IMG/VR virus record: IMGVR_UViG_3300028833_000004
DNA: 64,000 nucleotides
Reading direction: 5' to 3' (one strand)
DNA from: a virus
Under the pieces are notes generated by a model, which was given only the letters and a program-made list of their open reading frames with translations, had not been told where the DNA came from and ran no database searches. Shown piece after piece: positions 1 to 64,000 of this stretch. How positions within the stretch are numbered: the first letter of the stretch is position 1; every line of letters begins with the position of its first letter. The position numbers and the translations under genes are program-made.

Positions 1-1
1 C

Positions 2-241
2 CGTGACTATAACTCATTTACATTCAGTATTTACTTAAGTGATACTCCAACATCAAATTTAGAAACTGTTAAGGAGTATTGGAAATCTCAAGGAGTAGAT
101 TTAGATATTGATAAAAGAGCACACGATTCTGATTATTTCTGGTGTGAAGAGCATGGATATTTAGAGGATGAAGAAGAATATTCATCTGAATATAATATAC
201 AGGAAGAATCAGATAAGGATCTCTCAGATGAGGTCAAGTAA
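2..241 (+). CDS. 3' end of a hypothetical protein with an acidic tail; 5' end lies outside the window
   Basis: Frame is open from the window edge to TAA at 239-241. Translation ...KEYWKSQGVDLDIDKRAHDSDYFWCEEHGYLEDEEEY...SDEVK looks coding. Absent from the track because it has no start codon in the window. Confidence 0.4.
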   Translation, partial: RDYNSFTFSIYLSDTPTSNLETVKEYWKSQGVDLDIDKRAHDSDYFWCEEHGYLEDEEEYSSEYNIQEESDKDLSDEVK

Positions 242-272
242 TTCCAATGTAAATAGACAATTACTGATTAAT

Positions 273-401
273 ATGGGAAAAACATTTAGAAATATTTCTT
301 TTACAAAAAAGAAATCTAAAAAAGATTATACCTTTAATGAGGAAAATTTTAAAAAGTATAATCATAAAAATCTTAATATTAATAAATTACCTGAAGAATA
401 A
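273..401 (+). CDS. small basic hypothetical protein (42 aa)
   Basis: ATG at 273 inside track ORF 168..401. The first part of that track ORF overlaps the better-looking frame ending at 241. TAATG junction with thyX. Confidence 0.25.
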   Translation: MGKTFRNISFTKKKSKKDYTFNEENFKKYNHKNLNINKLPEE

Positions 402-1171
402 TGTTGTTTATTAACCCTAATGTAATACCTCTAATCCAAGAACCTGGGTTGGAAGGTATTTTTAAACAAATTGCCTATTCTGGCCATATTTGTTATAAAT
501 CCGAAAGAGTTGGAGGTGAAAAAGAGTTTGTTGAAAGCCTAATTAAAAGGGGACATTTAAGTCCACTGGAACATGGTACTATTTATTTAGAAATTCCATA
601 TGATTCAGAATTTAATTATACTATTGGTAAATATACAGATAATAAATTTTCAAAGGTTAATGAAAATTATATAACAACTAATTATAGAGTAATTATAGAA
701 AATGGATGGGATGATGATTTAAAATACTTAGTAAATCCAACAGACACTCATGAAAAAAGATATTCTTTTCACATTACCTGTTCTAGGGGTATTATGGATG
801 AATTCGTAAGACACAGAGTATTTTCATTTAGCTGTGAATCAACAAGATACTGTAATTACTCTAAAAATAAATTTGGAAATGAATTAACTTTTATTTTACC
901 CTATTGGTATGGATCTGCAACTTCTGAACAAAAAATTATGTTTGTTAATAGTTGTAAAAATGATGAACAAACTTATCTTAAATTAATAAACTTAACTTTA
1001 AAACCACAGGAAGCTCGTGAAGTTCTTCCGTTAAGTTTAAAATCAGAATTTGTTATGACTGGTTTTAAGTCTGATTGGGAACATTTCTTCAAACTTAGAT
1101 GTGATTCTGCAGCCCATCCAGATGCACAATCAATAGCTAATAAAATTAAAACCTTATTAAAAGATGAATAA
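401..1171 (+). CDS. thyX: flavin-dependent thymidylate synthase ThyX
   Basis: ThyX signature RHR-x7-S followed by xRY is present (RHRVFSFSCESTRY). Size of 256 aa is typical. Confidence 0.85.
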   Translation: MLFINPNVIPLIQEPGLEGIFKQIAYSGHICYKSERVGGEKEFVESLIKRGHLSPLEHGTIYLEIPYDSEFNYTIGKYTDNKFSKVNENYITTNYRVIIENGWDDDLKYLVNPTDTHEKRYSFHITCSRGIMDEFVRHRVFSFSCESTRYCNYSKNKFGNELTFILPYWYGSATSEQKIMFVNSCKNDEQTYLKLINLTLKPQEAREVLPLSLKSEFVMTGFKSDWEHFFKLRCDSAAHPDAQSIANKIKTLLKDE

Positions 1172-1433
1172 AAATAATAAAGATCTAAAGTTAACTCCAA
1201 ATAGTTCTATAGTATTCAATACTTATGAAACTAACTGGTTGGGACAAAAAATAACTACTAAAACTATAATGTCCCCTGAATGTGTACAATTTTTCATATC
1301 TGATTCTGGAAATCCCAATCCCAAAAAATATGGACAAAATTCTTGGAAAAATATGGATAAATTGTCTAGACTAGTTGTAAATTTATTATATTCTGCAGAC
1401 AATAAAAATTTTGAATATCAGATAGTACAATGA
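1164..1433 (+). CDS. hypothetical protein
   Basis: Track ORF, co-directional, overlaps both neighbours. No motif recognised. Confidence 0.5.
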   Translation: MNKNNKDLKLTPNSSIVFNTYETNWLGQKITTKTIMSPECVQFFISDSGNPNPKKYGQNSWKNMDKLSRLVVNLLYSADNKNFEYQIVQ

Positions 1434-2473
1434 GTGAGAAGGATATTGAATCTTTAGTTAAACAATTTATTAATACTCCAAATATAATTGAGGATGGGGA
1501 TAAGTATTTCTTATCTAAATATTATAATAATTATATAATCTATATAGATAAAGAAACCCGTGATTATAAAATGTATACCCCTGCCGGAAGAATTTCTAGA
1601 AAGAGTTGTTATGCATTTATAGGTCCAGATTTAGAATCATATAATATAAGATATGTTAAATCTAAATATTTATTTACTAAATATTTTAAATTAGATGTAT
1701 CATTTAGATCTGTAGATAAAATCATTAGTAATTTAAACGATACTCAAATTAAGTTTATTACAGAACATAATCATTATAATTTTAATGGGGAATTGTTAGC
1801 ATTAATTAATTTTAAATCTGTTAATTTTAAAGATTTTTTGCGAATATTATATAATCGAGCTATCCTATATGCGTTCGATGATTTAACTAATGTATCAATT
1901 AAAGAATTATTAGAGGTTCCTGTATACTCTGATGTTGGTGTTTTTCGTGATTATCTTAGAATGAGAAAAGAACTTAATAAGATTCTTGATATTAAATTTA
2001 AAAAATATCCAGATCCGAGAGATCTTTTTCTTGAGCATGATATGATTCTAAAACGATTTAATAGTTACTCAAAAGAAATCATAGAAATGCAAAATAAAGA
2101 GTTGAATGAACAATATAATAATGTTCGCACCAAACTTCTAAAATATGAATATATTGAGGATGATTATTCAATTATTGTTCCAAATAGTTTGTCAGAAATA
2201 ACTAGAGAGGGAACGGAGTTATGTCACTGTGTTGGTTCTTATATAAATCAAATAGTTCAAGAAGATACTATTATTTTATTCTTAAGATATACTAAAGAGT
2301 TTGACAAACCTTTTTATACATTAAATCTTTCAAAGGATGGCTCAAAGATATTACAACTTCATGGAAAATATAATAGACTTTTGTATAAGGAATCTGATCA
2401 TGATTCAATATATGATTTTATGAGTCAGTGGTGTAATTTACATAATATAATTTGTACTAATTTTAATATTTAA
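1430..2473 (+). CDS. hypothetical protein, possibly PcfJ-like
   Basis: C-terminal ELCHCVGSYINQI...ILFLR resembles my recollection of the PcfJ-like HCV..Y core. ATGA overlap upstream. Confidence 0.4.
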   Translation: MSEKDIESLVKQFINTPNIIEDGDKYFLSKYYNNYIIYIDKETRDYKMYTPAGRISRKSCYAFIGPDLESYNIRYVKSKYLFTKYFKLDVSFRSVDKIISNLNDTQIKFITEHNHYNFNGELLALINFKSVNFKDFLRILYNRAILYAFDDLTNVSIKELLEVPVYSDVGVFRDYLRMRKELNKILDIKFKKYPDPRDLFLEHDMILKRFNSYSKEIIEMQNKELNEQYNNVRTKLLKYEYIEDDYSIIVPNSLSEITREGTELCHCVGSYINQIVQEDTIILFLRYTKEFDKPFYTLNLSKDGSKILQLHGKYNRLLYKESDHDSIYDFMSQWCNLHNIICTNFNI

Positions 2474-2477
2474 TTAT

Positions 2478-2996
2478 ATGAATTTACAGGATATTAAAAA
2501 TTTTAAAGCAAAGACCTCAAAAAAGGGTCCGGATTTTATGAAATTATTTTCATTAGTTAAATCAGGAGATATTGTTCCTATATTTGATGAAAAAGATAAT
2601 GTAGTTGGATTTTCTCATTTACCTAAATCTCCTATTAGAGGTATAAAAACTAAAATAATTAATAATGTTACATTTAGAGGAGATACTGAAGAACAACTAA
2701 ATGAGGATATGGAAAATTATGAATGGATGAAAACAGAATTTATAGATGTTTTCAGTCACGACGCAGTAATAAATGTTTTGAATTTATGCTTTAAATTAGT
2801 TAACGCAGATATAACTCCAGATACTATATTTCTTAATAAATTTGGAGCAGTATATTTCATTGTAGCTAAGGATCGAAAATTGTATGATGATAAGTATAAT
2901 GCAATATGTATGATAAATGACGATGAGATTGATACATCGACATCTAATAAAGTTATAATAAATATGCTATTACTTAAATTTGAAACCCTAGAATGA
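2478..2996 (+). CDS. hypothetical protein
   Basis: Track ORF in the co-directional array. No motif recognised. Confidence 0.5.
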   Translation: MNLQDIKNFKAKTSKKGPDFMKLFSLVKSGDIVPIFDEKDNVVGFSHLPKSPIRGIKTKIINNVTFRGDTEEQLNEDMENYEWMKTEFIDVFSHDAVINVLNLCFKLVNADITPDTIFLNKFGAVYFIVAKDRKLYDDKYNAICMINDDEIDTSTSNKVIINMLLLKFETLE

Positions 2997-3391
2997 TTTC
3001 TGTTTATACTGATGGTGCCTATTCCTCTGATAGAAATATCGGAGGATGGGCATTTTATATACCTGAATGGAATATTAGAGTTGGCGGAAAAGCTGCTAAT
3101 ACAACCAATAATAGAATGGAATTAATGGCTGTTTTACAAGCTTTAAAATTTTTATCAGAATTAAATACCTTGGAACCCATTGTAATTTATTCTGATTCTA
3201 TGTATGTTATAGGAGGATTAAATTTAAGTTGGAGTAAAGCTAAAAATTCTGATTTATGGTCAGATATTTCATTTATCTTAGATTTAATGATAAATAATAT
3301 TACTTTTAAGCATGTAAAAGGACATGATTCTTGTAAAGAAAATTGCATTGTGGATAGTATAGCTGTTAAAATGACAAAATTATATGAATGA
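2993..3391 (+). CDS. rnhA: ribonuclease H (RNase HI type)
   Basis: Catalytic D-E-D-D pattern is present: VYTDGA, NNRMELMAVLQAL, IYSDSMYV, HVKGH...VDS. Confidence 0.8.
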   Translation: MISVYTDGAYSSDRNIGGWAFYIPEWNIRVGGKAANTTNNRMELMAVLQALKFLSELNTLEPIVIYSDSMYVIGGLNLSWSKAKNSDLWSDISFILDLMINNITFKHVKGHDSCKENCIVDSIAVKMTKLYE

Positions 3392-3398
3392 GAAATTA

Positions 3399-3539
3399 AT
3401 GAAAATGCTTATTGCGGCACAGATTATAGGTGCTCAGAGTTTGAAATCAGATAATTTAGATATTGATGATGAGATAGTAAATAAAAAATTTGAGTTGATT
3501 ACTAAATTAACTGATTTAATTTACGAAAAGTATGCGTGA
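3399..3539 (+). CDS. small hypothetical protein (46 aa)
   Basis: ATG-to-TGA ORF that fills the gap between 3391 and 3532. It is below the track length cut-off. Confidence 0.3.
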   Translation: MKMLIAAQIIGAQSLKSDNLDIDDEIVNKKFELITKLTDLIYEKYA

Positions 3540-3756
3540 ATTTAAAATAGAAGAAGCTAATAATTCACATATTGTAACAAGAGACGGAAAGTCTGTTAGA
3601 ATTATATGTACAGACCATTATCATAATAAATACGGTGGACCTATAATTGCCTTAGTAAAAGCTAAGGGATCTCGATATGAAGCTATAGTTCAGTATAATA
3701 GAAATGGTCAACAGGTAAACAGACTTCCTGAATATGATTTATTTATAGATGATTGA
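3532..3756 (+). CDS. hypothetical protein
   Basis: Track ORF in the co-directional array. Confidence 0.5.
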   Translation: MREFKIEEANNSHIVTRDGKSVRIICTDHYHNKYGGPIIALVKAKGSRYEAIVQYNRNGQQVNRLPEYDLFIDD

Positions 3757-4141
3757 TATTATTTTTAAGATTCTTATATCTATTTTATTAGGTGTTTTAA
3801 TTGGTTTAGAACGAGAATCGTCGGGAAAAGCTGTTGGAACTAGAACAGTTTCTTTAATTATTCTAGGAAGCGCTTTATTTTCATATATGTCCATTAATTT
3901 ACCTGGATGTGATTCTGCTAGAATTATTGCCCAAATTGTTTGTGGAGTGGGATTTTTAGGTGCTGGAGTATTGGTTAAGAATGGAAATAAAATAAGTGGA
4001 TTAACTACTGCTGCAACTATTTGGGCAAGTGCTTCTATAGGTTGTTTAGTTGGAATATCCTGGTATAAGGAAGCTATTATAGCAACAATTTCTGTGTGTA
4101 TTATAAATTTATTATTTAGTTATTTAAAATTTAAGTTATGA
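3749..4141 (+). CDS. mgtC: MgtC/SapB-family integral membrane protein
   Basis: N-terminal GLERESSGKAVGTRT matches the MgtC GxERE...AGxRT signature. Four hydrophobic segments in 130 aa. Confidence 0.7.
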   Translation: MIDIIFKILISILLGVLIGLERESSGKAVGTRTVSLIILGSALFSYMSINLPGCDSARIIAQIVCGVGFLGAGVLVKNGNKISGLTTAATIWASASIGCLVGISWYKEAIIATISVCIINLLFSYLKFKL

Positions 4142-4434
4142 TTACAAAAGAACATTTTGTTAATATATTATTGAATCATGTCAAATTTGAATTAGAGGTT
4201 CAAAAAATTGAAAAATTTTTTAATGTACAATTATTTGAAAGTAATCTATGTGATTCTGAAGCAAGATTATTTGACTCTACGATGGATTCAATTTTTACAG
4301 AAGATCAGAAGGATATTATATATGACACTATATATAGTATAAATTCTCCTTTTGATGATCCACAAACCCCCGAATCTAAATTAATTTCTTTAATAGAAGA
4401 TTTGTATGAAGAAATTTTTTCAGAAACTAAATAA
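4138..4434 (+). CDS. hypothetical protein
   Basis: Track ORF with ATGA overlap upstream. Confidence 0.5.
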   Translation: MITKEHFVNILLNHVKFELEVQKIEKFFNVQLFESNLCDSEARLFDSTMDSIFTEDQKDIIYDTIYSINSPFDDPQTPESKLISLIEDLYEEIFSETK

Positions 4435-5290
4435 GATTATTAAAAGTACTATTCTTTGTATAAAGTATCCATTTTTATATCCGAGAAATAGATTTGATGA
4501 TAAACATCACACCTATATTCTTAATAATCTGCTATACAAAATACGTAAGAAAGCAATCATGTCCTTTACGATTCAGAGGAAAGAGTTAACTGATAAAGAT
4601 ATTTGTTATAGCTTATATTATTTTGCTGAATATCAAATTTCATTACTAAAGGATTTAAATAAAATAGTTATTAAAGGCCCAATTGATATTAAAGAAGTAA
4701 ATCTTTCTGAATTTATGAATGTGAATGATTATATTATTAAGGGTTTAGATGTGCAATTTTTAATAATGGGTACTCCAATAATTAGACTTTATACGGTATC
4801 TAAAAATAATATTCATACTATAAATTCAAAACAGGTTGATTTAATCTTAAATAGGAAATATAAATTGTTATATAATTTATTAGATTGGTTTAACAATTTT
4901 TTAGATAAAATATTTATATTACCTATATATACGGAATGGGATGCTGTCCCAGAGGGCTGGAGGATTGCTTTTGGAGATCAATATTTGCGGGATTTAAAGA
5001 ATCAGCTAAAGAAAGATGGAATGCTTTATAGTTGGCGTATTCTCCAAATTAAGGAAAAGTTTGGAACACTCAGGTTATATTGCAATATGGGATCTGAAGA
5101 TTTATATAAGTTAATTGATAAATATGAAGATTTATCTTGGAATACATGTATAAATTGTGGTAAGCCTGCAACAAAAATTTCTAATGGATGGATAAGTCCC
5201 TATTGTGATGATTGTTTTCCAGAAACTTCTGAAATATATCAACAAAAAATTAAAAATAAATGGGAGGTAAATGATGATTTTTCATACTAA
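4406..5290 (+). CDS. hypothetical protein with C-terminal Cys4 zinc ribbon
   Basis: CINCG-x16-CDDC near the C-terminus. Confidence 0.55.
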   Translation: MKKFFQKLNKIIKSTILCIKYPFLYPRNRFDDKHHTYILNNLLYKIRKKAIMSFTIQRKELTDKDICYSLYYFAEYQISLLKDLNKIVIKGPIDIKEVNLSEFMNVNDYIIKGLDVQFLIMGTPIIRLYTVSKNNIHTINSKQVDLILNRKYKLLYNLLDWFNNFLDKIFILPIYTEWDAVPEGWRIAFGDQYLRDLKNQLKKDGMLYSWRILQIKEKFGTLRLYCNMGSEDLYKLIDKYEDLSWNTCINCGKPATKISNGWISPYCDDCFPETSEIYQQKIKNKWEVNDDFSY

Positions 5291-5762
5291 AGAAGATTTA
5301 TTTAATGGGATAAAAAATGGATCAGCTAGTTTAGATGATCTTCAAGAGTTTTTACGAAATTACCGGAATAACATTATGTCCCGCCCTGACATAAATTCGG
5401 AATTAATTAATCAGGTAATATATGGTTTTATTGATGACAAAAAACTTGTTGATGGAATGCCTTTAAGTAAGATTAATGATTATTTAATTGACATAGATCA
5501 TCCATTACTAGATCATACTGACTTCTATCAAAATCTTGATAAAATTGAGGAAAATGCACGAGATGTATGTCAATCGGCTTTAAATGAGTTCTATTCTGCG
5601 ATGGATTTAAACGAACCATTTGATGGTTGTCGAGTTAGTTCTGGGACATTTACAGCTCACGTTTATACTGAGGATAACCAATTAATTTTAGAATTAATCT
5701 TTACACCGAATATGACCTCTACAAGTATCGAATTAAATACAATTAAAGATGCCGAAAACTAA
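5271..5762 (+). CDS. hypothetical protein
   Basis: Track ORF in the co-directional array. Confidence 0.5.
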   Translation: MMIFHTKEDLFNGIKNGSASLDDLQEFLRNYRNNIMSRPDINSELINQVIYGFIDDKKLVDGMPLSKINDYLIDIDHPLLDHTDFYQNLDKIEENARDVCQSALNEFYSAMDLNEPFDGCRVSSGTFTAHVYTEDNQLILELIFTPNMTSTSIELNTIKDAEN

Positions 5763-5901
5763 AAAATTATTTGATTGGGAAGTTTTTGAAAATGGAGAAT
5801 TAATTGATATTATTTCTATGACCCGAAATACTTCTAAAGTATATAAAGAAAAATTTCCCAATAGAGAAATATTTGAAATAGGCTATACAAATAATGAATG
5901 A
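5749..5901 (+). CDS. small hypothetical protein (50 aa)
   Basis: ATG 5749 to TGA 5899-5901 fills the 5762-5894 gap. Below the track cut-off. Confidence 0.35.
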   Translation: MPKTKKLFDWEVFENGELIDIISMTRNTSKVYKEKFPNREIFEIGYTNNE

Positions 5902-6184
5902 TGAAACACTTCATGTAACATTAATCCAAAAACAAGAAGGAATTTATACTATATATGTATTTAAAAAAGATTCTGGTGAATATATTATGTGTACCAAACT
6001 GCCGAATTGGGGAGTTTATAATATTAATCCCGGAGATAGTGGATTTTTAACCGTTACTTATGCTATTGCTGGGCAAGAATATTATGAACGTTCCACAAAT
6101 CAAAAGAAGACATATAGATTTGATCAGATCTATTTTAAAGAGTTTGTTAAAGATTTAGATAATATTAAAGATATAATTTTATAG
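5894..6184 (+). CDS. hypothetical protein (ends in TAG)
   Basis: Track ORF. Stop codon is TAG at 6182-6184, with an in-frame TAA six codons later. Confidence 0.5.
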   Translation: MNDETLHVTLIQKQEGIYTIYVFKKDSGEYIMCTKLPNWGVYNINPGDSGFLTVTYAIAGQEYYERSTNQKKTYRFDQIYFKEFVKDLDNIKDIIL

Positions 6185-6217
6185 ATAATTATAAAGATAA
6201 TTTAAAATATAAAAACA

Positions 6218-7030
6218 GTGAGTTCTTTAGAAAATTATATTTGGAAGAAAGATAGATATGGAACTGAACAAGATGAGTGTCGTCTTATAGATATGTCCCA
6301 AGAAGAATTACAAAAAGCATATGATCATTGTAAACATATGTTATATAATTCTGACTCAAAAAATCCTGGTAGAATGGTTATTTTAGATAAAATAGATGAA
6401 CAAATTCGTGATTGCAATGCTGAATTAGCTTTACGATGGTTAAAATCTATTACTGATAGTGATGGAAAATTTATTAATTCTGATATTAGTATTTTAATTG
6501 ATTTAAGAGAATTATTGAAAAATAAATCCTTAAGCCTAAATACTAAGTATTCAGAAATTGCTGAAATTCCAACTGATTATAAAAATGTTACTATTGAACA
6601 ACTAATTAATCATGCGAGAGATATAAAGTATTTTGATTATTCCAAAATTACTTTAGCTTTTATTTATAGGCTGGGAATATATTTTACGCCTAAAGAGTTG
6701 GATGAAATGAATTATTTTACTGTTGGACATACTATTAATGAAAAATTTGATGTTCTTAAAGCTCAACTAGGCTTAGCTGATGACATAGTTTTACATTCTG
6801 ATCCTAATGGATTATCTGAAAATGAATTTAGGGATATGATTCATTTGAAGAAAATGAAGGGATATAATAGATGTAAATATTCAAAGCTAACTACTGGACA
6901 ATTAAAAACTCTTCAACAAAAGGTTTTATATGCTTTAGAAGAAGAGATAATTAAACAAATTAATGTTTGGAAAACGTTAATGGAACAAATTGAAGAAGTT
7001 GCAAATTTTAAACAATATATAATAAAATGA
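6218..7030 (+). CDS. hypothetical protein
   Basis: Track ORF with a GTG start as given by the track. ATGA overlap downstream. Confidence 0.5.
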   Translation: MSSLENYIWKKDRYGTEQDECRLIDMSQEELQKAYDHCKHMLYNSDSKNPGRMVILDKIDEQIRDCNAELALRWLKSITDSDGKFINSDISILIDLRELLKNKSLSLNTKYSEIAEIPTDYKNVTIEQLINHARDIKYFDYSKITLAFIYRLGIYFTPKELDEMNYFTVGHTINEKFDVLKAQLGLADDIVLHSDPNGLSENEFRDMIHLKKMKGYNRCKYSKLTTGQLKTLQQKVLYALEEEIIKQINVWKTLMEQIEEVANFKQYIIK

Positions 7031-7305
7031 TTACTTTTAAAGATGTTACAGATAAACTGACTAAAATATATGAGGAAAAAAATCACTTTTATGGAGATAG
7101 TTTTGAAAAAACTTATGCACAATTTGGATTAGTTTCAGCTGTTGTTAGAATAAATGATAAAGTTAATAGACTCAACTCTCTTACTGCACTTGGTGGAATA
7201 TCAATTCCTAGGGAGGAGTCTATTGATGATACCTTATTAGATCTAGCAAACTATGCAATACTAACTTATTTAATTAGAAATAAAAACAATGATTTACCTT
7301 GTTAG
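7027..7305 (+). CDS. DUF1599-like small protein (nucleotide-modification-associated domain type); ends TAG-TAA
   Basis: KNHFYGDSF...VRINDKVNRL...DTLLDLANYA resembles the DUF1599 pattern from memory. TAG at 7303-7305 is followed directly by TAA at 7306-7308. Confidence 0.5.
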   Translation: MITFKDVTDKLTKIYEEKNHFYGDSFEKTYAQFGLVSAVVRINDKVNRLNSLTALGGISIPREESIDDTLLDLANYAILTYLIRNKNNDLPC

Positions 7306-9448
7306 TAAAGAACCGAAGTTATTTTCACCTGAAAATTATGAGATAATTTCAGTTGAAATGGCTTTAGAAATTTTGGAACCTATAAAAATCGTTGCGGCTG
7401 ATACTGAAACTGAAGGTCTAGATCCATATACTAAAAGATTATTATCCGTTCAATTAGGTGATAGTGAAAATCAAGTTGTAATAGATTGCACAACTATAGA
7501 TATTCAATTATTTAAAGAATACTTGGAGTCTGATAGAATTTTTATTTTCTGGAATGCTGCATTTGATTTAAAGTTCTTTTACCATCAAAGGATTGTAATT
7601 AAAAATGTATGGGATGGCTTTATAGCTGAAAAGCTATTATATCTTGGATATGGTGATCAACATGAATATAGTTTAAAAGCCGCAGGATATAATTATTTAG
7701 GAATAGAGCTAGATAAATCCGTTAGAGGTAAAATTATTACAGTGGGACTCACTGAAGAAGTTGTTATTTATGCTGCCAATGATATTAAATATGAATTGGA
7801 TATTCGTGAAAAACAACTAGAGGAGCTGAAAAAGAAGGGATTAATAAACGCTATAGATTTTGAAAATAAGTTTACACCTGTTTTAGCTTATATTGAATAT
7901 TGTGGTGTTAAGTTAGATGTTGACAAATGGAAAGAAAAGATGCGCCGTGATGAAGAGTCTCTACAAAAAGCTGAACAAGATTTAAATTCATTTGTTATAA
8001 ATTTCTACAAAGAGCACTCAAAATCTAAAGGCAAAGTTTGTATATCAAAACTCATTCAAACTATTTGGTTTGATAGAGATACTGAATTTTATGATTATAA
8101 CGATAAACCCCTCGAAGTTTCTAAAGTAAAACGAGCTGATGGATCTGGTATAGATATTATAGGTACTTTTGAATATAATTTTCCATATGTTTATAAGGAT
8201 CTCCAAGGTGATTTATTTTCCGGATTTAATACAGATTATCAATGTAATATTAATTGGAATAGTGGTAAACAAGTAATTCCTCTATTTAAATTATTGGGAA
8301 TTAATTGTGAAGTATTTGATCCGAAAACTAAGCAAACTAAAGAATCAATTGTTGAAAAAGTTTTAGCACCTCAGATTAAAGATTTTCCTATTCTTAAAAT
8401 ATATTTAGATTATAAAGGAGCACAAAAGTTAACTTCAACTTATGGGCAAAACTGGTTAGATGCTATCAATCCTGTTTCTGGAAGAATTCATGTAAATTTA
8501 TTTCAATTAGGAACAGATACTGGCAGATTAAGTTCTGGTGGTCTTCCTTATAAATTAAATATTCAAAATCTTCCAAAAGATGTTTTTACTAGATCTTGTT
8601 TTATTTCAGAACCTGGTAATAGTTGGATATCTAGTGATTATGAGGGCCAAGAGTCCGTATTAATGGCATCAATTGCAAATGATGAAGTTATGTTAGACTT
8701 ACTAAAATCTGGCAAAGATATGCATAGTTTCGTTGCCAAACTATCATGGCCTGAAATAATAGGAGATACTCCTTTGGAAGAGATTAAACCTAAATTTAAA
8801 GACATAAGACAAGATGCAAAAAGTGTTGAATTTGCTATTGCTTATGGTGGAAATGCTGTCACAATTTCCAAAAATAATGGAATTCCTATGGAGGAAGCCA
8901 CTAAAATCTATGAAAATTACATGAACGGATTTAAAGGTGTTGCGGCATATCAAGCTTTTAGAAGAAAGGATTTTAAGAATAAGGGATATATTTTAATTAA
9001 TTCATTAACTGGTCATAAAGTATTCTTTCCTGACTGGGATTATATTCAAACAGAATTAAATAAACGAAAATCTAAAGAGTTTTGGGAAGAGTATAGATTA
9101 GCAAAAGAAACCGGAGATAAAGATTTTTTAAAATCTTATAAAGAATTTAAAAAATTAATAGATGAGTTAGAAAAACAAAGTATTAATTATGTTATTCAGG
9201 GTAATGGTGCTTTATGTTTCAAATTATCATCTATAAAATTATTTAATTATTTAGTAAAAAATAATTTGTTATTTAAGGTTCTTTATTGTATACCAGTTCA
9301 TGATGAAATTAATATAGAATGTCCATCTGAAATTAGTGAAGAAATGTCTAAAGTACTATTAAAATGTATGGAAGATGGTGCTGAGCCTTTTTGTACAAAA
9401 CTTAAATTAACTGCCGATCCAGTTATTGGCGATCATTGGATTCATTAA
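7289..9448 (+). CDS. polA: family A DNA polymerase with 3'-5' exonuclease domain
   Basis: Exo I ADTETEGL, motif A SSDYEGQESVLMA, motif B RQDAKSVEFAIAYGG and motif C VHDEI are all present. Confidence 0.9.
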   Translation: MIYLVSKEPKLFSPENYEIISVEMALEILEPIKIVAADTETEGLDPYTKRLLSVQLGDSENQVVIDCTTIDIQLFKEYLESDRIFIFWNAAFDLKFFYHQRIVIKNVWDGFIAEKLLYLGYGDQHEYSLKAAGYNYLGIELDKSVRGKIITVGLTEEVVIYAANDIKYELDIREKQLEELKKKGLINAIDFENKFTPVLAYIEYCGVKLDVDKWKEKMRRDEESLQKAEQDLNSFVINFYKEHSKSKGKVCISKLIQTIWFDRDTEFYDYNDKPLEVSKVKRADGSGIDIIGTFEYNFPYVYKDLQGDLFSGFNTDYQCNINWNSGKQVIPLFKLLGINCEVFDPKTKQTKESIVEKVLAPQIKDFPILKIYLDYKGAQKLTSTYGQNWLDAINPVSGRIHVNLFQLGTDTGRLSSGGLPYKLNIQNLPKDVFTRSCFISEPGNSWISSDYEGQESVLMASIANDEVMLDLLKSGKDMHSFVAKLSWPEIIGDTPLEEIKPKFKDIRQDAKSVEFAIAYGGNAVTISKNNGIPMEEATKIYENYMNGFKGVAAYQAFRRKDFKNKGYILINSLTGHKVFFPDWDYIQTELNKRKSKEFWEEYRLAKETGDKDFLKSYKEFKKLIDELEKQSINYVIQGNGALCFKLSSIKLFNYLVKNNLLFKVLYCIPVHDEINIECPSEISEEMSKVLLKCMEDGAEPFCTKLKLTADPVIGDHWIH

Positions 9449-9449
9449 T

Positions 9450-10679
9450 ATGCAAACAGTTTCAAAAACTATAAAATATTTAATGGGAATTTCTCCCTAT
9501 TATGGTATATTCTGTGTTGGATTAAATAAAAGATTTGCAGATGAATATCCAACTCTTTGGGTATCTATGGATGGGATTAATTATAGCTTAAATATAAATA
9601 GAGAATATTGGAATTCTTTAACAAATAATCAAAGGATAGGTGGTATATGGCATGAGTTACTTCATATTGTTTTATTTCATCTTCCAGATTATCAACAATA
9701 TATAGCTAAGTTTCCTGATGCTAAATTATTAAATATAGCTATGGATTTATCTGTTGAATCTTATATTCCAGAAATTTATTGGGATGAACAAGCTACTGCA
9801 GAGATATTATTTAGACAATTTAAAACACTTCCAAAATGTCAAAGTGTTGAATATTATTGGAATTTTTTAAAATCTCTACAGCAGTTTGATTCTTCTAAAG
9901 TTCCTGATCCTGATGGTGAATATTCAGGTCAATTATCAGAATTCAGTCAGAAATCTCAAGAACAACAAGATTATATTAAGAGTATTATATCTTCTAATAA
10001 TTTACATCAATCTTGGAATGATATTTTATCAAGTGAGGAATGGGATAAAATCAAGGATTTAGTTAAAAACCAAGTAGAGTTTCAAATGAAAGAAACTGCT
10101 AAATCTTGTTCTAGAGGGATCTATCCATCTGAAATTGCTGATAAAATTAGAGAATTACTTTATCCAAAACCTCCAATATTTAACTGGAAAGCTTACTTTA
10201 GAAGGGTTTTGGGAATTTCTTTTGATATTTATAATAAAAAGACTAGAAGGAAAGAGTCTAAAAGATTCTCTGACAGTCCCGGATTAAAATTAAAGAAAAA
10301 ACATAAAATTTTAGTCGGTATAGATACTTCTGGAAGTGTTAATTCTGAAGAATTTTCAGAGTTCTTTAATGAAATTAAGCACATTTATAAAGCAGGTGCT
10401 GAAGTGTATATTATAGAATGTGATACTAAAATTTCTGCACAATATGCTTATAAAGGAAAAACCCCAGAAGTTGTTCATGGGCGTGGTGGAACTAGTTTCT
10501 TGCCTGTAGTGGATTTTTACAATAAATCTGATTATACTACCTGTGTGTATTTTACAGATGGGTATGGCGATCAAGATGAATGTACACCCACTAAACCTAT
10601 GATTTGGATAATAACTTCTAATGGAGCTCAAGGAGCAAAATATCCAGGAATGAAAATTTGTATACCTCAAAAAAAATAA
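9450..10679 (+). CDS. VWA-domain protein with N-terminal HExxH metallopeptidase-like (DUF2201-type) region
   Basis: WHELLHIVLFH (HExxH) and a GIDTSGSV MIDAS motif. I prefer ATG 9450 over the track's TTG 9426. Confidence 0.7.
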   Translation: MQTVSKTIKYLMGISPYYGIFCVGLNKRFADEYPTLWVSMDGINYSLNINREYWNSLTNNQRIGGIWHELLHIVLFHLPDYQQYIAKFPDAKLLNIAMDLSVESYIPEIYWDEQATAEILFRQFKTLPKCQSVEYYWNFLKSLQQFDSSKVPDPDGEYSGQLSEFSQKSQEQQDYIKSIISSNNLHQSWNDILSSEEWDKIKDLVKNQVEFQMKETAKSCSRGIYPSEIADKIRELLYPKPPIFNWKAYFRRVLGISFDIYNKKTRRKESKRFSDSPGLKLKKKHKILVGIDTSGSVNSEEFSEFFNEIKHIYKAGAEVYIIECDTKISAQYAYKGKTPEVVHGRGGTSFLPVVDFYNKSDYTTCVYFTDGYGDQDECTPTKPMIWIITSNGAQGAKYPGMKICIPQKK

Positions 10680-10684
10680 TTAAT

Positions 10685-11890
10685 ATGAATATAGAACAAG
10701 TAGAAAAAACATTAAATTATCTCTTAGATAATAATTTGAAATTAGTAGAACAAGGACTTGATAAGATCTCTGTTAATCTTTGTGGCAATGCTGGAATTGC
10801 TAAAACTAGTATAGTTAAACAATTAGCTGAAAAACGTAATGCTAAGTATGTAAGAATTAATTTAGCTGAATTAGAAGAAATTGGTGATTTAGTAGGAATT
10901 CCTCAAAAAGAGTATTTAATGGAAAAAGATGGAGATGAGCGTTGGGTGACTGAAAAAACTGTTCAACAATACTCTAGTATGGGATATACTCTATGTCCAC
11001 ATTGTTTGCCTCGCATGTCCTATGCTATTCCAGCATGGGTTCCAGATGGAGACGATGAAGTTGTTGTTTGTTTAGATGATTTTTTGAGAGGCTCTCCATT
11101 ATTTCAACAAGCAATTATGTCATTAATTCAATTTGGTGAATATATTTCGTGGAGATTACCTAAAAAAGCACAACTTATATTAACTTCAAACCCATCTGAT
11201 AATTATAATAATATGTCTGAACTTGATTCAGCTCAACAATCTAGAATGTTAACTTTAAATGTAGAATTTGATGTAAATTGTTGGGCTAAATGGGCTGAAG
11301 ATAAGCTAAGGGGTGAATTTATAAACTTTGCTTTATATTCTCCAGAAATTTTTGAGCGTAGTCACGTAATTAATTCAAGGTCATATACTTTATTTGCCAA
11401 TGCTTTATCTAGTATATCCGATTTATCCTCTATTGATGCTATGGAACTAGCACACTTACTTGCAATGGGTTCTTTTGGCGAAAATGGTGAATATGTTTCT
11501 GGTTTATATGTTCAATTTATTAATAATAAATTAGATAAACTTCCAAGTCCAAAAGAAATTCTTGAAGGTGATTATGAGCCACTTATTAAATCTTTAAAGG
11601 GTGCTTTATATACCTCAGGTGACTATCGTGCAGATATTGGAGGTTTGATTACAATTAGATTAATAAATTATATTGCAAATCATATTCCATCAGTTGAAGA
11701 TAAGGCTAAATATAAAAAACTTTCTGAAAGACTTCTAAAATTGATTTCTTATTCGGAAGATAATTACCCATTTTTATTGGCCGATGATTTAGTTACAAAA
11801 CTCATGCAAACCATTAATTCTATATATCCTAATGTAGGTAAAGAATTAATGAGTAATTCAATAATTAGAAAAAAGATTTCAATTATATGA
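10685..11890 (+). CDS. AAA+ ATPase, MoxR-like partner of the VWA protein
   Basis: Walker A GNAGIAKTS and Walker B VVVCLDDF. ATG 10685 preferred over the track's TTG 10658. Confidence 0.7.
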   Translation: MNIEQVEKTLNYLLDNNLKLVEQGLDKISVNLCGNAGIAKTSIVKQLAEKRNAKYVRINLAELEEIGDLVGIPQKEYLMEKDGDERWVTEKTVQQYSSMGYTLCPHCLPRMSYAIPAWVPDGDDEVVVCLDDFLRGSPLFQQAIMSLIQFGEYISWRLPKKAQLILTSNPSDNYNNMSELDSAQQSRMLTLNVEFDVNCWAKWAEDKLRGEFINFALYSPEIFERSHVINSRSYTLFANALSSISDLSSIDAMELAHLLAMGSFGENGEYVSGLYVQFINNKLDKLPSPKEILEGDYEPLIKSLKGALYTSGDYRADIGGLITIRLINYIANHIPSVEDKAKYKKLSERLLKLISYSEDNYPFLLADDLVTKLMQTINSIYPNVGKELMSNSIIRKKISII

Positions 11891-12930
11891 TAGTAATACC
11901 TAATATTAATTATTTTAGTAAAATTTATAATTTATCTGATAATTTTACACATACCACTGCGGTTGATACTGATTTTGATTGGTATTCAAGAGATCTCTTA
12001 GTTCGCCCATTAATATTAATGCATAAGGATGAATCTATAAATTTTAACGATAGTCCGATAGATGTTGGGGATAAGTTATTTTTTGGAGACAAGATTCCTT
12101 TTCCAGTTAGTAAACTTCATAAATTAACTAAAAGAGTAAAAAGAACCGTTAATATTAATAATTGTGATACATTAGTTATAGAAGATTCATATCTTCAGTT
12201 TGATAATTTTTCAAACTCCTATAAATATATTATTGCCATAGATCCAGAGAATTTCGCACATATAAATTTAAGTTGTCCTTATTGGGAAATTGACGAGAAC
12301 CAATATAAACGTTATGAAGATCACTTTGGTGCAGATAATGTATATATAGTCAACTTTTTAAGAAAAGATATTGATTATAACAACTTATGTATTTTAGAAC
12401 AATGTAAAAATAAAAAAATAGCATCTTTATCCAGCTTAAGTAGATTCTTAATTCCAGATTTAGATTCCTTAGATAAAGAGAATTTTGAATATTATTCAGC
12501 TTTATTAACATCGGATTCAGAAGATTCAGTGGCATTGGCTTTAGAAGCTTTAACTTACTACAATCTAGAGCCCTGGAAATCTCATCTGATTATAACTATG
12601 TTTAAAACGCCTATATTAAATAATATAGCTTATAAATATTTAAAATTTCAACTTGGAAATAGTTTAGATTTTACTACACGATTCTATAGAGCAAATGTTG
12701 ATTATATCTTTAATGGAGGATATTATTCAAATGTAGTTTTTAATGTTATTAAAGGTTTTTATTCCGATCCAAATTCAAGTAAAGAGCTTATGGACAATAC
12801 AAAAGAATTAATTAAGCAGAGAATCCTAACTATCATTCAGAATAATTCTGATATAATGGATGATTTAAATTTAATAAATTGTACAATAAGTATAGATGAC
12901 CCGAACGGAACGTCAGATACAAGCAATTGA
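11887..12930 (+). CDS. hypothetical protein
   Basis: Track ORF with ATGA overlap upstream. Confidence 0.5.
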   Translation: MIVIPNINYFSKIYNLSDNFTHTTAVDTDFDWYSRDLLVRPLILMHKDESINFNDSPIDVGDKLFFGDKIPFPVSKLHKLTKRVKRTVNINNCDTLVIEDSYLQFDNFSNSYKYIIAIDPENFAHINLSCPYWEIDENQYKRYEDHFGADNVYIVNFLRKDIDYNNLCILEQCKNKKIASLSSLSRFLIPDLDSLDKENFEYYSALLTSDSEDSVALALEALTYYNLEPWKSHLIITMFKTPILNNIAYKYLKFQLGNSLDFTTRFYRANVDYIFNGGYYSNVVFNVIKGFYSDPNSSKELMDNTKELIKQRILTIIQNNSDIMDDLNLINCTISIDDPNGTSDTSN

Positions 12931-14116
12931 AAAATGGAAAGCATCAGGTTGTAGAGCGAGTTTTGTGATGCCCACCGGGTTTGGAAAGACTCGAACAGCA
13001 TTAACAGCTGTTTCTAGAGTTATTTCTAAAAATCCATGGATGAAAGTTGTTATAGTTGTTCCAACTAAAGTTTTAAAAGATCAATGGGAAGAAAAATTGG
13101 ATGAGAATAATATAAAAGCTGATATATTAATTATGAATACCGCAGCAAAGAAATTCTTTGATTGTGATTTTCTTATTATAGATGAATGTCAACATATTTC
13201 ATCTACTGTATTAGCTAATATATTTCAAAATTGTTTTCCAAAGTTTATTTTAGGACTTACTGCTACGTATGAACGGTTAGATGGTTTAGAGAAATTTGTG
13301 TTAGATAAATATGCTCCTGTATGTGACACTGTTACAATGATGGAGGCTGAAGAAAATGGCTGGATTAGTCCTTATTATGAATATAAAGTTCTTTTGGATG
13401 TTGATTTAACTGAATATAATGAGGCTAATAAAACATTTATGAGTAATTTTGCATTTTTTGATTTTGTATGGGATGATTTTATGAATTGTGTAACTAATGC
13501 CATATTTAGAAATAAATATGCAAAGTACAAAGGTGTTTCTGTAAAAGATGTTACAGCTTGCGCTTTTGCATGTAATAGAGCTATGCAATTTAGAAAAAAT
13601 TTTATATATAATCATCCAAAAAAGATTGAAATTGCAAAATTAATTTTAGAAAATAGAAAGGATTCAAAAGCCATCACATTTAATGGCAGTATTAAGCAAT
13701 GTCAAGAATATGGATTTGGATATATTTTACATTCTAAGAAGTCTAAAAAAGAAAATGAGCAATTATTAGAAGAATTTTCTAAACAGACTTCTGGAGTCCT
13801 TCATACATCTAAAATGGCTGATGAGGGATTAGATATATCTGGATTAAATCTTGCCATAATAACAGGATTTAATTCTTCTCAAATTTCTAAAAGACAAAGA
13901 CTTGGTAGAGTATTACGAGTTGAGCCAAATAAAAAATCTGAAGTATTTACATTAATTTTAAGAGGGACTCAAGAAGATAAGTGGTTTAAAAAATCAACTG
14001 AGGGTTTGTCTTATATTGAAATTAATGAAACTGAATTAATTAAAGTCTTAAATTATGAGCCTTTAATTAATAAACAAAAGCAAATTCAAAATGAAGAAAA
14101 AACATTCAGATTCTAA
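12896..14116 (+). CDS. superfamily 2 DEAD/DEAH-type DNA helicase
   Basis: Motif I PTGFGKT, motif II DECQH, motif III TAT and motif VI QRLGRVLR. Confidence 0.85.
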   Translation: MTRTERQIQAIEKWKASGCRASFVMPTGFGKTRTALTAVSRVISKNPWMKVVIVVPTKVLKDQWEEKLDENNIKADILIMNTAAKKFFDCDFLIIDECQHISSTVLANIFQNCFPKFILGLTATYERLDGLEKFVLDKYAPVCDTVTMMEAEENGWISPYYEYKVLLDVDLTEYNEANKTFMSNFAFFDFVWDDFMNCVTNAIFRNKYAKYKGVSVKDVTACAFACNRAMQFRKNFIYNHPKKIEIAKLILENRKDSKAITFNGSIKQCQEYGFGYILHSKKSKKENEQLLEEFSKQTSGVLHTSKMADEGLDISGLNLAIITGFNSSQISKRQRLGRVLRVEPNKKSEVFTLILRGTQEDKWFKKSTEGLSYIEINETELIKVLNYEPLINKQKQIQNEEKTFRF

Positions 14117-14423
14117 ATGTTTAACTCCAGAAATGCAAAGAAATTTTTTGGCATTTTATGCAAGATTATCTACTTTTGATGCTAAACTATTCTATCTTAT
14201 GTCTTTATGTAATACTTATTGCATAGAACCAATAACTGTAAACTTTTTTGCGCCGGTATGGTTTTACGATCGTTCTTTTGATGAAATAGTCAGGATTGCT
14301 GCACAGATATATCTAGCACAGGATCGTTTTAAATATATCACCATACCCTATAGGAAGCAACTAAAACAACTTAGACGTTATGGAACTATCTGGAAACCTG
14401 GTAAATATTTAAATAAACATTAA
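14091..14423 (+). CDS. hypothetical protein
   Basis: Track ORF that overlaps the helicase 3' end by 26 nt. Confidence 0.4.
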   Translation: MKKKHSDSKCLTPEMQRNFLAFYARLSTFDAKLFYLMSLCNTYCIEPITVNFFAPVWFYDRSFDEIVRIAAQIYLAQDRFKYITIPYRKQLKQLRRYGTIWKPGKYLNKH

Positions 14424-14437
14424 TTTTAATATTAAAA

Positions 14438-14490
14438 TGGTAAGTATTTAGTGGCGAAAGCATATAATTAAATACTGTTTGTACTTACCA
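14438..14490 (+). promoter_or_regulatory. structured leader abutting the start codon at 14491
   Basis: TGGTA(14438-42) pairs with TACCA(14486-90), and AGTATTTA(14443-50) pairs with TAAATACT(14469-76). An alternative 9-bp pairing is 14438-46 with 14482-90. Confidence 0.35.
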
Positions 14491-15093
14491 ATGAAATATT
14501 TAGAATTAAGTATTGAAAGAGAATTAGATTTCTTGATAAAATATGGATTAACTCCAAATGAACTTTTCACTATGAAGTTAATCTTTTATGCTCAAGATGA
14601 ACATCCTGAGTTTTTATCAAGATTTTTTACTGAAACAAATCTTTTACCTTTAAGAGATATATTACAATCTTTACAAGATAAAGGAATTATAAATAAAAGT
14701 TATAAAATTCAAGATTTTGGTGAGGTATTCAATCCAAGAGATGTTGATTTTAATAAAAATATTTTAAAAAGTTTTCTACAGCATAGCAGTGAACTTGGAA
14801 TGGATTTATTTATGAATTATCCAAGTAGTACTACTATTAATGGAAAAACTTTTAGTCTTAGGAATATCACTAAACTATATAAAAGTATAGATGATCTTAG
14901 TTTCAATTATGGTAAACTTATAAATTTTTCACCTGAAAAACATAAAGAAGTTTTAGAGTTATTGGAATGGGGTAAAGAAAATCATTTAATTCAGAGCGGT
15001 ATATGTGATTTCATATCCTCTATGAAATGGTTAGATCTACAAGAATTAAAAGATAATGATATGGGAATTTTTAATACAAATACCCTTGTATGA
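14491..15093 (+). CDS. hypothetical protein; position suggests a helicase-associated or loader role
   Basis: ATG 14491 preferred over the track's TTG 14479. ATGA overlap with the DnaB-like gene. No motif recognised. Confidence 0.5.
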   Translation: MKYLELSIERELDFLIKYGLTPNELFTMKLIFYAQDEHPEFLSRFFTETNLLPLRDILQSLQDKGIINKSYKIQDFGEVFNPRDVDFNKNILKSFLQHSSELGMDLFMNYPSSTTINGKTFSLRNITKLYKSIDDLSFNYGKLINFSPEKHKEVLELLEWGKENHLIQSGICDFISSMKWLDLQELKDNDMGIFNTNTLV

Positions 15094-16118
15094 TTGTAGA
15101 TAATTTATTCCATGATATAGTTCGGGGAAAGAATGGTCTTAATGCCGGATTAAGTTCGGGCATTGACAAGATAGATAAGATAACTTATGGTATTCAAAGA
15201 AAGTGGTTTACTACTATATTTGGAGATTCAGGCTCAGGTAAGAGTCAGCTCAGTTTATATACTGCTGTGTATTATCCATTTAAGCAATTAATGGAAAATC
15301 CAAGCTTAAATATAAACTGGCTAATTTTTAGTTTTGAGATGAGCTCAGAAGTACTACTAGCTAAACTATTATCTTTACATATATATGATGAATATCATCT
15401 AGTTGTACCCTATGAACATATTTTATCTTTAAGAGGCATTATTTCAGAACAAGAATATGTTTTAGTCATGAAGTCTAAACCATGGCTTGAAGAATTTGAA
15501 AAAAGATGCCAAATTATAGATAAACCAGTAACATCTAGAGCTCTTTACGGTATATGTAAGGAATGGAGTAGAAAATTTGGTAACTATAAAGAGATTGAGA
15601 GGACTGATGAATATTTAAAGGAAGACTATATTCCCAATGATCCACAACAATATTTAATTGTAATTGTGGATCATGTTAGTCTTCTTTCTTTAGATTCTGG
15701 ACATACTAAAAAACAAGAAATTGATATGGCTTGTGAATATTTAATACATTTCAGGAATAAATGTAATTTTACTGTATATGTAGTTCAACAAGCTAATAGA
15801 AATTTCAAGTCTATGGACAGGCGACAAGGCGGCTATCAACTATTACAATTAGATGATGCAGCTGATTCATCAGGTCCTTCACAAGCTAGTGAAGTAGTTA
15901 TTGGCATATTTCATCCATTCAGAGAACGTTTACCGACATGTGAAAAATATGATATAAGAAAACTGCAAGACCGATTTAGGTTATGCCAAGTCTTAAAACA
16001 AAGATTTGGTGTAGCTGATAGAAGTGTTGGTTGTGCTTTTTGGGGTGAGATTGGATATTGGAAAGATCTTCCCCTACCTAATGAAATTACAGATTATTCT
16101 CAATATTTAAATCCTTAA
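15090..16118 (+). CDS. DnaB-like replicative helicase (RecA-fold C-terminal domain)
   Basis: Walker A GDSGSGKSQ, Walker B VIVDHVSLL, and a QQANR motif resembling DnaB QLNR. Confidence 0.7.
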   Translation: MIVDNLFHDIVRGKNGLNAGLSSGIDKIDKITYGIQRKWFTTIFGDSGSGKSQLSLYTAVYYPFKQLMENPSLNINWLIFSFEMSSEVLLAKLLSLHIYDEYHLVVPYEHILSLRGIISEQEYVLVMKSKPWLEEFEKRCQIIDKPVTSRALYGICKEWSRKFGNYKEIERTDEYLKEDYIPNDPQQYLIVIVDHVSLLSLDSGHTKKQEIDMACEYLIHFRNKCNFTVYVVQQANRNFKSMDRRQGGYQLLQLDDAADSSGPSQASEVVIGIFHPFRERLPTCEKYDIRKLQDRFRLCQVLKQRFGVADRSVGCAFWGEIGYWKDLPLPNEITDYSQYLNP

Positions 16119-16154
16119 GATTATAAAACATTTTTATTTTAAAACATTACTATT

Positions 16155-16886
16155 ATGAGTATCTTACCACAAACAAAAACCGTTAAAAAGACTGATGATC
16201 CTAAAAACTTGATTATATTTGGATTGCCTAAGGTAGGCAAGACTTCAAGTTTAGCAAAACTTCCAAATAATCTTATTATTGACCTTGAAGACGGAACTGA
16301 TTATATTGAAGGTTTTGTATATAAAGCAAATAAAATCAAAGATTTATATGAAGTGTCACAAGCACTTCGTAATGAGGAACATCAGTTTAAATTTGTAACT
16401 ATTGATACAATTACAGCCCTTGAAGAATTAGCTATTAAATTAGCTTGTAAAAACGAGGGTGTAGAATCTAAAGAGCAATTATTTAATCTTCCATATGGAA
16501 GAGGATATTCAGCTCATAGAGATGCGGTTAAAGAGATATTAAGCTGGTTTTATGGAATTGGTGTCAATGTAATTCTTACAGCGCACGTAAAAGACAAATC
16601 TTTGGCAGAAGGATCAACTGAACTTAACGTGAAGACACTAGATTTGGGAGGTAAACTCTCAAACATCCTTTCTGCAGACTCAGATGCTATCTGTTATGTT
16701 TATCGTGATGTTGAGAATGGTAATCTAATGGCTAACTTCGGTGATATGAATTCAGTTTTAACTGGAGCCAGATCAGCGCACTTAGCTGGTAAAACTATTT
16801 GTCTTGCTGAACGTAAACAATTAGAAAATGGAAATTATGATTTAATCACACATTGGGACACCATTTATCCAAGCTTAAATGAATAA
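16155..16886 (+). CDS. RecA-fold ATPase of the AAA_24 / Sak4-like type
   Basis: N-terminal IIFGLPKVGKTS P-loop and a later hydrophobic-D segment (FVTIDTIT). Size is typical for phage Sak4-like proteins. Confidence 0.6.
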   Translation: MSILPQTKTVKKTDDPKNLIIFGLPKVGKTSSLAKLPNNLIIDLEDGTDYIEGFVYKANKIKDLYEVSQALRNEEHQFKFVTIDTITALEELAIKLACKNEGVESKEQLFNLPYGRGYSAHRDAVKEILSWFYGIGVNVILTAHVKDKSLAEGSTELNVKTLDLGGKLSNILSADSDAICYVYRDVENGNLMANFGDMNSVLTGARSAHLAGKTICLAERKQLENGNYDLITHWDTIYPSLNE

Positions 16887-17274
16887 TCTTGAAAATTATG
16901 ATGTTGAATTGTTGGAGAATAAATTGATTTTATCTCCAACAATTATTTCTTTATTAAATGCCCAGGTTGGAGATAGAATTGAGATAGAATATATCGAAAA
17001 AGATGGAGTAATTATTCCAATTATTATCAAATCACAAGCTGGGAATAAATTAACTAAAAGTAATACAGTATCTTTTAGGGGTAAAGCTAATGTAGATTTA
17101 GCTTCTTATGGAACTAAATTTAAGGCTGAATTAATAGATTCTATTATATGCTTATATGGAAATAATCCTGAGTATAAAATATATAATGGAGTTCAGTCTG
17201 CTTTGAAAAATATAGATAAATCAATAATAGAAAACACTAATTTTAACATTAACATTAATTCATTCACATTATGA
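16879..17274 (+). CDS. hypothetical protein
   Basis: Track ORF. Weak AbrB-like feel at the N-terminus (VGDRIEIEY), not enough for a call. Confidence 0.5.
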   Translation: MNNLENYDVELLENKLILSPTIISLLNAQVGDRIEIEYIEKDGVIIPIIIKSQAGNKLTKSNTVSFRGKANVDLASYGTKFKAELIDSIICLYGNNPEYKIYNGVQSALKNIDKSIIENTNFNININSFTL

Positions 17275-17897
17275 ACTTTAGTTTTGTAGAAAATGTAAAA
17301 GTATCTGCTCCTGTTTTGGAACCTAATAAAATTCACTCTGTAGTATTTAATGGCTGTGAAGCTCGTACAATTGAATCTGCCAAAGGTAAATATGATGTTT
17401 TGGATATTAAATTTTCCAATGCTGATGGACAATTTACCGACACAGTATTTGATCCGGGTGAAGATGTGGATACAGATGGTATGTTTGGAAAAAATCCATC
17501 TAATGTAAAAGCCTTGGCTGTAAAAGTTAAACATTTGTTGGATGCAGTGTGCCCAGAAAATTCTCCTAAAGTTTCACAACTTCAAGGTTCATGGCTGGAA
17601 ATTCGTAATCAAATTATTGAACTTACTGCTCCAGGTATTGGTAAAGAGACTAAAATTAAATTATTAGGTCGAGAGCGTGCAGATCAAATGGGAAATAAAT
17701 CTATTTATCCAGAATTTCCTGGATTCTTTGCTAAATATGATAGAAACGGAAATCTTTATTTAGCTACCAATTTTATTGGAAATTCTGTTTATTTTAAATC
17801 TTCTGAGTTAACTAAAATTAAAAATATGCAAACAGCTACACCAACTCCTATGGGTTCAGAAGAGTCTGGTAGTAAAACAGTAGATTATGATTTTTAA
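17271..17897 (+). CDS. hypothetical protein; position is compatible with a ssDNA-binding role
   Basis: Track ORF between the recombinase-like ATPase and the primase. No motif recognised. Confidence 0.5.
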   Translation: MNFSFVENVKVSAPVLEPNKIHSVVFNGCEARTIESAKGKYDVLDIKFSNADGQFTDTVFDPGEDVDTDGMFGKNPSNVKALAVKVKHLLDAVCPENSPKVSQLQGSWLEIRNQIIELTAPGIGKETKIKLLGRERADQMGNKSIYPEFPGFFAKYDRNGNLYLATNFIGNSVYFKSSELTKIKNMQTATPTPMGSEESGSKTVDYDF

Positions 17898-18901
17898 TGA
17901 AATTTCCAGATTTAGAAACTAGGATAACAAAAGATTTTTTACTTTCTAAAAATTCTGAAGAAACTTATATGCAGACCTACTTAGGAGTCCCCGTAAAAAA
18001 GGGACTCCTAATAAGTCCACTTAGAAATGATAGAAGACCTACTGCGAGTTTTTATAGAAATAAAAATAATGAATTAATTTTTCATGATTTTGGAACTGGT
18101 TTTCATAGTAATTTTATAGGTGTTGTTATGTTTAAACATAATTGCACTTATCACGAAGCTTTAAAAATAATTGCTGAAGATTTTGGATATATTGAAAAGG
18201 AATCGAATAGACCCGAAGTTAAAATCAAGCAATCTAAAATTCAGATAGAAGAAAAACAAGAAACAATTATTCAAATAGAAAAACAAAATTTTCAAGATTA
18301 TGAATTAAAGTGGTGGGAATCATTTGGAATACATAAAGAAACATTAGAAAAATTTAAAGTTTACTCTTGTAAATCTGTATTTTTAAATGGTACATATTTA
18401 GCATCATCATCTAAAAATAGTATGATTTTTGGATATTATTTTGGGAAACGTGGTGGAAATGAAATTTGGAGAATATATTTTCCACAAAGAAAACAATATA
18501 GATTCCTGAGTAATTCCGATAAATTAATTGTTCAAAATTCTTTAAATATTCCAAAGACTGGAGATCTATTAGTAATATGTAAATCTATGAAGGATTGTTT
18601 ATTATTTTATGAATTAGGAATTCCGGCAATTGCCCCATGTAGTGAAGTTCAATTTGTATCAGATCAACAATTGGCTAGATTAAAATCTAGATTTAAAGTA
18701 ATTGTTGTATGTTATGATAATGATATGACTGGAATACATTTTATGCGAAAAATAAAAAAGAAGCATCCAGAACTTCATTATTTTTTTATTCCTAGAAAAT
18801 ATGCTAAAGATCCCAGTGATTTTTGTAAAGCTTTCGGAATTGAAGAAACTAAAAAACAAGTTGAGTTATTAAAACAATATTATTTAAATGAAGAAAAATA
18901 A
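17897..18901 (+). CDS. DNA primase (Toprim domain)
   Basis: Toprim-like LLVICKSMKD...VVCYDNDMTG (acidic DxD). The N-terminal region is primase-like but I see no clear zinc finger. Confidence 0.55.
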   Translation: MKFPDLETRITKDFLLSKNSEETYMQTYLGVPVKKGLLISPLRNDRRPTASFYRNKNNELIFHDFGTGFHSNFIGVVMFKHNCTYHEALKIIAEDFGYIEKESNRPEVKIKQSKIQIEEKQETIIQIEKQNFQDYELKWWESFGIHKETLEKFKVYSCKSVFLNGTYLASSSKNSMIFGYYFGKRGGNEIWRIYFPQRKQYRFLSNSDKLIVQNSLNIPKTGDLLVICKSMKDCLLFYELGIPAIAPCSEVQFVSDQQLARLKSRFKVIVVCYDNDMTGIHFMRKIKKKHPELHYFFIPRKYAKDPSDFCKAFGIEETKKQVELLKQYYLNEEK

Positions 18902-19262
18902 AAAAGAATTAGCCCAACTTGGTAAAAGAAATAAAAGGAAAGGCAACAGATTTGAACTTGAGGTTATTAAGAAACTGAAAGAAATTGGATATGCTGATTG
19001 TGTTTCTAGTAGAAATCAAGACAAGACTGCTGATGCTAATAAAGTAGATATTATAAGTAAAAGTTTACCTGTATTAATTCAATGTAAATATACAAAGAAT
19101 ACCCCAAATTATTTTGGAATTGAAAATGATTGTTTAGACAAATCTAAACCATTTACAATAATTTGGAAAAAATCAGGTGAAAATGGACATAATAGTCCTG
19201 GTACAGTAGCAATGATTCCTTTCGATTATTTTTTGACATTGCTATCGTCTGAGGGACGTTAA
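18888..19262 (+). CDS. Hjc-like PD-(D/E)XK Holliday junction resolvase or endonuclease
   Basis: GNRFELEV...VDIIS...LIQCKYT fits the E...D...(E/Q)xK arrangement. Confidence 0.5.
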   Translation: MKKNKKELAQLGKRNKRKGNRFELEVIKKLKEIGYADCVSSRNQDKTADANKVDIISKSLPVLIQCKYTKNTPNYFGIENDCLDKSKPFTIIWKKSGENGHNSPGTVAMIPFDYFLTLLSSEGR

Positions 19263-19284
19263 ATATTACGATAAAAATAACAAA

Positions 19285-19719
19285 ATGATAAACATAGAGA
19301 ATGTAACTAGACCTAAAGGATTTGCTCCTTTTAGAAATATAAAAAGATATTATCATGAAAAATATGTGGAGCAATTTCTAATAGCCTCTTTAAAAGAAGG
19401 ATTAATTGATGATTTTGAAAGTGAATATAGACTCTATATTCAAACAGCATTTGCTAAAAAGCAGGTATTTTTAGATTTCGTTATTAAGAAGGGGAATTCC
19501 ATAGGATTCATAGAAGTCGATGGACCTCAACATTTTAAATACATAGAACAATTCCATAAAAACGGAATTTCCGATTTTATAAAGCAGCAAAACAGAGATA
19601 AAATTGTTAATAAATTCTGTTTAGAGCATGGAAAATTACTTAGATTACCTACAACCCTCGAAGATAATAAAGTTGATAAAAAATTAAAACTCTTTATTAA
19701 TACATTATGCGAGGATTAG
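19285..19719 (+). CDS. DUF559/Vsr-like endonuclease-fold protein (ends in TAG)
   Basis: FLDFVI...IGFIEVDGPQHF resembles the DUF559 core. Stop codon is TAG at 19717-19719. Confidence 0.45.
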   Translation: MINIENVTRPKGFAPFRNIKRYYHEKYVEQFLIASLKEGLIDDFESEYRLYIQTAFAKKQVFLDFVIKKGNSIGFIEVDGPQHFKYIEQFHKNGISDFIKQQNRDKIVNKFCLEHGKLLRLPTTLEDNKVDKKLKLFINTLCED

Positions 19720-20222
19720 GTATTGTATGTGATTGCGATCAATGTATTGCTGACTTTTGTGGTGGTTTTGAAAAAGAATTCAATGTTTCTTATCAAGATT
19801 TAACTTCAGAAGAAATTACGCAGAAGGTTACAGATTTAAAATATAATTATAAATTTTGGGAAAATTTACCAAAACTAAATGATTTAGATTTTGAACCTTT
19901 AGCTTATTGTACTGCCCGAATAAATTCTAAATATACCACTAAAAAATGGCTCAAAAAGAATAATTTTCCAAATAGTCCTGTATATCAGGTGATGGGATAT
20001 AAATTAAGTAAAGTCAGTCAATTAAAAAGAATTCCATTAAAAGATAATGAAATTAAGATATTTATAGATGATAGCTGGAAAAATGTGTCAGATGCCTTAA
20101 ATGCAGGTATTCCAGCTTTTTTGTATAATACTCCATATAATCAGGATATTGACACGCCTCTTAGAATTATGGATTTAAAATTTAAAACTATTTGTCATGC
20201 TTATAGAAAATTTTATTTCTAA
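19707..20222 (+). CDS. HAD-family 5'(3')-deoxyribonucleotidase-like protein
   Basis: N-terminal GIVCDCDQCIADF (DxD nucleophile motif) and a late FIDDS motif. Confidence 0.4.
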   Translation: MRGLGIVCDCDQCIADFCGGFEKEFNVSYQDLTSEEITQKVTDLKYNYKFWENLPKLNDLDFEPLAYCTARINSKYTTKKWLKKNNFPNSPVYQVMGYKLSKVSQLKRIPLKDNEIKIFIDDSWKNVSDALNAGIPAFLYNTPYNQDIDTPLRIMDLKFKTICHAYRKFYF

Positions 20223-21264
20223 TTCAACTGTTCAGGTTGTTGATGTTACTGGTGGAAAGATGCCTGATTCGGAATATTTTAAGATTCCAGCAATTAGTAA
20301 TTCAAAATTAAGTTTACTTAATGCAGATCAGGGTGGGGATAAAGCTAAATATTTAGCAGGATTTCAACATGGCTTTAATAGTTCTCTTCTTTTGGGAACT
20401 TGTGTACATGGAAAGATATTATCCGAAGATGAAATATTAGTTAGTGATTATGAGGGAAAGCCTTCAGGTAAACTTGGTTATTTTATTGAGAAAGTTTATA
20501 AATATCGAAAACTTGGAGAATCTATAGAGTCCTCTATATCTAAGGCCTCTATTGACGCTGATTATTATAAGAATAAAATCACTCCAAAAATACTCAGAAA
20601 TGCTTTACAAAAAGGTCTAGATTATTATATAAGATTATCACATGGGGAATTTGATGACCCAATAAAAGATGTATATGTTTTACCTAAAAAAGATTTAGAA
20701 ACTTGTAACAGATGTGTAAAATCTATCAAGAATAATTTCTTTATAAAAAGAATTTTATCTGAAAATCTTATTCAAGAAAAGAAGTTTATGAATGAGTATG
20801 CATTTTTTGCAGATTTCTTAGTAACTCTCCCGGATAAATCCCAAATGACCTTAAAGTTAAAAGGCAAAGCCGATAGTATCGTAATAGATCCAGAGAAGAA
20901 AATAATATATTTAAATGATGTAAAAACTACTAGTAAACCTATTTATAATTTTATGGATAAAGTTATAAATGGACAAATAGTATCTGGAGTATTATCTCAT
21001 CATCATTATTATAGACAATTTGCTCTATATATGTTATTTTTAAAATGGTATTGCGAGAAAACGTTACATTTAACAGGATATACTTATAGAGTTAATGTTT
21101 GGGCAGTAGAAACTACAGGGGAAAATAAAGCTGAAAACTTTCCAATCAATCAAGCTTGGTTAGATTTAGGTAAAAAAGAGTTAAAATCATTATTAATTCA
21201 AATAGCATTTTATCAATTATATGGCTGGGACAAAGACTACGAACAATATGTGCGAGACCTATGA
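20197..21264 (+). CDS. PD-(D/E)XK (RecB/Cas4-like) exonuclease
   Basis: GKADSIVIDPEKKIIYLNDVKTT, the classic D...D-x-K-T arrangement. Confidence 0.5.
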   Translation: MLIENFISNSTVQVVDVTGGKMPDSEYFKIPAISNSKLSLLNADQGGDKAKYLAGFQHGFNSSLLLGTCVHGKILSEDEILVSDYEGKPSGKLGYFIEKVYKYRKLGESIESSISKASIDADYYKNKITPKILRNALQKGLDYYIRLSHGEFDDPIKDVYVLPKKDLETCNRCVKSIKNNFFIKRILSENLIQEKKFMNEYAFFADFLVTLPDKSQMTLKLKGKADSIVIDPEKKIIYLNDVKTTSKPIYNFMDKVINGQIVSGVLSHHHYYRQFALYMLFLKWYCEKTLHLTGYTYRVNVWAVETTGENKAENFPINQAWLDLGKKELKSLLIQIAFYQLYGWDKDYEQYVRDL

Positions 21265-21619
21265 AAGTAAATCAAACTTTTATATGATGAATTATTCCTT
21301 AGGCACACTAACTTCTGGAAGTTTTAAAGAAAAGTTAGAACTTATAGAATTGATATGTTATCTTACATTTCAATTACGCGAAAAAGATTCAAGTAAATAT
21401 AAAAATACAAAAGATGTATTAGAGGAACTTTTTGGAAAAACTTTCACAGTTGGAAATGGTAAAGATGATTATTTTATAAATTTAAGTCTTTTATGTGATG
21501 ATCTTTTATATCAAGTAATAACAGTTAATAAACCAGATAAATATAAAGATTTAGATAAAGTTGGTAATATAATTGCACAACGGATTAGAGAAATAACTGA
21601 TCAGTGGTGCCCATTTTAA
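21221..21619 (+). CDS. hypothetical protein (start uncertain)
   Basis: Track ORF. Alternative in-frame ATGs lie further downstream and would reduce the 44-nt overlap. Confidence 0.4.
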   Translation: MAGTKTTNNMCETYESKSNFYMMNYSLGTLTSGSFKEKLELIELICYLTFQLREKDSSKYKNTKDVLEELFGKTFTVGNGKDDYFINLSLLCDDLLYQVITVNKPDKYKDLDKVGNIIAQRIREITDQWCPF

Positions 21620-21624
21620 TAGAC

Positions 21625-22248
21625 ATGAAATTACAAATTAAAGAATGTACTGGATTTACCAAAGAGGAGGCTTTTCAAGAGTTAAATTTTCACCCATGCC
21701 ATGCTGCAATTCCAGGTACAAATTGTACACAGGCATGGACGAAGGCTGGAAGTCCTGTTCCTGGAACTAAAGACTTTTCAATTTTTGCTGCAGAACAATT
21801 AGCCGAAAAAACAAAAAATACCCCAGGTTTAGGATTATATGTTGTATTAAGCCCCCCAGTAAAGGATACAAGAATACGACCCTATAAAATATATAATAAT
21901 ATTGTAGAAAGTACTAGAGAGTGGACTTTTAATTATATGATTGTAGAGGCAAATATCTCTATGGAAACTTTTCCAGAAATAGATACAACTGATGATGGGG
22001 ATATAATTAAAACATATTATGAAGAGCCTGATATTGTAGAATATGGGAAAATTATAAAATTTGTAGATAATAAGGCTGAAGCATTGTCGGAAATTAAGAG
22101 ATTAACGGCAAAAAATCATAAAGATTATGCAATAATGGCTGTTAAAGTTCCAGATATAGTTCCTATTGCTGGTTATTCTATATATACACCATCAGCAGGA
22201 ACTTGTGTAGGTAAGTATATAGCTTTTGGATTTGATAAGGAGGATTGA
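21625..22248 (+). CDS. hypothetical protein
   Basis: ATG 21625 preferred over the track's GTG 21604. Confidence 0.5.
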   Translation: MKLQIKECTGFTKEEAFQELNFHPCHAAIPGTNCTQAWTKAGSPVPGTKDFSIFAAEQLAEKTKNTPGLGLYVVLSPPVKDTRIRPYKIYNNIVESTREWTFNYMIVEANISMETFPEIDTTDDGDIIKTYYEEPDIVEYGKIIKFVDNKAEALSEIKRLTAKNHKDYAIMAVKVPDIVPIAGYSIYTPSAGTCVGKYIAFGFDKED

Positions 22249-22249
22249 T

Positions 22250-22555
22250 ATGGAAGTAGTAATTATTTTAATGTTAATATTTAGTATTGGGGTTTTAATT
22301 AATATTGGAAATGATGTTAGAGGCCTCCTATCAGCATTAAAGAATGACTTTACTGAAGAATGGTTTTGTAATGATCCGGAAATAAATTCAGAATTAAATA
22401 AAAGACCCATTGTTCAAAATTTTTTCACAAAGCCTCAGTTATATAAAATTATAAATATTATAGCCCAAATTTATTCCTATTCTAAACTTATTATTTATTC
22501 TCTTACAATAATAGGATTAGATGTTATAGCAATATTATTTTATAAAGGTTTATGA
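22250..22555 (+). CDS. small membrane protein (two hydrophobic segments)
   Basis: ATG 22250 is preceded by AAGGAGG at 22238-22244. Hydrophobic stretches sit at the N-terminus and C-terminus. Confidence 0.5.
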   Translation: MEVVIILMLIFSIGVLINIGNDVRGLLSALKNDFTEEWFCNDPEINSELNKRPIVQNFFTKPQLYKIINIIAQIYSYSKLIIYSLTIIGLDVIAILFYKGL

Positions 22556-23310
22556 TTGAATTATTAAGTGAAGTATTAAAGGGGAAATCAACAATAATAA
22601 AAAACAAGCAGTATTTATCGTCAGAGTCTTATATTCAACCTTTTATAGATAGATTTAAGGATTTTGATGTTACAATTACATGTAATGTTAAACCTGCCAA
22701 TCAATTATCTGTAACAGATAATATTACAGATATAGTATATAACAGGGTGCATATTCAAGTTGTTTTTAATTCACCTGGAACCTATGAAAATGTAATAGGA
22801 ATGATTTATGGTTTAGATACTAGAATGCCTGTTGCAAAATTTTATAGAGGATTATTAGATTCAAATGGAAATTTCATTTCTTTTAATTCTGACGATTTGC
22901 AATGCCAAAAAATTGAAGAAGAATTAACATTAGACTATTCTTTTGTTGATGAATCTATAGACATGTTTAAAAATCAAGATAAGTGGAATAAACTAGCTTT
23001 AGATGAAATAGATGCTTTATCAAATTGTAGTGTTCCATATATGGAATTGACTCAATTGTTGGGAGAATGGGTTGATAAATCTCTATCATTAATTGATATT
23101 TCTGATTTTGGAAAGGTTAAATTAGCTACGTCTATTCCAATTAATGGATATAAATATTTAGTAAAAGATGTGTCAAGTCCTTATTTCACTGAGGTTGATA
23201 CTAATAAATTTAATATTTATAGAGCATTGCTTCAAGCACTTTCAGATGAAGATGATATAATTAATATAATTGAAAAAACCTATTTAATAAATAAGCTTAT
23301 AGGGCTATGA
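22552..23310 (+). CDS. hypothetical protein
   Basis: Track ORF with ATGA overlaps at both ends. Confidence 0.5.
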   Translation: MIELLSEVLKGKSTIIKNKQYLSSESYIQPFIDRFKDFDVTITCNVKPANQLSVTDNITDIVYNRVHIQVVFNSPGTYENVIGMIYGLDTRMPVAKFYRGLLDSNGNFISFNSDDLQCQKIEEELTLDYSFVDESIDMFKNQDKWNKLALDEIDALSNCSVPYMELTQLLGEWVDKSLSLIDISDFGKVKLATSIPINGYKYLVKDVSSPYFTEVDTNKFNIYRALLQALSDEDDIINIIEKTYLINKLIGL

Positions 23311-23651
23311 CAGAACAAGAATTAAATGAATTTATAACTCAAATAACTTTAGGGCAATTTAACTCTGATAGATATGTATTAAATGTTTATAATGACGGAT
23401 TATATATTAGAGATGTTGACCTAGACGTTATGGTTTATTTTACTTTATATGATAAGGATATAAATCCCTTTAAAAATATTTATAGGAGATTTAAATACGG
23501 AAGTGTTTATCTTGTTACAATAGATGATCCATATGAAATAATTCCAATTTCAAAAGAAACTTTTATAAGATTTAATTCTTTATTAAAAACTTTTTATGAT
23601 AAAGAAAAAGCTAAAGTTCTTAGTGATCGAAAGAAAGCTTTTAATTTTTAA
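23307..23651 (+). CDS. hypothetical protein
   Basis: Track ORF with ATGA overlap upstream. Confidence 0.5.
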   Translation: MTEQELNEFITQITLGQFNSDRYVLNVYNDGLYIRDVDLDVMVYFTLYDKDINPFKNIYRRFKYGSVYLVTIDDPYEIIPISKETFIRFNSLLKTFYDKEKAKVLSDRKKAFNF

Positions 23652-23656
23652 TATAA

Positions 23657-23691
23657 AATTCCCCCTTTAAATTTTGTTTATTGGGGGAATT
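23657..23691 (+). terminator. hairpin after the 23307..23651 gene
   Basis: AATTCCCCC(23657-65) pairs with GGGGGAATT(23683-91) around a 17-nt loop. Followed by only a short T run, so it is weak as an intrinsic terminator. Confidence 0.35.
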
Positions 23692-23703
23692 TTAGTAACT
23701 TTG
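23673..23703 (+). promoter_or_regulatory. candidate Bacteroidota-type promoter (TTTG ... TAnnTTTG) upstream of nrdD
   Basis: TTTG at 23673-76, a 19-nt spacer, then TAACTTTG at 23696-23703, which ends 28 nt before ATG 23732. Confidence 0.35.
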
Positions 23704-23731
23704 TATCTTTTCACTTTTAAATAAAAATCTT

Positions 23732-25885
23732 ATGAAAGTACTAAAACGAAATGGACAAATTGTTGATTATGAGCCTGATAAGATTAAGAAGGCTATTTTT
23801 AATTGTTTTTTAAGTGTCAATCATGAATTTCCAGACATGATTACTGAACATGTTTTTGACAATGTTGTTGGAGAACTTATGCAACAAGATTATGATGGGC
23901 GAACTGATCCATTCTCAGTTGAAGAAATTCAAGATCTTGTTGAAAAATCTATGATGGATGAGAAGGAATATGACGCCGCTAAAGCTTATATTTTGTATAG
24001 AGAGAAGCATAAAAATTTAAGAGATTTAGCACAATCGGATGTTGAATTTATCACAAACTTTGTTAATTCAAAAAATGCTGCTAACGCTACAATTGATGAT
24101 AATTCTAATGTTGGGACTAAGGGAGTCGGGGTATTAAACGCAGAAATACATAAAGCAATTAATGCTAATACTAATATGTATCTTTGGGAGAATGAGGTAA
24201 AGAAACTTTATCCAGAACTTTCTATAAAACAAATGAGGACTGATTTTAAAACAATTTGTTATCCTCACGATTTTTCTAGCCAAATTCTCATGTCATACTG
24301 TATGTCTGTTTCAATGTATCCATTTTTAACTGATGGAATTGCTAAGCTTGGAGGTAAATCTGTCACACCAAAATCTTTGGAGTCTTTCTGTGGAATATTT
24401 ATTAATCTTGTATTTGCTTTAGCAAGTGAAGTAAAGGGGGCAGTCGCCTGTCCAGAAGTTTTAATGTATATGGATTCATTTGCACGAAAGGATTACGGTG
24501 AAGATTATATATACCATTTGAATGATAAAATTGGAAATAGAACAATCAGACAACAATTACATCAATATTTTCAACAAATAACCTATTCTATTAATCAAGT
24601 TGCCGGATCACGTGGAATGCAGAGCCCGTTTACTAATTTTTCTTTCTTTGATAAATACTTCTTTGAGGGAATGTTTGGTGATTTTTATTTCCCAGATGGA
24701 AGTAAGCCGGTTTGGGAAACCACTAATTGGTTACAACAAGAATATTTACACTGGTTGAATCAGGAGAGATTAAAATGTATTTTAACCTTTCCAGTTTGCA
24801 GCTACGCTTGTTTAATTGAAAATGGTGATTTTAAAGATAAGTCTACTTTTGATTTTGTATGCCAAGAATATTCTGAAGGTAATTCATTCTTTCTATATAC
24901 CAGTAAAACAGTTGATTCTTTGAGCAGTTGCTGCCGTTTACAAAATTCTTTAACTGAGAACACATTCAACTTCACAAATGGGCAAATAGGAGTAATGACT
25001 GGATCAAAAAATGTAATTACCTTAGATTTAAATCGAATAATGCAAGATTTTCAAAAGTCACAAGGATACTTTGATTTCCCAATAAATAGACCTATTGATG
25101 ATTGGATTGATGATTTTAAATTATATTTAATAAACATTTTGGATAGGGTTTATAAATATCAAACGGCTTATAATAAGTTACTTCATTGGGCGAAAGACCA
25201 TCATTTATATGCAGCATATGATGCCGGATTTATTGATCTAGACAAACAATATTTAACTATTGGAATAAATGCACTTAATCAAATGGCTGAAGTTGTAGGA
25301 ATAAAATGTAATAACAATCCAGATTATAAAAGACTGTGTAGAGAATTATTTGGATTAATAAAAGAACAGAATTCTTTACATCGTACTGAAACAGAGAGGT
25401 TTAACTGTGAACAGGTTCCTGCGGAGTCCGCCTCCATAAAATTATATAATAGAGATAAAAATGATGGATATTGGACACCTTCTGATACTAATCTTTATGC
25501 TAGTTATATATTTAAACCAAATGATTTAGAAATAAGTGTTCTTGATAAAATAATTTTACATAGTTCTGAATTTGCAGCCGATCAAATGGATGGTGGGCAG
25601 GCATGCCATATAAATTTAGATTCACATCTATCAAAAGAACAATACAGAAAATTATTATTATTTGCTGCACAAAAAGGATGTAAATATCTTACCTTTAATA
25701 TCCCTAATTGTGAATGTGATGATTGTGGTTATATAGCTAAACAACCATTTAAAGTATGTCCCAAATGCGGAAGTACTCATATTTCTTTATGGGATAGGGT
25801 AATTGGATATCTTACAAAAATTAAAAATTGGTCTGAGGGACGTCAGATAGAACAGAAAACTAGAGTATATTCTAAAAATATTTAA
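23732..25885 (+). CDS. nrdD: anaerobic ribonucleoside-triphosphate reductase (class III)
   Basis: N-terminal ATP-cone (VLKRNGQIVDYEPDKI), C-terminal CxxC...CxxC zinc ribbon (CECDDCGY...CPKCGS) and glycyl-radical motif RVIGYLT. Confidence 0.9.
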   Translation: MKVLKRNGQIVDYEPDKIKKAIFNCFLSVNHEFPDMITEHVFDNVVGELMQQDYDGRTDPFSVEEIQDLVEKSMMDEKEYDAAKAYILYREKHKNLRDLAQSDVEFITNFVNSKNAANATIDDNSNVGTKGVGVLNAEIHKAINANTNMYLWENEVKKLYPELSIKQMRTDFKTICYPHDFSSQILMSYCMSVSMYPFLTDGIAKLGGKSVTPKSLESFCGIFINLVFALASEVKGAVACPEVLMYMDSFARKDYGEDYIYHLNDKIGNRTIRQQLHQYFQQITYSINQVAGSRGMQSPFTNFSFFDKYFFEGMFGDFYFPDGSKPVWETTNWLQQEYLHWLNQERLKCILTFPVCSYACLIENGDFKDKSTFDFVCQEYSEGNSFFLYTSKTVDSLSSCCRLQNSLTENTFNFTNGQIGVMTGSKNVITLDLNRIMQDFQKSQGYFDFPINRPIDDWIDDFKLYLINILDRVYKYQTAYNKLLHWAKDHHLYAAYDAGFIDLDKQYLTIGINALNQMAEVVGIKCNNNPDYKRLCRELFGLIKEQNSLHRTETERFNCEQVPAESASIKLYNRDKNDGYWTPSDTNLYASYIFKPNDLEISVLDKIILHSSEFAADQMDGGQACHINLDSHLSKEQYRKLLLFAAQKGCKYLTFNIPNCECDDCGYIAKQPFKVCPKCGSTHISLWDRVIGYLTKIKNWSEGRQIEQKTRVYSKNI

Positions 25886-25889
25886 AATC

Positions 25890-26036
25890 ATGACTGTAGA
25901 AGAATTTATTTCAGAAATTAGCGAACATAAAGATTGTAAACTAATATTTCAATATTTTGATACTGAAGTACCTTTAGATACTTGCGAGTTATTATATAGT
26001 AAAAAGAAAAATAAATTAATAATTAAATTTGAATAA
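25890..26036 (+). CDS. small protein, paralog 1 of 3 (48 aa)
   Basis: MTVEEFISEI...KLIIKFE. Shares its N-terminal and C-terminal pattern with 26038..26208 and 26504..26656. Confidence 0.45.
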   Translation: MTVEEFISEISEHKDCKLIFQYFDTEVPLDTCELLYSKKKNKLIIKFE

Positions 26037-26037
26037 T

Positions 26038-26208
26038 ATGAAAGTAAGTGAATTTATTTCAGAATTTAAAGGATTTGAGGATTATGATTTCATTCTTCGA
26101 GTTAATGGTGGCGACTATTTGTCGGATGAAGAGTTAGAAGGTATGGAATTTTTAGTAGGTGCCAAAAAGAAAAAATTTATTCTAAATTTATCAGAATTTT
26201 TATTATGA
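26038..26208 (+). CDS. small protein, paralog 2 of 3 (56 aa)
   Basis: MKVSEFISEF..DYDFILR...KFILNL. ATGA overlap with the thioredoxin start. Confidence 0.45.
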   Translation: MKVSEFISEFKGFEDYDFILRVNGGDYLSDEELEGMEFLVGAKKKKFILNLSEFLL

Positions 26209-26507
26209 TTTACGAAGTAACAAAAAATAGTTTAAGTTTAGATTTATCAGGTTTTACACTAGTCGACTTTTATGCCGACTGGTGTGGGCCTTGTAAGGTA
26301 TTATCAAATAATCTACAAGAATTTGAAAAAATTTATCCAAACATTAATATTAAAAAAGTTAATGTTGATGAGAATGATGAATTAGTTGAAAAATATAAGA
26401 TTAGAAATGTTCCTTCAATAATCTGTTTTAAACAGGGTATAGAATATTGGAGACATTCTGGTTTAATGACTCTAGATCAATTAAGAGAAAAATTTATTGA
26501 ACTATGA
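26205..26507 (+). CDS. trxA: thioredoxin
   Basis: WCGPC active site; 100 aa. Confidence 0.85.
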   Translation: MIYEVTKNSLSLDLSGFTLVDFYADWCGPCKVLSNNLQEFEKIYPNINIKKVNVDENDELVEKYKIRNVPSIICFKQGIEYWRHSGLMTLDQLREKFIEL

Positions 26508-26656
26508 CTTTAAGAGAAATACTTAATGCATACCCCGAACAGGTTTATGATTATGAAATTATCCTTAGAAATGCTTATACACCTGATACTGAAATGCAGG
26601 TATATGATGCACTTATAAATCGTCAAGATGAACATTTAATTATTGAATATGTATGA
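26504..26656 (+). CDS. small protein, paralog 3 of 3 (50 aa)
   Basis: MTLREILNAY..YDYEIILR...HLIIEYV. ATGA overlaps on both sides. Confidence 0.45.
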   Translation: MTLREILNAYPEQVYDYEIILRNAYTPDTEMQVYDALINRQDEHLIIEYV

Positions 26657-27018
26657 TTTCGTCTTTACAAAATCCCGAAACTGAACATAATTTACCAATT
26701 GTTAGAGCCGAATTAAGTATTAGTGAGACTTTTAGCAAAAGTGTTACTGTTCCTACTGTCAATTATATTTCTACTGGTATAGAAAAGGATGAAGATGGTA
26801 ATGCGGATCTTAATATAGATTGGAAAAATAGTGATTTATCAGAAATATATTCTGAGAGATATTTAACTTTGAAGGAAATATTAGAACAAGTCCCAAAAGT
26901 TTTTTCAGAGATATTAGATTATCAATTACCTCCTAATTTAAAGAAAAGATTAAAGGTATTAAGAGATAACTGCCTTAATTGGGATGAAAATGAATGCGAA
27001 ATAATAAGTGAAAAATAA
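26653..27018 (+). CDS. hypothetical protein
   Basis: Track ORF with ATGA overlap upstream. Confidence 0.5.
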   Translation: MISSLQNPETEHNLPIVRAELSISETFSKSVTVPTVNYISTGIEKDEDGNADLNIDWKNSDLSEIYSERYLTLKEILEQVPKVFSEILDYQLPPNLKKRLKVLRDNCLNWDENECEIISEK

Positions 27019-27233
27019 TGGATAAGGCATTTACTGATAAAGAATTAACAGAATTATTAAAATTTGAGAATGAACATTTAAAGAGAAAATGCTATAAATT
27101 GCCTGATAGTAAATTTAAAACTATGGGATTTACTATCAGGCAATCTTTTAGTAGTAATATAGGAATTTCTACAATAATCACATGTGATTGTTGTAATGAA
27201 AGTAAAGATGTAACTGATTATGATGTTTGGTAA
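27018..27233 (+). CDS. hypothetical small Cys-containing protein
   Basis: Track ORF with a TAATG junction. Contains CDCC. Confidence 0.45.
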   Translation: MDKAFTDKELTELLKFENEHLKRKCYKLPDSKFKTMGFTIRQSFSSNIGISTIITCDCCNESKDVTDYDVW

Positions 27234-27306
27234 TTATAGAAGACATTATTACAAGAATACTATAATGATGATAGTGCTTCATATTAAATGAAAATAGTAA
27301 ATCTAT

Positions 27307-27867
27307 ATGCTTAAATATACAACAACTCAAGTAACATTTAGAGAAATTCCAGATGAAATTACTCTATGTATAAACATTTCAAACTGCCCAATACACTGCC
27401 CAGATTGTCATTCTAAAGAACTTTGGAAAGATATTGGTGCCGAACTTACAGTAGAAACATTAATTAAATTATGTGATGATAATGATGGTGTTACTACCAT
27501 TTGTTTTTTAGGTGGAGATTCTGACACAGAAGAATTGGGATATTTAATTAATGCATTATGTCAATCTCACGATAATTGTTTTACTAAAAACATTGCTTGG
27601 TACTCTGGAAGGGATAATTTAAAAGAAGTATCTGGTATAAGTTATGTAAATCTCGATTATATTAAATTGGGTCATTTTGATAAAAATCGTGGTGGCTTAG
27701 ATAAACCTACAACTAATCAGCGATTATATAAATTATGGTCCACTTCTCCAGATACAGAATTAATTGCTGGATTAGGAGATGGAGATATCATGACAATAGA
27801 CGTAGAAGATATAACTTATAAATTTTGGAATAATGTTAATATTCAGAAAACCGGGTTGGATACTTAA
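27307..27867 (+). CDS. nrdG: anaerobic RNR activating enzyme (radical SAM)
   Basis: CxxxCxxC cluster motif CPIHCPDC near the N-terminus. Lies next to nrdD. Confidence 0.75.
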   Translation: MLKYTTTQVTFREIPDEITLCINISNCPIHCPDCHSKELWKDIGAELTVETLIKLCDDNDGVTTICFLGGDSDTEELGYLINALCQSHDNCFTKNIAWYSGRDNLKEVSGISYVNLDYIKLGHFDKNRGGLDKPTTNQRLYKLWSTSPDTELIAGLGDGDIMTIDVEDITYKFWNNVNIQKTGLDT

Positions 27868-28033
27868 TCCAAGTGATAAAATAGTTAATTCAATTATTAA
27901 AAAAATTGATTTAAATAATGGAGAATGCCCATGTAATAATCCTGGGAAAACTCATGAGGATAGAATCTGTCCCTGTAAAGAATATAGGGAAAATAATATA
28001 TGTCACTGTTCATTGTATATAAAACAAATATGA
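27833..28033 (+). CDS. ferredoxin-thioredoxin reductase catalytic-subunit-like Cys-rich protein
   Basis: CPC...CPC...CHC spacing (ECPCNNPGKTHEDRICPCKEYRENNICHCSLY) matches the FTR catalytic chain pattern from memory. Confidence 0.55.
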   Translation: MLIFRKPGWILNPSDKIVNSIIKKIDLNNGECPCNNPGKTHEDRICPCKEYRENNICHCSLYIKQI

Positions 28034-28377
28034 AAAAACTAGATGAATTTACAGAAGGAATGTCTATAGGAAATATTATTCTTCCTAACTATGGTGAAAA
28101 AATCAAATTCGATTTAGAAGAATTAAATAAAATTATAGATAAGTCTGATTTTATTTATATAATTGGCGGAGATTATGATTTAGATGCAAAAAAAGATTTA
28201 GTTGCTTATATATCATGGTATAAACCAGATGTTTATACTTGTGGAGTAACTAATAAAAAATTCTATGTAGATAATGAGGGACTTTTTTATGATTTTTATA
28301 AAACACCAAAAATAGTTTATAGAAATAGACACAATCCAGATAATTCAACAACAATAAATATTTTTGATTATGAATGA
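28030..28377 (+). CDS. hypothetical protein
   Basis: ATG 28030 forms an ATGA overlap with the preceding stop. The track begins this ORF at 28000. Confidence 0.5.
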   Translation: MKKLDEFTEGMSIGNIILPNYGEKIKFDLEELNKIIDKSDFIYIIGGDYDLDAKKDLVAYISWYKPDVYTCGVTNKKFYVDNEGLFYDFYKTPKIVYRNRHNPDNSTTINIFDYE

Positions 28378-28846
28378 CATAGAAATAAAAATAGTAAATA
28401 CAAGTAAAAATCCCCTTCCTACATATAGCAAGGATGGGGATGCATGTGTAGACTTACGTGCGGTTATTGAGCCTAACTCTATATCTAATTTAGCAAATGC
28501 TGCAATGCATAATGGTTCGTTATTAATATATCCAGATGGGCGAGCTCTTATTGGAACTGGTCTACACATACAATTTCCAAGAGGATATATGTTTAAAATC
28601 CAAGAACGATCTGGTTTAGGTGCAGACGGAATTAAAGTTTCTGGCGGTGTAGTTGATTCCAATTATACAGGAGAAATAAAAATAGCACTTCTAAATACTT
28701 CCAGCAATGTATTTTCTGTAAACTATGGAGATAGAATTGCTCAGGGATGTCTAATTCCTATTCCACACATGGTTTTTAAGGAGGTTGATACTTTAGATGA
28801 AACTAATAGAGGTTCTGATGGATTTAATTCTACTGGTGTAAAATGA
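28364..28846 (+). CDS. dut: dUTP diphosphatase
   Basis: GVVDSNYTGEIK (motif 3) and RGSDGFNSTG (motif 5). Confidence 0.9.
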   Translation: MIMNDIEIKIVNTSKNPLPTYSKDGDACVDLRAVIEPNSISNLANAAMHNGSLLIYPDGRALIGTGLHIQFPRGYMFKIQERSGLGADGIKVSGGVVDSNYTGEIKIALLNTSSNVFSVNYGDRIAQGCLIPIPHMVFKEVDTLDETNRGSDGFNSTGVK

Positions 28847-30012
28847 AAAGTGAATATTTAGTAAAATTAAATAATAAGAACAGAATTCAAAGGGTTAAAA
28901 TTAGTTTAACTGCTCAAGATGAAATATATTTATTAGAAAGAATAACTGGTCAATTTGGTGGGAAAGAAACCCACCAACCAGTTATTAAAATTGAATCTGG
29001 CAAAGCGGGAAGAAATATTGCTGAGCAGGCTTCACTTATGTATAATTCTTATCTGAAGAAATATTTGGATTCTGGATATGTAAGACTTTCAAAATTAACC
29101 TACAAAAAAGAGTCTGAATTATCTGAAGATGATATTAAAACATTATTAGGAGATTCTGTTACTGATCAATCTGGAATACCAAAACCAATGCTTGCTAAAT
29201 CATCAGATCAATGTTCTGTAAATATTTTTGATAAGGAGTGGTATGTGAGCAGAAAATTAAATGGAGTGCGTTGTTTAATGTACTTTAAAGACGGAGAAGT
29301 TCATACAGCATCCAGAGGCGGTGGAACTTATGATATTGCCACCACCCATATAAGAACAGATGAACATGTAATAAACTTCTTTCAACAAAATCCAGATATT
29401 ATTTTAGACGGAGAATTGTATAAACATGATGTATTATATCCTCTTCAAAGAATATCGGGCTTAGCCAGACTGCAAGAATGGGATGATGAATGTTCCAAAT
29501 TAGAATATTGGGTATATGATTTAATATCAAAAGAGCCATTCAGTAAAAGATATGAATTTTTAGAAAACTCTGAATGGTACTTTGAAAACACAAATATAAA
29601 AATCTTAGAACAGAAACCTTTAAGTGGCTGGCAGAAAATTGAGAAAGAACATAACTTATATGTTAGTGAGGGGTTTGAAGGACTTGTAGCTCGAAATCCA
29701 AATAAGGAGTATGGAATTAATAAACGATCTGGTATTTATATGGTAAAACTTAAAAAATATCAAGATCAAGAATTTGAAATAGTGGGAGTAAAAGAAGGAC
29801 TTAGACCTGAAGATATGTGTTTTATTTTAAAGACTGCTGAAGGAAAGGAATTCTCAGCAAAGCCAACAGGTAATGCAGACACTAGAGTTTATTATATAGA
29901 ACATCCAGAAGACTTTATTGGCAAACAAGCTACCTGTAAATTCTTTGAGTGGTCTTCTGATAATATACCCCTACAACCAATTTTAATACATATTAGACCA
30001 GAAGATGAATAA
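28843..30012 (+). CDS. lig: ATP-dependent DNA ligase
   Basis: Motif I KLNGVRC, motif III ILDGELY, motif IV EGLVAR and motif V MVKLKK. Confidence 0.85.
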   Translation: MKSEYLVKLNNKNRIQRVKISLTAQDEIYLLERITGQFGGKETHQPVIKIESGKAGRNIAEQASLMYNSYLKKYLDSGYVRLSKLTYKKESELSEDDIKTLLGDSVTDQSGIPKPMLAKSSDQCSVNIFDKEWYVSRKLNGVRCLMYFKDGEVHTASRGGGTYDIATTHIRTDEHVINFFQQNPDIILDGELYKHDVLYPLQRISGLARLQEWDDECSKLEYWVYDLISKEPFSKRYEFLENSEWYFENTNIKILEQKPLSGWQKIEKEHNLYVSEGFEGLVARNPNKEYGINKRSGIYMVKLKKYQDQEFEIVGVKEGLRPEDMCFILKTAEGKEFSAKPTGNADTRVYYIEHPEDFIGKQATCKFFEWSSDNIPLQPILIHIRPEDE

Positions 30013-30352
30013 AAAAGTATATAGAGTCCATCTAACTGAAGGATATCAATTAAAAGCCGCTGATGAATTGATTAGTAAATTGAATATAAGACTTGGTGAA
30101 TCTGAGTCTTATATTCAAGAATTACAATATGATAATAAACAGCTTCAAGACAAGAATAAAGATCTAGAAAAAGAAGTTGAAAGACTTAAAGAATTATTTA
30201 AAAGATTTTTAGATAAATATTCTTCCGATGTAAAAGAACTTCGTAAAGAACCTTTTATTAAAGAATATACAGAAGAAATTGCTAAACTTAAAGAGAGTGT
30301 TCAGAATTTAGAAAAAGTTAGAGATAATTTGATATTTAAACTAAATGCATAA
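30005..30352 (+). CDS. coiled-coil hypothetical protein
   Basis: Track ORF. Heptad-like charged sequence (LQDKNKDLEKEVERLKELFK). Confidence 0.5.
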   Translation: MNKKVYRVHLTEGYQLKAADELISKLNIRLGESESYIQELQYDNKQLQDKNKDLEKEVERLKELFKRFLDKYSSDVKELRKEPFIKEYTEEIAKLKESVQNLEKVRDNLIFKLNA

Positions 30353-30366
30353 CTACTATTATATAT

Positions 30367-30633
30367 ATGAAAGAAATTTTTTCTAAATGGCTTCAAGCTA
30401 AACAATTAACATTGGAAGATATTATTACAATCTTACTGGAGTATGATTCATTATATAATGATGGATCATTAACTCCAGAGAAGGTTGTTTTTCTTTTAAA
30501 TTCTGTAAGTCTTCCAGTTAAAACTATGATAAATTCAGCAATGTTTAAAATTGCATATAAAAATGGATGGGATATTACATCCGTATATGATAAAAATGGA
30601 AAATTAATAATGAGATTTACAAATATTAATTAA
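30367..30633 (+). CDS. hypothetical protein
   Basis: Track ORF. Confidence 0.5.
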   Translation: MKEIFSKWLQAKQLTLEDIITILLEYDSLYNDGSLTPEKVVFLLNSVSLPVKTMINSAMFKIAYKNGWDITSVYDKNGKLIMRFTNIN

Positions 30634-30643
30634 AATAAAACTT

Positions 30644-30763
30644 ATGACTTCAGAACAAATTATAGAAAGATTGCTAGAAAATGATCAAATAACTGCTTCT
30701 GAAGCACTACAACTTTTACGAGATATAAGCAGTAATATCCATATATTATTCCAAATCAAATAA
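30644..30763 (+). CDS. small hypothetical protein (39 aa), last + strand ORF
   Basis: ATG 30644 to TAA 30761-63. Below the track cut-off. Confidence 0.3.
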   Translation: MTSEQIIERLLENDQITASEALQLLRDISSNIHILFQIK

Positions 30764-30796
30764 CCTATCCATATAATCAAATTATATATTAAATCA

Positions 30797-30839
30797 ATAA
30801 CCCCTATCGGAGAAATCCGATAGGGGTTATTTTTTTTTT
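30797..30839. terminator. strong intrinsic terminator at the convergence point of the two modules
   Basis: 15-bp perfect stem ATAACCCCTATCGGA / TCCGATAGGGGTTAT with a GAAA loop (30797-30830), then T9 (30831-30839). The TAA of the last - strand gene (30838-30840) abuts it. Confidence 0.85.
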
Positions 30840-33800
30840 AAACTAAATGAGTATCTTTTATTATACTAAATAAATCATTTGAGAAATTTAATAAACTATA
30901 TTCATCAGACTCAATGGTTTTGGCTGCATCCTAGAATGTTTTTTGTATAAAATCAGTTCCAATTATTCCAAATTGATCTACTGGTTTAATTAAAGATTCA
31001 TAAATATTCAATTCCCTAGCTGTTCTATCAAATAAATCTACAGTTGTAGCAACCGTAGCATTTTTCTTCAAATCTGAAAAATTTTCCATAATTGCTGCTA
31101 TAATTGCTGATACTATGGCTGCAAATAGTAAATTAAACAAAAATAATTTAGTATTTTCCCATTGTTGTGGATTTTCTCTGATATGTTGAATATCTCCAGT
31201 AGCAACATCATGAATTGTTTTAGCTGTAGACACGGCTAAACCTTCAATCGGGTTAGCTTTCCATTCAAGAACTGGTTCCAAAGCCTCTCCTGTCGTCGTG
31301 TCAATTCCATTTTCAGAAATACCATTTTCTCCAGCGACTACCTTTCTAGTCAATTTAATTTTATCATCATATTTGTAATATAATTTCTTACCTGAAATTG
31401 GATCTTCTAAATGAACTGTAGAACCTACCGATGAATCTATACCAACAGCCAGATATTTTCTTATTTCCGCAGGCATGAAAGTTAAGAAATTGGTATACAT
31501 AGTCCACCACCAACCTTTCTACATGTTTGCACGTTCCTCATGTCCATAATAACCATATATTAAACCAATCTATTCTTTTATTGAATTCTACTCCTAGACA
31601 GTATAAGCTCTTGGTAGAGGATCGTAAATTGGGTTATTTGAGTCATCTGTAACCTAACCAAATCTTAATTCCCCACCCTAGGCATTTTTCCAGCCTTCAT
31701 GAGAAAATTGTTGCATTTTGACTGTGTATAAAGCTTTCTATTCAACCCATTTTTTATCTTTTGTAAGATTTTTATGTCTATTTTTCCAGAAATAATTTAT
31801 ACGTTCATCTTTTTCGATGTCATAGACCAATTTACCATCAACTTCAGAATGTGCATTAAATGTACCATCCGCCTTCATTTTTGCAATAAATATAATCATT
31901 CTATTAAACCAATCTGGTGCAACTACATTTAAATATAACATTCGAGATCCTAAATTATGTATACCCCATCTGTCAAAGGCTAATGTTTCACCGATTACAT
32001 TTAAATCTCTATCGTTTATCTAATAAACATTATTTATTGCATCTATAAATCCAAAATCTCCGGCAGATTTACCTCCTAGAAGTTGTTTTGATTTTGTTAA
32101 AAAGCCCTCACCAAAAACTTCCTCTGCAGCACTTAGTAAATGTTCAAATGTTATCTTATAATCATTTCTTATCTAATTAGTTAAAACACTACTTATATTT
32201 CTAATCCTACCTAGGAGCATTTCTTTTATAAATAGTGCTGGTCTAACTGCTATTTTTGTAAGACTCTACATACTTTTAACAAATCCAATTGTTTTTAGTA
32301 AATCCTCATCTTCACTCTCTGTTAATGATGCATTATAAATTGATACTTTAATACGATTCTTTAAAGTTTCTCGCTAATTTTGCATGGATTGACCTGTAGC
32401 TAATTCTGCCAGATTAATAATTGCCATCTAATGATCTACAGTTTTTAAAAGCTTTGTAAAATATATTTCCTTTATATCTGCAACTGCATATGACAGAGTT
32501 AATTTATTTAAATTAATTTCCCATTCAATTGGATTAGTTGAATTTACTCTACTAGATCTATTTTTTGCACTTTCTTTATAATAATTAATATATTTTAATT
32601 TTTTAATATTTTCCTCACGTTCCTAAGCCTACTATTCATTTAATAAATTTGGCTCTAAATAATGTTTCCATTGAGAAACTTCTTTATGAATTGCTTCAGA
32701 TAAACTTTTACCCTAAAATACAGATTGAATATTTTTAATAAATCCAACAGCTCCCTATCGTTCCTATAACGGTAACTCAAAATATTTACCATTATTTAAG
32801 AGAATATTCTTATAGGCTTCAAATCCATCAGACTTTTCTAACTCAGCATAAGACATTTTACGATATTTACTATTTAATTTTGTCATTCTATGTCGATTAA
32901 AAGACCAAAGAACTATTTTTAAATATTCACTCTATGCCGGAGTTAATCCTGAATTTTTATCATATGGATTTTTTAACATCATTGATGGATGTAAGCTTCC
33001 ATCAGAAGAATGAATTAATAATGATTCATATGCGGATTCGTGATTACCCGTTAATGTACCTCGCAATGAAGTATCTTCATCTAAAAACTTTTTAGTAGCT
33101 AAATTTATTTCCTAAACTTCTTTTAAAAATTCAGCTTCTATCTATGCGGATGCTACACTAAAAGCACCATCAAACTATCGCACAAGCTCATCAGGGCTTG
33201 CGTATGATACTGACGTATGTAATCCCTAAGCTATACCTGTAAGCATAAGTCCAGATTTATTAAATCTAGTTATATCACCAAATCTAAATAAATCAATGCC
33301 GGCCAAAATAGACTCATCAAATGTAAGACTCCTCATATGCATTGAATACATTTCTTCCGGAGCCATATTTTTCATAGTTAACAATAACTGACTTATAGCA
33401 GCATATAATTTACCCATCTCTGAATTTTTATTATCATATTCAGATTGGTAGTCAGATTTTATATGATCTAGTAATTCTTCTAATTCATCTTCTGTTAACT
33501 ATTTTCCGACATTTGCAGATAAAAAAGGATCCTATAAATATCTTATACTTGATATATATAATAAATCAGCAACATGTTTACTTAATGTAACTACCGGATC
33601 AATAAAAATAATCTAATCTAGATCTTTCTCAACATCTTTAAAAATTTCAGCATTTTCTACAACTTCTGGTTTATTATTGGCTTCATAAGATAATATCCTC
33701 ATAGCTGTTAAAAATGGGGTAAAATTTTGAATAGTAGTATGTGATCCATTTATCATTGAGATAGTTTTTATTGCAGATATTTTCGGCTACCCATCCTAAA

Positions 33801-35472
33801 ATAATTCTCTATATTCAGCAATAGTTAATAATGTTTTTATTAAATATAAATTTCCAACAGATGGATTTGGTAAATTTTTTGATTCTTTAAATTCACGTAA
33901 AACTGTTTGATCTTTTAATGCCGGGGTTATTAGACTAGATCTTGGATCTATCATATAATTAAGCTATTTACTATCTGGAACAGGTACTATAAACTCATAA
34001 GAACCATCAGTATTTTTCATAGTTATAATACCCTAAGCCTCCAATGGTTCAAATTTAACATATTCCCATGAAGGACTCATATAGTGATATAATGTATAAG
34101 AGAATGCTGATGCCCAATCTTCATGTTTCTGTTTATTTAAAAAATTATTTAATGCCTCTATATTCTTCGTTTTTAGAATCTCTATAACAGTTAATAATGA
34201 ACCCTCAAATTTCTCTTTTATTGCTTTCTATTCTTGCTCTATTAACTCCTCTATAGTTCCTCTAACCTCTTCTTCGGAGTCTTTATTATATCCCACAAGA
34301 ATATTATTATCTAATTTTTTCCAAGATACTACAGTATTCTCAGCACACACTGGATACCATTCACGATCATTATTAACAGAGTTTTCAATCTACTATTTAA
34401 GATATTCCTTGGTAGACTTCTCCAAAATACGTCCCGTGCATAATATATCCACTCTGGTTTTTAGTTTTTCGTTATGCTTTTCAATTACTTCTTTTGGGAG
34501 AACTTTGCCGATTGTTGGAAATTTAGAATTTACAATTAATAGGGGGCCTTGTGAATTTTTTCCCAAACCTACTAATGGATCTTCAAAATCCTTAACTAAA
34601 ATTTCCTATTTTTCATTATAAACAAAATTAACATTTCGAATCTAAATTCTTTCCAAAGGAACGTTGAAAGTCTTAGAAACCAATTTTCTATAAAGTTCTA
34701 GCTATAAATAGTGATTCTATAACGTCGGGACACTCATAGAAATATTTGAACTTGTTTTAAAATCTAAAATAATCACATTTCCAGATTCTGTAAAAAAAAT
34801 CCCATCGGCACGTCCCTACAATTTTGTATCTCCATCCTTTATCCAAAGAGGCACTTCACATTCTAAATTTCCTTCTCCAAAAGTGTCTACTAAAGTTCGT
34901 TTAAAATTTTTAATACTCTGCTCTACATTTTTTGCAAAAATTGTTGGATCTTTTGAATCGAAGTGGAGTAGAAAATCTCTCAAGTGAATATTAAATGCAT
35001 CAGTCTCATCTCTAAACTATTTATTATCGACTAAGCTCTTCTAATAACTCTTGCAGAGTTCTATTAAATCATCTAAGGACTTTAAAGTCTTTTCCGAATT
35101 TCCATCAGAATACATCTAAATATATTTATGATATTTATCACCAAATAATCTTCTAAACTCTCTATAAAATTCCCTATTCTGTTTATTTACACCGTCTTCG
35201 GCAGAATCCTTGGAATAAAATTTCTACCCAAGACTAGTAACAGTATCAAATCCTGTAAGAGTTGAACTATCATAAGTCCTTCTATTTTCATTAATATGGT
35301 TCTATATATTATTAAATTCTTCTGAATGGGTACTATAAAATGTAAGGTCTTGATTTAAAGCCTCAGAAAATCTTTCAGAAATTACTTTTCCCTGAATCTA
35401 ACCTCTTAAGGCTTCTATTGTAGAAGCCTTAAGAGTTTCACCTTTATAATTTAATACATAAAAACAATTCAT
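30838..35472 (-). CDS. 1,544-aa late protein (TAG read as sense) with a PD-(D/E)XK-like motif and one C-terminal hydrophobic helix
   Basis: By hand, this phase has 0 TAA/TGA and about 45 TAG from ATG 35470-72 to TAA 30838-40. TAATG overlap with the upstream gene. Merges track fragments 30931..31500, 31738..31941 and 33226..33417. Confidence 0.8.
34756..34815 (-). other. PD-(D/E)XK nuclease-like motif inside the 1,544-aa ORF
   Basis: GRADGIFFTESGNVIILDFKTS, the same D...D-x-K-T architecture as + strand gene 20197..21264. Confidence 0.45.
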
Positions 35473-38400
35473 TACTTACATTCCTTAGTTATTTGTTTAA
35501 TTAACTCATCTTTTAGATATCTTGCCCTAATTTCCTGAATATCAGTATAATACCCCTGCTCATTTACAAAATTAACTCTGGCTTTTTGCATAAATGATGT
35601 TATTTTTTTATAATAAATGGCGTGGTTAATATCATAGGAACTTTGCGGAATCTGAAGATTTAAGCCCTTAAATAATTCCCTAAATCCTAAATTAATAGTA
35701 TTTAATAAGCCCTCTGAGGTTATTGTTTTTGATAAAGCTTCCTCAGACTTAATATAATCTGATATTCGATTCTCTATCTCCACAACAATTTTTTCATCGA
35801 GATCTTCTTCTGGTAAAGTTTCTCCGAGTCCTTTATAAAACTTATTAATAAGTTCCCAATACACAGTCGGCTAATTGGCTCTAAGATTTGCCAACATTAA
35901 GTGTGTGAACTCATGTAAACCAAATTTTGCAACATATTGTTCAACACTCTCTGTATCTGGTTTTTTAGAAATATTAATAAAAATCTAACCATCCTAAACA
36001 GTTGCATTCCATCTCTCCTTTGGGCTATTTACTATTTTTACATTTGTATGAAACATTTTTGACAGATGCTCTAAAATTTCCTGCCCATATCCATAGTCTG
36101 TTTCATTTATTATAGTCAATGGTTCAGCAGTAATCTTTTCAGAATATTGTGAAGGTTCCCTGTAAAGCATTCCATTTAATAGATGTGTTTTTTCTATCTA
36201 TAGTATTCCAGCAACATCTCCCTTAGAATTTATATATGAACATATTACATTATCAGTTCCTACTTGTAAAATCTAGTAAGCAATGTATGCACGATCTCCA
36301 GATTTAGTTGTCCCGACCTTTGTTATAACATCTCCAGTTTTTAATGTTGTATATTCTGTAACCTTTCCCACCTGATCTAATGAGTCTAAGTTAAATTCGT
36401 CATATTCATTTTTGCCATCGTAATAAACCTATGTTAGAGTATAAAACGTTTTTCTGCCTTTATCTGGTTTTATTATTGAAACTTTAGAATTTATAAAAGG
36501 TGCTGATTGAGCTAATTCCTGAATTTCATATTGTTTCTCAGATATTACTTGTTTAGGGATAATTTTATGGATAAATAAATCAGTGTCTTTTAATGCATTT
36601 TCCATAAATATTTCCCTAATGTTATTTATTGGAATTAATCGATCAGAAGTAGAAATTATAAACTAGTCATTTTGAACCTGTTTTATTGTCAGTTTCTGTC
36701 CATCATTTAATTCTATTGTATCTCCAAAAGTTAAATTGTTTAGAATTCTTAATTGTATATCTTTTCCCATATCCTAAAAATTTTCAACATGTAAAGTTTT
36801 AGTTTTTGATGTTGCTATAGAATTCTCTGGAGAGATATATGCATCTACATCCTACTGTTTAGTTATTGGAAATATAGCAGTATTAACTTTCGGAGTATTA
36901 ATAGATCTCAAAACCAGTATTGGAAGTATACCTTTTTCAGACTCATCATATAAAATATCACTAACAACATATGTAACTCCTTTAAATGTAACGACATCAT
37001 TAACTTTTAAATTAGTAATATTGATATGTTTTAGTTCATATTTTGTATAATCTAGAGTTGTATCAAATTCGTTTAATTTATAACTTCTATTTAATCTTAA
37101 TGTCTTGACCCTTTTAAATCCCTAATTCAAACCAAAGGTTAAATCAACTAATGGATTATCTAAATTTTTAATATTTGTTATTTTTACATAAATACCCTAC
37201 CCAGTTAAGTCTGAACCCATATAAATGTATCGTGTTCCATCCGAGTCTACTAATATATCTCCTTCCTTTGGTGCTATATCTGATTCTGCTTCTGAAACTT
37301 TCTTATAATAAATCTATTCATTAGTTAAAGCATTGGTATATAACTGTAAATTTGTCCAAATTTTTGATTTTATATAATTAGTCTACTAATTATCATCTAT
37401 AGATTTAATAAATGCCCTACATAGTTTAGATTTTTTAATTTTTTCAGACTTATTAAGTAAAGCTCTAATATTATCCTCAGTTATTCCTTCTGTTTCTGAT
37501 ACATAATTTAATATATAATTTAATTTATCAAAGTCTGTAGCAACCCTTCCAAGTTTACTAGATATATATAAGTGTAATAATGTAACTAATGTATCCTGTG
37601 ATAATTTACCGTTCTTATCCATTCCAATCTATTTCTCATTAATTACAATAATTGGTGCATTACCAATATACTCAATATGTGACAAAGTTTCACTTGATTT
37701 ATCCAATCTTATTATGACTGGTTGCTTTTCTTCAATAAATTTAATTAAATCATCTCCAAAAAGATTGTCTTCAACCTCTAAATTTTTAAACATCTCTGAA
37801 ATTGAAATATCCTACAGAAAGGTTCCTGAGTTTTTTGTACCAGATAAAAGACTTGCCCAATCACTCACTCTAGTTAGAATATGATTTCCTAAATCTGTTA
37901 GAGTTTTTTTCTCTATAAAAATAGGTCGACCATTAATTCTATCTTCATTAGTTTGATTAATTAAAACAGGATACTAGAATTTAGTAGTACTTTCCTTCGA
38001 AACTGCCGTTCCTGCAGTTTTTATAGTCACGTCAAGAATATACTACTAAGCAGTTTCAATTGATGCCCCTTCTCTAATATCAACATTTACAGTACTATAT
38101 AGAGGGCTTATTGTTTTTATCCAGGCTTCTATCGACTCTTTATTAAATTCAATATTTGCAGCAAATTCTTTCGGAGACATTGTTTGAATAAAAGACTTTT
38201 TTACTGAAGTTGTAACCCTTGTTTCCTTATCTGTATATGTTCCCTATTGAGCAAGTGCATTAGCGAAGGGTATTATATCAGCTCTCCAAGCGAGCATTTG
38301 CTTTACTGCTAAATTGCGCACTTCCATATTGGAACTTGCAGTTTTTTGAGCTACTTCATCTAAATATTCAAACTATTTATCTATATAATCTGTAATATTA

Positions 38401-41400
38401 CTAAATCTCTTCATATTTTGATATATACAAGTTGTGCTTCCTTTTATATCATTTCTTGAAGTAATAACATTATATAAATAAAAAAGTTCACCAATCGTTA
38501 AAGGTTTGCCTATAACACTATGTAATCCAGATGGAATCTGTGCTATCTAATCAAATCCTTCGGAAACCATATTTATACTAAAAGCAGTAGCTTGATCTTC
38601 TTTTGCTAAGAATGCATCTAAGGTTATATCGTAATAAGGTAATTCAGTTATATAATCTTTTACAACCTGTAATCTCTATACAAATGCATTATCTTTATAT
38701 TTTTTAATAATGCTTGGAATAAAGGCATTATTCATAAAATCAATAAATCTATCAACTTTAATAGAATCTGTAACACCAATAAATGCATCATCTACTAAAT
38801 CTTGGTTCCAGTTTGGAAATAATTTAGAAATCTCAGATTTTTTAATGCTATAATCACGCATCTCTTCTAATCCCTTTTGTATAAAATACTAGTCTATTAA
38901 TCTAAGTAATTTATTAGAATAATTAACATAATCTTTAGTTCCATTAGGAATTATTTGTGCGTATTCAATATTAGTCTCCCCATCATTATCTTTATCATCT
39001 TCAATATTAATATTTTCATCTAAATCTAAATCATCTAAAGAATGCTTATCTATAATGGATCTAAGTAATGATGCTTTTCCAATAGTCTAACTAATCAATC
39101 TAACAGTTTTACTGATGCTTTCAAGCTATTTATTAAAATGTGGGCTAGTTAAAACCACTCTCATTACATTTACACCAGATTTCGTAAACTGATACTGATC
39201 TAGGGCATTTTTTCTATACTCAGAGTTATTTGGATCAAATAGTCTATCAAAATTTAATGGCTCCTAACCATCTACCAATATATTTTTTCCAGGATTTCTA
39301 CTTAAGTAATCTTTAGCAATATTACGTTGATTCTGTGTTGAAATATTTATATTTTTAAATCTCTGAATTTTGCTTTTTGATAAACCTGTTAAAAATCCAG
39401 ATAGTTCAGTATATTTACTTTTAACTCCCTAATTTACTTTGAAATAACTTGTTAAATCTCTAAGTTCAGATGCTAAATCACATACTTTTAATAGTGATCT
39501 ATAAGTATTCTCATCAAATTCCTATGCGTGTTTTTGAATTAGTTTTTTAATATCATTAGTATCTAATTTTATCAAGGAAAATTTACTTGAGTCTAAATCT
39601 TTAGCAATGGTGTTCATTAAATTCACACATATATTAATAACATCGTCTATATGCATTCCATAAGTAATCATTGCTAATGGTAATGATAATAATTCTGGAC
39701 GCCCATTCATTTTTGCTAATGCTAACTCTTTAGCATTATCAGTTGCTAGAGATATAAAAATACTCAATGTATCAGCAACATTTGGTTCAAAGGACCTTGA
39801 AAAATATAAAAACTTTTTAAAAGCCTCTTCTGAAATATCATCAGATTTAATAACACCCATCTTTACAGCTGTTTCATAAACATCCATATAATGTGCACCC
39901 CTAGTTCCTAAAGCAGCCCACTATTTATTTTTAAACACCTATAATAGTGGATGCTATGTTATTCCAAACACTCTTTTATAACTTTCATCAAAGGCTTCCC
40001 ACGAAATTTTAGTATTAGCTAGAGTAAAGAAATGTTCATGAATATTCTTTGCCTCTCCTGTTTTCGCATCTATTACTGTAAAATTTAAATCTATATTAAT
40101 CTAGTCTTCAGGTGAAATTCCATTCTGTTGCATATTATAAAATTGCTACAAAGCCCCGGCAGCCTTTATAGCATTTGCGGCAATACCAACATCCGTTTTT
40201 CCAACAGCATTTTCTCGCTAAATTTCAAATATTGTAAATGGATTTAAATCATTATATTTCTTATTACCACCGGCATACTTTGTTATAACTTTAGTGACTG
40301 GTTTTGATTCCATAGGAACCTATGCAGCTTTTAAATTACGTAAATCAGACGCCGCTGAATATATGCCCTACATAATTCTATTCTTTTTAGCTGCTAAACC
40401 CTCATTCCAATTATTATATTTATTTAGGTTTTCAATTAAATCTGAAGGCTCTCCGATATAAAAAATATTTTTACTTTTATTTTCTTTATTATTTAAAAAT
40501 TTAAGAATATTATCTACAATATCTAATTTAGTTACTGGATCGACTATTGAGAATATAAATTCAATATCCTAAATAGTTAAAGTGGGTTCTTTTAAAACTA
40601 GAGAAAGCTCATTCCCAATTTGGATATCTAGTGATGTTATTAATGGAAGTTTTCTCTTAATTTTATCCGTTAATATTTCAGAGGCTTTTAATTTATTCAT
40701 ATCAACCCCACCATCCTCAGCTATTTTTGAAATTGTTTTTCCTGACGGACAGGTTAACAATAAAGATCTCTAAATAGTCTCTGGAGATGAATAGTCTGTA
40801 AATGCATTTCCAGCAATTCTTCCTCTAGAATCCAACTCATACATCATAGTATAAGCTTTATCTATATCATAGTCAGAACCCTGAAACCACATTTCCCATA
40901 TATTCATATAACCATTATTTTCAGAAGTTTCTGTAAATGCAACCGTTTCATTGGCCAAGAATGATTGAAATGCTTGCGATGGAATACGAGCAGATACAGT
41001 TTTTAATGAAGTATAAAAAGACTATTCTAATTCTTTAGTGAGTTTCTTAATAGATCCATCAATATCTTTAAGATTAAAGGACTTATGATTTAAAAAAGAA
41101 GCGTTTCCATAATAAGCATTGATATCTTTAGACATCGGTGAAAGGAGCACTCCCATATTTACTTTACTAATTCCCTAAATAAAAATTTCTATTTTAAGTT
41201 TTGAATTATTATTAGGTCTACTAATAGAAACTTTTAAATCATCTGCCCTTCCCTATAATTTAATCCCCTCAATAACTCGACCATACTCATCTGTTATTGA
41301 TACTGTTCCATCATTATTCTATATTGTATTTGAATTTATTAAATTATCTGAAATCTAATTAGCTGAAAAAATTATATCAATATTATCTAAAGCAACAGCT

Positions 41401-44400
41401 GATGCACCTTTGCCATAATTTTCTAAATTTATTGATGGATCTAATTTATATCTTTTTGCAACAAGTTTTTCAAAATAGTCAGGGTGTGTTTTTATATATG
41501 ACATAGACTGATCCACACCATATTGAGTTCTATTCTTAGGTAAAATTTCCTCACCACCCTTATATTTAATATTAGTAACAAAAATAGCTCCATATTTATT
41601 TATTGGGCCTGATATATTAGGTCTTCCATCTTTGAACCATTCTTTAAATCCTTTTAATGACTCAAAGTAGTATGGTGTATCATTCTTAAGTCCTCGGATA
41701 TTAGCTCTTTGCCACATCTATAAGATTTTATCGTCTTTATTTTTAGCTAATTCTTGTGTACTTTTTAATAACCAAAAGTTTCCACCATCCCAAGTAATCT
41801 AGGTGGTTTTTAATTCGCGTTTTTGATCATGAATTTTCCAAATTGGCTAAGTGTGACATAATTCAAATGCGACCTATAAATCTGCGGGTGTTTTGATTAA
41901 AATATCCCTAACACCATCAGAATATCTCTCACCAACTGTTAAATTAAAATTAAGTTCTGTAATTTCTTCACGTTTAAATAATTCACTATTTTTAAAGAAT
42001 TCAGATATAATTTCATCCTATGTTAATGGTATGAGATACTCTTTTTGATGATCTTTTATATATTCATTAGCAAGTTTTATTATGTCCGAATGAGTATAAA
42101 CAACTCCATTAATATCTTCATAAACACCAATAATTCCATTTGCTGGGTTTTGAACGACCGCTACACCATTAAATCTCTATTTTAATGAATCCTAATTCAG
42201 TTTAGTAACTAAACTTGAAGTTGCTAAATAAAATAACTACTAATTACTATAAGGTAATGTAGTAAATTGCCCAGAGGTTTTGGCAAATTCTTCCATCTAT
42301 TTAAGCAATGTTTGAACAATTAACTCTGCATTACTTGCCACCGAGTTTGTCTATAATTGCTTAAGGAGTTCCTTTGCCATGTATTTATGAAATTCTGAAT
42401 GATCTGGTGTATCCCATTTTTTAATAAATTTAGAAAAACTATCTTCTATAATGGATCCCAAAATTTCATACATATTTTGAACGAGCTCAGAATTTTCACC
42501 ATTAAAAGCAATAGCTGTTATAACCTAAGTTAAAGCAGGGATTTCAGAATCTTCACCTTCATGTGAATAATCCTACTAAATTCCATATCTTGAAGTGTTT
42601 ATTTTTGTTGTAACTAATGGAGAATTTGTTCCAAATATACTTTTACGTGTATTTAGAACACCCTAAGACTCTTTAGAAGACTCCTCATCAACTAATTTCA
42701 TAACCAGCTTAGGTTTAATTTCATCGCTGGTGTCATATTCACTAATTAAATCTGCGACTATATCATGTGAATCATCTGAAAATTCATATCCACTATTGTC
42801 AGATCTTTTATAACATTCAGCTTTACCAAATGCTTTCCATAAATCATATACAGTATTAATTTTAAAACCTTCTGATTCTAACTGTAATCCTAAAGTCTTA
42901 GCAACCGCAAGGTCTGGAACTAAAGAATTATCATCTGTATAAGTCCAGGAAAATTTTATAGTTCCATTTTCAGGATTAACCTAAGTTTCACTTAAATGGG
43001 CCATTCGGCCATTAAATGAGTAATAAATATCATAACCTAATTCAATCTTATTTTCTTGCCCGGTCTTCCAATTTTCAAGAAATTCCTATGTTATTGGCGC
43101 ATTATACATTTTACTCATCAATGCATATCCATCCATACCATTCCACTAATTTTCATTAGTAGATGCGGAAGTACTTCTAATCCATGCATTATTCATTTCA
43201 TAGTCAGCACATTTTAATTGTGTGAATCCGCCTAAATATGGTTGTAGTGCAATAATTTTCAGGGAGCTTGCAACATGCTTTCCAAATGTACTTCTCTCTT
43301 CATAATGTCTACACATTCTAGTAGAAAACACAGCACCGTCATGTGCCTTCATGACATCAGAATTTCCAAAGAAATTCTGTACAGGCATTATATTATGCTC
43401 CATATGAGCAATTTTAATTTTATGTGGAAGCCCATATTTATTACCCCCCATAAAAGGTTCATATGAAGCTGGGCCAGAGTTATAACGTTTTTTACTTTTA
43501 TTAAGTCTAACCCCTTCTTCGTTCGATATGTCTTTCTAAGTTTCTGATGAATACTCTTTTAACTCTTCAGATGAGTGAACTGATGAGCTTTTATCATGTA
43601 TCCAAGCATGCTTTAATGATACCTATAAATCAGCCTCTCTAGTTAAATATTTCATATAGTAATATTTTTTTAAAAAGGCATCTCTAAGTGGCTTTAATTT
43701 TTCATTTAATTCTCCTGCAAACGGGCTTTCTAACTATAAAAATTCAGATATTAATTTAAGGCTGTCTGTTTCAGATCCTTCTTTATAAGGTAAATCAAAT
43801 AGTTGACATAATCTAGCCTATTCTTCTTCACTAAGGGTGCTTAAAAAATCTGTTGGAAGTATTTTACATACTTTAAAATTATTAAGATCTTTAATAAATT
43901 CATTATATCCCTCATCTAAGACAGAATTAAAATAATCCTAATTATCGGCCATTCTAATTTGTTTATATAATGAATTATTAATACCAAGTCTGAATGAATT
44001 ATCACCTAATTTATGAATTGAAAAATGAACTTCTCGTAAGATGTTGATATCAGAATCTGGATAATTTTTCTGAAAATTTCCTAATAATTCTGATAATTTT
44101 TCCTAAGCAGCATATTCAGATGTAAATTCCCCAAGACCTTCTAAGTATTTGCCTAATGCCAATATATTACCAAACTGTTGACCAAAGATTTCCCCAGCGT
44201 CCTAGCATATTTTTGATTCAACTGCTTTGTAATAACTTTTATGCTAGTTATACCCAATATTTTTATAATCCTCTTCAGAAAGATTATACATTGTTGTATA
44301 CCCCTCATCTGATTTAACTAAGCATTTCATGTTCCAAACGCCTTTAGCAATTCTTATTTTATCAGAGTATGCTTCAATCTAATTTAGAAATATATTTTGT

Positions 44401-46529
44401 TTAACTATAGATTGCAAAAAGTCGCAGTACATACTAATTCCAGCCTAATCTGCAACCGAAACTTCTGGAGCCTAAAGAAATTTTGTAGAGTTTTTAGATT
44501 TAATTGCAACATCTCCACACATTACAATATGTGTAATATAGCCAGAATCTTTAGCTCTCTTTCCCCATGCAATAGTCTATCTTGTTAATTCAGGATACTT
44601 TACTAATAGATTTTCATTTTCAGAACCCTCCATCATCAGTTTAAAGTCTTCCAAATTTTTCTAAAAATCGCATATTGTATTATGTACTGACTCAGAGGCT
44701 AATTGGTCATTATTTTGATTTAAAACTTTTTCAGTTGTAGCAGAATTTAGGGAAATTACAACATCAGAAAATTCTATATAATCATCATTTCTTTTTAATT
44801 TTTTTATTATATTTTCAACTCCAGTTTTTAAAGCACTTTCTGACGGAATTTCTGAGGTATTTCCAAATTCCTAGATAACATATTTTCTATAAGCACGTAA
44901 GAATTTTCCCAATTTCTGGATATTATTTACGAATCTATCCTAAAGAAATTCATTTTGTAAAGAAATTCCTGTAATAGTTTGAAACATAAACTACATTCTT
45001 TCCGAAAAAATATCGTTGAATGTATCAAATGTTCCAGAGGGGCCTATTTGAAATTCATCAAAAAATAAATATTTTTTACCCTCACTAAGTGTTCTAGTAA
45101 GTGCATTTCTAATACATGATATTACCCCCTATTTAGAATTCTGCCTTTCTAAAGGGGATTTCAATTCTGATGATCCCTCTGGTGTGATCATTTGATAAGC
45201 CATTGGTGAAGAGCTTAATCTTTGCACAACAGCAGCTGCTGCATTATCCATCGAGGTGTCCGATCTTTCCTTTACAGATGAATTTTCACTTTTTTGTACC
45301 TTTATATAAGAATCTAGATATTTTTTTAATTCTGCTGAAAGAGCTTTGCAAGAAATCTCTGAAGCTCTATCTTGAATGTGGGGATTTTCTAGCACATTTA
45401 TTAAAGCTTGAATTTTATCTTCAATACTTATTTCAGATTCTAAAACATCTATTAAATCCTGTTCTTTATATCCTAAATCAGTTCTAGCTCGCTTTAATGT
45501 TAATAGTAATCTACTCATAAATTTAGTAGACATAGTTTCCCCATTTGGAAGCTCTATGGATTCAACAAAATCTTTTAATAAATTAGATAGTCGTTTTTCT
45601 GCATCTATATCTGAAAAGTTATCAGCAAATGATCCAGGTAAATCTTTAGTATTTTCTTTAATATATTTATCTGGAATGTATGCTAACTATCCAAAGTAAT
45701 TTTTATTAACTTTAATGGATCCGTTAGTTAAATCTTCAACAACTTGATCAAAATTCTATAATATATAAAAAGCTGCTATTGGATTTATTAAATTTTTTCT
45801 GGTTTGAGTATTTTTTAATTCCTAGATAGGCTAGAAAATTTCTCCCCTATTTTTTAATTCTTTACTATAAATATAGTTCCAGAATGTATCTAGCACCATT
45901 TTATAATTTTCTAAACTTTTCTAAGTATTAGAAGAAGACAGCTAAATTCCAAACATTACAGGAAGTTTCTACTAATCTTTTAGATATCTAATAATTGTGT
46001 TTAAAAGTTCCTGTCTATATTTTAATAATACATTAGATAAATCTTCTGTAGATCTTACTATTGTTTTTCCCTATGAGTCCCAACGGATAAGCCCCTTTAA
46101 TCTGTTTTTAGTATCTCTGTAAACTGCTTGATTTATAGAGTTAGAAAATACGGGTATAAAACTTGATGAACTGTTTTTTGTATTAAAAAAATCTCCTGGA
46201 TTCGGTACATGAATATCGTTCAACTATTTTTTAATGTTAATAGCTGTTGGTTTTATTACCATACATAAATCCTTAGAAATCATTTCATTTATTTCATCTA
46301 ATGTATCCTGCAACTTCTATCTAATATTAATATCCGTAGATGCATCAATAGCCATCTAAATTAGATATTTTTTTTCCTGAGTAGTATATACAACCCAATC
46401 AAATATCTAATCATTTTTAAATTGGGAGATAAGTGTATCATCTCCCAATTTTAACTTATTTAACCATTTCTAAGATGTCTCAGTTTTAAGTGTATTATTT
46501 TTAAAAAGTCTACAATATAATGTTCCCAT
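35472..46529 (-). CDS. 3,685-aa late protein (TAG read as sense); putative virion-packaged DPBB RNA polymerase
   Basis: The phase is open from ATG 46527-29 to TAA 35472-74 with 0 TAA/TGA and about 93 TAG (hand count). Merges nine track fragments that share one phase. DYDID motif at 40860-40874. Confidence 0.8.
40860..40874 (-). other. D-Y-D-I-D candidate catalytic metal-binding motif
   Basis: WFQGSDYDIDKAY in track fragment 40770..40958. Resembles the DbDxD signature of DPBB RNA polymerases, including QDE-1-like and crAss-like virion RNAPs. Confidence 0.5.
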
Positions 46530-46539
46530 ATTTATATTT

Positions 46540-49500
46540 TTAAGTAATATTCTAACAGAATTCCAAAGAATCCGCAAAATCCTCGATTATCTTCCTAATA
46601 TCGTCTCTATCAAAATTACCCTAAATAAAACTACCAATTACAAACTATTTCTCATAAGCAAAATTAAATCCCAGTTCAATTACGCTTCTAATAAGTCCTC
46701 TATCAAGTTCAATAGTCTCACCATTAAAAGTAATTTGTGCGGGATCTGTAAGTATATAATTCTATAAATGAGTTATTACATTTACTAATGGGAGGTTGTA
46801 ATACATACCTCCAAGCTACTTGCCAAAAGCCTTTATATATTCAATAACGTCAGATCCACTTAATGTACTTCCATCGGATATTTTAACCTGCGCATTTATT
46901 AGTACCTGTTCAAAAGCTTTTTCAAACTCCTCAATATTTTCAATTGAATCTCTAGTGTCCGGTACATCTTTAGAATCATTTATAATTTCCAGATTACCTT
47001 CATCTATTACAAAATTTGCATATTCATAACCCCTTTCAACAATTATTGATTCTGGGGGGAGATTTATAAGATCCTCTATTGGTAGTGATTCATAGGCAAA
47101 CTCAGAAAGGTTTTTATTAATATACCTTAAAATAGGGTCTAAAATTAAGTCAAAATTGCCATTAGTAATACATGTATTTGCTAGATCAAATTGTATTGCT
47201 TTTCCAGTGGCTTCAGCTGTATTTTTCTATCTTTCAAACTAGGCTATCTATAACAAAGAGTCTACAAATGTATCTATTATATTTTTCTATAACCCTGATT
47301 CTCTTAGTGCTTCCTTTAATTTCTCTTTTAAAGATATGCCAGGCGTAGTTTCACCCGTAGATACAAATTGATCAAATTCATTTAATATCTATTTATATTC
47401 CGGATTTTTAACAGCGTGTAATAATAAATTTAATAGTTTGCGATGTCCATAAAAACCTAAGGTATGTTGACCCGAAACTGCTGGTCTAGATTTCCACCAA
47501 ATTCCATTATTTTTTTCAACACTGTCTCGATAGTATGTTAATATATCTGGAATTATTGACTTAACCTATATAGGAATTTTTTCACCTATAGGGCTTTCTA
47601 AGATTATCCAATATTGATCAGAAAAGTATTTAAGTGATTTTTTTCCCTCTTTTGTAAAAGGAAGTCCTCTATATTGCTCAAACCATTTTAAGAATTCATC
47701 TCCCTATGTATTAATGGTATGTTTAGTGGGATCCCAAACATCTTTTTGAGAATATTGAAATCCCATATCGATATAATTAGCCAAAGTAGTTCTTTTATAT
47801 TTAAACTGATCTCCAAGTAATTCATAATTCAACCCAAGCGTTGGATCGATAACTAAATCTCGCATACCAGTCTACTAATAAAAAGCTGAATTAGTGGATA
47901 CGTTCCCCATAAAAAAGCTTTTGGAACTTTTACTAATTAATTCAGATTTTCTTTTTGTTCCTTTCTGACGTAGTCTAACTACTAATGGAACTCTTCCACT
48001 ATCAAAATACTCAGAATAAAGATCTTTAATTAATTCACTACTTGTTCCATCTTCATCCTTTGTATATCCAATTCGCATAACAGTAAATGGGAATATTTTA
48101 ATTTCCCCATCATCTGTCATCTATAGTGTGACTGTTGCCCTACATATATTTTCTGGAATTGGATCTTTATCATTTATTTTTTCAAAAGCCCAGTCCTAGG
48201 TTTTATTATATTTATGAATTAATATTTCAAAATCTGAACCACGGACAGCTAAATCCTTTCTTAAAAAGAGTATAAAAGATTTAAATGATTTTAAAAAATC
48301 CTTACCAGAACGTAAAGCTAAATTTTTATCTATATTAAATCCTTTAGGGAGTTTATCTGCCTCTAGTAACATTTTAAAATGACCTACCTCAGAATTAGAA
48401 CTCCAGGCCTCCAACCATTTTTTATTATAACCTTTAATTTTTTTAATGGTTTCTCTAGATTCACCTGTTCTAATATACCATCCCTAACCTATAAAGAATT
48501 TGGAATCGTTTCCCCACTATTTAGAAATTCTTCGACTTATAGTTGATCTAGTTTTTTCTTTCGGAGTCTCAGATGATTCTTCAGATATTTTTTCTGAAGG
48601 TGTTTTAGATTCTTCTTCTGTCATATCGTCAATAACAGTCGAATCTAATTCTTCTAATTCAATATTAGTAAGCTCTTTATCTGGAATTTTTTTTACCTTT
48701 TCTGGAGACTCTTCTAAATCTTCTGTTTTTAATTTTGGTATTGTATTATCTAAATCTTCTAATTTTGGAAGTATTTGTTTGAGTGTCTCAGATAATTCCT
48801 ATCCAAAATTTGATGAGATTTTACTAAATAACGCCACATTTTTAACAACATGATCTTTATTTAAATTAACTGATTCAAATAAATCATCAGAATCAGCCTG
48901 AATAATTAAAACACCATTTTTACCACGTGTTATTGTTGTGTAGCATTTTGTAGCATTAGTCTCTGTTGAATGTATATCTGAATTTTTAGCCTTCTACTTA
49001 TATGAAATAACATAATCATATTCAGCGCCCTATAAATCTTTCAATGTTTTTATAACAAATTTGTCAGAGCCTAACCCAAAATTCTAAAGATCTGCTTTTA
49101 CCGCATCTGAATTATCATAACTATCAACAACTACTACAATACTTCCAGATATATTATCTATAACATTCTAAATTTCATCATTATCCTATGAATAATGGAT
49201 TCCTAAAAATCCATTTGATTTATTTATAGTATATTCAAAAGATATTTCTGATAAACCATCTAGTAAATCCCTAGAAGTATTACTATCCCACGCAGCATCA
49301 CGTTCAATATCTTGGTTACCAATGCCATAATGTTTACTATCTAAAGTAGATTTTAAAATAGAGGTGTTATAATTCATCGCTTGATTGTGAAACCTCCATC
49401 CGCCAGATAATTTTGGAATTGATATTTTTCCCAAATATCTTAATCCACCAGTAAATATTGCATTATTAAATTCAATAGTATCCGATTGCTAAGTTTCATC

Positions 49501-52500
49501 CCCCAAAGCTATAATAATACCCTTATTTTCAGACACCATTTTCTATAAAACAGCATATTCAAATGCATTTAATAAAGTACATTCGTCTAAAATAAAAGCG
49601 GTTTTATCAGAATTAATATAATGAATTTCTGGAAGTGTGTTAAACGTTTTTCTAGTTGGCTGGGAATCTTCTAAAATTTTACCATCTACTATAGGTAAAT
49701 GACATACAAATTCAATAACAGTTTTATCCCCATCTTTTATCTACACTATAATCTAGAGATCGTCTGGATTAGCTCTATTAATGGAGAAGCCATCTGGAAG
49801 TTCTACTTCTTCGCCCTTAGATAATTTAGAGATATTACTATTAATAAATTCCTCGGCCATCTTTTCATACTCTTTATAATTTTTAGAGTATGTTTCAAAT
49901 TTTTCATCTGAAATTAATTTATGTAACTATTTAGAAGTTACACTTTCATCAGAATCACCTCCAAATAATTTATATAACTCATCAGTTTTCTCCTAAGCTA
50001 GTGCTGTTGTTGCTATTTTATATCCCTTAGATTTTAAATAATCTTTTAATAAACTAGATATAAAGGTCTTTCCAGCGCCACCCTCACCAAATAAAAAGAT
50101 CATTCTCTCCATTTGATCCTTTATCCAGAGCTCTCCTGGGTTATTATTGATCTGATTATTAATATATCTATTAACTGAGTCAAATATTTTTGAGTTTTCT
50201 ATATAAGTAATTATCCATTCCAGTGCCTCGAGTTGATCCTATCTAGGATAAAAGTTTGGATTTTTATCAAGAACATCTTTCTATATTATAGTCTATACAC
50301 TTTTTGGATCTATGGCTAAATACCCAGAGAATTTATACGCCCAATAATATCCGTTAATTATTGAATTTCCAGCCGCGTCTTCCTGATAAATGTTAGTAAT
50401 ATCTGAATCGAAATCACATAAATTTATCCCAGAATCTGTTTTAGAAATTAAATTACCTGATATTAATTCTGATGGCATGATAATATTCTATATTATCCAA
50501 TCATCCAAATCATCAGAACCTGCCTGAGATACATATTTTTCTCTAAGTGCCCTAATATTTTTACAGATTTCCTATTCACATTTTAAAATAAATTCTAATT
50601 GTGCACTCTCATCATCTGGAATATCCTGATTAATAAGCTCTTCATCGAGAAGATAATAATCCTTTTTATCAGGCAAAGTTAGCTTAGGTCTTCCTTTATA
50701 AAAAGAAACTTTACTTTTTATAAATTTTTTCTTCTAAGCCTTAAATACCTGTAATTTATTAGCAGTTAATTCCGAACTAATCTGTTTTAAATCACTCAAA
50801 CGGAACTGAATATCGCTAATCATTGCTTTAACCATTCTAGCATCTTCAGGATCAATTAAACCTAATAAATCTTTTTTATGTGTAGGATCTCCATATGCAT
50901 TCAGATACTAAACACGCAACTGATTAAATCCATACATTCTCTAGTCCTTCTCTAAATCATATGAAGTCATTCCTTCTATGACTGCCATCATAACTTTTAA
51001 AGTTTGTATGGTGGAATCAATTGCTTCAAGTTCAGAATCTGAAAAATTGGTTTTTTCAAAGTCGCCTTCTCCACGCTAAACTTTTAATTCCTAATCAATA
51101 AAATATTTACCTAAAGTTGATCCTTTTGTTGTTCCATTTATAGCTAAATATAATTTATCAAAAACCCCCAATAATGGATTTTTTACCGCGGTTGAGCTAG
51201 TTACCTTAGTATTAAATTTGTTTATTTGATCAAATTCAGGCTGAAGATATTCTTTAAGAGCTTGCCCAACACTTGTTCCAACTGGATAAGTTATTCCAAT
51301 TATTTTAGAAAATTGTTCAAGTTCTTCTGGTGTATTTACTGGTTGGTAATCTTTACTTAACATCTCTCCGAATCTTTGTAAACCATCTAATGATTTTAAC
51401 GATAGATCTTGGAAATCTGATTCATATGCTACAAATTCATCCTCTCTAGCCTCAAAAAAAGGTCTTACTTTATTTAACTTATCAATCAACTATATCTTAA
51501 TAATCTACTCTATACGATCTAAAATACCCTATTCAACAGCATCATCATCCGCAATATAATCGTATAAATCATTGAACTATATTCCAGATATTTTAGATAA
51601 GTCTGCGTTTGAATTATAATTAATAACTCCAGAACGAATGTCTACAGTTGAGTCAGAAGTGTCTGCAAGTTCATTTATTCTATGTCTATATATAGAAGAC
51701 TCGTCTCCATATCTCTCATTTACACGGGCAATTAGATTTTTAACAGACTCTTCATTAAGTTCAACAAATCTTGCCGCAAAAGCTTCAGAATTAATTAATT
51801 CTGCCAAAACTTTTTTCTATTCATCATTAAATCCTACAAATTCAATAACTCCATTATCTATGAGGGCTTTAGCCCAGTTAGTCTACATTCTCTATTTAAG
51901 AGTAAATGCATTAGGATGGGCTTTTATATAAGATACTAGATTTTTAGTTCTAAATTCAGAATTTACTTTGTCAAGTTTGTCCTTAGCTGATGAAACATTT
52001 GCATCATACTAAATATCCTATTTTAACTCTTGACGAGCAGAAAGAAGCTATTTCTCTTTTTCATCATCATTCCAGGAGTCAATTAAATCTTTATCAAAAA
52101 AATGGTCTATAGGCAATTGATCTATATATTCAGATAAAGTTTCTGTATTAATTATAGACTTTTCAATAGCTTTTATTACAGCATATTTATGCTCCATATC
52201 AACAAACTTTGATAACTCTGGTGAGATTCTTTGTTGTATAGAATCAAATACATTGACCATTAAATCCACATATTTAACAAACTCTGGAGTAACTTCCCCA
52301 AATTTATCGTGTGTATATAACTTATATAATTCATCAACCTTAGCTTTGGTTAATTTATCTGGATCTGGAGAATCGTCTTCTAACTAATCATAACTTTTAT
52401 TAACTCCATCCTTATTTAAAACATTTTGATAAAAAGATTCTTTATCCAAACCTAATAAAGCTTGACCCAAGAATGGGTTAGATATTAAAGTTGCACCTGA

Positions 52501-54930
52501 ATATGAATCTACATAAGCTTCTCCAGAGAAAAATTGTCTAGAATATTTTAAGGCCTATTCAAATTTCTTTTTATTGAGTGCTTTTGTATTTTTAGGTTTT
52601 TTATCCTCATTTTCAACGGATTCAACTGATTCAGAAATATTAGGGTCTTTAGAATCTTTTGATTCTTCGGACTCTTCCAAAGAACCTGCGTAAACATCAT
52701 AGGCATCTTTTAAATCAATTAAGCTTGACTTAAAACGCTATTTAATATATTCCTCAACCTTTGTATCCTTCCAATCAGCTTTAAATTGTTGGATAAAAAT
52801 ATTTTTAACATCCTCATTTAAATTTTCAATTCCAGTTCCAACTAAAGAATCTTTAATAACCTTATCAATAGTTTCAACATGTTTAATAGCAGCATCAACA
52901 ATCATGTCTGCCTAAGTTATCTGCCCGTCCGCCTTCAATTCATGAACCTACCCGTCTTCACCTACAATACCTGTAGCAGCTCTCTTATTACTTAATAATT
53001 TTCTACACTTCTATAATTCATTTATAAGTTCATCTTTTCGACCATAAAATAGTGCATCTATGATATCATAATCTTTTTCTAGATCGAATCTAGACTTATA
53101 ATTAGGATCTATGAATGTTCTTCTAATCCAAGGATCTAAGTGCATTTCCTATACTGAAAATAAACCACCACCTAAAGCACCACCAATAAGAGTCTATAAA
53201 TATCTTGAGGCTCCTTCTTTACTAAATACATTCTACCATCCTCCAAAAGATCCCTATTTACCTGTAAAACCTAACCATGAAAGTGTATCAATAATTCCTT
53301 TAATGCTATCTTGAACAACTTCTTCAGAAACCTCTTCTACACCTTCAACTACCATATTTTTCCAAATATCCTCCCCAGAGGCTCTAAAAGCATCGTCTAG
53401 CCAATTTAAAGTCTTTGCTTTAAATGCTGATATACTATTTAATAAAGACTGTTTAGATTTTGTGGCAACTGCCTATTCAACGTCTTTCTAAATATCTGAA
53501 TATAAGGATTTGGCAATTTTTATAATAGGCCTTCTTGTAATTTCTCGATCATATCCGGTGGTAGCATCTAAAAACCATGTTCCAAGTCCATTGGCCGTTT
53601 CATTAAAGTTCATTATTCCAAACAATGCTGAGGCACTTAATAAACTGGCAATTCCAGCCGTTCTTTTATCATACCCGCTTTTAATTGCATCATTATAAAC
53701 ATCAGACACTGATATAAGACCCATATAACCTAAACTAAACGCTTTAGCCGCCTTATTCATTGATTCGGCATACTTTTTATAACGTTCAAAATCTTGGGCG
53801 GTTTTTAATTCCTTCGGAACTTTATATAAAAAATTGGCAAGGGATGCTGCAGCTCTCTATTGATATAACTGTCCAAATATATCTGAAAGCATATTTCCTA
53901 TTCCTTCAGCGGAAAATAAATTCTACTTACCTTTCTAAGACATACTTGGATTAAACTTTCTAAACCAATTCTCTAAAGATGTCGCACCATTATATATAGC
54001 AGATGAATCATCTCCTAAAAAGACACTTTCCATTGATTTATAAAAAGTAGGCATTACTGAAGCTAATCCCCAAAGGGCCTAAAATGCTCCATAATAAGCA
54101 TTAAATCCAGGAATCATATAAGGTAATACAGAAGCTATAGTCTTCATAGCAACTCCGCCTAATGATTTTTCATATCCATCAGAATCGAAGAAATCCATTT
54201 TATTTAATGTTGTTCCTTCTTTAGTCAGAACGTCCTATACAGCTACAACTTCTTTATCCAAAATTTCCCTATTGCCAAGTAATTCAGTAAAGTATTGGCC
54301 ATTCTCATCAGTAATAAATTCACCTTTGGCGTGGTATCCTTCCTCACCTGTTATAGGATTTTTCTAAAAACCGTCCTGATCATATTTAGCATAAATTAAT
54401 GTTTCTCCAAATAAATTGGAAAATAATCCTCGACTTTCTGCGGAATCCTTGAGTCTGGTTCCAGTTACAGGATCATATATTTTACCCTTCTATGCAGCTT
54501 CCCATGGGGTTAATTTAGGTTCACTTTGGACATTTAAACCTATTATACCAGTGGACTGCTGAAGGGGATTGTTTTTTTCTACTTCTGGTTTATAAAGAAC
54601 ATCTTTAACCCTAGCCCCAAGCGGTTTATATCTGCTGGTCGGACTATATTCTAAATACTGACTTAAATTATCCACCAGATGATCATTATCTAACTAAAAA
54701 TATCGCTGTTCAGCCAGAGTATAAATCTAATTAAATTCATCTTCTTTAAAGTTTCCCTATTCATCAGTAAAGGCTTTCTTTATAAATGGTTTGGATTTAT
54801 ATTCCTCCTTATCTAATAAAGCCGTATTATTAATATTTATATCATTCTATAAAAAATCAACTACGGTTGAACTGGGATCACTTAAAAGTGTTGCAACTAA
54901 TATATCATTCGGTTTTTGAATAGTATCCAT
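46540..54930 (-). CDS. 2,796-aa late protein (TAG read as sense) with an embedded SF1 helicase core
   Basis: The phase is open from ATG 54928-30 to TAA 46540-42 with 0 TAA/TGA and about 73 TAG (hand count). Merges nine track fragments that share one phase. Confidence 0.8.
48901..50088 (-). other. SF1 (RecD/Dda/Pif1-like) helicase motif set
   Basis: Walker A GEGGAGKT (50065-50088), motif II FILDECT (about 49576-49596), motif V-like LQGAEYDYVI, and motif VI YTTITRGKNGVLII (48901-48942). Confidence 0.6.
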
Positions 54931-54931
54931 A

Positions 54932-56800
54932 TTATTCCTAATTTAAAATATCACTACTGCTATAGATTTTCTTCGTTGGGTTTCTCTAAGTCATTTCAGT
55001 AATCATGTCCTATTCTAATGTTTTTGGAGTCATATTGCTGCCATGCCCAGCATATCTATAAGCGTCACCTGAAGCAAATTTATTAATTTTAATAAATATT
55101 GGAACTTTATAAATATCGTCCCACATTTGTTTACCATCAATAGATTTTATTCCAGTCTTCTTTGCTAAATTTTTATTATATATAGAATTGATAAGATTAT
55201 CAGCATATTCTTCATCCTTACCTGATAATTCCTCAACTAAATAATTTGAGCCATCTATATTATCATCTATGGTATAGCCATAAGTCAATAAGAATCTACC
55301 AAGTCTATCTGTTTCTATTAATTGGTTTTGAGAATTATACATAGCATATGAATGATGTGCAGCATGTATCTGATTTTTTTTATTTGGATCTGTAATTCCA
55401 TTAACCTTAATCTCTTCTTCGGCTTCTGAAAATGCATAAAATCCAGGCCAATCTATTTCACCATTCTCAAGTATAGGCATCCAAACTGCTGCAACAGGAT
55501 CATTAGAATATGCTATATTTGTAAGCATTCCTTCACTAATTTTCTAATCACCCATATATATTTTATCTTTTTCCAAATATTTTCCAACAGTTTCTGCCAA
55601 TGCAACAGACATTGGTAAATTATAAACAGCATTTCCATTATCAGTAGTAAGAGCTGGAATTCTAACTCCTTGTACATTTAAAGAATATGCATTAGAATTT
55701 TTATTATCTGTGATTTTAAATACATCGCTATTTAAATCCCCATCAAAAAACTGTTCTAATGGAGTCTGGTAAAAGGTTTTAGAACTACTAGAAGTTCCAG
55801 CAGTAGTTCCGGCAGCTTTATTAATTCCAGAATCATAATCTAAGGTTCTAGATACAATAGTATCATTATTCATTACTAAGGCATTTGAAATTAAATCCAA
55901 AGCATAGTTCGAACCCTCTTCCCATTTACCTCCGTAAACTAAATTCCTAGCCATCAACTGCATAGTCATTTGTTTCGGAAGCATTTTATAGATGTAACTT
56001 AAAGCAGAATCAATATTCTTAGATTTAACTCTATCTTTTACTTTAAATAAAGCATCTGGCCCAATTTGCTACATTAATTGAGCCAACTCTTTCAATCCCT
56101 AATACTGACTCTCATTAGGCCGCTTTAATAATCCATTTTGAATTATTCCACCTAATGTTTGATATGCTTCTGAAATATCATCGGCCGATCCAACTGATTG
56201 AATAATATCTTTAATATAATCCTAAATTTTTTCAATACCTATACTTCCACCAATTACAGTGATTGGATCCTCACTGTAAGCTAGTTGCGGATTGAATTGT
56301 CTATATTGAATTAATTCACCTATAGTTAAATATTGATACTTTTCTGGATCATATTTAGAACCGTGTATTTTCTATATTTTTTGATCCTAATCAACTACAT
56401 ATAAATATCCTCTAGAATCTATTGCAACTTCGTCAAGGGCTTTATTAGCTTCTGCATTTTCAGCTGCCCCATCAAAAAATCCATTAGTTTTTATTATTCT
56501 ATTTATCGCAGCCTATAGCATATAAACATCAGAACTCTTAATTCCACCATTAAAATCAGCGTTTCTCTCGAAGTCAGTCAATTTCTAAGAGAAAAGATCA
56601 ACATCTACAGGAAGTCCCTCAGAATATAATTTTTTCATTAATTCTTTAGGAATTAAATCCTAAGCTGAAGCTGAGCCTGAACCTGAATCTCCTCCGACAA
56701 CCTAAGACTATCTAGCCTAAACAGCTAAATTTGATACAGGATTAACAGTAGACGAATATAATAATCCACCAGCCTATAATTTATTTATATTTAATTTCAT
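54932..56800 (-). CDS. 622-aa late/virion hypothetical protein (TAG read as sense)
   Basis: ATG 56798-800 comes directly after an in-phase TAA. Ends at TAA 54932-34, one nt before the next ATG. About 16 in-frame TAG. Merges 55010..55528 and 55544..55984. Confidence 0.75.
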
Positions 56801-58662
56801 TTAAATATTGATTTTAATAAAATTAGAGTTTCTTTATCTATCTGTCCAAGATCTCTTTCTAATTGTCTTTGGAGCAATTTAGAGGTTTCTAATTGACTTT
56901 TACTAACTCTTTCACGCTCCTTCTGACTAGCTGCAATCCATTTAGATAACCTGTCCCCCTAAACAACCTTACCACCAGATTTTTTATATGGGATTCTAAA
57001 ATTACCCTAATCATCAAAGACTGATTTATAAGTACTTCTTCTATATTGTCCGGTGTACAAACCCTGATTATCAATATAATACGGAAAAATACCATTATGG
57101 AACTATGCCAAATCTCTAATTATTTGTAACTAACTTCTCCAATCGTTCTTAAGTCCTTCTAGTTCTTCTGCCCAATTTTTAGTTCTATAAGTATTTGATT
57201 GATCTCCCCACAAACGTTCATATACAGCTTCTTTAGCAGCCTCATCATCACCAGTCATAATAGCTTTATCCGCATCTGATAAAGAAGCCATTCCTTCATC
57301 TCTATTAAAGCTATTTTTAAAAGCTTCATAAGCTTTTGACTTTTTATAATTCATCATATCAGCCTAAGTTAAATACAACTTACGCTCATCAATAGCTGCT
57401 TTTAGATTATTTAATTCCCTAGATCTAACAATATCATTAACATCAGCATCATGTTTAAACTAACCATGATTAGTATACTTTCTCTCGCCGAACTGATTAC
57501 GATTAGAGGCTATTTCAGCATTTAATTGCTTATCAGCTTCAATAATAGCATTATTAGCAGCAGCATTGATCTAGTTGTTTTTATTTGCAACTTCGGCCTA
57601 TCGCAATAGATTATTATCAATTACCTACTATTTTATTTGTGTGGACTCATTATCTCCCTTCTACTATAACTATGCCTGATTATCCTATGTTTGCCGTGCA
57701 AATTCCAAACCCCCCTGATTTACAGCTAGCATGTTGTTTATATCATTAGACTTATACTAACTTATATTAGCTAATACATTATCCAAAGTTTTCTACTATA
57801 ATTGTCTGGTGACAAAATAGTTATACTTTTCAGAATTTAACCAGGGAGTCTCATAATGGGGATACTAAAACTTCTTTGAAAGACTATTATTTCTATAAGC
57901 TTTTAAAGTATTATTCAGATATTGCTAGGTAATAGGTGCCCAATCTGTCCAAATAGGTTTTTCTGCAGAGGCTTCATCATAAATTTCCTGTAATTTTTTA
58001 AGAGCTTTATCTTGGTCATATAATTCTTGACTTGGTGTTGTATTATTTCCACCTAAAGTAGCACCAGTTGTTTCTTGATTTTTAGAAGGGTCTGCCTAAG
58101 TATTAGTATTCTACCCACTAATTCCAGCCTCTGTCTAGGCTGGGTTTCCAGGCTATGCTACAACTGTTGTCTAGACTGGAACCCATTTATTTTGAGTTGT
58201 ATCAAAATAAATTTTTCCAGAATCTGTGTCTAGAGCTGACTCTGCAGAATTATGTTTCTATGCTAAAGCAGTTAATAGAGCATTTCTCTACCATGTGGTT
58301 GGACCAAGATAATCCGATCTATCCTTAGAATATCCGAAGTATTCATTAATTCCTGTAGTGTTAAATAAATTATTCCAATTGGTATATCCAAGTTTATTTA
58401 ATTCTTTACCCTTAAATAAATCTGGCTAAATTAACTTATTTAATGTATCGGCAGTTAGGCTTTTATATTTTTTGTTATCAATTAACCATTTATAAATAGT
58501 GCTGATGGGTCCATGATATGTATCCCAGGTATCTAAGGCTTTAGCTCTCAGATCTGTATCATTTATAGCATCCTTACGCCACCTACCCTTCTAAATAGGA
58601 GCTGCTGGAGTCTAGAATTTCTAGACCCCAGATCCCATTAATTTTTCAAAATTGTATTTCAT
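56797..58662 (-). CDS. 621-aa Gln/Asn-rich late hypothetical protein (TAG read as sense)
   Basis: ATG 58660-62 and TGA 56797-99, both in ATGA overlaps. About 30 in-frame TAG. Contains track fragment 57130..57357. Confidence 0.75.
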
Positions 58663-61600
58663 TGTAGTAATCCACCTTGTTTCCAAATAATTAACTCATT
58701 AGTTGCAGGATTATATGCAGACCCACGTAACTTTTTCCTAGGAAATATTCGTGATATTTCAGTAGGATCAATATTAATATATCCGTCTTGTTTTATACCA
58801 GAAGGAGGAGTTAAACCCACATAGGATTTAACTCCCGCATCATTCTTAATGTGTACATCCCCAATATGAAAATCGGATCCAATCTTCTTTCTAGATGTAC
58901 CATTATCCTAAATATTAACTGACTAAGGCACTTTATTACTTGTTTTACTCTACTATCTATCAGTTCGTGCCTTTTCTGCAGGCTGATGTCTAGGCGCCCG
59001 TTTAGTTTTATCTGATGCATTTGATGTACTGTTAATTGGGCTGAGTGCTGGTTTTATTATAGTTGCGTCCGATTCCTATCTTAATCTGCCCCAATCTACC
59101 ATTGGATTATATGCTTCATAGTGCATATTACTAAACTCCGGATGGTTTTCTAATATAGCTCTCTGTGTGGCTGTATATTCACCACCACCGAACCTTCTTG
59201 CAAATCTTCTAGCCAAATCCGATGACTATTTAACATCAGCAGCTTCTTTATTCCACAACTTTCTCAGAGCTTCATATGATTCACGCTAATTTTCAACATT
59301 TTCAGTCTCAATTCTATACTTACCAACTCCGCCATTAATACTTTGAAGTCTTGGGGTTTTTAATACTGCAACTGCCTCATCTTCAGTAATTTTAAGTTTA
59401 TCAGTAAGTACCTTAATGGCCTTTGTATTAGCATCCTAATCAGAAGTCTTAATTTTGCTAAGCGCCTTATTTACTTCATCAACGGTTTCTTTCTGGAATT
59501 GTTTTACATTTCCCTCTGCATCTGTGAGTCCTTTTATGCCGATATTATCTTTTGCGATAATAGTTCCCTTTTTATTAACTTTATAACGAGTTATTTCACC
59601 TTTAACACCTCTAGTGGCTCCTGCTAGTAATGATAAAACATGAGAAAGATTTCTCCAGTCCTCTCTATTTAATTTAGTTTTACCATCACTTAATTTCTTA
59701 AGGGTCTTCTATGTAGATTCATCGAAAGCAATGCCAAAGCCCGCCGCCACTGTCACTATTCTAGGTAGAAATTTAATAATATTTTTGGCAACCTTATGCA
59801 TTTTAGCTCCAGGAATTAATCCAAAAGCAGCAAAACCAGCATTTATCCCAGCATTTTTAATAACTTCACCAGCTGTTACTGCAGGATCCATAATATCAGC
59901 TGCCAAATCCGTTCCAAGTGATGTTACACCGAGCCCGGCAGCAACACCTGTACCAGCCCCAGGAACGAATGAAGCTACTATAGAAGCCACATCTTGAGCC
60001 ATAGTGAGAAATCTAAGAGAGTCTATAGGTTTTAACTCTGTTGTTTTATTAGCTCTATAAACATCTGAATTAGCATATCCTTCTTCAGAGGCCTTTTGGG
60101 AGTCTTTTTCTTCCTATTTAACTTCCCTACTCTTAGACTCTTCATGAAAATCTAAATCATTACGCTATTTTGGCACGGCTGAACCATAGGCAGCTTTTAA
60201 TATACCTCCATTATTATGTAAATTCACAGTTCCTTCAGGAATATTTTGTTTATTTAACTAATAATATTTAGTTCTAATCATCTATAAATCCTCGGGATTT
60301 AAACTAGCATATCCTTCATTAACAAGTATGCCAACTGTTTCAATTAAAGCCTATCTGGATTCAAATTGATTTAAAAACTCAGAACCTGTATATGTTAAAA
60401 ATGTTCCTGGAACAGATATTTTAGCTTTAGGATTCTTTAGCGCTGTGACAACTGAATTTACAAATCTCTAAGGATTATCACCAATAGTCTCTCTACCTAT
60501 AAACTAACCTAAAATATAACCCGCACCAGTTCCTAAAGCTCCTATTAAACCACCTAATGGGGCAACTGTTCCACCAGTTGGAATTCCTGCAGCCGTGGCT
60601 CCAGCAACGGCACCCACACCCATCGCCCCAGTAAGGGTTTTAAAATTAAATTTTTTAGTATAAGTATCTTTACTTATTCCCTAAGCATTATTAAATATAT
60701 CATTAGATAGCCCAACGATTTTCCCAGTTTGATCAGTTTTTTCACCATGTCCAGAAATATTAAATCCACCTAATGCATTTTTTGCATCATCAAAATTTCC
60801 TGTCTTCAATGTTGTTCCATCTAACCAGGCAAATTTCATAGTAGGAGTGAGTTTAAATTCTTTAAAAAGCCCCTACTTAATAGGTGTTCCAGTTTCATCA
60901 AAAGCAATAACCTAAGTACCATCTCCAAACAAATTACTTACATCAGCATAATTAAAGCTTGTGGCATTTTTATTTTTCTCTCTCTGATCATTAATAAATT
61001 TATTAACTAAATAATTATCTGTGTAATCAGTATCTAGATTAAAATCTCTTATATAAAACTAATTTGTTAAATCTCCCCTTCTATTCTTAGCTTCATCTAA
61101 TAAATAATTAGCCCAATGATTTTCATCAATATCTCTGACATTTCCATAAAATACTCGACCGTCAGAGCCTATTATAAGTCCCTGTCCATAGGTATCAGAA
61201 TTAAGACTAATGTTGTCTAAACCATCTCCAGAATATTTCTCCCAATCTGACGTATAAGCCGTAATATTACCAGCATCATCTTTAATCAGGTGTAAGTTCT
61301 TCTAAGTTAACCAATTTTTAAGAGGCTCTGAGAGATTAGTTAATTCAGTGCCATTTATCTAAGCACGATTCTTATCTTTTTGCGATGGCTCCTTAAACAG
61401 CTCAGGTAATGCTGCCTAAACTGTGCCTAAATCACCAGGAGATAATGTATATAATCCTTTAACTAGATTAATTCCCCAATTTATTTTATCGTTATCAGAA
61501 GCTTCGGGATTATATGTTGATAGATAATTCTAAAACTATTTAATTGAATTAATGGATTCTCTATCAATACCATTTACATATACACCTGTTCCATCACCAT

Positions 61601-62141
61601 ATTTATCTAGGAATTTTTGTATATTGAGATTTAATCGATCCTTTATCATTCCTAAACGATCACCAAATGAAAATGATGATAAACCTTCACCAATTCCATT
61701 AGTTAAATCAAAGAATATATGCCTTTTATTTTCAGGTTGTTGAGTGGTTGATGATCCCACACTAGCCTAAGGTTGAGCGGTGGTTCTTGATCTATTATAG
61801 TCGTACATTAATCGAGCTACATTTTGAGGCATATCCTTAGACCAAATAGATGGTTCATAAGCTGCACCAATAGAATCATCATTATCAGCCCCATTAAAGT
61901 GCTCTACTGTTGATTTATAAAACTATTCTTGTGCTAATCTTTGTCTCTTTGCTCCCCTAAAAACATTGGAATATGGGGCAGATTTTGAATATTCTACTAA
62001 TCCATCAAGATACTGTTGAACCGCTGCTCTATCCTCGTCTGTGGGGAGACTATTTAGGAAATCAAGATACTTTTTCTACTCTTCCTCAAGTCTTTTTAAT
62101 TCATCACCTTTTTTATATTTTTGTATCTAAGCCATAATCAT
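58659..62141 (-). CDS. 1,160-aa late protein with Gly/Ala-rich hydrophobic segments (TAG read as sense)
   Basis: ATG 62139-41 to TGA 58659-61 with about 29 in-frame TAG and no TAA/TGA. Merges 59709..60002 and 61536..61760. Gly-rich hydrophobic stretches at about 59720-60000 and 60520-60650. Confidence 0.75.
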
Positions 62142-62176
62142 AAAAAATTTAAGGCAGGCAAACTAATGCCTGCCTT
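62142..62176 (-). terminator. intrinsic terminator or attenuator after the small Ala/Pro-rich gene
   Basis: 9-bp GC-rich stem AAGGCAGGC / GCCTGCCTT (62151-59 / 62168-76) followed on the - strand by TTTTTT. The next ATG (62141) starts immediately after it. Confidence 0.6.
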
Positions 62177-62183
62177 ACGGTCA

Positions 62184-62471
62184 TTATTTTACTCGCATTA
62201 ATTTACCACCACGTCTTTGGAAAACTGGTTCCTGTGGGGCAGCTGCACTTTGGAGCATTTCAAGAGCAGCTTGAAGTATTGCTGCAACAGCTTGTGGATC
62301 ACCTATTTGTTGCATTAACATGTCTAACAATTGTCCAGCGGTTTGTTTAATTGGATCTGGACCACCAGCTTCAGGTGCTGGTGCAGCTGCAGGTGCTGCA
62401 GACTCTTCTGGAGCGGGTTCCATAGCGCCGCCCTCTTGCAAGTACTTAATTAAGTTTTTATTCAAAATCAT
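62184..62471 (-). CDS. 95-aa Ala/Pro/Gln-rich protein (no TAG codons)
   Basis: Intact track ORF ending in TAA. Sits in a local GC-rich island and has its own upstream AT-rich gap and downstream hairpin. Confidence 0.7.
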   Translation of the reverse strand: MILNKNLIKYLQEGGAMEPAPEESAAPAAAPAPEAGGPDPIKQTAGQLLDMLMQQIGDPQAVAAILQAALEMLQSAAAPQEPVFQRRGGKLMRVK

Positions 62472-62497
62472 ACTATAAAATATTTTATATTAACATA

Positions 62498-62505
62498 CAA
62501 ATATA
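62498..62505 (-). promoter_or_regulatory. candidate -7 box TAnnTTTG for the 95-aa gene
   Basis: The - strand reads TATATTTG, ending 26 nt upstream of ATG 62471 in an 86-nt AT-rich gap. No clean -33 TTTG seen. Confidence 0.3.
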
Positions 62506-62557
62506 CTAATTAATTTTAAATTAATATAATTTAAATGAAAATGGATTAATAATAAAT

Positions 62558-63169
62558 TTAATCTGGTGATGAAACATACTCTGGGGTATTTGAATCCTAT
62601 TTATCTAGATATTTAAAAACTAGTCTACCAACACGTTTGTAATCAGCATCATCATCGGAATGAAAGGCACGAAGGGCAGCCTTAATCAAACTTCTAGTAT
62701 TTTTTCTAGAAAATATTCGCTCTCCACCAACTAATCTATACTAGACATCTCCATTATTATCCAAAACGAGCATATCTGAATTAACTTTCTATTTTTCATC
62801 GGAAGTTAATTGTGATTCATCTTCGTCATCATCATACTCCAAATCATCATCTTCCTAGATTCCAGAGTTAGCATTAACCTCTAAGACAAATTGAGCACCG
62901 CCTTCATATACAGGTTTTTCATCAAATGCTTTACAAGTATTTACAGACAATACTGATCCTTCATCATCTATGAAGATAATATCAAGGTCTATTGATGTAT
63001 CTTCCATAGTAAAGTACAATTCTTCCTAAGGTTCTTCATATACGAAAAGCATGCCTTCATCCTAAGGTAAGGATTCATCTTCAGATAAACCAATAGTTTT
63101 TTCTTCCTCTGTTTCGGCTACTCTTACATGGTACTTTTTACCGCCTATTGTTATATCAGTTTCTCTCAT
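62558..63169 (-). CDS. DUF192-like protein, 203 aa (TAG read as sense)
   Basis: Translates as ...GLSEDESLP(TAG)DEGMLFVYEEP(TAG)EELYFTMEDTSIDLDIIFIDDEGSVLSV..., matching the DUF192 GMLF / LDIIF core from memory. Six in-frame TAG. ATGA overlap upstream and TAA stop. Confidence 0.6.
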
Positions 63170-64000
63170 TTGTCAGACTTCTAAATTAAATTATCCTCAT
63201 CTTTTGTATTATAAATTAATTCTTTTACAAGTCGCTTACCAACTTCTAAAAGTATCTCAGAATCGTCTGATTCATGCCATTTCTTTCGATTCTATTCAAT
63301 ATAATCTGTTAATTCTTTATTGAATATAACTTCAAGACTCTCTACTTCAGCCTGTTGCTAAATACTACCTTCCTAAGATTTTATATCTTCAAGAGTCTAG
63401 GCAGAATCGTCATCAACTGTAATTACTGGGATACCTTTCTTAGTTATATGCTCTAAATCAATGTCGTGCTTATTCTTATGAAGTTCTCCAGTAGGAATTA
63501 TGTTTTCCTTTTCAGAAATTTCAACACCTGTTAATTTAGCACCATCCTAAGCTCTAAGAATCTTACCACCCTATTTAGCAGATAATAATGAAGTATCAAC
63601 ACCACCAGCAAGTGCTATAGTATTTGCCTCCATAACATTATCAATTGAATTGGCACGTGCTTCCTGTTCAAATTTAATAGTGTCAGAAACATTTTGAGCT
63701 TTAAGAGCCATTTGAGCCTGCTCGTTTCTATCCTGAAGTTGTCTTTCAATTTTGTCTGGATTAAGCCCTCCAAATAAGAATGGGATTTCTCTGTTGGATT
63801 TTGAGTCTTTATGCCCAATATCTCCATATCCTGAGGAATTAATATCAACATCAAATCCTTGAACAGTCTGCCCAGTAGCCTTAGATGCAAAATTAGCTGT
63901 TTCTAAAGCAGCTCCACCAAGCATTGCCCAGGGGTTTCCACTCTTCATTAAAGCATCACTTATTCCATGAACTGCTGTATCAATAGCTGCACTCTAGGCA
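63166..64000 (-). CDS. C-terminal 277 aa of a late protein whose N-terminus lies beyond the window (TAG read as sense)
   Basis: The phase is open from the window edge to TGA 63166-68 with about 8 in-frame TAG. Contains track fragment 63571..63948. Confidence 0.7.

What the first reader, a model, noticed from the sequence alone, without database searches (positions are those of the whole stretch)
35472..46529. 3,685-aa single ORF with a DYDID motif: an unusually large putative virion RNA polymerase
With TAG as sense, 11,058 nt form one ORF. Near residue 1,886 it contains WFQGSDYDIDKAY (40860-40874). This is a DbDxD motif like the catalytic metal-binding loop of double-psi beta-barrel RNA polymerases, including the QDE-1-like virion RNAP described for crAss-like phages. 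At 3,685 aa it is very large for a single-chain phage RNA polymerase, so it probably carries additional fused domains. Standard-code pipelines would cut it into more than 90 pieces.
Basis: partly seen in the sequence, partly recalled or inferred. Interest (0 to 1): 0.7.

Follow-up and report, generated by a model that had tools for sequence, protein, structure and literature searches.

The report
Giant recoded crAss-like phage RNA polymerase
This 3,685-residue gene, readable only if TAG encodes an amino acid, is a very divergent version of the RNA polymerase that crAss-like gut phages pack into their particles, fused to a small protease-like module; it is a new member of a known kind, and its size is normal for its clade.

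Summary
Observation confirmed. On the minus strand, 46529->35472 is one ORF of 3,685 codons with 93 in-frame TAG, no TGA and one terminal TAA; DYDID is residues 1886-1890 (40860-40874). A bare DxDxD is expected about once by chance in a protein this long, so homology carries the argument, not the motif. The window is a crAss-like phage: a standard-code replication module on the + strand meets a TAG-recoded late block, in the same gene order as phi14:2 g065-g066-g067. Profile-profile comparison with the family of phi14:2 gp66 (the crystallised virion RNA polymerase) gives two collinear hits. One covers the first barrel plus Connector (95.9%, E 6.5e-9). The other covers the DFDID barrel, bridge helix and trigger loop (98.1%, E 1e-13). 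Thirty of 40 jointly conserved positions are identical and controls are clean. The motif is present in 83 of 83 full-length homologues recruited without it. In many relatives a group I intron splits it between DY and DID. The size is typical: homologues have a median of 3,330 aa and reach 4,532. About 805 C-terminal residues are an HExxH module that is a separate downstream gene in most relatives. Structure prediction failed, so the barrel fold is inferred from homology. Verdict: interpretation supported; new member of a known kind.

The parts
35472..46529 (-). Whole giant ORF: 3,685 codons plus a TAA stop (35472-35474), with 93 in-frame TAG read as Gln
43662..46529 (-). N-terminal region, residues 1-956. 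It is specific to this clade and has no detectable counterpart in the gp66 family
   Evidence: hhalign E 0.67
42132..43661 (-). Core block 1, residues 957-1466, homologous to gp66 863-1246 (first barrel, DPBB1, plus Connector). Shared invariant residues are K1014, R1015, D1064, K1091, K1106, K1286, Q1318, Q1335 and G1455
   Evidence: (Prob 95.9%, E 6.5e-9)
42660..43142 (-). Insertion of ~160-170 aa (residues ~1130-1290) inside the DPBB1 region relative to gp66
   Evidence: gap in the alignment
41013..42131 (-). Residues 1467-1839, a clade-specific stretch between the Connector and the second barrel. It roughly doubles the barrel-to-barrel distance compared with gp66
39600..41012 (-). Core block 2, residues 1840-2310, homologous to gp66 1314-1659 (DPBB2 with the catalytic loop, bridge helix and trigger loop)
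   Evidence: (Prob 98.1%, E 9.6e-14)
40959..40991 (-). ARIPSQAFQSF (1847-1857). The R-I-P-x-Q...S signature of the catalytic barrel is identical to the gp66-family consensus
40860..40874 (-). DYDID (1886-1890), the predicted Mg2+-binding catalytic loop, equivalent to gp66 1361-DFDID-1365. This allele has no intron. In many relatives a group I intron sits between the Y and D codons
   Evidence: bioRxiv 10.1101/2020.03.07.982082
40137..40211 (-). NAVGKTDVGIAANAIKAAGALQQFY (2107-2131), the predicted bridge helix. It aligns with gp66 GKSGVGITAN inside the published bridge helix 1529-1559
   Evidence: weak support (long helix in a low-confidence model)
39702..39767 (-). [quoted passage not shown] It aligns with gp66 ISAFLNAFVDNAKD (published trigger loop 1598-1636)
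37920..39599 (-). [quoted passage not shown] It is conserved within the clade (E 1.8e-20 to relatives' RNAP C-termini) and is not detectably related to gp66
35475..37892 (-). Residues ~2880-3685, the fused module. It is a separate ORF immediately downstream of the RNAP gene in most relatives. The conserved part is 3484-3566
35901..35915 (-). HEFTH (3539-3543), an HExxH motif 147 aa from the C-terminus, in a context conserved across the family (aF..G.IYiN...HE..H[LI]..G.lK). Predicted zincin-type metallopeptidase site
30838..35475 (-). Downstream neighbour, 1,544 aa and TAG-recoded. It is a homologue of phi14:2 gp65 (the RNAP-associated virion protein) over its C-terminal part, with an N-terminal PD-(D/E)xK-type exonuclease match
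   Evidence: E 6.7e-5; PHROG 298, E 1.4e-6
46540..54942 (-). Upstream neighbour, 2,796 aa and TAG-recoded, in the position of phi14:2 g067. It has a weak P-loop match (AAA_30, below Pfam's cut-off) at residues ~1608-1816

Best explanation
The ORF encodes the single-chain, two-barrel DNA-dependent RNA polymerase of a crAss-like phage. It is the orthologue of phi14:2 gp66. Two double-psi beta-barrel regions face each other. The first carries conserved lysines (K1091, K1106, K1286). The second carries R-I-P-x-Q...G-S-D-Y-D-I-D-K, whose three aspartates bind the catalytic Mg2+. A bridge helix (~2107-2131) and a trigger loop (~2255-2276) follow. By analogy with gp66, the protein is made late, packed into the capsid, ejected into the host with the DNA, and transcribes the early genes. 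Here those would be the standard-code replication module on the opposite strand. Because the gene holds 93 TAG codons, it can be translated only once TAG is read as Gln, which fits a late, packaged product. The last ~805 residues are a fused HExxH module that most relatives encode as a separate gene just downstream. It probably acts as a metalloprotease that processes or activates the ejected proteins. Shown here: the ORF, TAG behaving as Gln, homology to the gp66 family over both barrels, Connector, bridge helix and trigger loop, motif invariance, synteny, and the fusion junction. Inferred: the fold, catalysis, packaging and ejection, the early-gene role, and the protease activity.
For: ORF statistics and TAG behaving as Gln. 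The phage is crAss-like: PolA is ~50% identical to IAS virus, cr111_1 and PhiCrAssBcn, and a replication module lies on the + strand. The gene order matches phi14:2 g065-g066-g067-g068-g069, convergent with the replication genes, and the downstream neighbour matches gp65. hhalign of a 24-sequence family profile against gp66 alone gives Prob 95-96%, E 6e-9. Against a 52-sequence gp66-family profile it gives two collinear hits, 98.1% / E 9.6e-14 (residues 1840-2301 with gp66 1314-1649) and 95.9% / E 6.5e-9 (957-1466 with gp66 863-1246). Reversed or shuffled templates and unrelated giant phi14:2 proteins score <=22 with Prob <=0.2%. Thirty of 40 jointly conserved aligned positions are identical. 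The stretch 1801-1900 is the most conserved 100-aa window of the family. The motif was tested without circularity. Of 80 loci seeded only by the trigger-loop pattern, 48 have it intact, 21 have it split at the same codon boundary, and one has nothing. All 83 of 83 full-length representatives from a post-motif profile search have R[IVT]PxQ...GSDxD[IV]D. The fourth motif position is I or V, as published for all crAss-like RNAPs, and alanine substitution of any gp66 aspartate abolishes activity (bioRxiv 10.1101/2020.03.07.982082). Homing group I introns with LAGLIDADG genes target exactly this site. The HExxH module sits downstream of the RNAP gene in 20 of 21 relatives, with the junction at ~2860-2880.
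Against: No single-sequence or HMMER search links the protein to any characterised RNAP. PDB gives nothing at E<=1, and profiles do not reach 6VR4. PHROGs and Pfam give nothing. Only profile-profile comparison sees the relationship. The fold was not confirmed: both AlphaFold jobs gave pLDDT ~50 and Foldseek found nothing. About 2,700 of the 3,685 residues have no detectable counterpart in gp66. No suppressor tRNA lies in the window or in relatives' flanks. Homology of the HExxH module to the gp65 Zincin-like domain is not significant: 10 aligned columns, E 0.1, and no Pfam hit. There are no proteomic or transcript data.
Confidence: 0.87

Rival explanations
1. The ORF is a polyprotein and not one working enzyme. 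An RNAP (~2,870 aa) and an HExxH protease (~805 aa) are translated as one chain, which the protease domain then cuts, in the capsid or after ejection, into separate proteins. On this reading the 3,685-aa chain never functions as a single unit. This refines the best explanation and does not contradict the RNAP assignment.
For: The module is a separate gene in 20 of 21 relatives. It is fused only here and in the closest relative, L003. The junction lies at ~2860-2880. The phi14:2 paper states that in some phages the three neighbouring proteins are fused into a polyprotein that is 'likely cleaved', and that the Zincin-like domain might activate the RNAP.
Against: No cleavage site or protease activity has been shown. 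The zincin assignment rests on the HExxH motif and its conserved context only. Fusion without cleavage is equally compatible with the data.
Confidence: 0.4
2. It is a giant virion or ejection protein without polymerase activity. DYDID would be a chance or degenerate motif in a structural or cargo protein.
For: A bare DxDxD is expected about once by chance in a protein this long, and three are present. Most of the chain has no RNAP homology. There are no Pfam, PHROG or PDB hits.
Against: The motif and its R-I-P-x-Q context are invariant in 83 of 83 homologues. Two collinear significant profile hits to gp66 cover both barrels, the bridge helix and the trigger loop, with clean controls. All three aspartates, the three lysines and the trigger-loop D-x-A-K are kept. 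Homing introns target the site.
Confidence: 0.04
3. It is an N4-type virion RNA polymerase: a T7-like single-subunit polymerase embedded in a ~3,500-aa ejected protein, as in Schitoviridae.
For: The size is similar (N4-like vRNAPs are ~3,400-3,500 aa; abstracts listed), and so is the lifestyle of packaged, ejected polymerases.
Against: The search against all PDB chain sequences, which I expect include N4 vRNAP fragments, gave nothing at E<=1. No PHROG or Pfam match appears to any RNAP. All detected homology is to the two-barrel gp66 family. The genome is crAss-like and not N4-like.
Confidence: 0.01
4. The long ORF is an artefact. TAG is a real stop, so the region is a decayed pseudogene or a string of about 94 short genes.
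For: No suppressor tRNA lies in the 64-kb window.
Against: There are no TGA or TAA codons in 3,685 codons of a 30% G+C sequence, while the other frames have 183-525 stops. TAG columns match Gln in standard-code homologues. Full-length homologues exist in the standard code, e.g. L068 at 3,699 aa and L004 at 3,245 aa. The whole late block shows the same pattern. The literature documents TAG->Gln in crAss-like late genes (PMC7886860).
Confidence: 0.01

Closest known systems
Cellulophaga phage phi14:2 gp66, the virion RNA polymerase of a crAss-like phage (PDB 6VR4; Drobysheva et al., bioRxiv 10.1101/2020.03.07.982082)
   Same: Both are single chains with two barrel regions joined by a Connector, followed by a bridge helix and a trigger loop. 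The catalytic loop is GSD[FY]DIDK with I at the fourth position. The R-I-P-x-Q signature is shared, as are three conserved lysines in the first barrel. The genomic position is the same, between gp67-like and gp65-like genes and convergent with the replication module.
   Different: The window protein has 3,685 aa against 2,180. Only ~980 residues align, and pairwise identity is too low for BLAST (best E 0.1). There is a ~170-aa insertion in the first barrel region and ~370 extra residues between the Connector and the second barrel. The N-terminal 950 aa and residues 2311-2870 are not detectably related, so the gp66 Cleft-blocking domain cannot be identified. The motif has Y where gp66 has F. 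The gene is TAG-recoded. An HExxH module is fused at the C-terminus, whereas in phi14:2 the HExxH lies at the N-terminus of gp65.
The 'RNApB-prime' DxDxD protein of the transcription gene block in recoded, large-genome crAss-like phages (Yutin et al. 2021, PMC7886860; zeta group / proposed Echekviridae, PMC12386605)
   Same: Both are giant multidomain proteins with DxDxD in a block of very large genes. Late genes use TAG or TGA reassignment. RNAP genes are interrupted by introns with LAGLIDADG genes, sometimes inside the DxDxD motif. Sequence divergence is extreme. The relatives found here sit on 90-190 kb contigs and use the standard, TAG or TGA code.
   Different: Group membership of this phage was not determined, because TerL, portal and MCP lie outside the window. 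This allele is uninterrupted. The HExxH module is fused to the polymerase here and in one close relative only.
Neurospora crassa QDE-1 and eukaryotic RNA-interference RNA polymerases (PDB 2J7N)
   Same: According to the phi14:2 paper, QDE-1 is the closest structural relative of gp66: two barrels in one chain with a similar Connector. The relationship to the window protein is therefore indirect, through gp66.
   Different: No direct sequence or structural comparison with QDE-1 succeeded here. QDE-1 has G at the fourth motif position (my recollection: DYDGD), whereas the window protein has I.
P23-45 gp96, a tail-tape-measure-fused virion two-barrel RNAP (bioRxiv 10.1101/2022.12.01.518664)
   Same: It is a two-barrel virion RNAP embedded in a giant (5,002-aa) multifunctional virion protein, which is a precedent for polymerase fusions that travel through the tail.
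   Different: It belongs to a different lineage, has a DFDGD motif and a clamp-less architecture, and is fused to a tape measure. No homology to it was detected or tested here.

Membership tests
crAss-like phage virion RNAP (gp66 family) | Catalytic DxDxD loop in the form D-[FY]-D-[IV]-D, with I or V at the fourth position | tested here: met
   DYDID at residues 1886-1890. It aligns to gp66 1361-1365, and G-S-D-x-D-I-D-K is conserved in both families. All 83 of 83 full-length homologues have I or V at position 4. The published criterion is quoted.
crAss-like phage virion RNAP (gp66 family) | Significant sequence homology of the second barrel, bridge helix and trigger loop to gp66 | tested here: met
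   hhalign gives Prob 98.1%, E 9.6e-14 for residues 1840-2301 against gp66 1314-1649. Against gp66 alone it gives 95-96%, E 6e-9. Controls score <=22.
crAss-like phage virion RNAP (gp66 family) | A first barrel with conserved basic residues and a Connector in the same polypeptide, N-terminal to the DxDxD barrel | tested here: met
   hhalign gives Prob 95.9%, E 6.5e-9 for residues 957-1466 against gp66 863-1246, which includes the published Connector 1095-1238. K1014, R1015, D1064, K1091, K1106 and K1286 are identical to gp66-family invariants.
crAss-like phage virion RNAP (gp66 family) | Double-psi beta-barrel fold of both regions (three-dimensional structure) | tested here: inconclusive
An 83-aa TAG-free fragment gave pLDDT 51.5. 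A 293-aa fragment of a relative with 20 sequences gave pLDDT 49.3. Foldseek found no hit at E<=0.001. The fold is inferred only from homology to the crystallised gp66.
crAss-like phage virion RNAP (gp66 family) | Genomic context: inside the block of giant genes between gp67-like and gp65-like genes, next to and convergent with the replication module of a crAss-like genome | tested here: met
   Gene order and sizes match phi14:2. The downstream neighbour matches gp65 (E 6.7e-5). PolA is closest to crAss-like phages. Equivalence of the upstream neighbour to gp67 rests on position only.
crAss-like phage virion RNAP (gp66 family) | Presence in the virion and ejection into the host; rifampicin-resistant transcription of early genes | not testable with these tools
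   This needs virion proteomics and infection experiments. Location in the TAG-recoded late block is consistent with it.
crAss-like phage virion RNAP (gp66 family) | N-terminal Cleft-blocking domain that occupies the hybrid-binding cavity (gp66 196-233) | tested here: not met
   A profile of the N-terminal 960 residues against the gp66 family gives E 0.67. In so divergent a region this shows no detectable counterpart, not absence. It is a feature of gp66 and not a criterion for the family.
Zincin-like metallopeptidase (as annotated for phi14:2 gp65) | HExxH zinc-binding motif in a conserved context | tested here: met
   HEFTH lies at 3539-3543. HExxH sits at the equivalent place in 20 of 21 relatives' downstream ORFs, with conserved flanks.
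Zincin-like metallopeptidase (as annotated for phi14:2 gp65) | Significant homology to a known zincin family or to the gp65 Zincin-like domain | tested here: not met
   hhalign against gp65 aligns only 10 columns around HExxH, E 0.1. Pfam shows no peptidase family at E<=1 for four standard-code modules. I therefore call it HExxH-bearing and zincin-like by motif and position, and do not file it as a family member.
N4-type (T7-like) virion RNAP | Sequence similarity to N4 vRNAP or T7-like polymerase domains | tested here: not met
   No PDB chain matches at E<=1. There is no Pfam or PHROG hit.

The most novel reading that the evidence does not exclude
The ~2,700 residues with no detectable relatives outside the clade may be functional parts of a self-contained ejection-and-transcription machine. 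These are the N-terminal 950 aa, the insertion in the first barrel, the 370-aa spacer, residues 2311-2870 and most of the fused module. On this reading the chain unfolds to pass the tail, and the cis-fused HExxH protease then cuts it on arrival to release and switch on the polymerase. This would be a polymerase-protease fusion that activates itself. The shifting gene boundaries seen between phages (the HExxH module at the RNAP C-terminus, free-standing, or at the gp65 N-terminus) would be different ways of delivering the same processing step.
Probability: 0.2. Interest if true: 0.6.

Novelty: new member of a known kind. Interest (0 to 1): 0.3.

Why it matters
The practical value is for annotation. 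This clade has at least 1,626 cluster representatives in public data. Pfam, PHROGs, PDB sequence searches and standard-code gene callers all miss it, so a core enzyme of abundant gut phages is routinely left as dozens of 'hypothetical' fragments. The residue map given here offers testable positions for mutagenesis: three aspartates, three lysines, the bridge helix and the trigger loop. Two side observations may interest specialists. First, a group I intron, with or without a LAGLIDADG gene, recurs exactly between the Y and D codons of the catalytic motif. That explains at least some of the 'disrupted DxDxD' cases reported earlier. Second, the HExxH module moves between three gene contexts while the domain order on the DNA stays the same. 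That bears on the proposed proteolytic activation of the ejected polymerase. None of this changes the current picture of crAss-like transcription.

Tried and rejected
1. Full-length phmmer against PDB, and PHROGs and Pfam scans: no hits.
2. The search for homologous proteins with the full-length protein timed out. With a 989-aa core it gave no hit.
3. blastn of 6 kb against GenBank phages: no match.
4. HMMER profiles of 3 and 13 sequences against PDB did not reach 6VR4. A local full-length family HMM against gp66 also found nothing. Only hhalign works at this distance.
6. The 83-aa TAG-free fragment 1837-1919, run alone, gave pLDDT 51.5 and an implausible all-helix model. P0018 with a 20-sequence alignment gave pLDDT 49.3. 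Foldseek against PDB was meaningless. These are not counted for or against the claim.
It was replaced by the trigger-loop block.
8. The look-up of encoding contigs for P0020, a 100%-identical fragment on a 158.6-kb JGI contig, found nothing on record.
9. Homology of the HExxH module to the gp65 Zincin-like domain was not significant, and Pfam gave nothing.
10. The N-terminal 960 aa, residues 2300-2950 and residues 2900-3685 against the gp66 family: nothing.
11. Suppressor tRNA search in the window and in 11 relatives' loci: none.
12. My first regex for the motif missed 38 long homologues, because the residue after the motif is not always K. On inspection all 38 carry the motif.
Full report
OBSERVATION. 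The feature exists as described, with one correction: it lies on the minus strand. Read from 46529 down to 35472, the frame holds 93 TAG codons, no TGA, and one TAA, which is the terminal stop. The other five frames of the same interval hold 183-525 stops. The first ATG is at 46529, 10 nt after the TAA of the upstream giant ORF. The stop overlaps the next gene's start as TAATG. With TAG read as Gln the protein has 3,685 residues, and WFQGSDYDIDKAY places DYDID at 1886-1890, i.e. 40860-40874. A bare DxDxD is not remarkable in so long a protein. Composition predicts 1.02 occurrences, 62% of shuffles hold at least one, and this protein has three. Only the specific D[FYW]D[IV]D form is rare, at 1.4% of shuffles. 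So the motif was a good lead but is not evidence in itself.

GENETIC CODE. The window has two parts. The plus strand from 1 to 30 kb carries 36 ordinary ORFs that end in TAA (20), TGA (15) or TAG (1). Every ORF of the minus-strand block from 30.8 to 64 kb holds 2.5-4.7 TAG per 100 codons. GC skew changes sign at ~30 kb. In four homologues that use the standard code, Q fills 10.0% of the columns aligned to our TAG codons. The figure is 9.6% for columns aligned to CAA/CAG, against a background of 3.1%. TAG therefore behaves as a Gln codon and supplies 93 of 184 Gln positions. No tRNA gene lies in the window.

WHAT KIND OF GENOME. The plus-strand genes are a replication module: family A DNA polymerase, primase, DnaB-like helicase, ligase, NrdD and thymidylate synthase. 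The polymerase is most similar, at 45-51% identity, to crAss-like phages: IAS virus, cr111_1, cr106_1 and the PhiCrAssBcn isolates. The layout copies Cellulophaga phage phi14:2. There, plus-strand replication genes meet a convergent minus-strand run of g065 (1,421 aa, RNAP-associated), g066 (2,180 aa, catalytic RNA polymerase), g067 (1,797 aa), g068 and g069. The window has 1,544, 3,685, 2,796, 622 and 621 aa in the same order. The 1,544-aa protein matches gp65 (E 6.7e-5).

WHY SIMPLE SEARCHES FAIL. The giant protein has no hit in PDB sequences, PHROGs or Pfam. A word-seeded search of 5.8 billion proteins with its core found nothing. Six-frame search of GenBank phages found only two unannotated gut phage genomes at ~25% identity. 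Pattern-seeded scans of IMG/VR then gave 171 relatives on 90-190 kb contigs. Of the 73 extracted ORFs, 14 use the standard code, 42 are TAG-recoded and 17 are TGA-recoded, with lengths of 2,051-3,699 aa. An exhaustive HMMER search of 1.84 billion representatives, using a profile of the region after the motif, found 1,626 clusters at E<=0.001 and 763 at E<=1e-30. Among the best 150, 83 are full-length chains of 2,507-4,532 aa with a median of 3,330. The rest are ~900-1,150-aa halves. So 3,685 aa is large next to phi14:2 gp66 but ordinary for this clade.

HOMOLOGY TO THE CHARACTERISED POLYMERASE. Pairwise BLAST against gp66 gives three non-significant hits. They are collinear, and they fall on the DFDID loop, the bridge helix and the trigger loop. 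A 24-sequence profile of the family core aligns to gp66 alone with 95-96% probability, E 6e-9. Against a 52-sequence gp66-family profile it gives two independent collinear hits. Residues 1840-2301 align with gp66 1314-1649 (98.1%, E 9.6e-14, score 142.6). Residues 957-1466 align with gp66 863-1246 (95.9%, E 6.5e-9, score 97.3). The second hit covers the region upstream of, and including, the published Connector (1095-1238), where the first barrel lies. The first hit covers the DFDID barrel, the published bridge helix (1529-1559) and the trigger loop (1598-1636). Reversed and column-shuffled templates, and the unrelated giant proteins gp65, gp67 and gp71, all score <=22 with probability <=0.2%.

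At the 40 aligned positions that are at least 80% conserved in both families, 30 are identical:
- R1848-I-P, Q1852 and S1856;
- G1884-S-D-[Y/F]-D-I-D-K and Y1893;
- N2050, and A2118 in the bridge helix;
- D2264, A2266, K2267, N2275 and G2291 in the trigger loop;
- K1014, R1015, D1064, K1091, K1106, K1286, G1288, Q1318, Q1335 and G1455 in the first block.

IS THE MOTIF CONSERVED? The first IMG/VR scan was seeded on the motif, so it cannot answer this. Three independent tests can.
- The two GenBank relatives found by tblastn both have the motif.
- Eighty loci were seeded only by the trigger-loop pattern ATDNAKE, ~370 residues downstream. Of these, 48 have an intact D[YF]D[IV]DK and 21 have it split at one fixed point. 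Ten are partial or near-misses of my pattern, and one shows nothing.
- All 83 full-length representatives from the post-motif profile search carry R[IVT]PxQ...GSDxD[IV]D.

Among the window protein and its two GenBank relatives, residues 1801-1900 are the most conserved 100-aa window, with 29 invariant positions against ~8 elsewhere. The fourth motif position is always I or V, as the phi14:2 paper states for all crAss-like polymerases. That paper also shows that changing any aspartate of DFDID to alanine abolishes activity.

THE INTRON. In many relatives the gene is cut between the Y and D codons of the motif. In L001 the 5' exon ends ...GAT TAT, the insert ends ...AAACG, and the 3' exon begins GAT ATT GAT. 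So the 5' exon ends in U and the insert ends in G, as expected for a group I intron, and joining the exons restores DYDID. The 1.07-kb insert encodes a LAGLIDADG_2 endonuclease (93 bits, E 2e-26). The short insert in L243 is a complete group I intron above Rfam's gathering score (63 bits, E 1e-13). Many database 'proteins' of ~1,000 aa start at or just after the motif, which reflects the same interruption. The window's gene is the uninterrupted form. Homing elements of this kind usually sit in sequences that cannot change, which is further indirect support for the site's importance. Yutin et al. already reported disruptions inside the DxDxD motif and LAGLIDADG introns in this gene block.

WHERE THE EXTRA LENGTH COMES FROM. 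Only ~980 residues align with gp66. The N-terminal 956 residues, a ~170-aa insertion in the first barrel region, ~370 residues between the Connector and the second barrel, and residues 2311-2870 have no detectable counterpart. The last ~805 residues are a separate matter. In 20 of 21 relatives the ORF immediately downstream of the polymerase gene (356-1,305 aa) carries an HExxH ~150 residues before its end, in a conserved context. In the window, HEFTH lies 147 residues before the end of the giant ORF. A profile of relatives' polymerase C-termini maps to 2326-2744 (E 1.8e-20). A profile of the downstream module maps to 3484-3566 (E 5e-10). Together these place the junction near 2860-2880. The closest relative, L003 (TAG-recoded, 171-kb contig), has the same fusion, and also the intron. 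In phi14:2 the HExxH (HEIMH, residue 245) lies at the N-terminus of gp65, which the literature calls Zincin-like and suggests may activate the polymerase. The order on the DNA is thus constant: polymerase, HExxH module, gp65 C-terminal part. Only the gene boundaries move. Homology of the module to gp65 or to any Pfam peptidase is not significant, so I call it zincin-like by motif and position only.

STRUCTURE. The 83-aa TAG-free stretch around the motif, folded alone, gave pLDDT 51.5. A 293-aa database fragment of a close relative, spanning the bridge helix and trigger loop with 20 aligned sequences, gave pLDDT 49.3. Foldseek found nothing. These results say nothing either way. The barrel fold is inferred from homology to a crystallised protein.

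MECHANISM. Shown here: one ORF under TAG=Gln; orthology to the gp66 family across both barrels, Connector, bridge helix and trigger loop; retention of the catalytic aspartates and lysines; synteny; and fusion of the HExxH module. Inferred from the phi14:2 work: the enzyme is made late, packaged, ejected with the DNA, and transcribes early genes independently of the host polymerase. Here the early genes would be the standard-code replication module on the other strand. The 93 TAG codons mean the gene cannot be translated until TAG is decoded, which fits a late, packaged product and the published view of recoding as a timing device. Whether the fused module cuts the chain is open.

NOVELTY AND SCORE. 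The kind is known: giant DxDxD proteins in the transcription block of crAss-like phages, stop-codon reassignment in late genes, introns in these genes, and fusions of the neighbouring proteins have all been described. This is a new and very divergent member. The small additions are the residue map, the exact intron site, and the mobile gene boundary around the HExxH module. Interest 0.3.

Noticed in passing
L001:15070-16144; L243:~2714-3067; also L003, L070, L079-L082 and 21 of L165-L244: A group I intron recurs exactly between the Y and D codons of the catalytic DYDID motif in relatives. The 5' exon ends in U and the intron ends in G. The long form (~1.05-1.1 kb) carries a LAGLIDADG_2 endonuclease gene, and an ORF-less form of ~350 nt scores 63 bits against Rfam Intron_gpI. 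The window's allele (40860-40874) is uninterrupted and could be a homing target.
   Followed up: yes
window 30838-35475 (-), residues ~49-278 of the 1,544-aa protein: The gp65-like neighbour has an N-terminal PD-(D/E)xK-type exonuclease match (PHROG 298, E 1.4e-6; sequence GRADGIFF...ILDFKTS). phi14:2 gp65 has its HExxH domain in that position. This looks like a domain swap at the N-terminus of an RNAP-associated virion protein.
   Followed up: partly
window 46540-54942 (-), residues ~1600-1820 of the 2,796-aa protein: The upstream giant protein, in the g067 position, has a Walker-A motif (GEGGAGKT) and a weak AAA_30 / AAA_19 match (25.8 bits, just below Pfam's cut-off of 27). This suggests an SF1-helicase-like or RecD-like P-loop domain inside a presumed virion protein.
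   Followed up: no
window 1-30100 (+): The standard-code early genes almost avoid TAG as a stop: 1 of 36 ORFs, against 20 TAA and 15 TGA. The early genes would therefore be little affected once TAG is read as Gln.
   Followed up: partly
P0020 (database protein): A 101-aa database protein is 100% identical to part of the giant ORF (DPBB1 region) and is recorded on a 158,651-bp JGI contig. The same phage has therefore been assembled elsewhere, and its genome is probably at least 158 kb, in the size range of the zeta crAss-like group. The contig could not be retrieved.
   Followed up: partly
window 9411-10679 (+): A 422-aa ORF directly after, and slightly overlapping, the DNA polymerase gene matches an HNH endonuclease family (PHROG 1314, E 5.5e-48). 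It may be another mobile endonuclease in the replication module.
   Followed up: no
L014 (TGA-recoded relative), 7061-12640 and 12610-16611: In this relative the polymerase is encoded in two overlapping ORFs in different frames, with no ~1-kb insert. This could be a frameshift or another kind of interruption near the motif, unlike the intron cases.
   Followed up: no

Follow-up and report, generated by a model that had tools for sequence, protein, structure and literature searches.

A giant late protein with a complete SF1B helicase domain, encoded next to a crAss-like phage's putative virion RNA polymerase

A giant protein of 2,796 residues that harbours a complete SF1B helicase domain is encoded in a 64,000-nt stretch of viral DNA (hereafter, the window), directly upstream of a putative virion RNA polymerase gene, as the initial annotation had placed it (Table 1). 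Judging from the sequences of its family, this is a genuine helicase that lacks no motif and is strongly constrained by purifying selection. Its gene belongs to a type of block whose products are packed into virions beside the phage RNA polymerase, and the protein is thus probably an injected helicase. To the full scenario, in which the giant would be a late cargo protein of a Zeta-type crAss-like gut phage, packed and ejected together with genome and virion RNA polymerase, and its helicase would aid early transcription, we give even chances.

Table 1. Features of the giant helicase gene and of its neighbours in the window
Feature	Position	Strand	Remarks
Whole giant helicase gene	46540..54930	-	2,796 aa, 318 kDa, pI 4.9, TAG = Gln; ends with TAA, 46540-46542
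N-terminal signature domain, aa 1-640	53011..54930	-	Best conserved region of the family; 67 columns invariant among 24 diverse sequences
Linker, aa 641-1547	50290..53010	-	Charged, poorly conserved (family conservation)
SF1B helicase core, aa 1548-2040	48811..50289	-	Motifs Q, I, Ia, II, III, IV, V, VI
Q-motif, PRQDQ	50221-50247	-	In helicase core
Motif I/Walker A, GEGGAGKT, aa 1615-1622	50065..50088	-	GxxGxGK invariant in 121/121 family members
Motif II/Walker B, FILDECT, aa 1779-1785	49576..49596	-	DE invariant
Motif III, ALGDETQQ	49486..49509	-	GDxxQ invariant; invariant Q is a TAG codon
Motif IV, GGWRFHNQ	49381-49404	-	In helicase core
Motif V, LQGAEYDYVI, aa 1966-1975	49006..49035	-	QGxE invariant; Q is a TAG codon
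Motif VI, YTTITRGKNGVLII, aa 1997-2010	48901..48942	-	R invariant
Acidic low-complexity linker after helicase, aa 2041-2125	48556..48810	-	
C-terminal region, aa 2126-2796	46543..48555	-	Weakly conserved, no recognised domain; differs in length and content from one relative to another
Downstream neighbour, 3,685 aa, putative virion RNA polymerase	35472..46529	-	GSDYDIDK motif and synteny
Final gene in the block, 1,544 aa	30838..35472	-	N-terminal PD-(D/E)XK nuclease, 34639-35328; C-terminal transmembrane helix, 31090-31146
Three genes upstream, in the same direction, 622, 621 and 1,160 aa	54932..62141	-	Overlap or abut the giant helicase gene
DUF192 protein	62558..63169	-	73.5 bits; synteny marker common to the P0001 locus and phage Lera

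The single merged ORF proposed at the outset was confirmed, with all its motifs in place. The minus-strand frame running from 54930 to 46540 comprises 2,796 sense codons, with 73 in-frame TAG, no TGA and one TAA, the terminal one. As the remaining two frames of the same stretch contain 135 and 374 TAA and TGA codons, an open frame of this length is not due to chance. The start codon is backed by an N-terminus common to the family, M..(I/V)(Q/K)KPNDI(L/F)VATL. Columns occupied by TAG codons are aligned with Gln in homologues in 16.7% of cases, against a background of 4.2%, and the family-invariant Gln residues of motif III (GDET-Q, residue 1812) and motif V (L-Q-GAE, residue 1967) are themselves encoded by TAG; hence, TAG is read as Gln. 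No suppressor tRNA was found in the 64,000-nt window. ORFs interrupted by TAG are confined to the minus-strand arm (30.8-64 kb), and the replication genes of the plus strand contain zero or one TAG codon. TAG recoding marks the late genes, with the giant helicase gene being both late and recoded.

In the window protein, the motifs follow the canonical SF1 order, from Q to VI, including motif Ia, which was likewise located. Although identity within the family is only 18-34%, alignments of 29 to 121 of its sequences show no exception to the catalytic K, DE, GDxxQ, R, QGxE and R. Of the 217 full-length family members, 213 match a helicase HMM or have a P-loop in the corresponding place. The complete SF1 motif set announced from the DNA alone is therefore borne out. 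This conservation also bears on a structural or assembly role, in which the P-loop domain would be the engine or gate for loading, unfolding or ejection of cargo proteins, or else a non-enzymatic scaffold, with no action on nucleic acids. Conservation is highest in the N-terminal domain rather than in the helicase, and cargo proteins must unfold to cross the tail, both of which fit such a role. Nevertheless, conservation extends beyond the ATP-binding motifs to the nucleic-acid motifs Ia, III, IV and V, the virion interior is devoid of ATP and we know of no protein unfoldase with an SF1B fold, making this role very unlikely.

Profile searches with the TAG = Gln translation gave matches above the Pfam cut-offs for the excised helicase domain, both with AAA_30 (30.6 bits, cut-off 27) and with Viral_helicase1 (26.4 bits, cut-off 21). 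With the whole 2,796-residue protein, the AAA_30 score is 25.8 bits, just below the cut-off of 27. Across the family, AAA_30 matches 27 of 29 members and Viral_helicase1 23 of 29. The family profile was aligned with Upf1/NAM7 (E = 2e-13) over profile positions 49-456 and similarly end to end with nsp13 (E = 1e-11). Weaker matches were obtained with IGHMBP2, Pif1 and RecD, the latter restricted to the N-terminal part (E = 2.8e-4), and the match to Pfam PIF1 (E = 0.009-0.07) covers the P-loop only. The initial label of a RecD/Dda/Pif1-type core is thus too specific, since Upf1 and nsp13 rank far above RecD and PIF1.

Structure prediction around the helicase core, performed on the domain of the closest homologue, P0001, yielded an AF2 model with a pLDDT of 85.8 and a pTM of 0.86. 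The model shows two RecA-like domains with SF1B topology. A Foldseek search with it returned SF1B helicases alone, with a probability of 1.0. Every one of the 50 best PDB matches is an SF1B helicase or a domain of one, although the TM-scores are no higher than 0.33-0.45. Among viral proteins, UniProt A0A8S5RTY8 gives the best structural match (E = 7e-21, TMq 0.62). In this comparison, the SF1B subgroups are about equal. The domain has in common with Upf1, IGHMBP2, nidovirus nsp13, RecD/RecD2, Dda and Pif1 all the motifs, two RecA-like domains and, in the model, beta-rich accessory insertions, but identity to known SF1B helicases is only 10-16%, with no subfamily clearly closest. Unlike those helicases, it is located at residues ~1550-2040 of a 2,796-residue protein with a unique N-terminal domain.

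That N-terminal domain contains the conserved motifs FFDSDGYEKS, EGVEEVSEEVVQD and GSFGGWQNVFS, and it is predicted to form a small alpha/beta part followed by a long helical bundle, without a known fold or family. A PDB sequence search with this domain gave no match, and a structural search gave nothing significant, with a weak, non-significant likeness to helical membrane transporters only. The first ~1,600 residues had been described as including hydrophobic and Gly-rich stretches typical of ejected or internal virion proteins. Some such features are present but confined to the first ~640 residues: one hydrophobic segment (residues 424-442, mean Kyte-Doolittle value 1.4) and the Gly-rich motifs GSFGGW and IGGALGGGLF, found within residues 1-640 only.

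The family is a large metagenomic one, with >1,000 clusters at 50% identity. Megablast searches of a phage collection with the 40-60 kb region gave no match, nor did tblastn with the helicase domain; tblastn with the N-terminus retrieved two unannotated gut records only, of which MT835470 encodes a full family member. PHROGs has no family for the giant helicase or for the 622-, 621- and 1,160-residue proteins.

Together with the cargo-position genes and the RNA polymerase gene, the giant helicase gene makes up a compact operon with a single orientation. The 3,685-residue neighbour contains a GSDYDIDK motif (40860-40874), which resembles GSDFDVDK of crAss001 gp50 and DFDID of phi14:2, and a C-terminal HExxH zincin-type motif (35901-35915). 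Since it has no Pfam match and a phmmer search against the PDB gave nothing, its assignment as a polymerase relies on this motif and on synteny. The 1,544-residue protein has an exonuclease PHROG match and no Pfam match. The three genes upstream of the giant occupy the position of the crAss001 cargo genes gp45 and gp46, and the 1,160-residue protein has Gly-rich hydrophobic segments. In relatives, the gene order is the crAss_MUZ muzzle, a small ORF, three mid-size ORFs, the helicase giant and the RNA polymerase giants, with phage Lera alike. Across the seven related places (six loci that were read and the annotation table of phage Lera), the helicase giant is flanked on one side by muzzle- and cargo-type genes and on the other by the RNA polymerase giant. 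Helicase profiles match the protein and its gene keeps company with virion and RNA polymerase genes rather than with replication genes, so that the refuting outcomes named in the initial annotation did not arise.

Proteins encoded at these cargo and polymerase positions have been found by mass spectrometry in the virions of crAss001 and phi14:2. The giant helicase, by its synteny, is therefore probably packaged as well. Like it, crAss001 gp47, gp49 and gp50 and phi14:2 GenBank gp076-078 are late giants encoded after muzzle and cargo genes, beside a DxDxD polymerase, and they share the zincin HExxH and RNA polymerase motifs with the 3,685-residue neighbour. In contrast with the window giant, they have no P-loop or helicase. 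A search of crAss001 gp45-50 and phi14:2 gp076-082 with the family HMM gave nothing credible. Some strings resembling the N-terminal domain were seen by eye in crAss001 gp47, but homology was rejected because the hhalign probability between the N-terminal profile and the gp47 family is 1.9%. A match of the family HMM to crAss001 gp46 (E = 7e-8 in a five-sequence database) was dismissed as compositional, arising from the low-complexity linker.

SF1B helicases such as Dda, RecD and Upf1 commonly serve in replication, recombination and RNA metabolism. The giant could likewise be an unpackaged late enzyme that acts inside the cell, where it would contribute to late replication or recombination, to the processing of concatemers or to the packaging of genomes; alternatively, late transcripts might be its substrate, with a role as RNA helicase or termination factor. 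The recombination-type PD-(D/E)XK nuclease of the 1,544-residue protein in the same block would suit such an enzyme, and it is gene order that speaks for packaging of the giant. We consider such an unpackaged enzyme quite unlikely, given that the gene is embedded among muzzle/cargo-position genes and the virion RNA polymerase gene in all seven places, and that the other, unrecoded early arm of the window codes for dedicated replication helicases (DnaB-like and SNF2-like) and an exonuclease. Furthermore, a soluble replication role leaves the conserved N-terminal domain of 640 residues and the linker of 900 residues unexplained.

The initial annotation held that the protein had not been characterised. 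We found no functional study of it, and literature searches yielded no virion-packaged phage helicase and no helicase domain in Crassvirales virion proteins. Nevertheless, UniProt already names A0A8S5RTY8 'RecD-like protein [Siphoviridae sp. gcode 4]', ORF 191 of phage Lera (Zeta crAss-like, PV725988) is listed as 'RecD-like protein' in Table S1 of its description (PMC12386605), and injected multidomain helicase proteins have been published. Lera ORF 191 (8,346 nt, 2,781 residues) is recoded, lies on the late strand and is like the window giant in size and position, within the same order of genes: muzzle, DUF192, mid-size ORFs, RecD-like giant, RNA polymerase and a 4.6-kb 'exonuclease V'. Its size, name and synteny point to a member of the family. 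The recoding differs, with TGA = Trp in Lera and TAG = Gln in the window.

The published injected proteins are the polyvalent proteins, including DarB of phage P1, which are multidomain, often helicase-bearing and zincin-associated, and are proposed to counter defence or to jump-start transcription (Iyer et al. 2017, PMC5512222). They are very large, their genes lie among late or virion genes and they enter the cell along with the DNA; the window giant shares this late/virion gene context. By analogy with those zincin-processed proteins, the giant might be an injected anti-defence effector, whose helicase or translocase activity would protect the incoming genome rather than serve transcription. 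Complexes of restriction, RecBCD or CRISPR systems could be stripped off or outrun in this way, or the ends of the DNA remodelled. The zincin and PD-(D/E)XK domains of the neighbouring giants, the ART-PolyVal domain in the downstream giant of one relative and the extra domains in the variable C-terminal region of some relatives (RNase_T, gained in P0055) are in keeping with this idea. However, DarB-type proteins combine an adenine methylase (EcoKI/TaqI-like) with an SF2 helicase of the SNF2 type, whereas the window giant has no methylase match or other recognisable anti-restriction domain, and its single SF1B domain is its only recognisable enzyme. SF1 helicases, of the UvrD type, were reported among polyvalent proteins of actinomycete conjugative plasmids only (PMC5512222). 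Disparate activities (RNA polymerase with zincin, PD-(D/E)XK, ART-PolyVal) are recognisable in neighbouring polypeptides. Moreover, a near-universal, position-fixed helicase and an invariant N-terminal domain resemble core machinery rather than a fast-evolving counter-defence module. An anti-defence function is therefore unlikely.

For the injected helicase aiding early transcription, we infer packaging, ejection, substrate, polarity and the link to transcription as follows. The N-terminal domain would probably help the protein to be built into the particle, to pass through it or to be anchored at the conduit of ejection. The SF1B helicase would act on the entering phage DNA at the expense of ATP, and its translocation on one strand, predicted to be 5'->3', would open the duplex. 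The opened DNA might then be the template of the neighbouring QDE-1-like polymerase (which copies ssDNA and not dsDNA in the phi14:2 model), allowing early transcription, and the same motor activity could help to pull the DNA into the cell. Several points count against this reading: the profiles revealed no homologue among the cargo proteins of crAss001 and phi14:2, a 318-kDa protein must unfold for passage through the tail, SF1B helicases act on RNA as well, and in the cultured crAss-like phages early transcription proceeds although this block codes for no such helicase.

Gp66 of phi14:2 accepts ssDNA and denatured DNA as templates for transcription, whereas dsDNA is not transcribed. As the packaged polymerase copies only ssDNA in vitro, it would need a template-opening factor to start on dsDNA. 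The giant helicase is an obvious candidate for this factor, because it is near-universal in the lineage, has intact catalytic residues and is encoded beside the polymerase among virion genes. The eukaryotic relative of gp66, QDE-1 of Neurospora, needs the helicase QDE-3 and RPA; the pairing of an ssDNA-preferring polymerase with a dedicated helicase is a functional analogy only, QDE-3 being a RecQ-type SF2 helicase. Similarly, the poxvirus virion RNA polymerase works with NPH-I and NPH-II, both of SF2, which again provides a functional analogy of virion-borne polymerase and helicase/ATPase, with no homology beyond the P-loop fold.

We also envisage, as an improbable variant, a tethered injection motor, in which the N-terminal domain would stay fixed where the ejection channel opens into the cytoplasm, and the helicase, on its linker of ~900 residues, would reel in the genome and pass the displaced strand to a promoter-independent QDE-1-like polymerase. 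If true, this would represent a self-contained injectable machine for entry plus first transcription, specific to the Zeta phages, and a bacterial-virus counterpart of QDE-1/QDE-3/RPA. If the giant is not packaged, it would be merely an odd, very large late helicase. If it is an injected helicase, it would be the first SF1B helicase shown inside a phage particle, in the abundant Zeta lineage of crAss-like phages, and it would widen the concept of polyvalent injected proteins.

The open reading frame of the 2,796-residue late protein (54930 to 46540, minus strand) comprises 2,796 sense codons, with 73 TAG, no TGA and a single terminal TAA, while the remaining two frames of this stretch contain 135 and 374 TAA plus TGA codons. 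Because its TAG codons align with Gln of homologues four times more often than expected and encode the family-invariant Gln residues of helicase motifs III and V, the alignments indicate that TAG is read as Gln in this and the other late genes, a pattern already described for the Zeta-type crAss-like group. The TAG-rich and TAG-poor arms of the segment (see table) converge at ~30 kb, where the GC skew reverses sign. No tRNA gene, suppressor or other, was found in the 64-kb window.

Each of the SF1 helicase motifs named in the initial annotation was found in its place, and motifs Q, Ia, III and IV were identified in addition. The whole protein scores just under the AAA_30 cut-off (25.8 bits; cut-off 27), and the excised helicase domain (residues 1548-2040) passes both AAA_30 (30.6 bits) and Viral_helicase1 (26.4 bits; cut-off 21). 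Among 29 diverse family members, 27 match AAA_30, 23 match Viral_helicase1 and a few match UvrD_C_2, AAA_12 and PIF1. A profile built from these 29 sequences aligns with Upf1/NAM7 across both RecA-like domains (E = 2e-13) and also matches nsp13 (E = 1e-11), IGHMBP2, Helraiser, Pif1 and RecD. We modelled the helicase domain of P0001, the closest homologue (40% identical overall to the window protein), with a pLDDT of 85.8 and a pTM of 0.86. Foldseek retrieved SLFN11, RecD, Upf1, alphavirus nsP2, nsp13, Dna2 and RecD2 from the PDB, with a probability of 1.0 each; the TM-scores are modest (0.33-0.45), which is to be expected of an enzyme that has two lobes and insertions. Of the viral models, 'RecD-like protein [Siphoviridae sp. 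gcode 4]' (E = 7e-21) and 'Helicase [Podoviridae sp.]' match best. Together, the profiles and the homologue's predicted structure identify the domain as SF1B; the narrower RecD/Dda/Pif1 type initially proposed does not hold, as the domain cannot be placed specifically with any of the three.

A word-indexed search yielded 185 relatives, mostly of 2,500-3,700 residues, on contigs of up to 176 kb. In 121 aligned sequences, Walker A (GxxGxGK), Walker B (DE), GDxxQ, QGxE and the Arg residues of motifs IV and VI show little or no variation, and the helicase region as a whole is only about 18-34% identical. Conservation within the family is highest in the N-terminal ~640 residues, where 24 diverse sequences share 67 invariant columns, and low in the linker and the C-terminus. 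With the N-terminal profile as query, exhaustive HMMER searching retrieved 1,093 cluster representatives (572 at E <= 1e-30), all of which have the domain at the protein N-terminus; most of these proteins have 2,400-3,500 residues. The helicase HMM matches 189 of 217 full-length members, and a further 24 have a P-loop at the equivalent relative position. A full member is also encoded, in the standard code, in an 'unverified' gut phage record of GenBank. The N-terminal domain has no relative in Pfam, PHROG or the PDB, and a structure search with its model (pLDDT 75.6) gave no significant neighbour. At the site of the acidic stretch that follows the helicase domain, relatives have Pro/Ser/Thr-rich or acidic stretches; this segment may act as a hinge that confers flexibility, or it may be where the protein is processed. 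One family member, P0055, carries a C-terminal RNase_T (DEDD exonuclease) domain.

Features of the window and of the loci of two relatives (L002, L005)
Feature	Coordinates	Strand	Remarks
Early arm	1-30012	+	ordinary ORFs, 0-1 in-frame TAG each
Family A DNA polymerase ORF	7289-10679 region	+	PHROG profile matched only at C-terminal positions 658-1230 of 1445
HNH endonuclease ORF	9450-10679	+	directly after the DNA polymerase ORF
Late arm	30838-64000	-	5-93 in-frame TAG per ORF; long ORFs only with TAG as sense
1,544-aa protein	30838-35472	-	last of block; N-terminal exonuclease-like PD-(D/E)XK domain (phrog_298, E = 1.4e-6); C-terminal helix (aa 1443-1461) strongly hydrophobic
3,685-aa protein	35472-46529	-	polymerase-type GSDYDIDKAY (GSDYDIDK, 40860-40874); C-terminal zincin-type HEFTH (35901-35915)
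2,796-aa helicase protein	46540-54930	-	
Low-complexity stretch, aa 2041-2125	48556-48810	-	Glu/Asp/Ser/Lys-rich, between helicase and C-terminal region
1,160-aa protein	58659-62141	-	upstream of the helicase gene; Gly-rich hydrophobic segments aa 526-544, 718-739, 788-806
ART-PolyVal ADP-ribosyltransferase domain, L005	25272-30362		in giant downstream of helicase giant
LAGLIDADG endonuclease ORF, L002	24328-24987		between two large ORFs downstream of helicase giant

The window represents a segment of a phage genome with two arms. Genes of the early arm specify an AAA/clamp-loader-like ATPase, SNF2-like and DnaB-like helicases, NrdD, a ligase, an exonuclease and a family A DNA polymerase; the polymerase may be split, or a mobile element may have invaded it. 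The genes of the late arm form a tight operon, which codes successively for a DUF192 protein and proteins of 1,160, 621, 622, 2,796, 3,685 and 1,544 residues. The genes for the portal, ring and muzzle proteins of this genome are outside the window. This gene order of the late arm is repeated at the loci of three relatives; upstream of it, two of these loci have the crAss muzzle Pfam families. For the Zeta crAss-like phage Lera (PV725988; PMC12386605), the published table lists, in order, a muzzle, DUF192 and mid-size ORFs, then an 8,346-nt 'RecD-like protein' and a 6.3-kb ORF, and finally a homing endonuclease, a DNA-dependent RNA polymerase and an 'exonuclease V' of 4.6 kb; the last is in the position of our 1,544-residue protein. 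Since these series match, gene order identifies the source as a Zeta-type crAss-like phage. According to Yutin et al., a PD-(D/E)XK domain is present in a transcription-block giant of some crAss-like phages, in agreement with the one seen here.

In the 3,685-residue protein, the polymerase-type motif resembles GSDFDVDKLY of crAss001 gp50 and the catalytic DFDID of phi14:2, and the zincin-type motif resembles HEAFH of crAss001 gp47. As the protein has no Pfam or PDB sequence match, 'virion RNAP plus zincin' is a putative designation from motifs and synteny. The two motifs are on a single polypeptide here but on two proteins in crAss001, which suggests that domains were shuffled or that a polyprotein is made and later cleaved. 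The 1,160-residue protein is in the position of the crAss001 cargo protein C1 (gp45), thought to form a trans-envelope channel.

The helicase gene comes directly before the polymerase gene. In crAss001, the products of the post-muzzle genes are gp45 and gp46, which are cargo proteins, and gp47, gp49 and gp50, which are RNAP-associated; mass spectrometry detected all of them in virions. Similarly, the whole phi14:2 series, from the muzzle-position gene to the one that follows the polymerase, carries structural annotations based on MS/MS. By this gene context, packaging of the helicase protein is a reasonable inference; it is not a result, because the crAss001 and phi14:2 proteins of this block have no P-loop and no homology to the family detectable by HMM or profile-profile comparison. 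A late helicase that stays out of the virion and acts in replication, recombination or on RNA is improbable, and a role in assembly more improbable still.

Giant crAss-like 'transcription blocks' with DxDxD, zincin and PD-(D/E)XK domains, and late-gene recoding, have been published. We found no paper on a helicase in the virion or in such a block, or on a packaged phage helicase of this kind, in keeping with the initial view that the protein had not been characterised. However, the Lera ORF of the same size and position is already labelled 'RecD-like protein' in the supplement, as is the closest structural match to the helicase model in UniProt; the main text on Lera (PMC12386605) says only that TGA disrupts the 'helicase'. 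Multidomain proteins that are injected and carry helicases have been described as polyvalent proteins (PMC5512222); among these, SNF2 helicases of SF2 are paired with methylases, and SF1 UvrD-type ones occur only in actinomycete plasmids. For the helicase giant, an anti-defence role in the sense of polyvalent proteins and of P1 DarB is conceivable but rather unlikely. The helicase giant is a real feature, correctly spotted at the outset, and uncharacterised, but it is not a new category of system.

We prefer the reading, to which we give an even chance, that a co-delivered SF1B helicase serves the virion polymerase. Drobysheva et al. showed that the phi14:2 virion polymerase efficiently transcribes single-stranded and denatured DNA but not double-stranded DNA, and that QDE-1, the structural relative of this polymerase in eukaryotes, requires the helicase QDE-3 as well as RPA. 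The lack of any such helicase in this block of crAss001 and phi14:2 weakens the model without refuting it, since a factor from the host, or a different one from the phage, could do the work in these phages. In the Zeta-type phages, an SF1B helicase delivered together with the polymerase would supply the missing opening of double-stranded DNA, and it may have a second role in DNA import.
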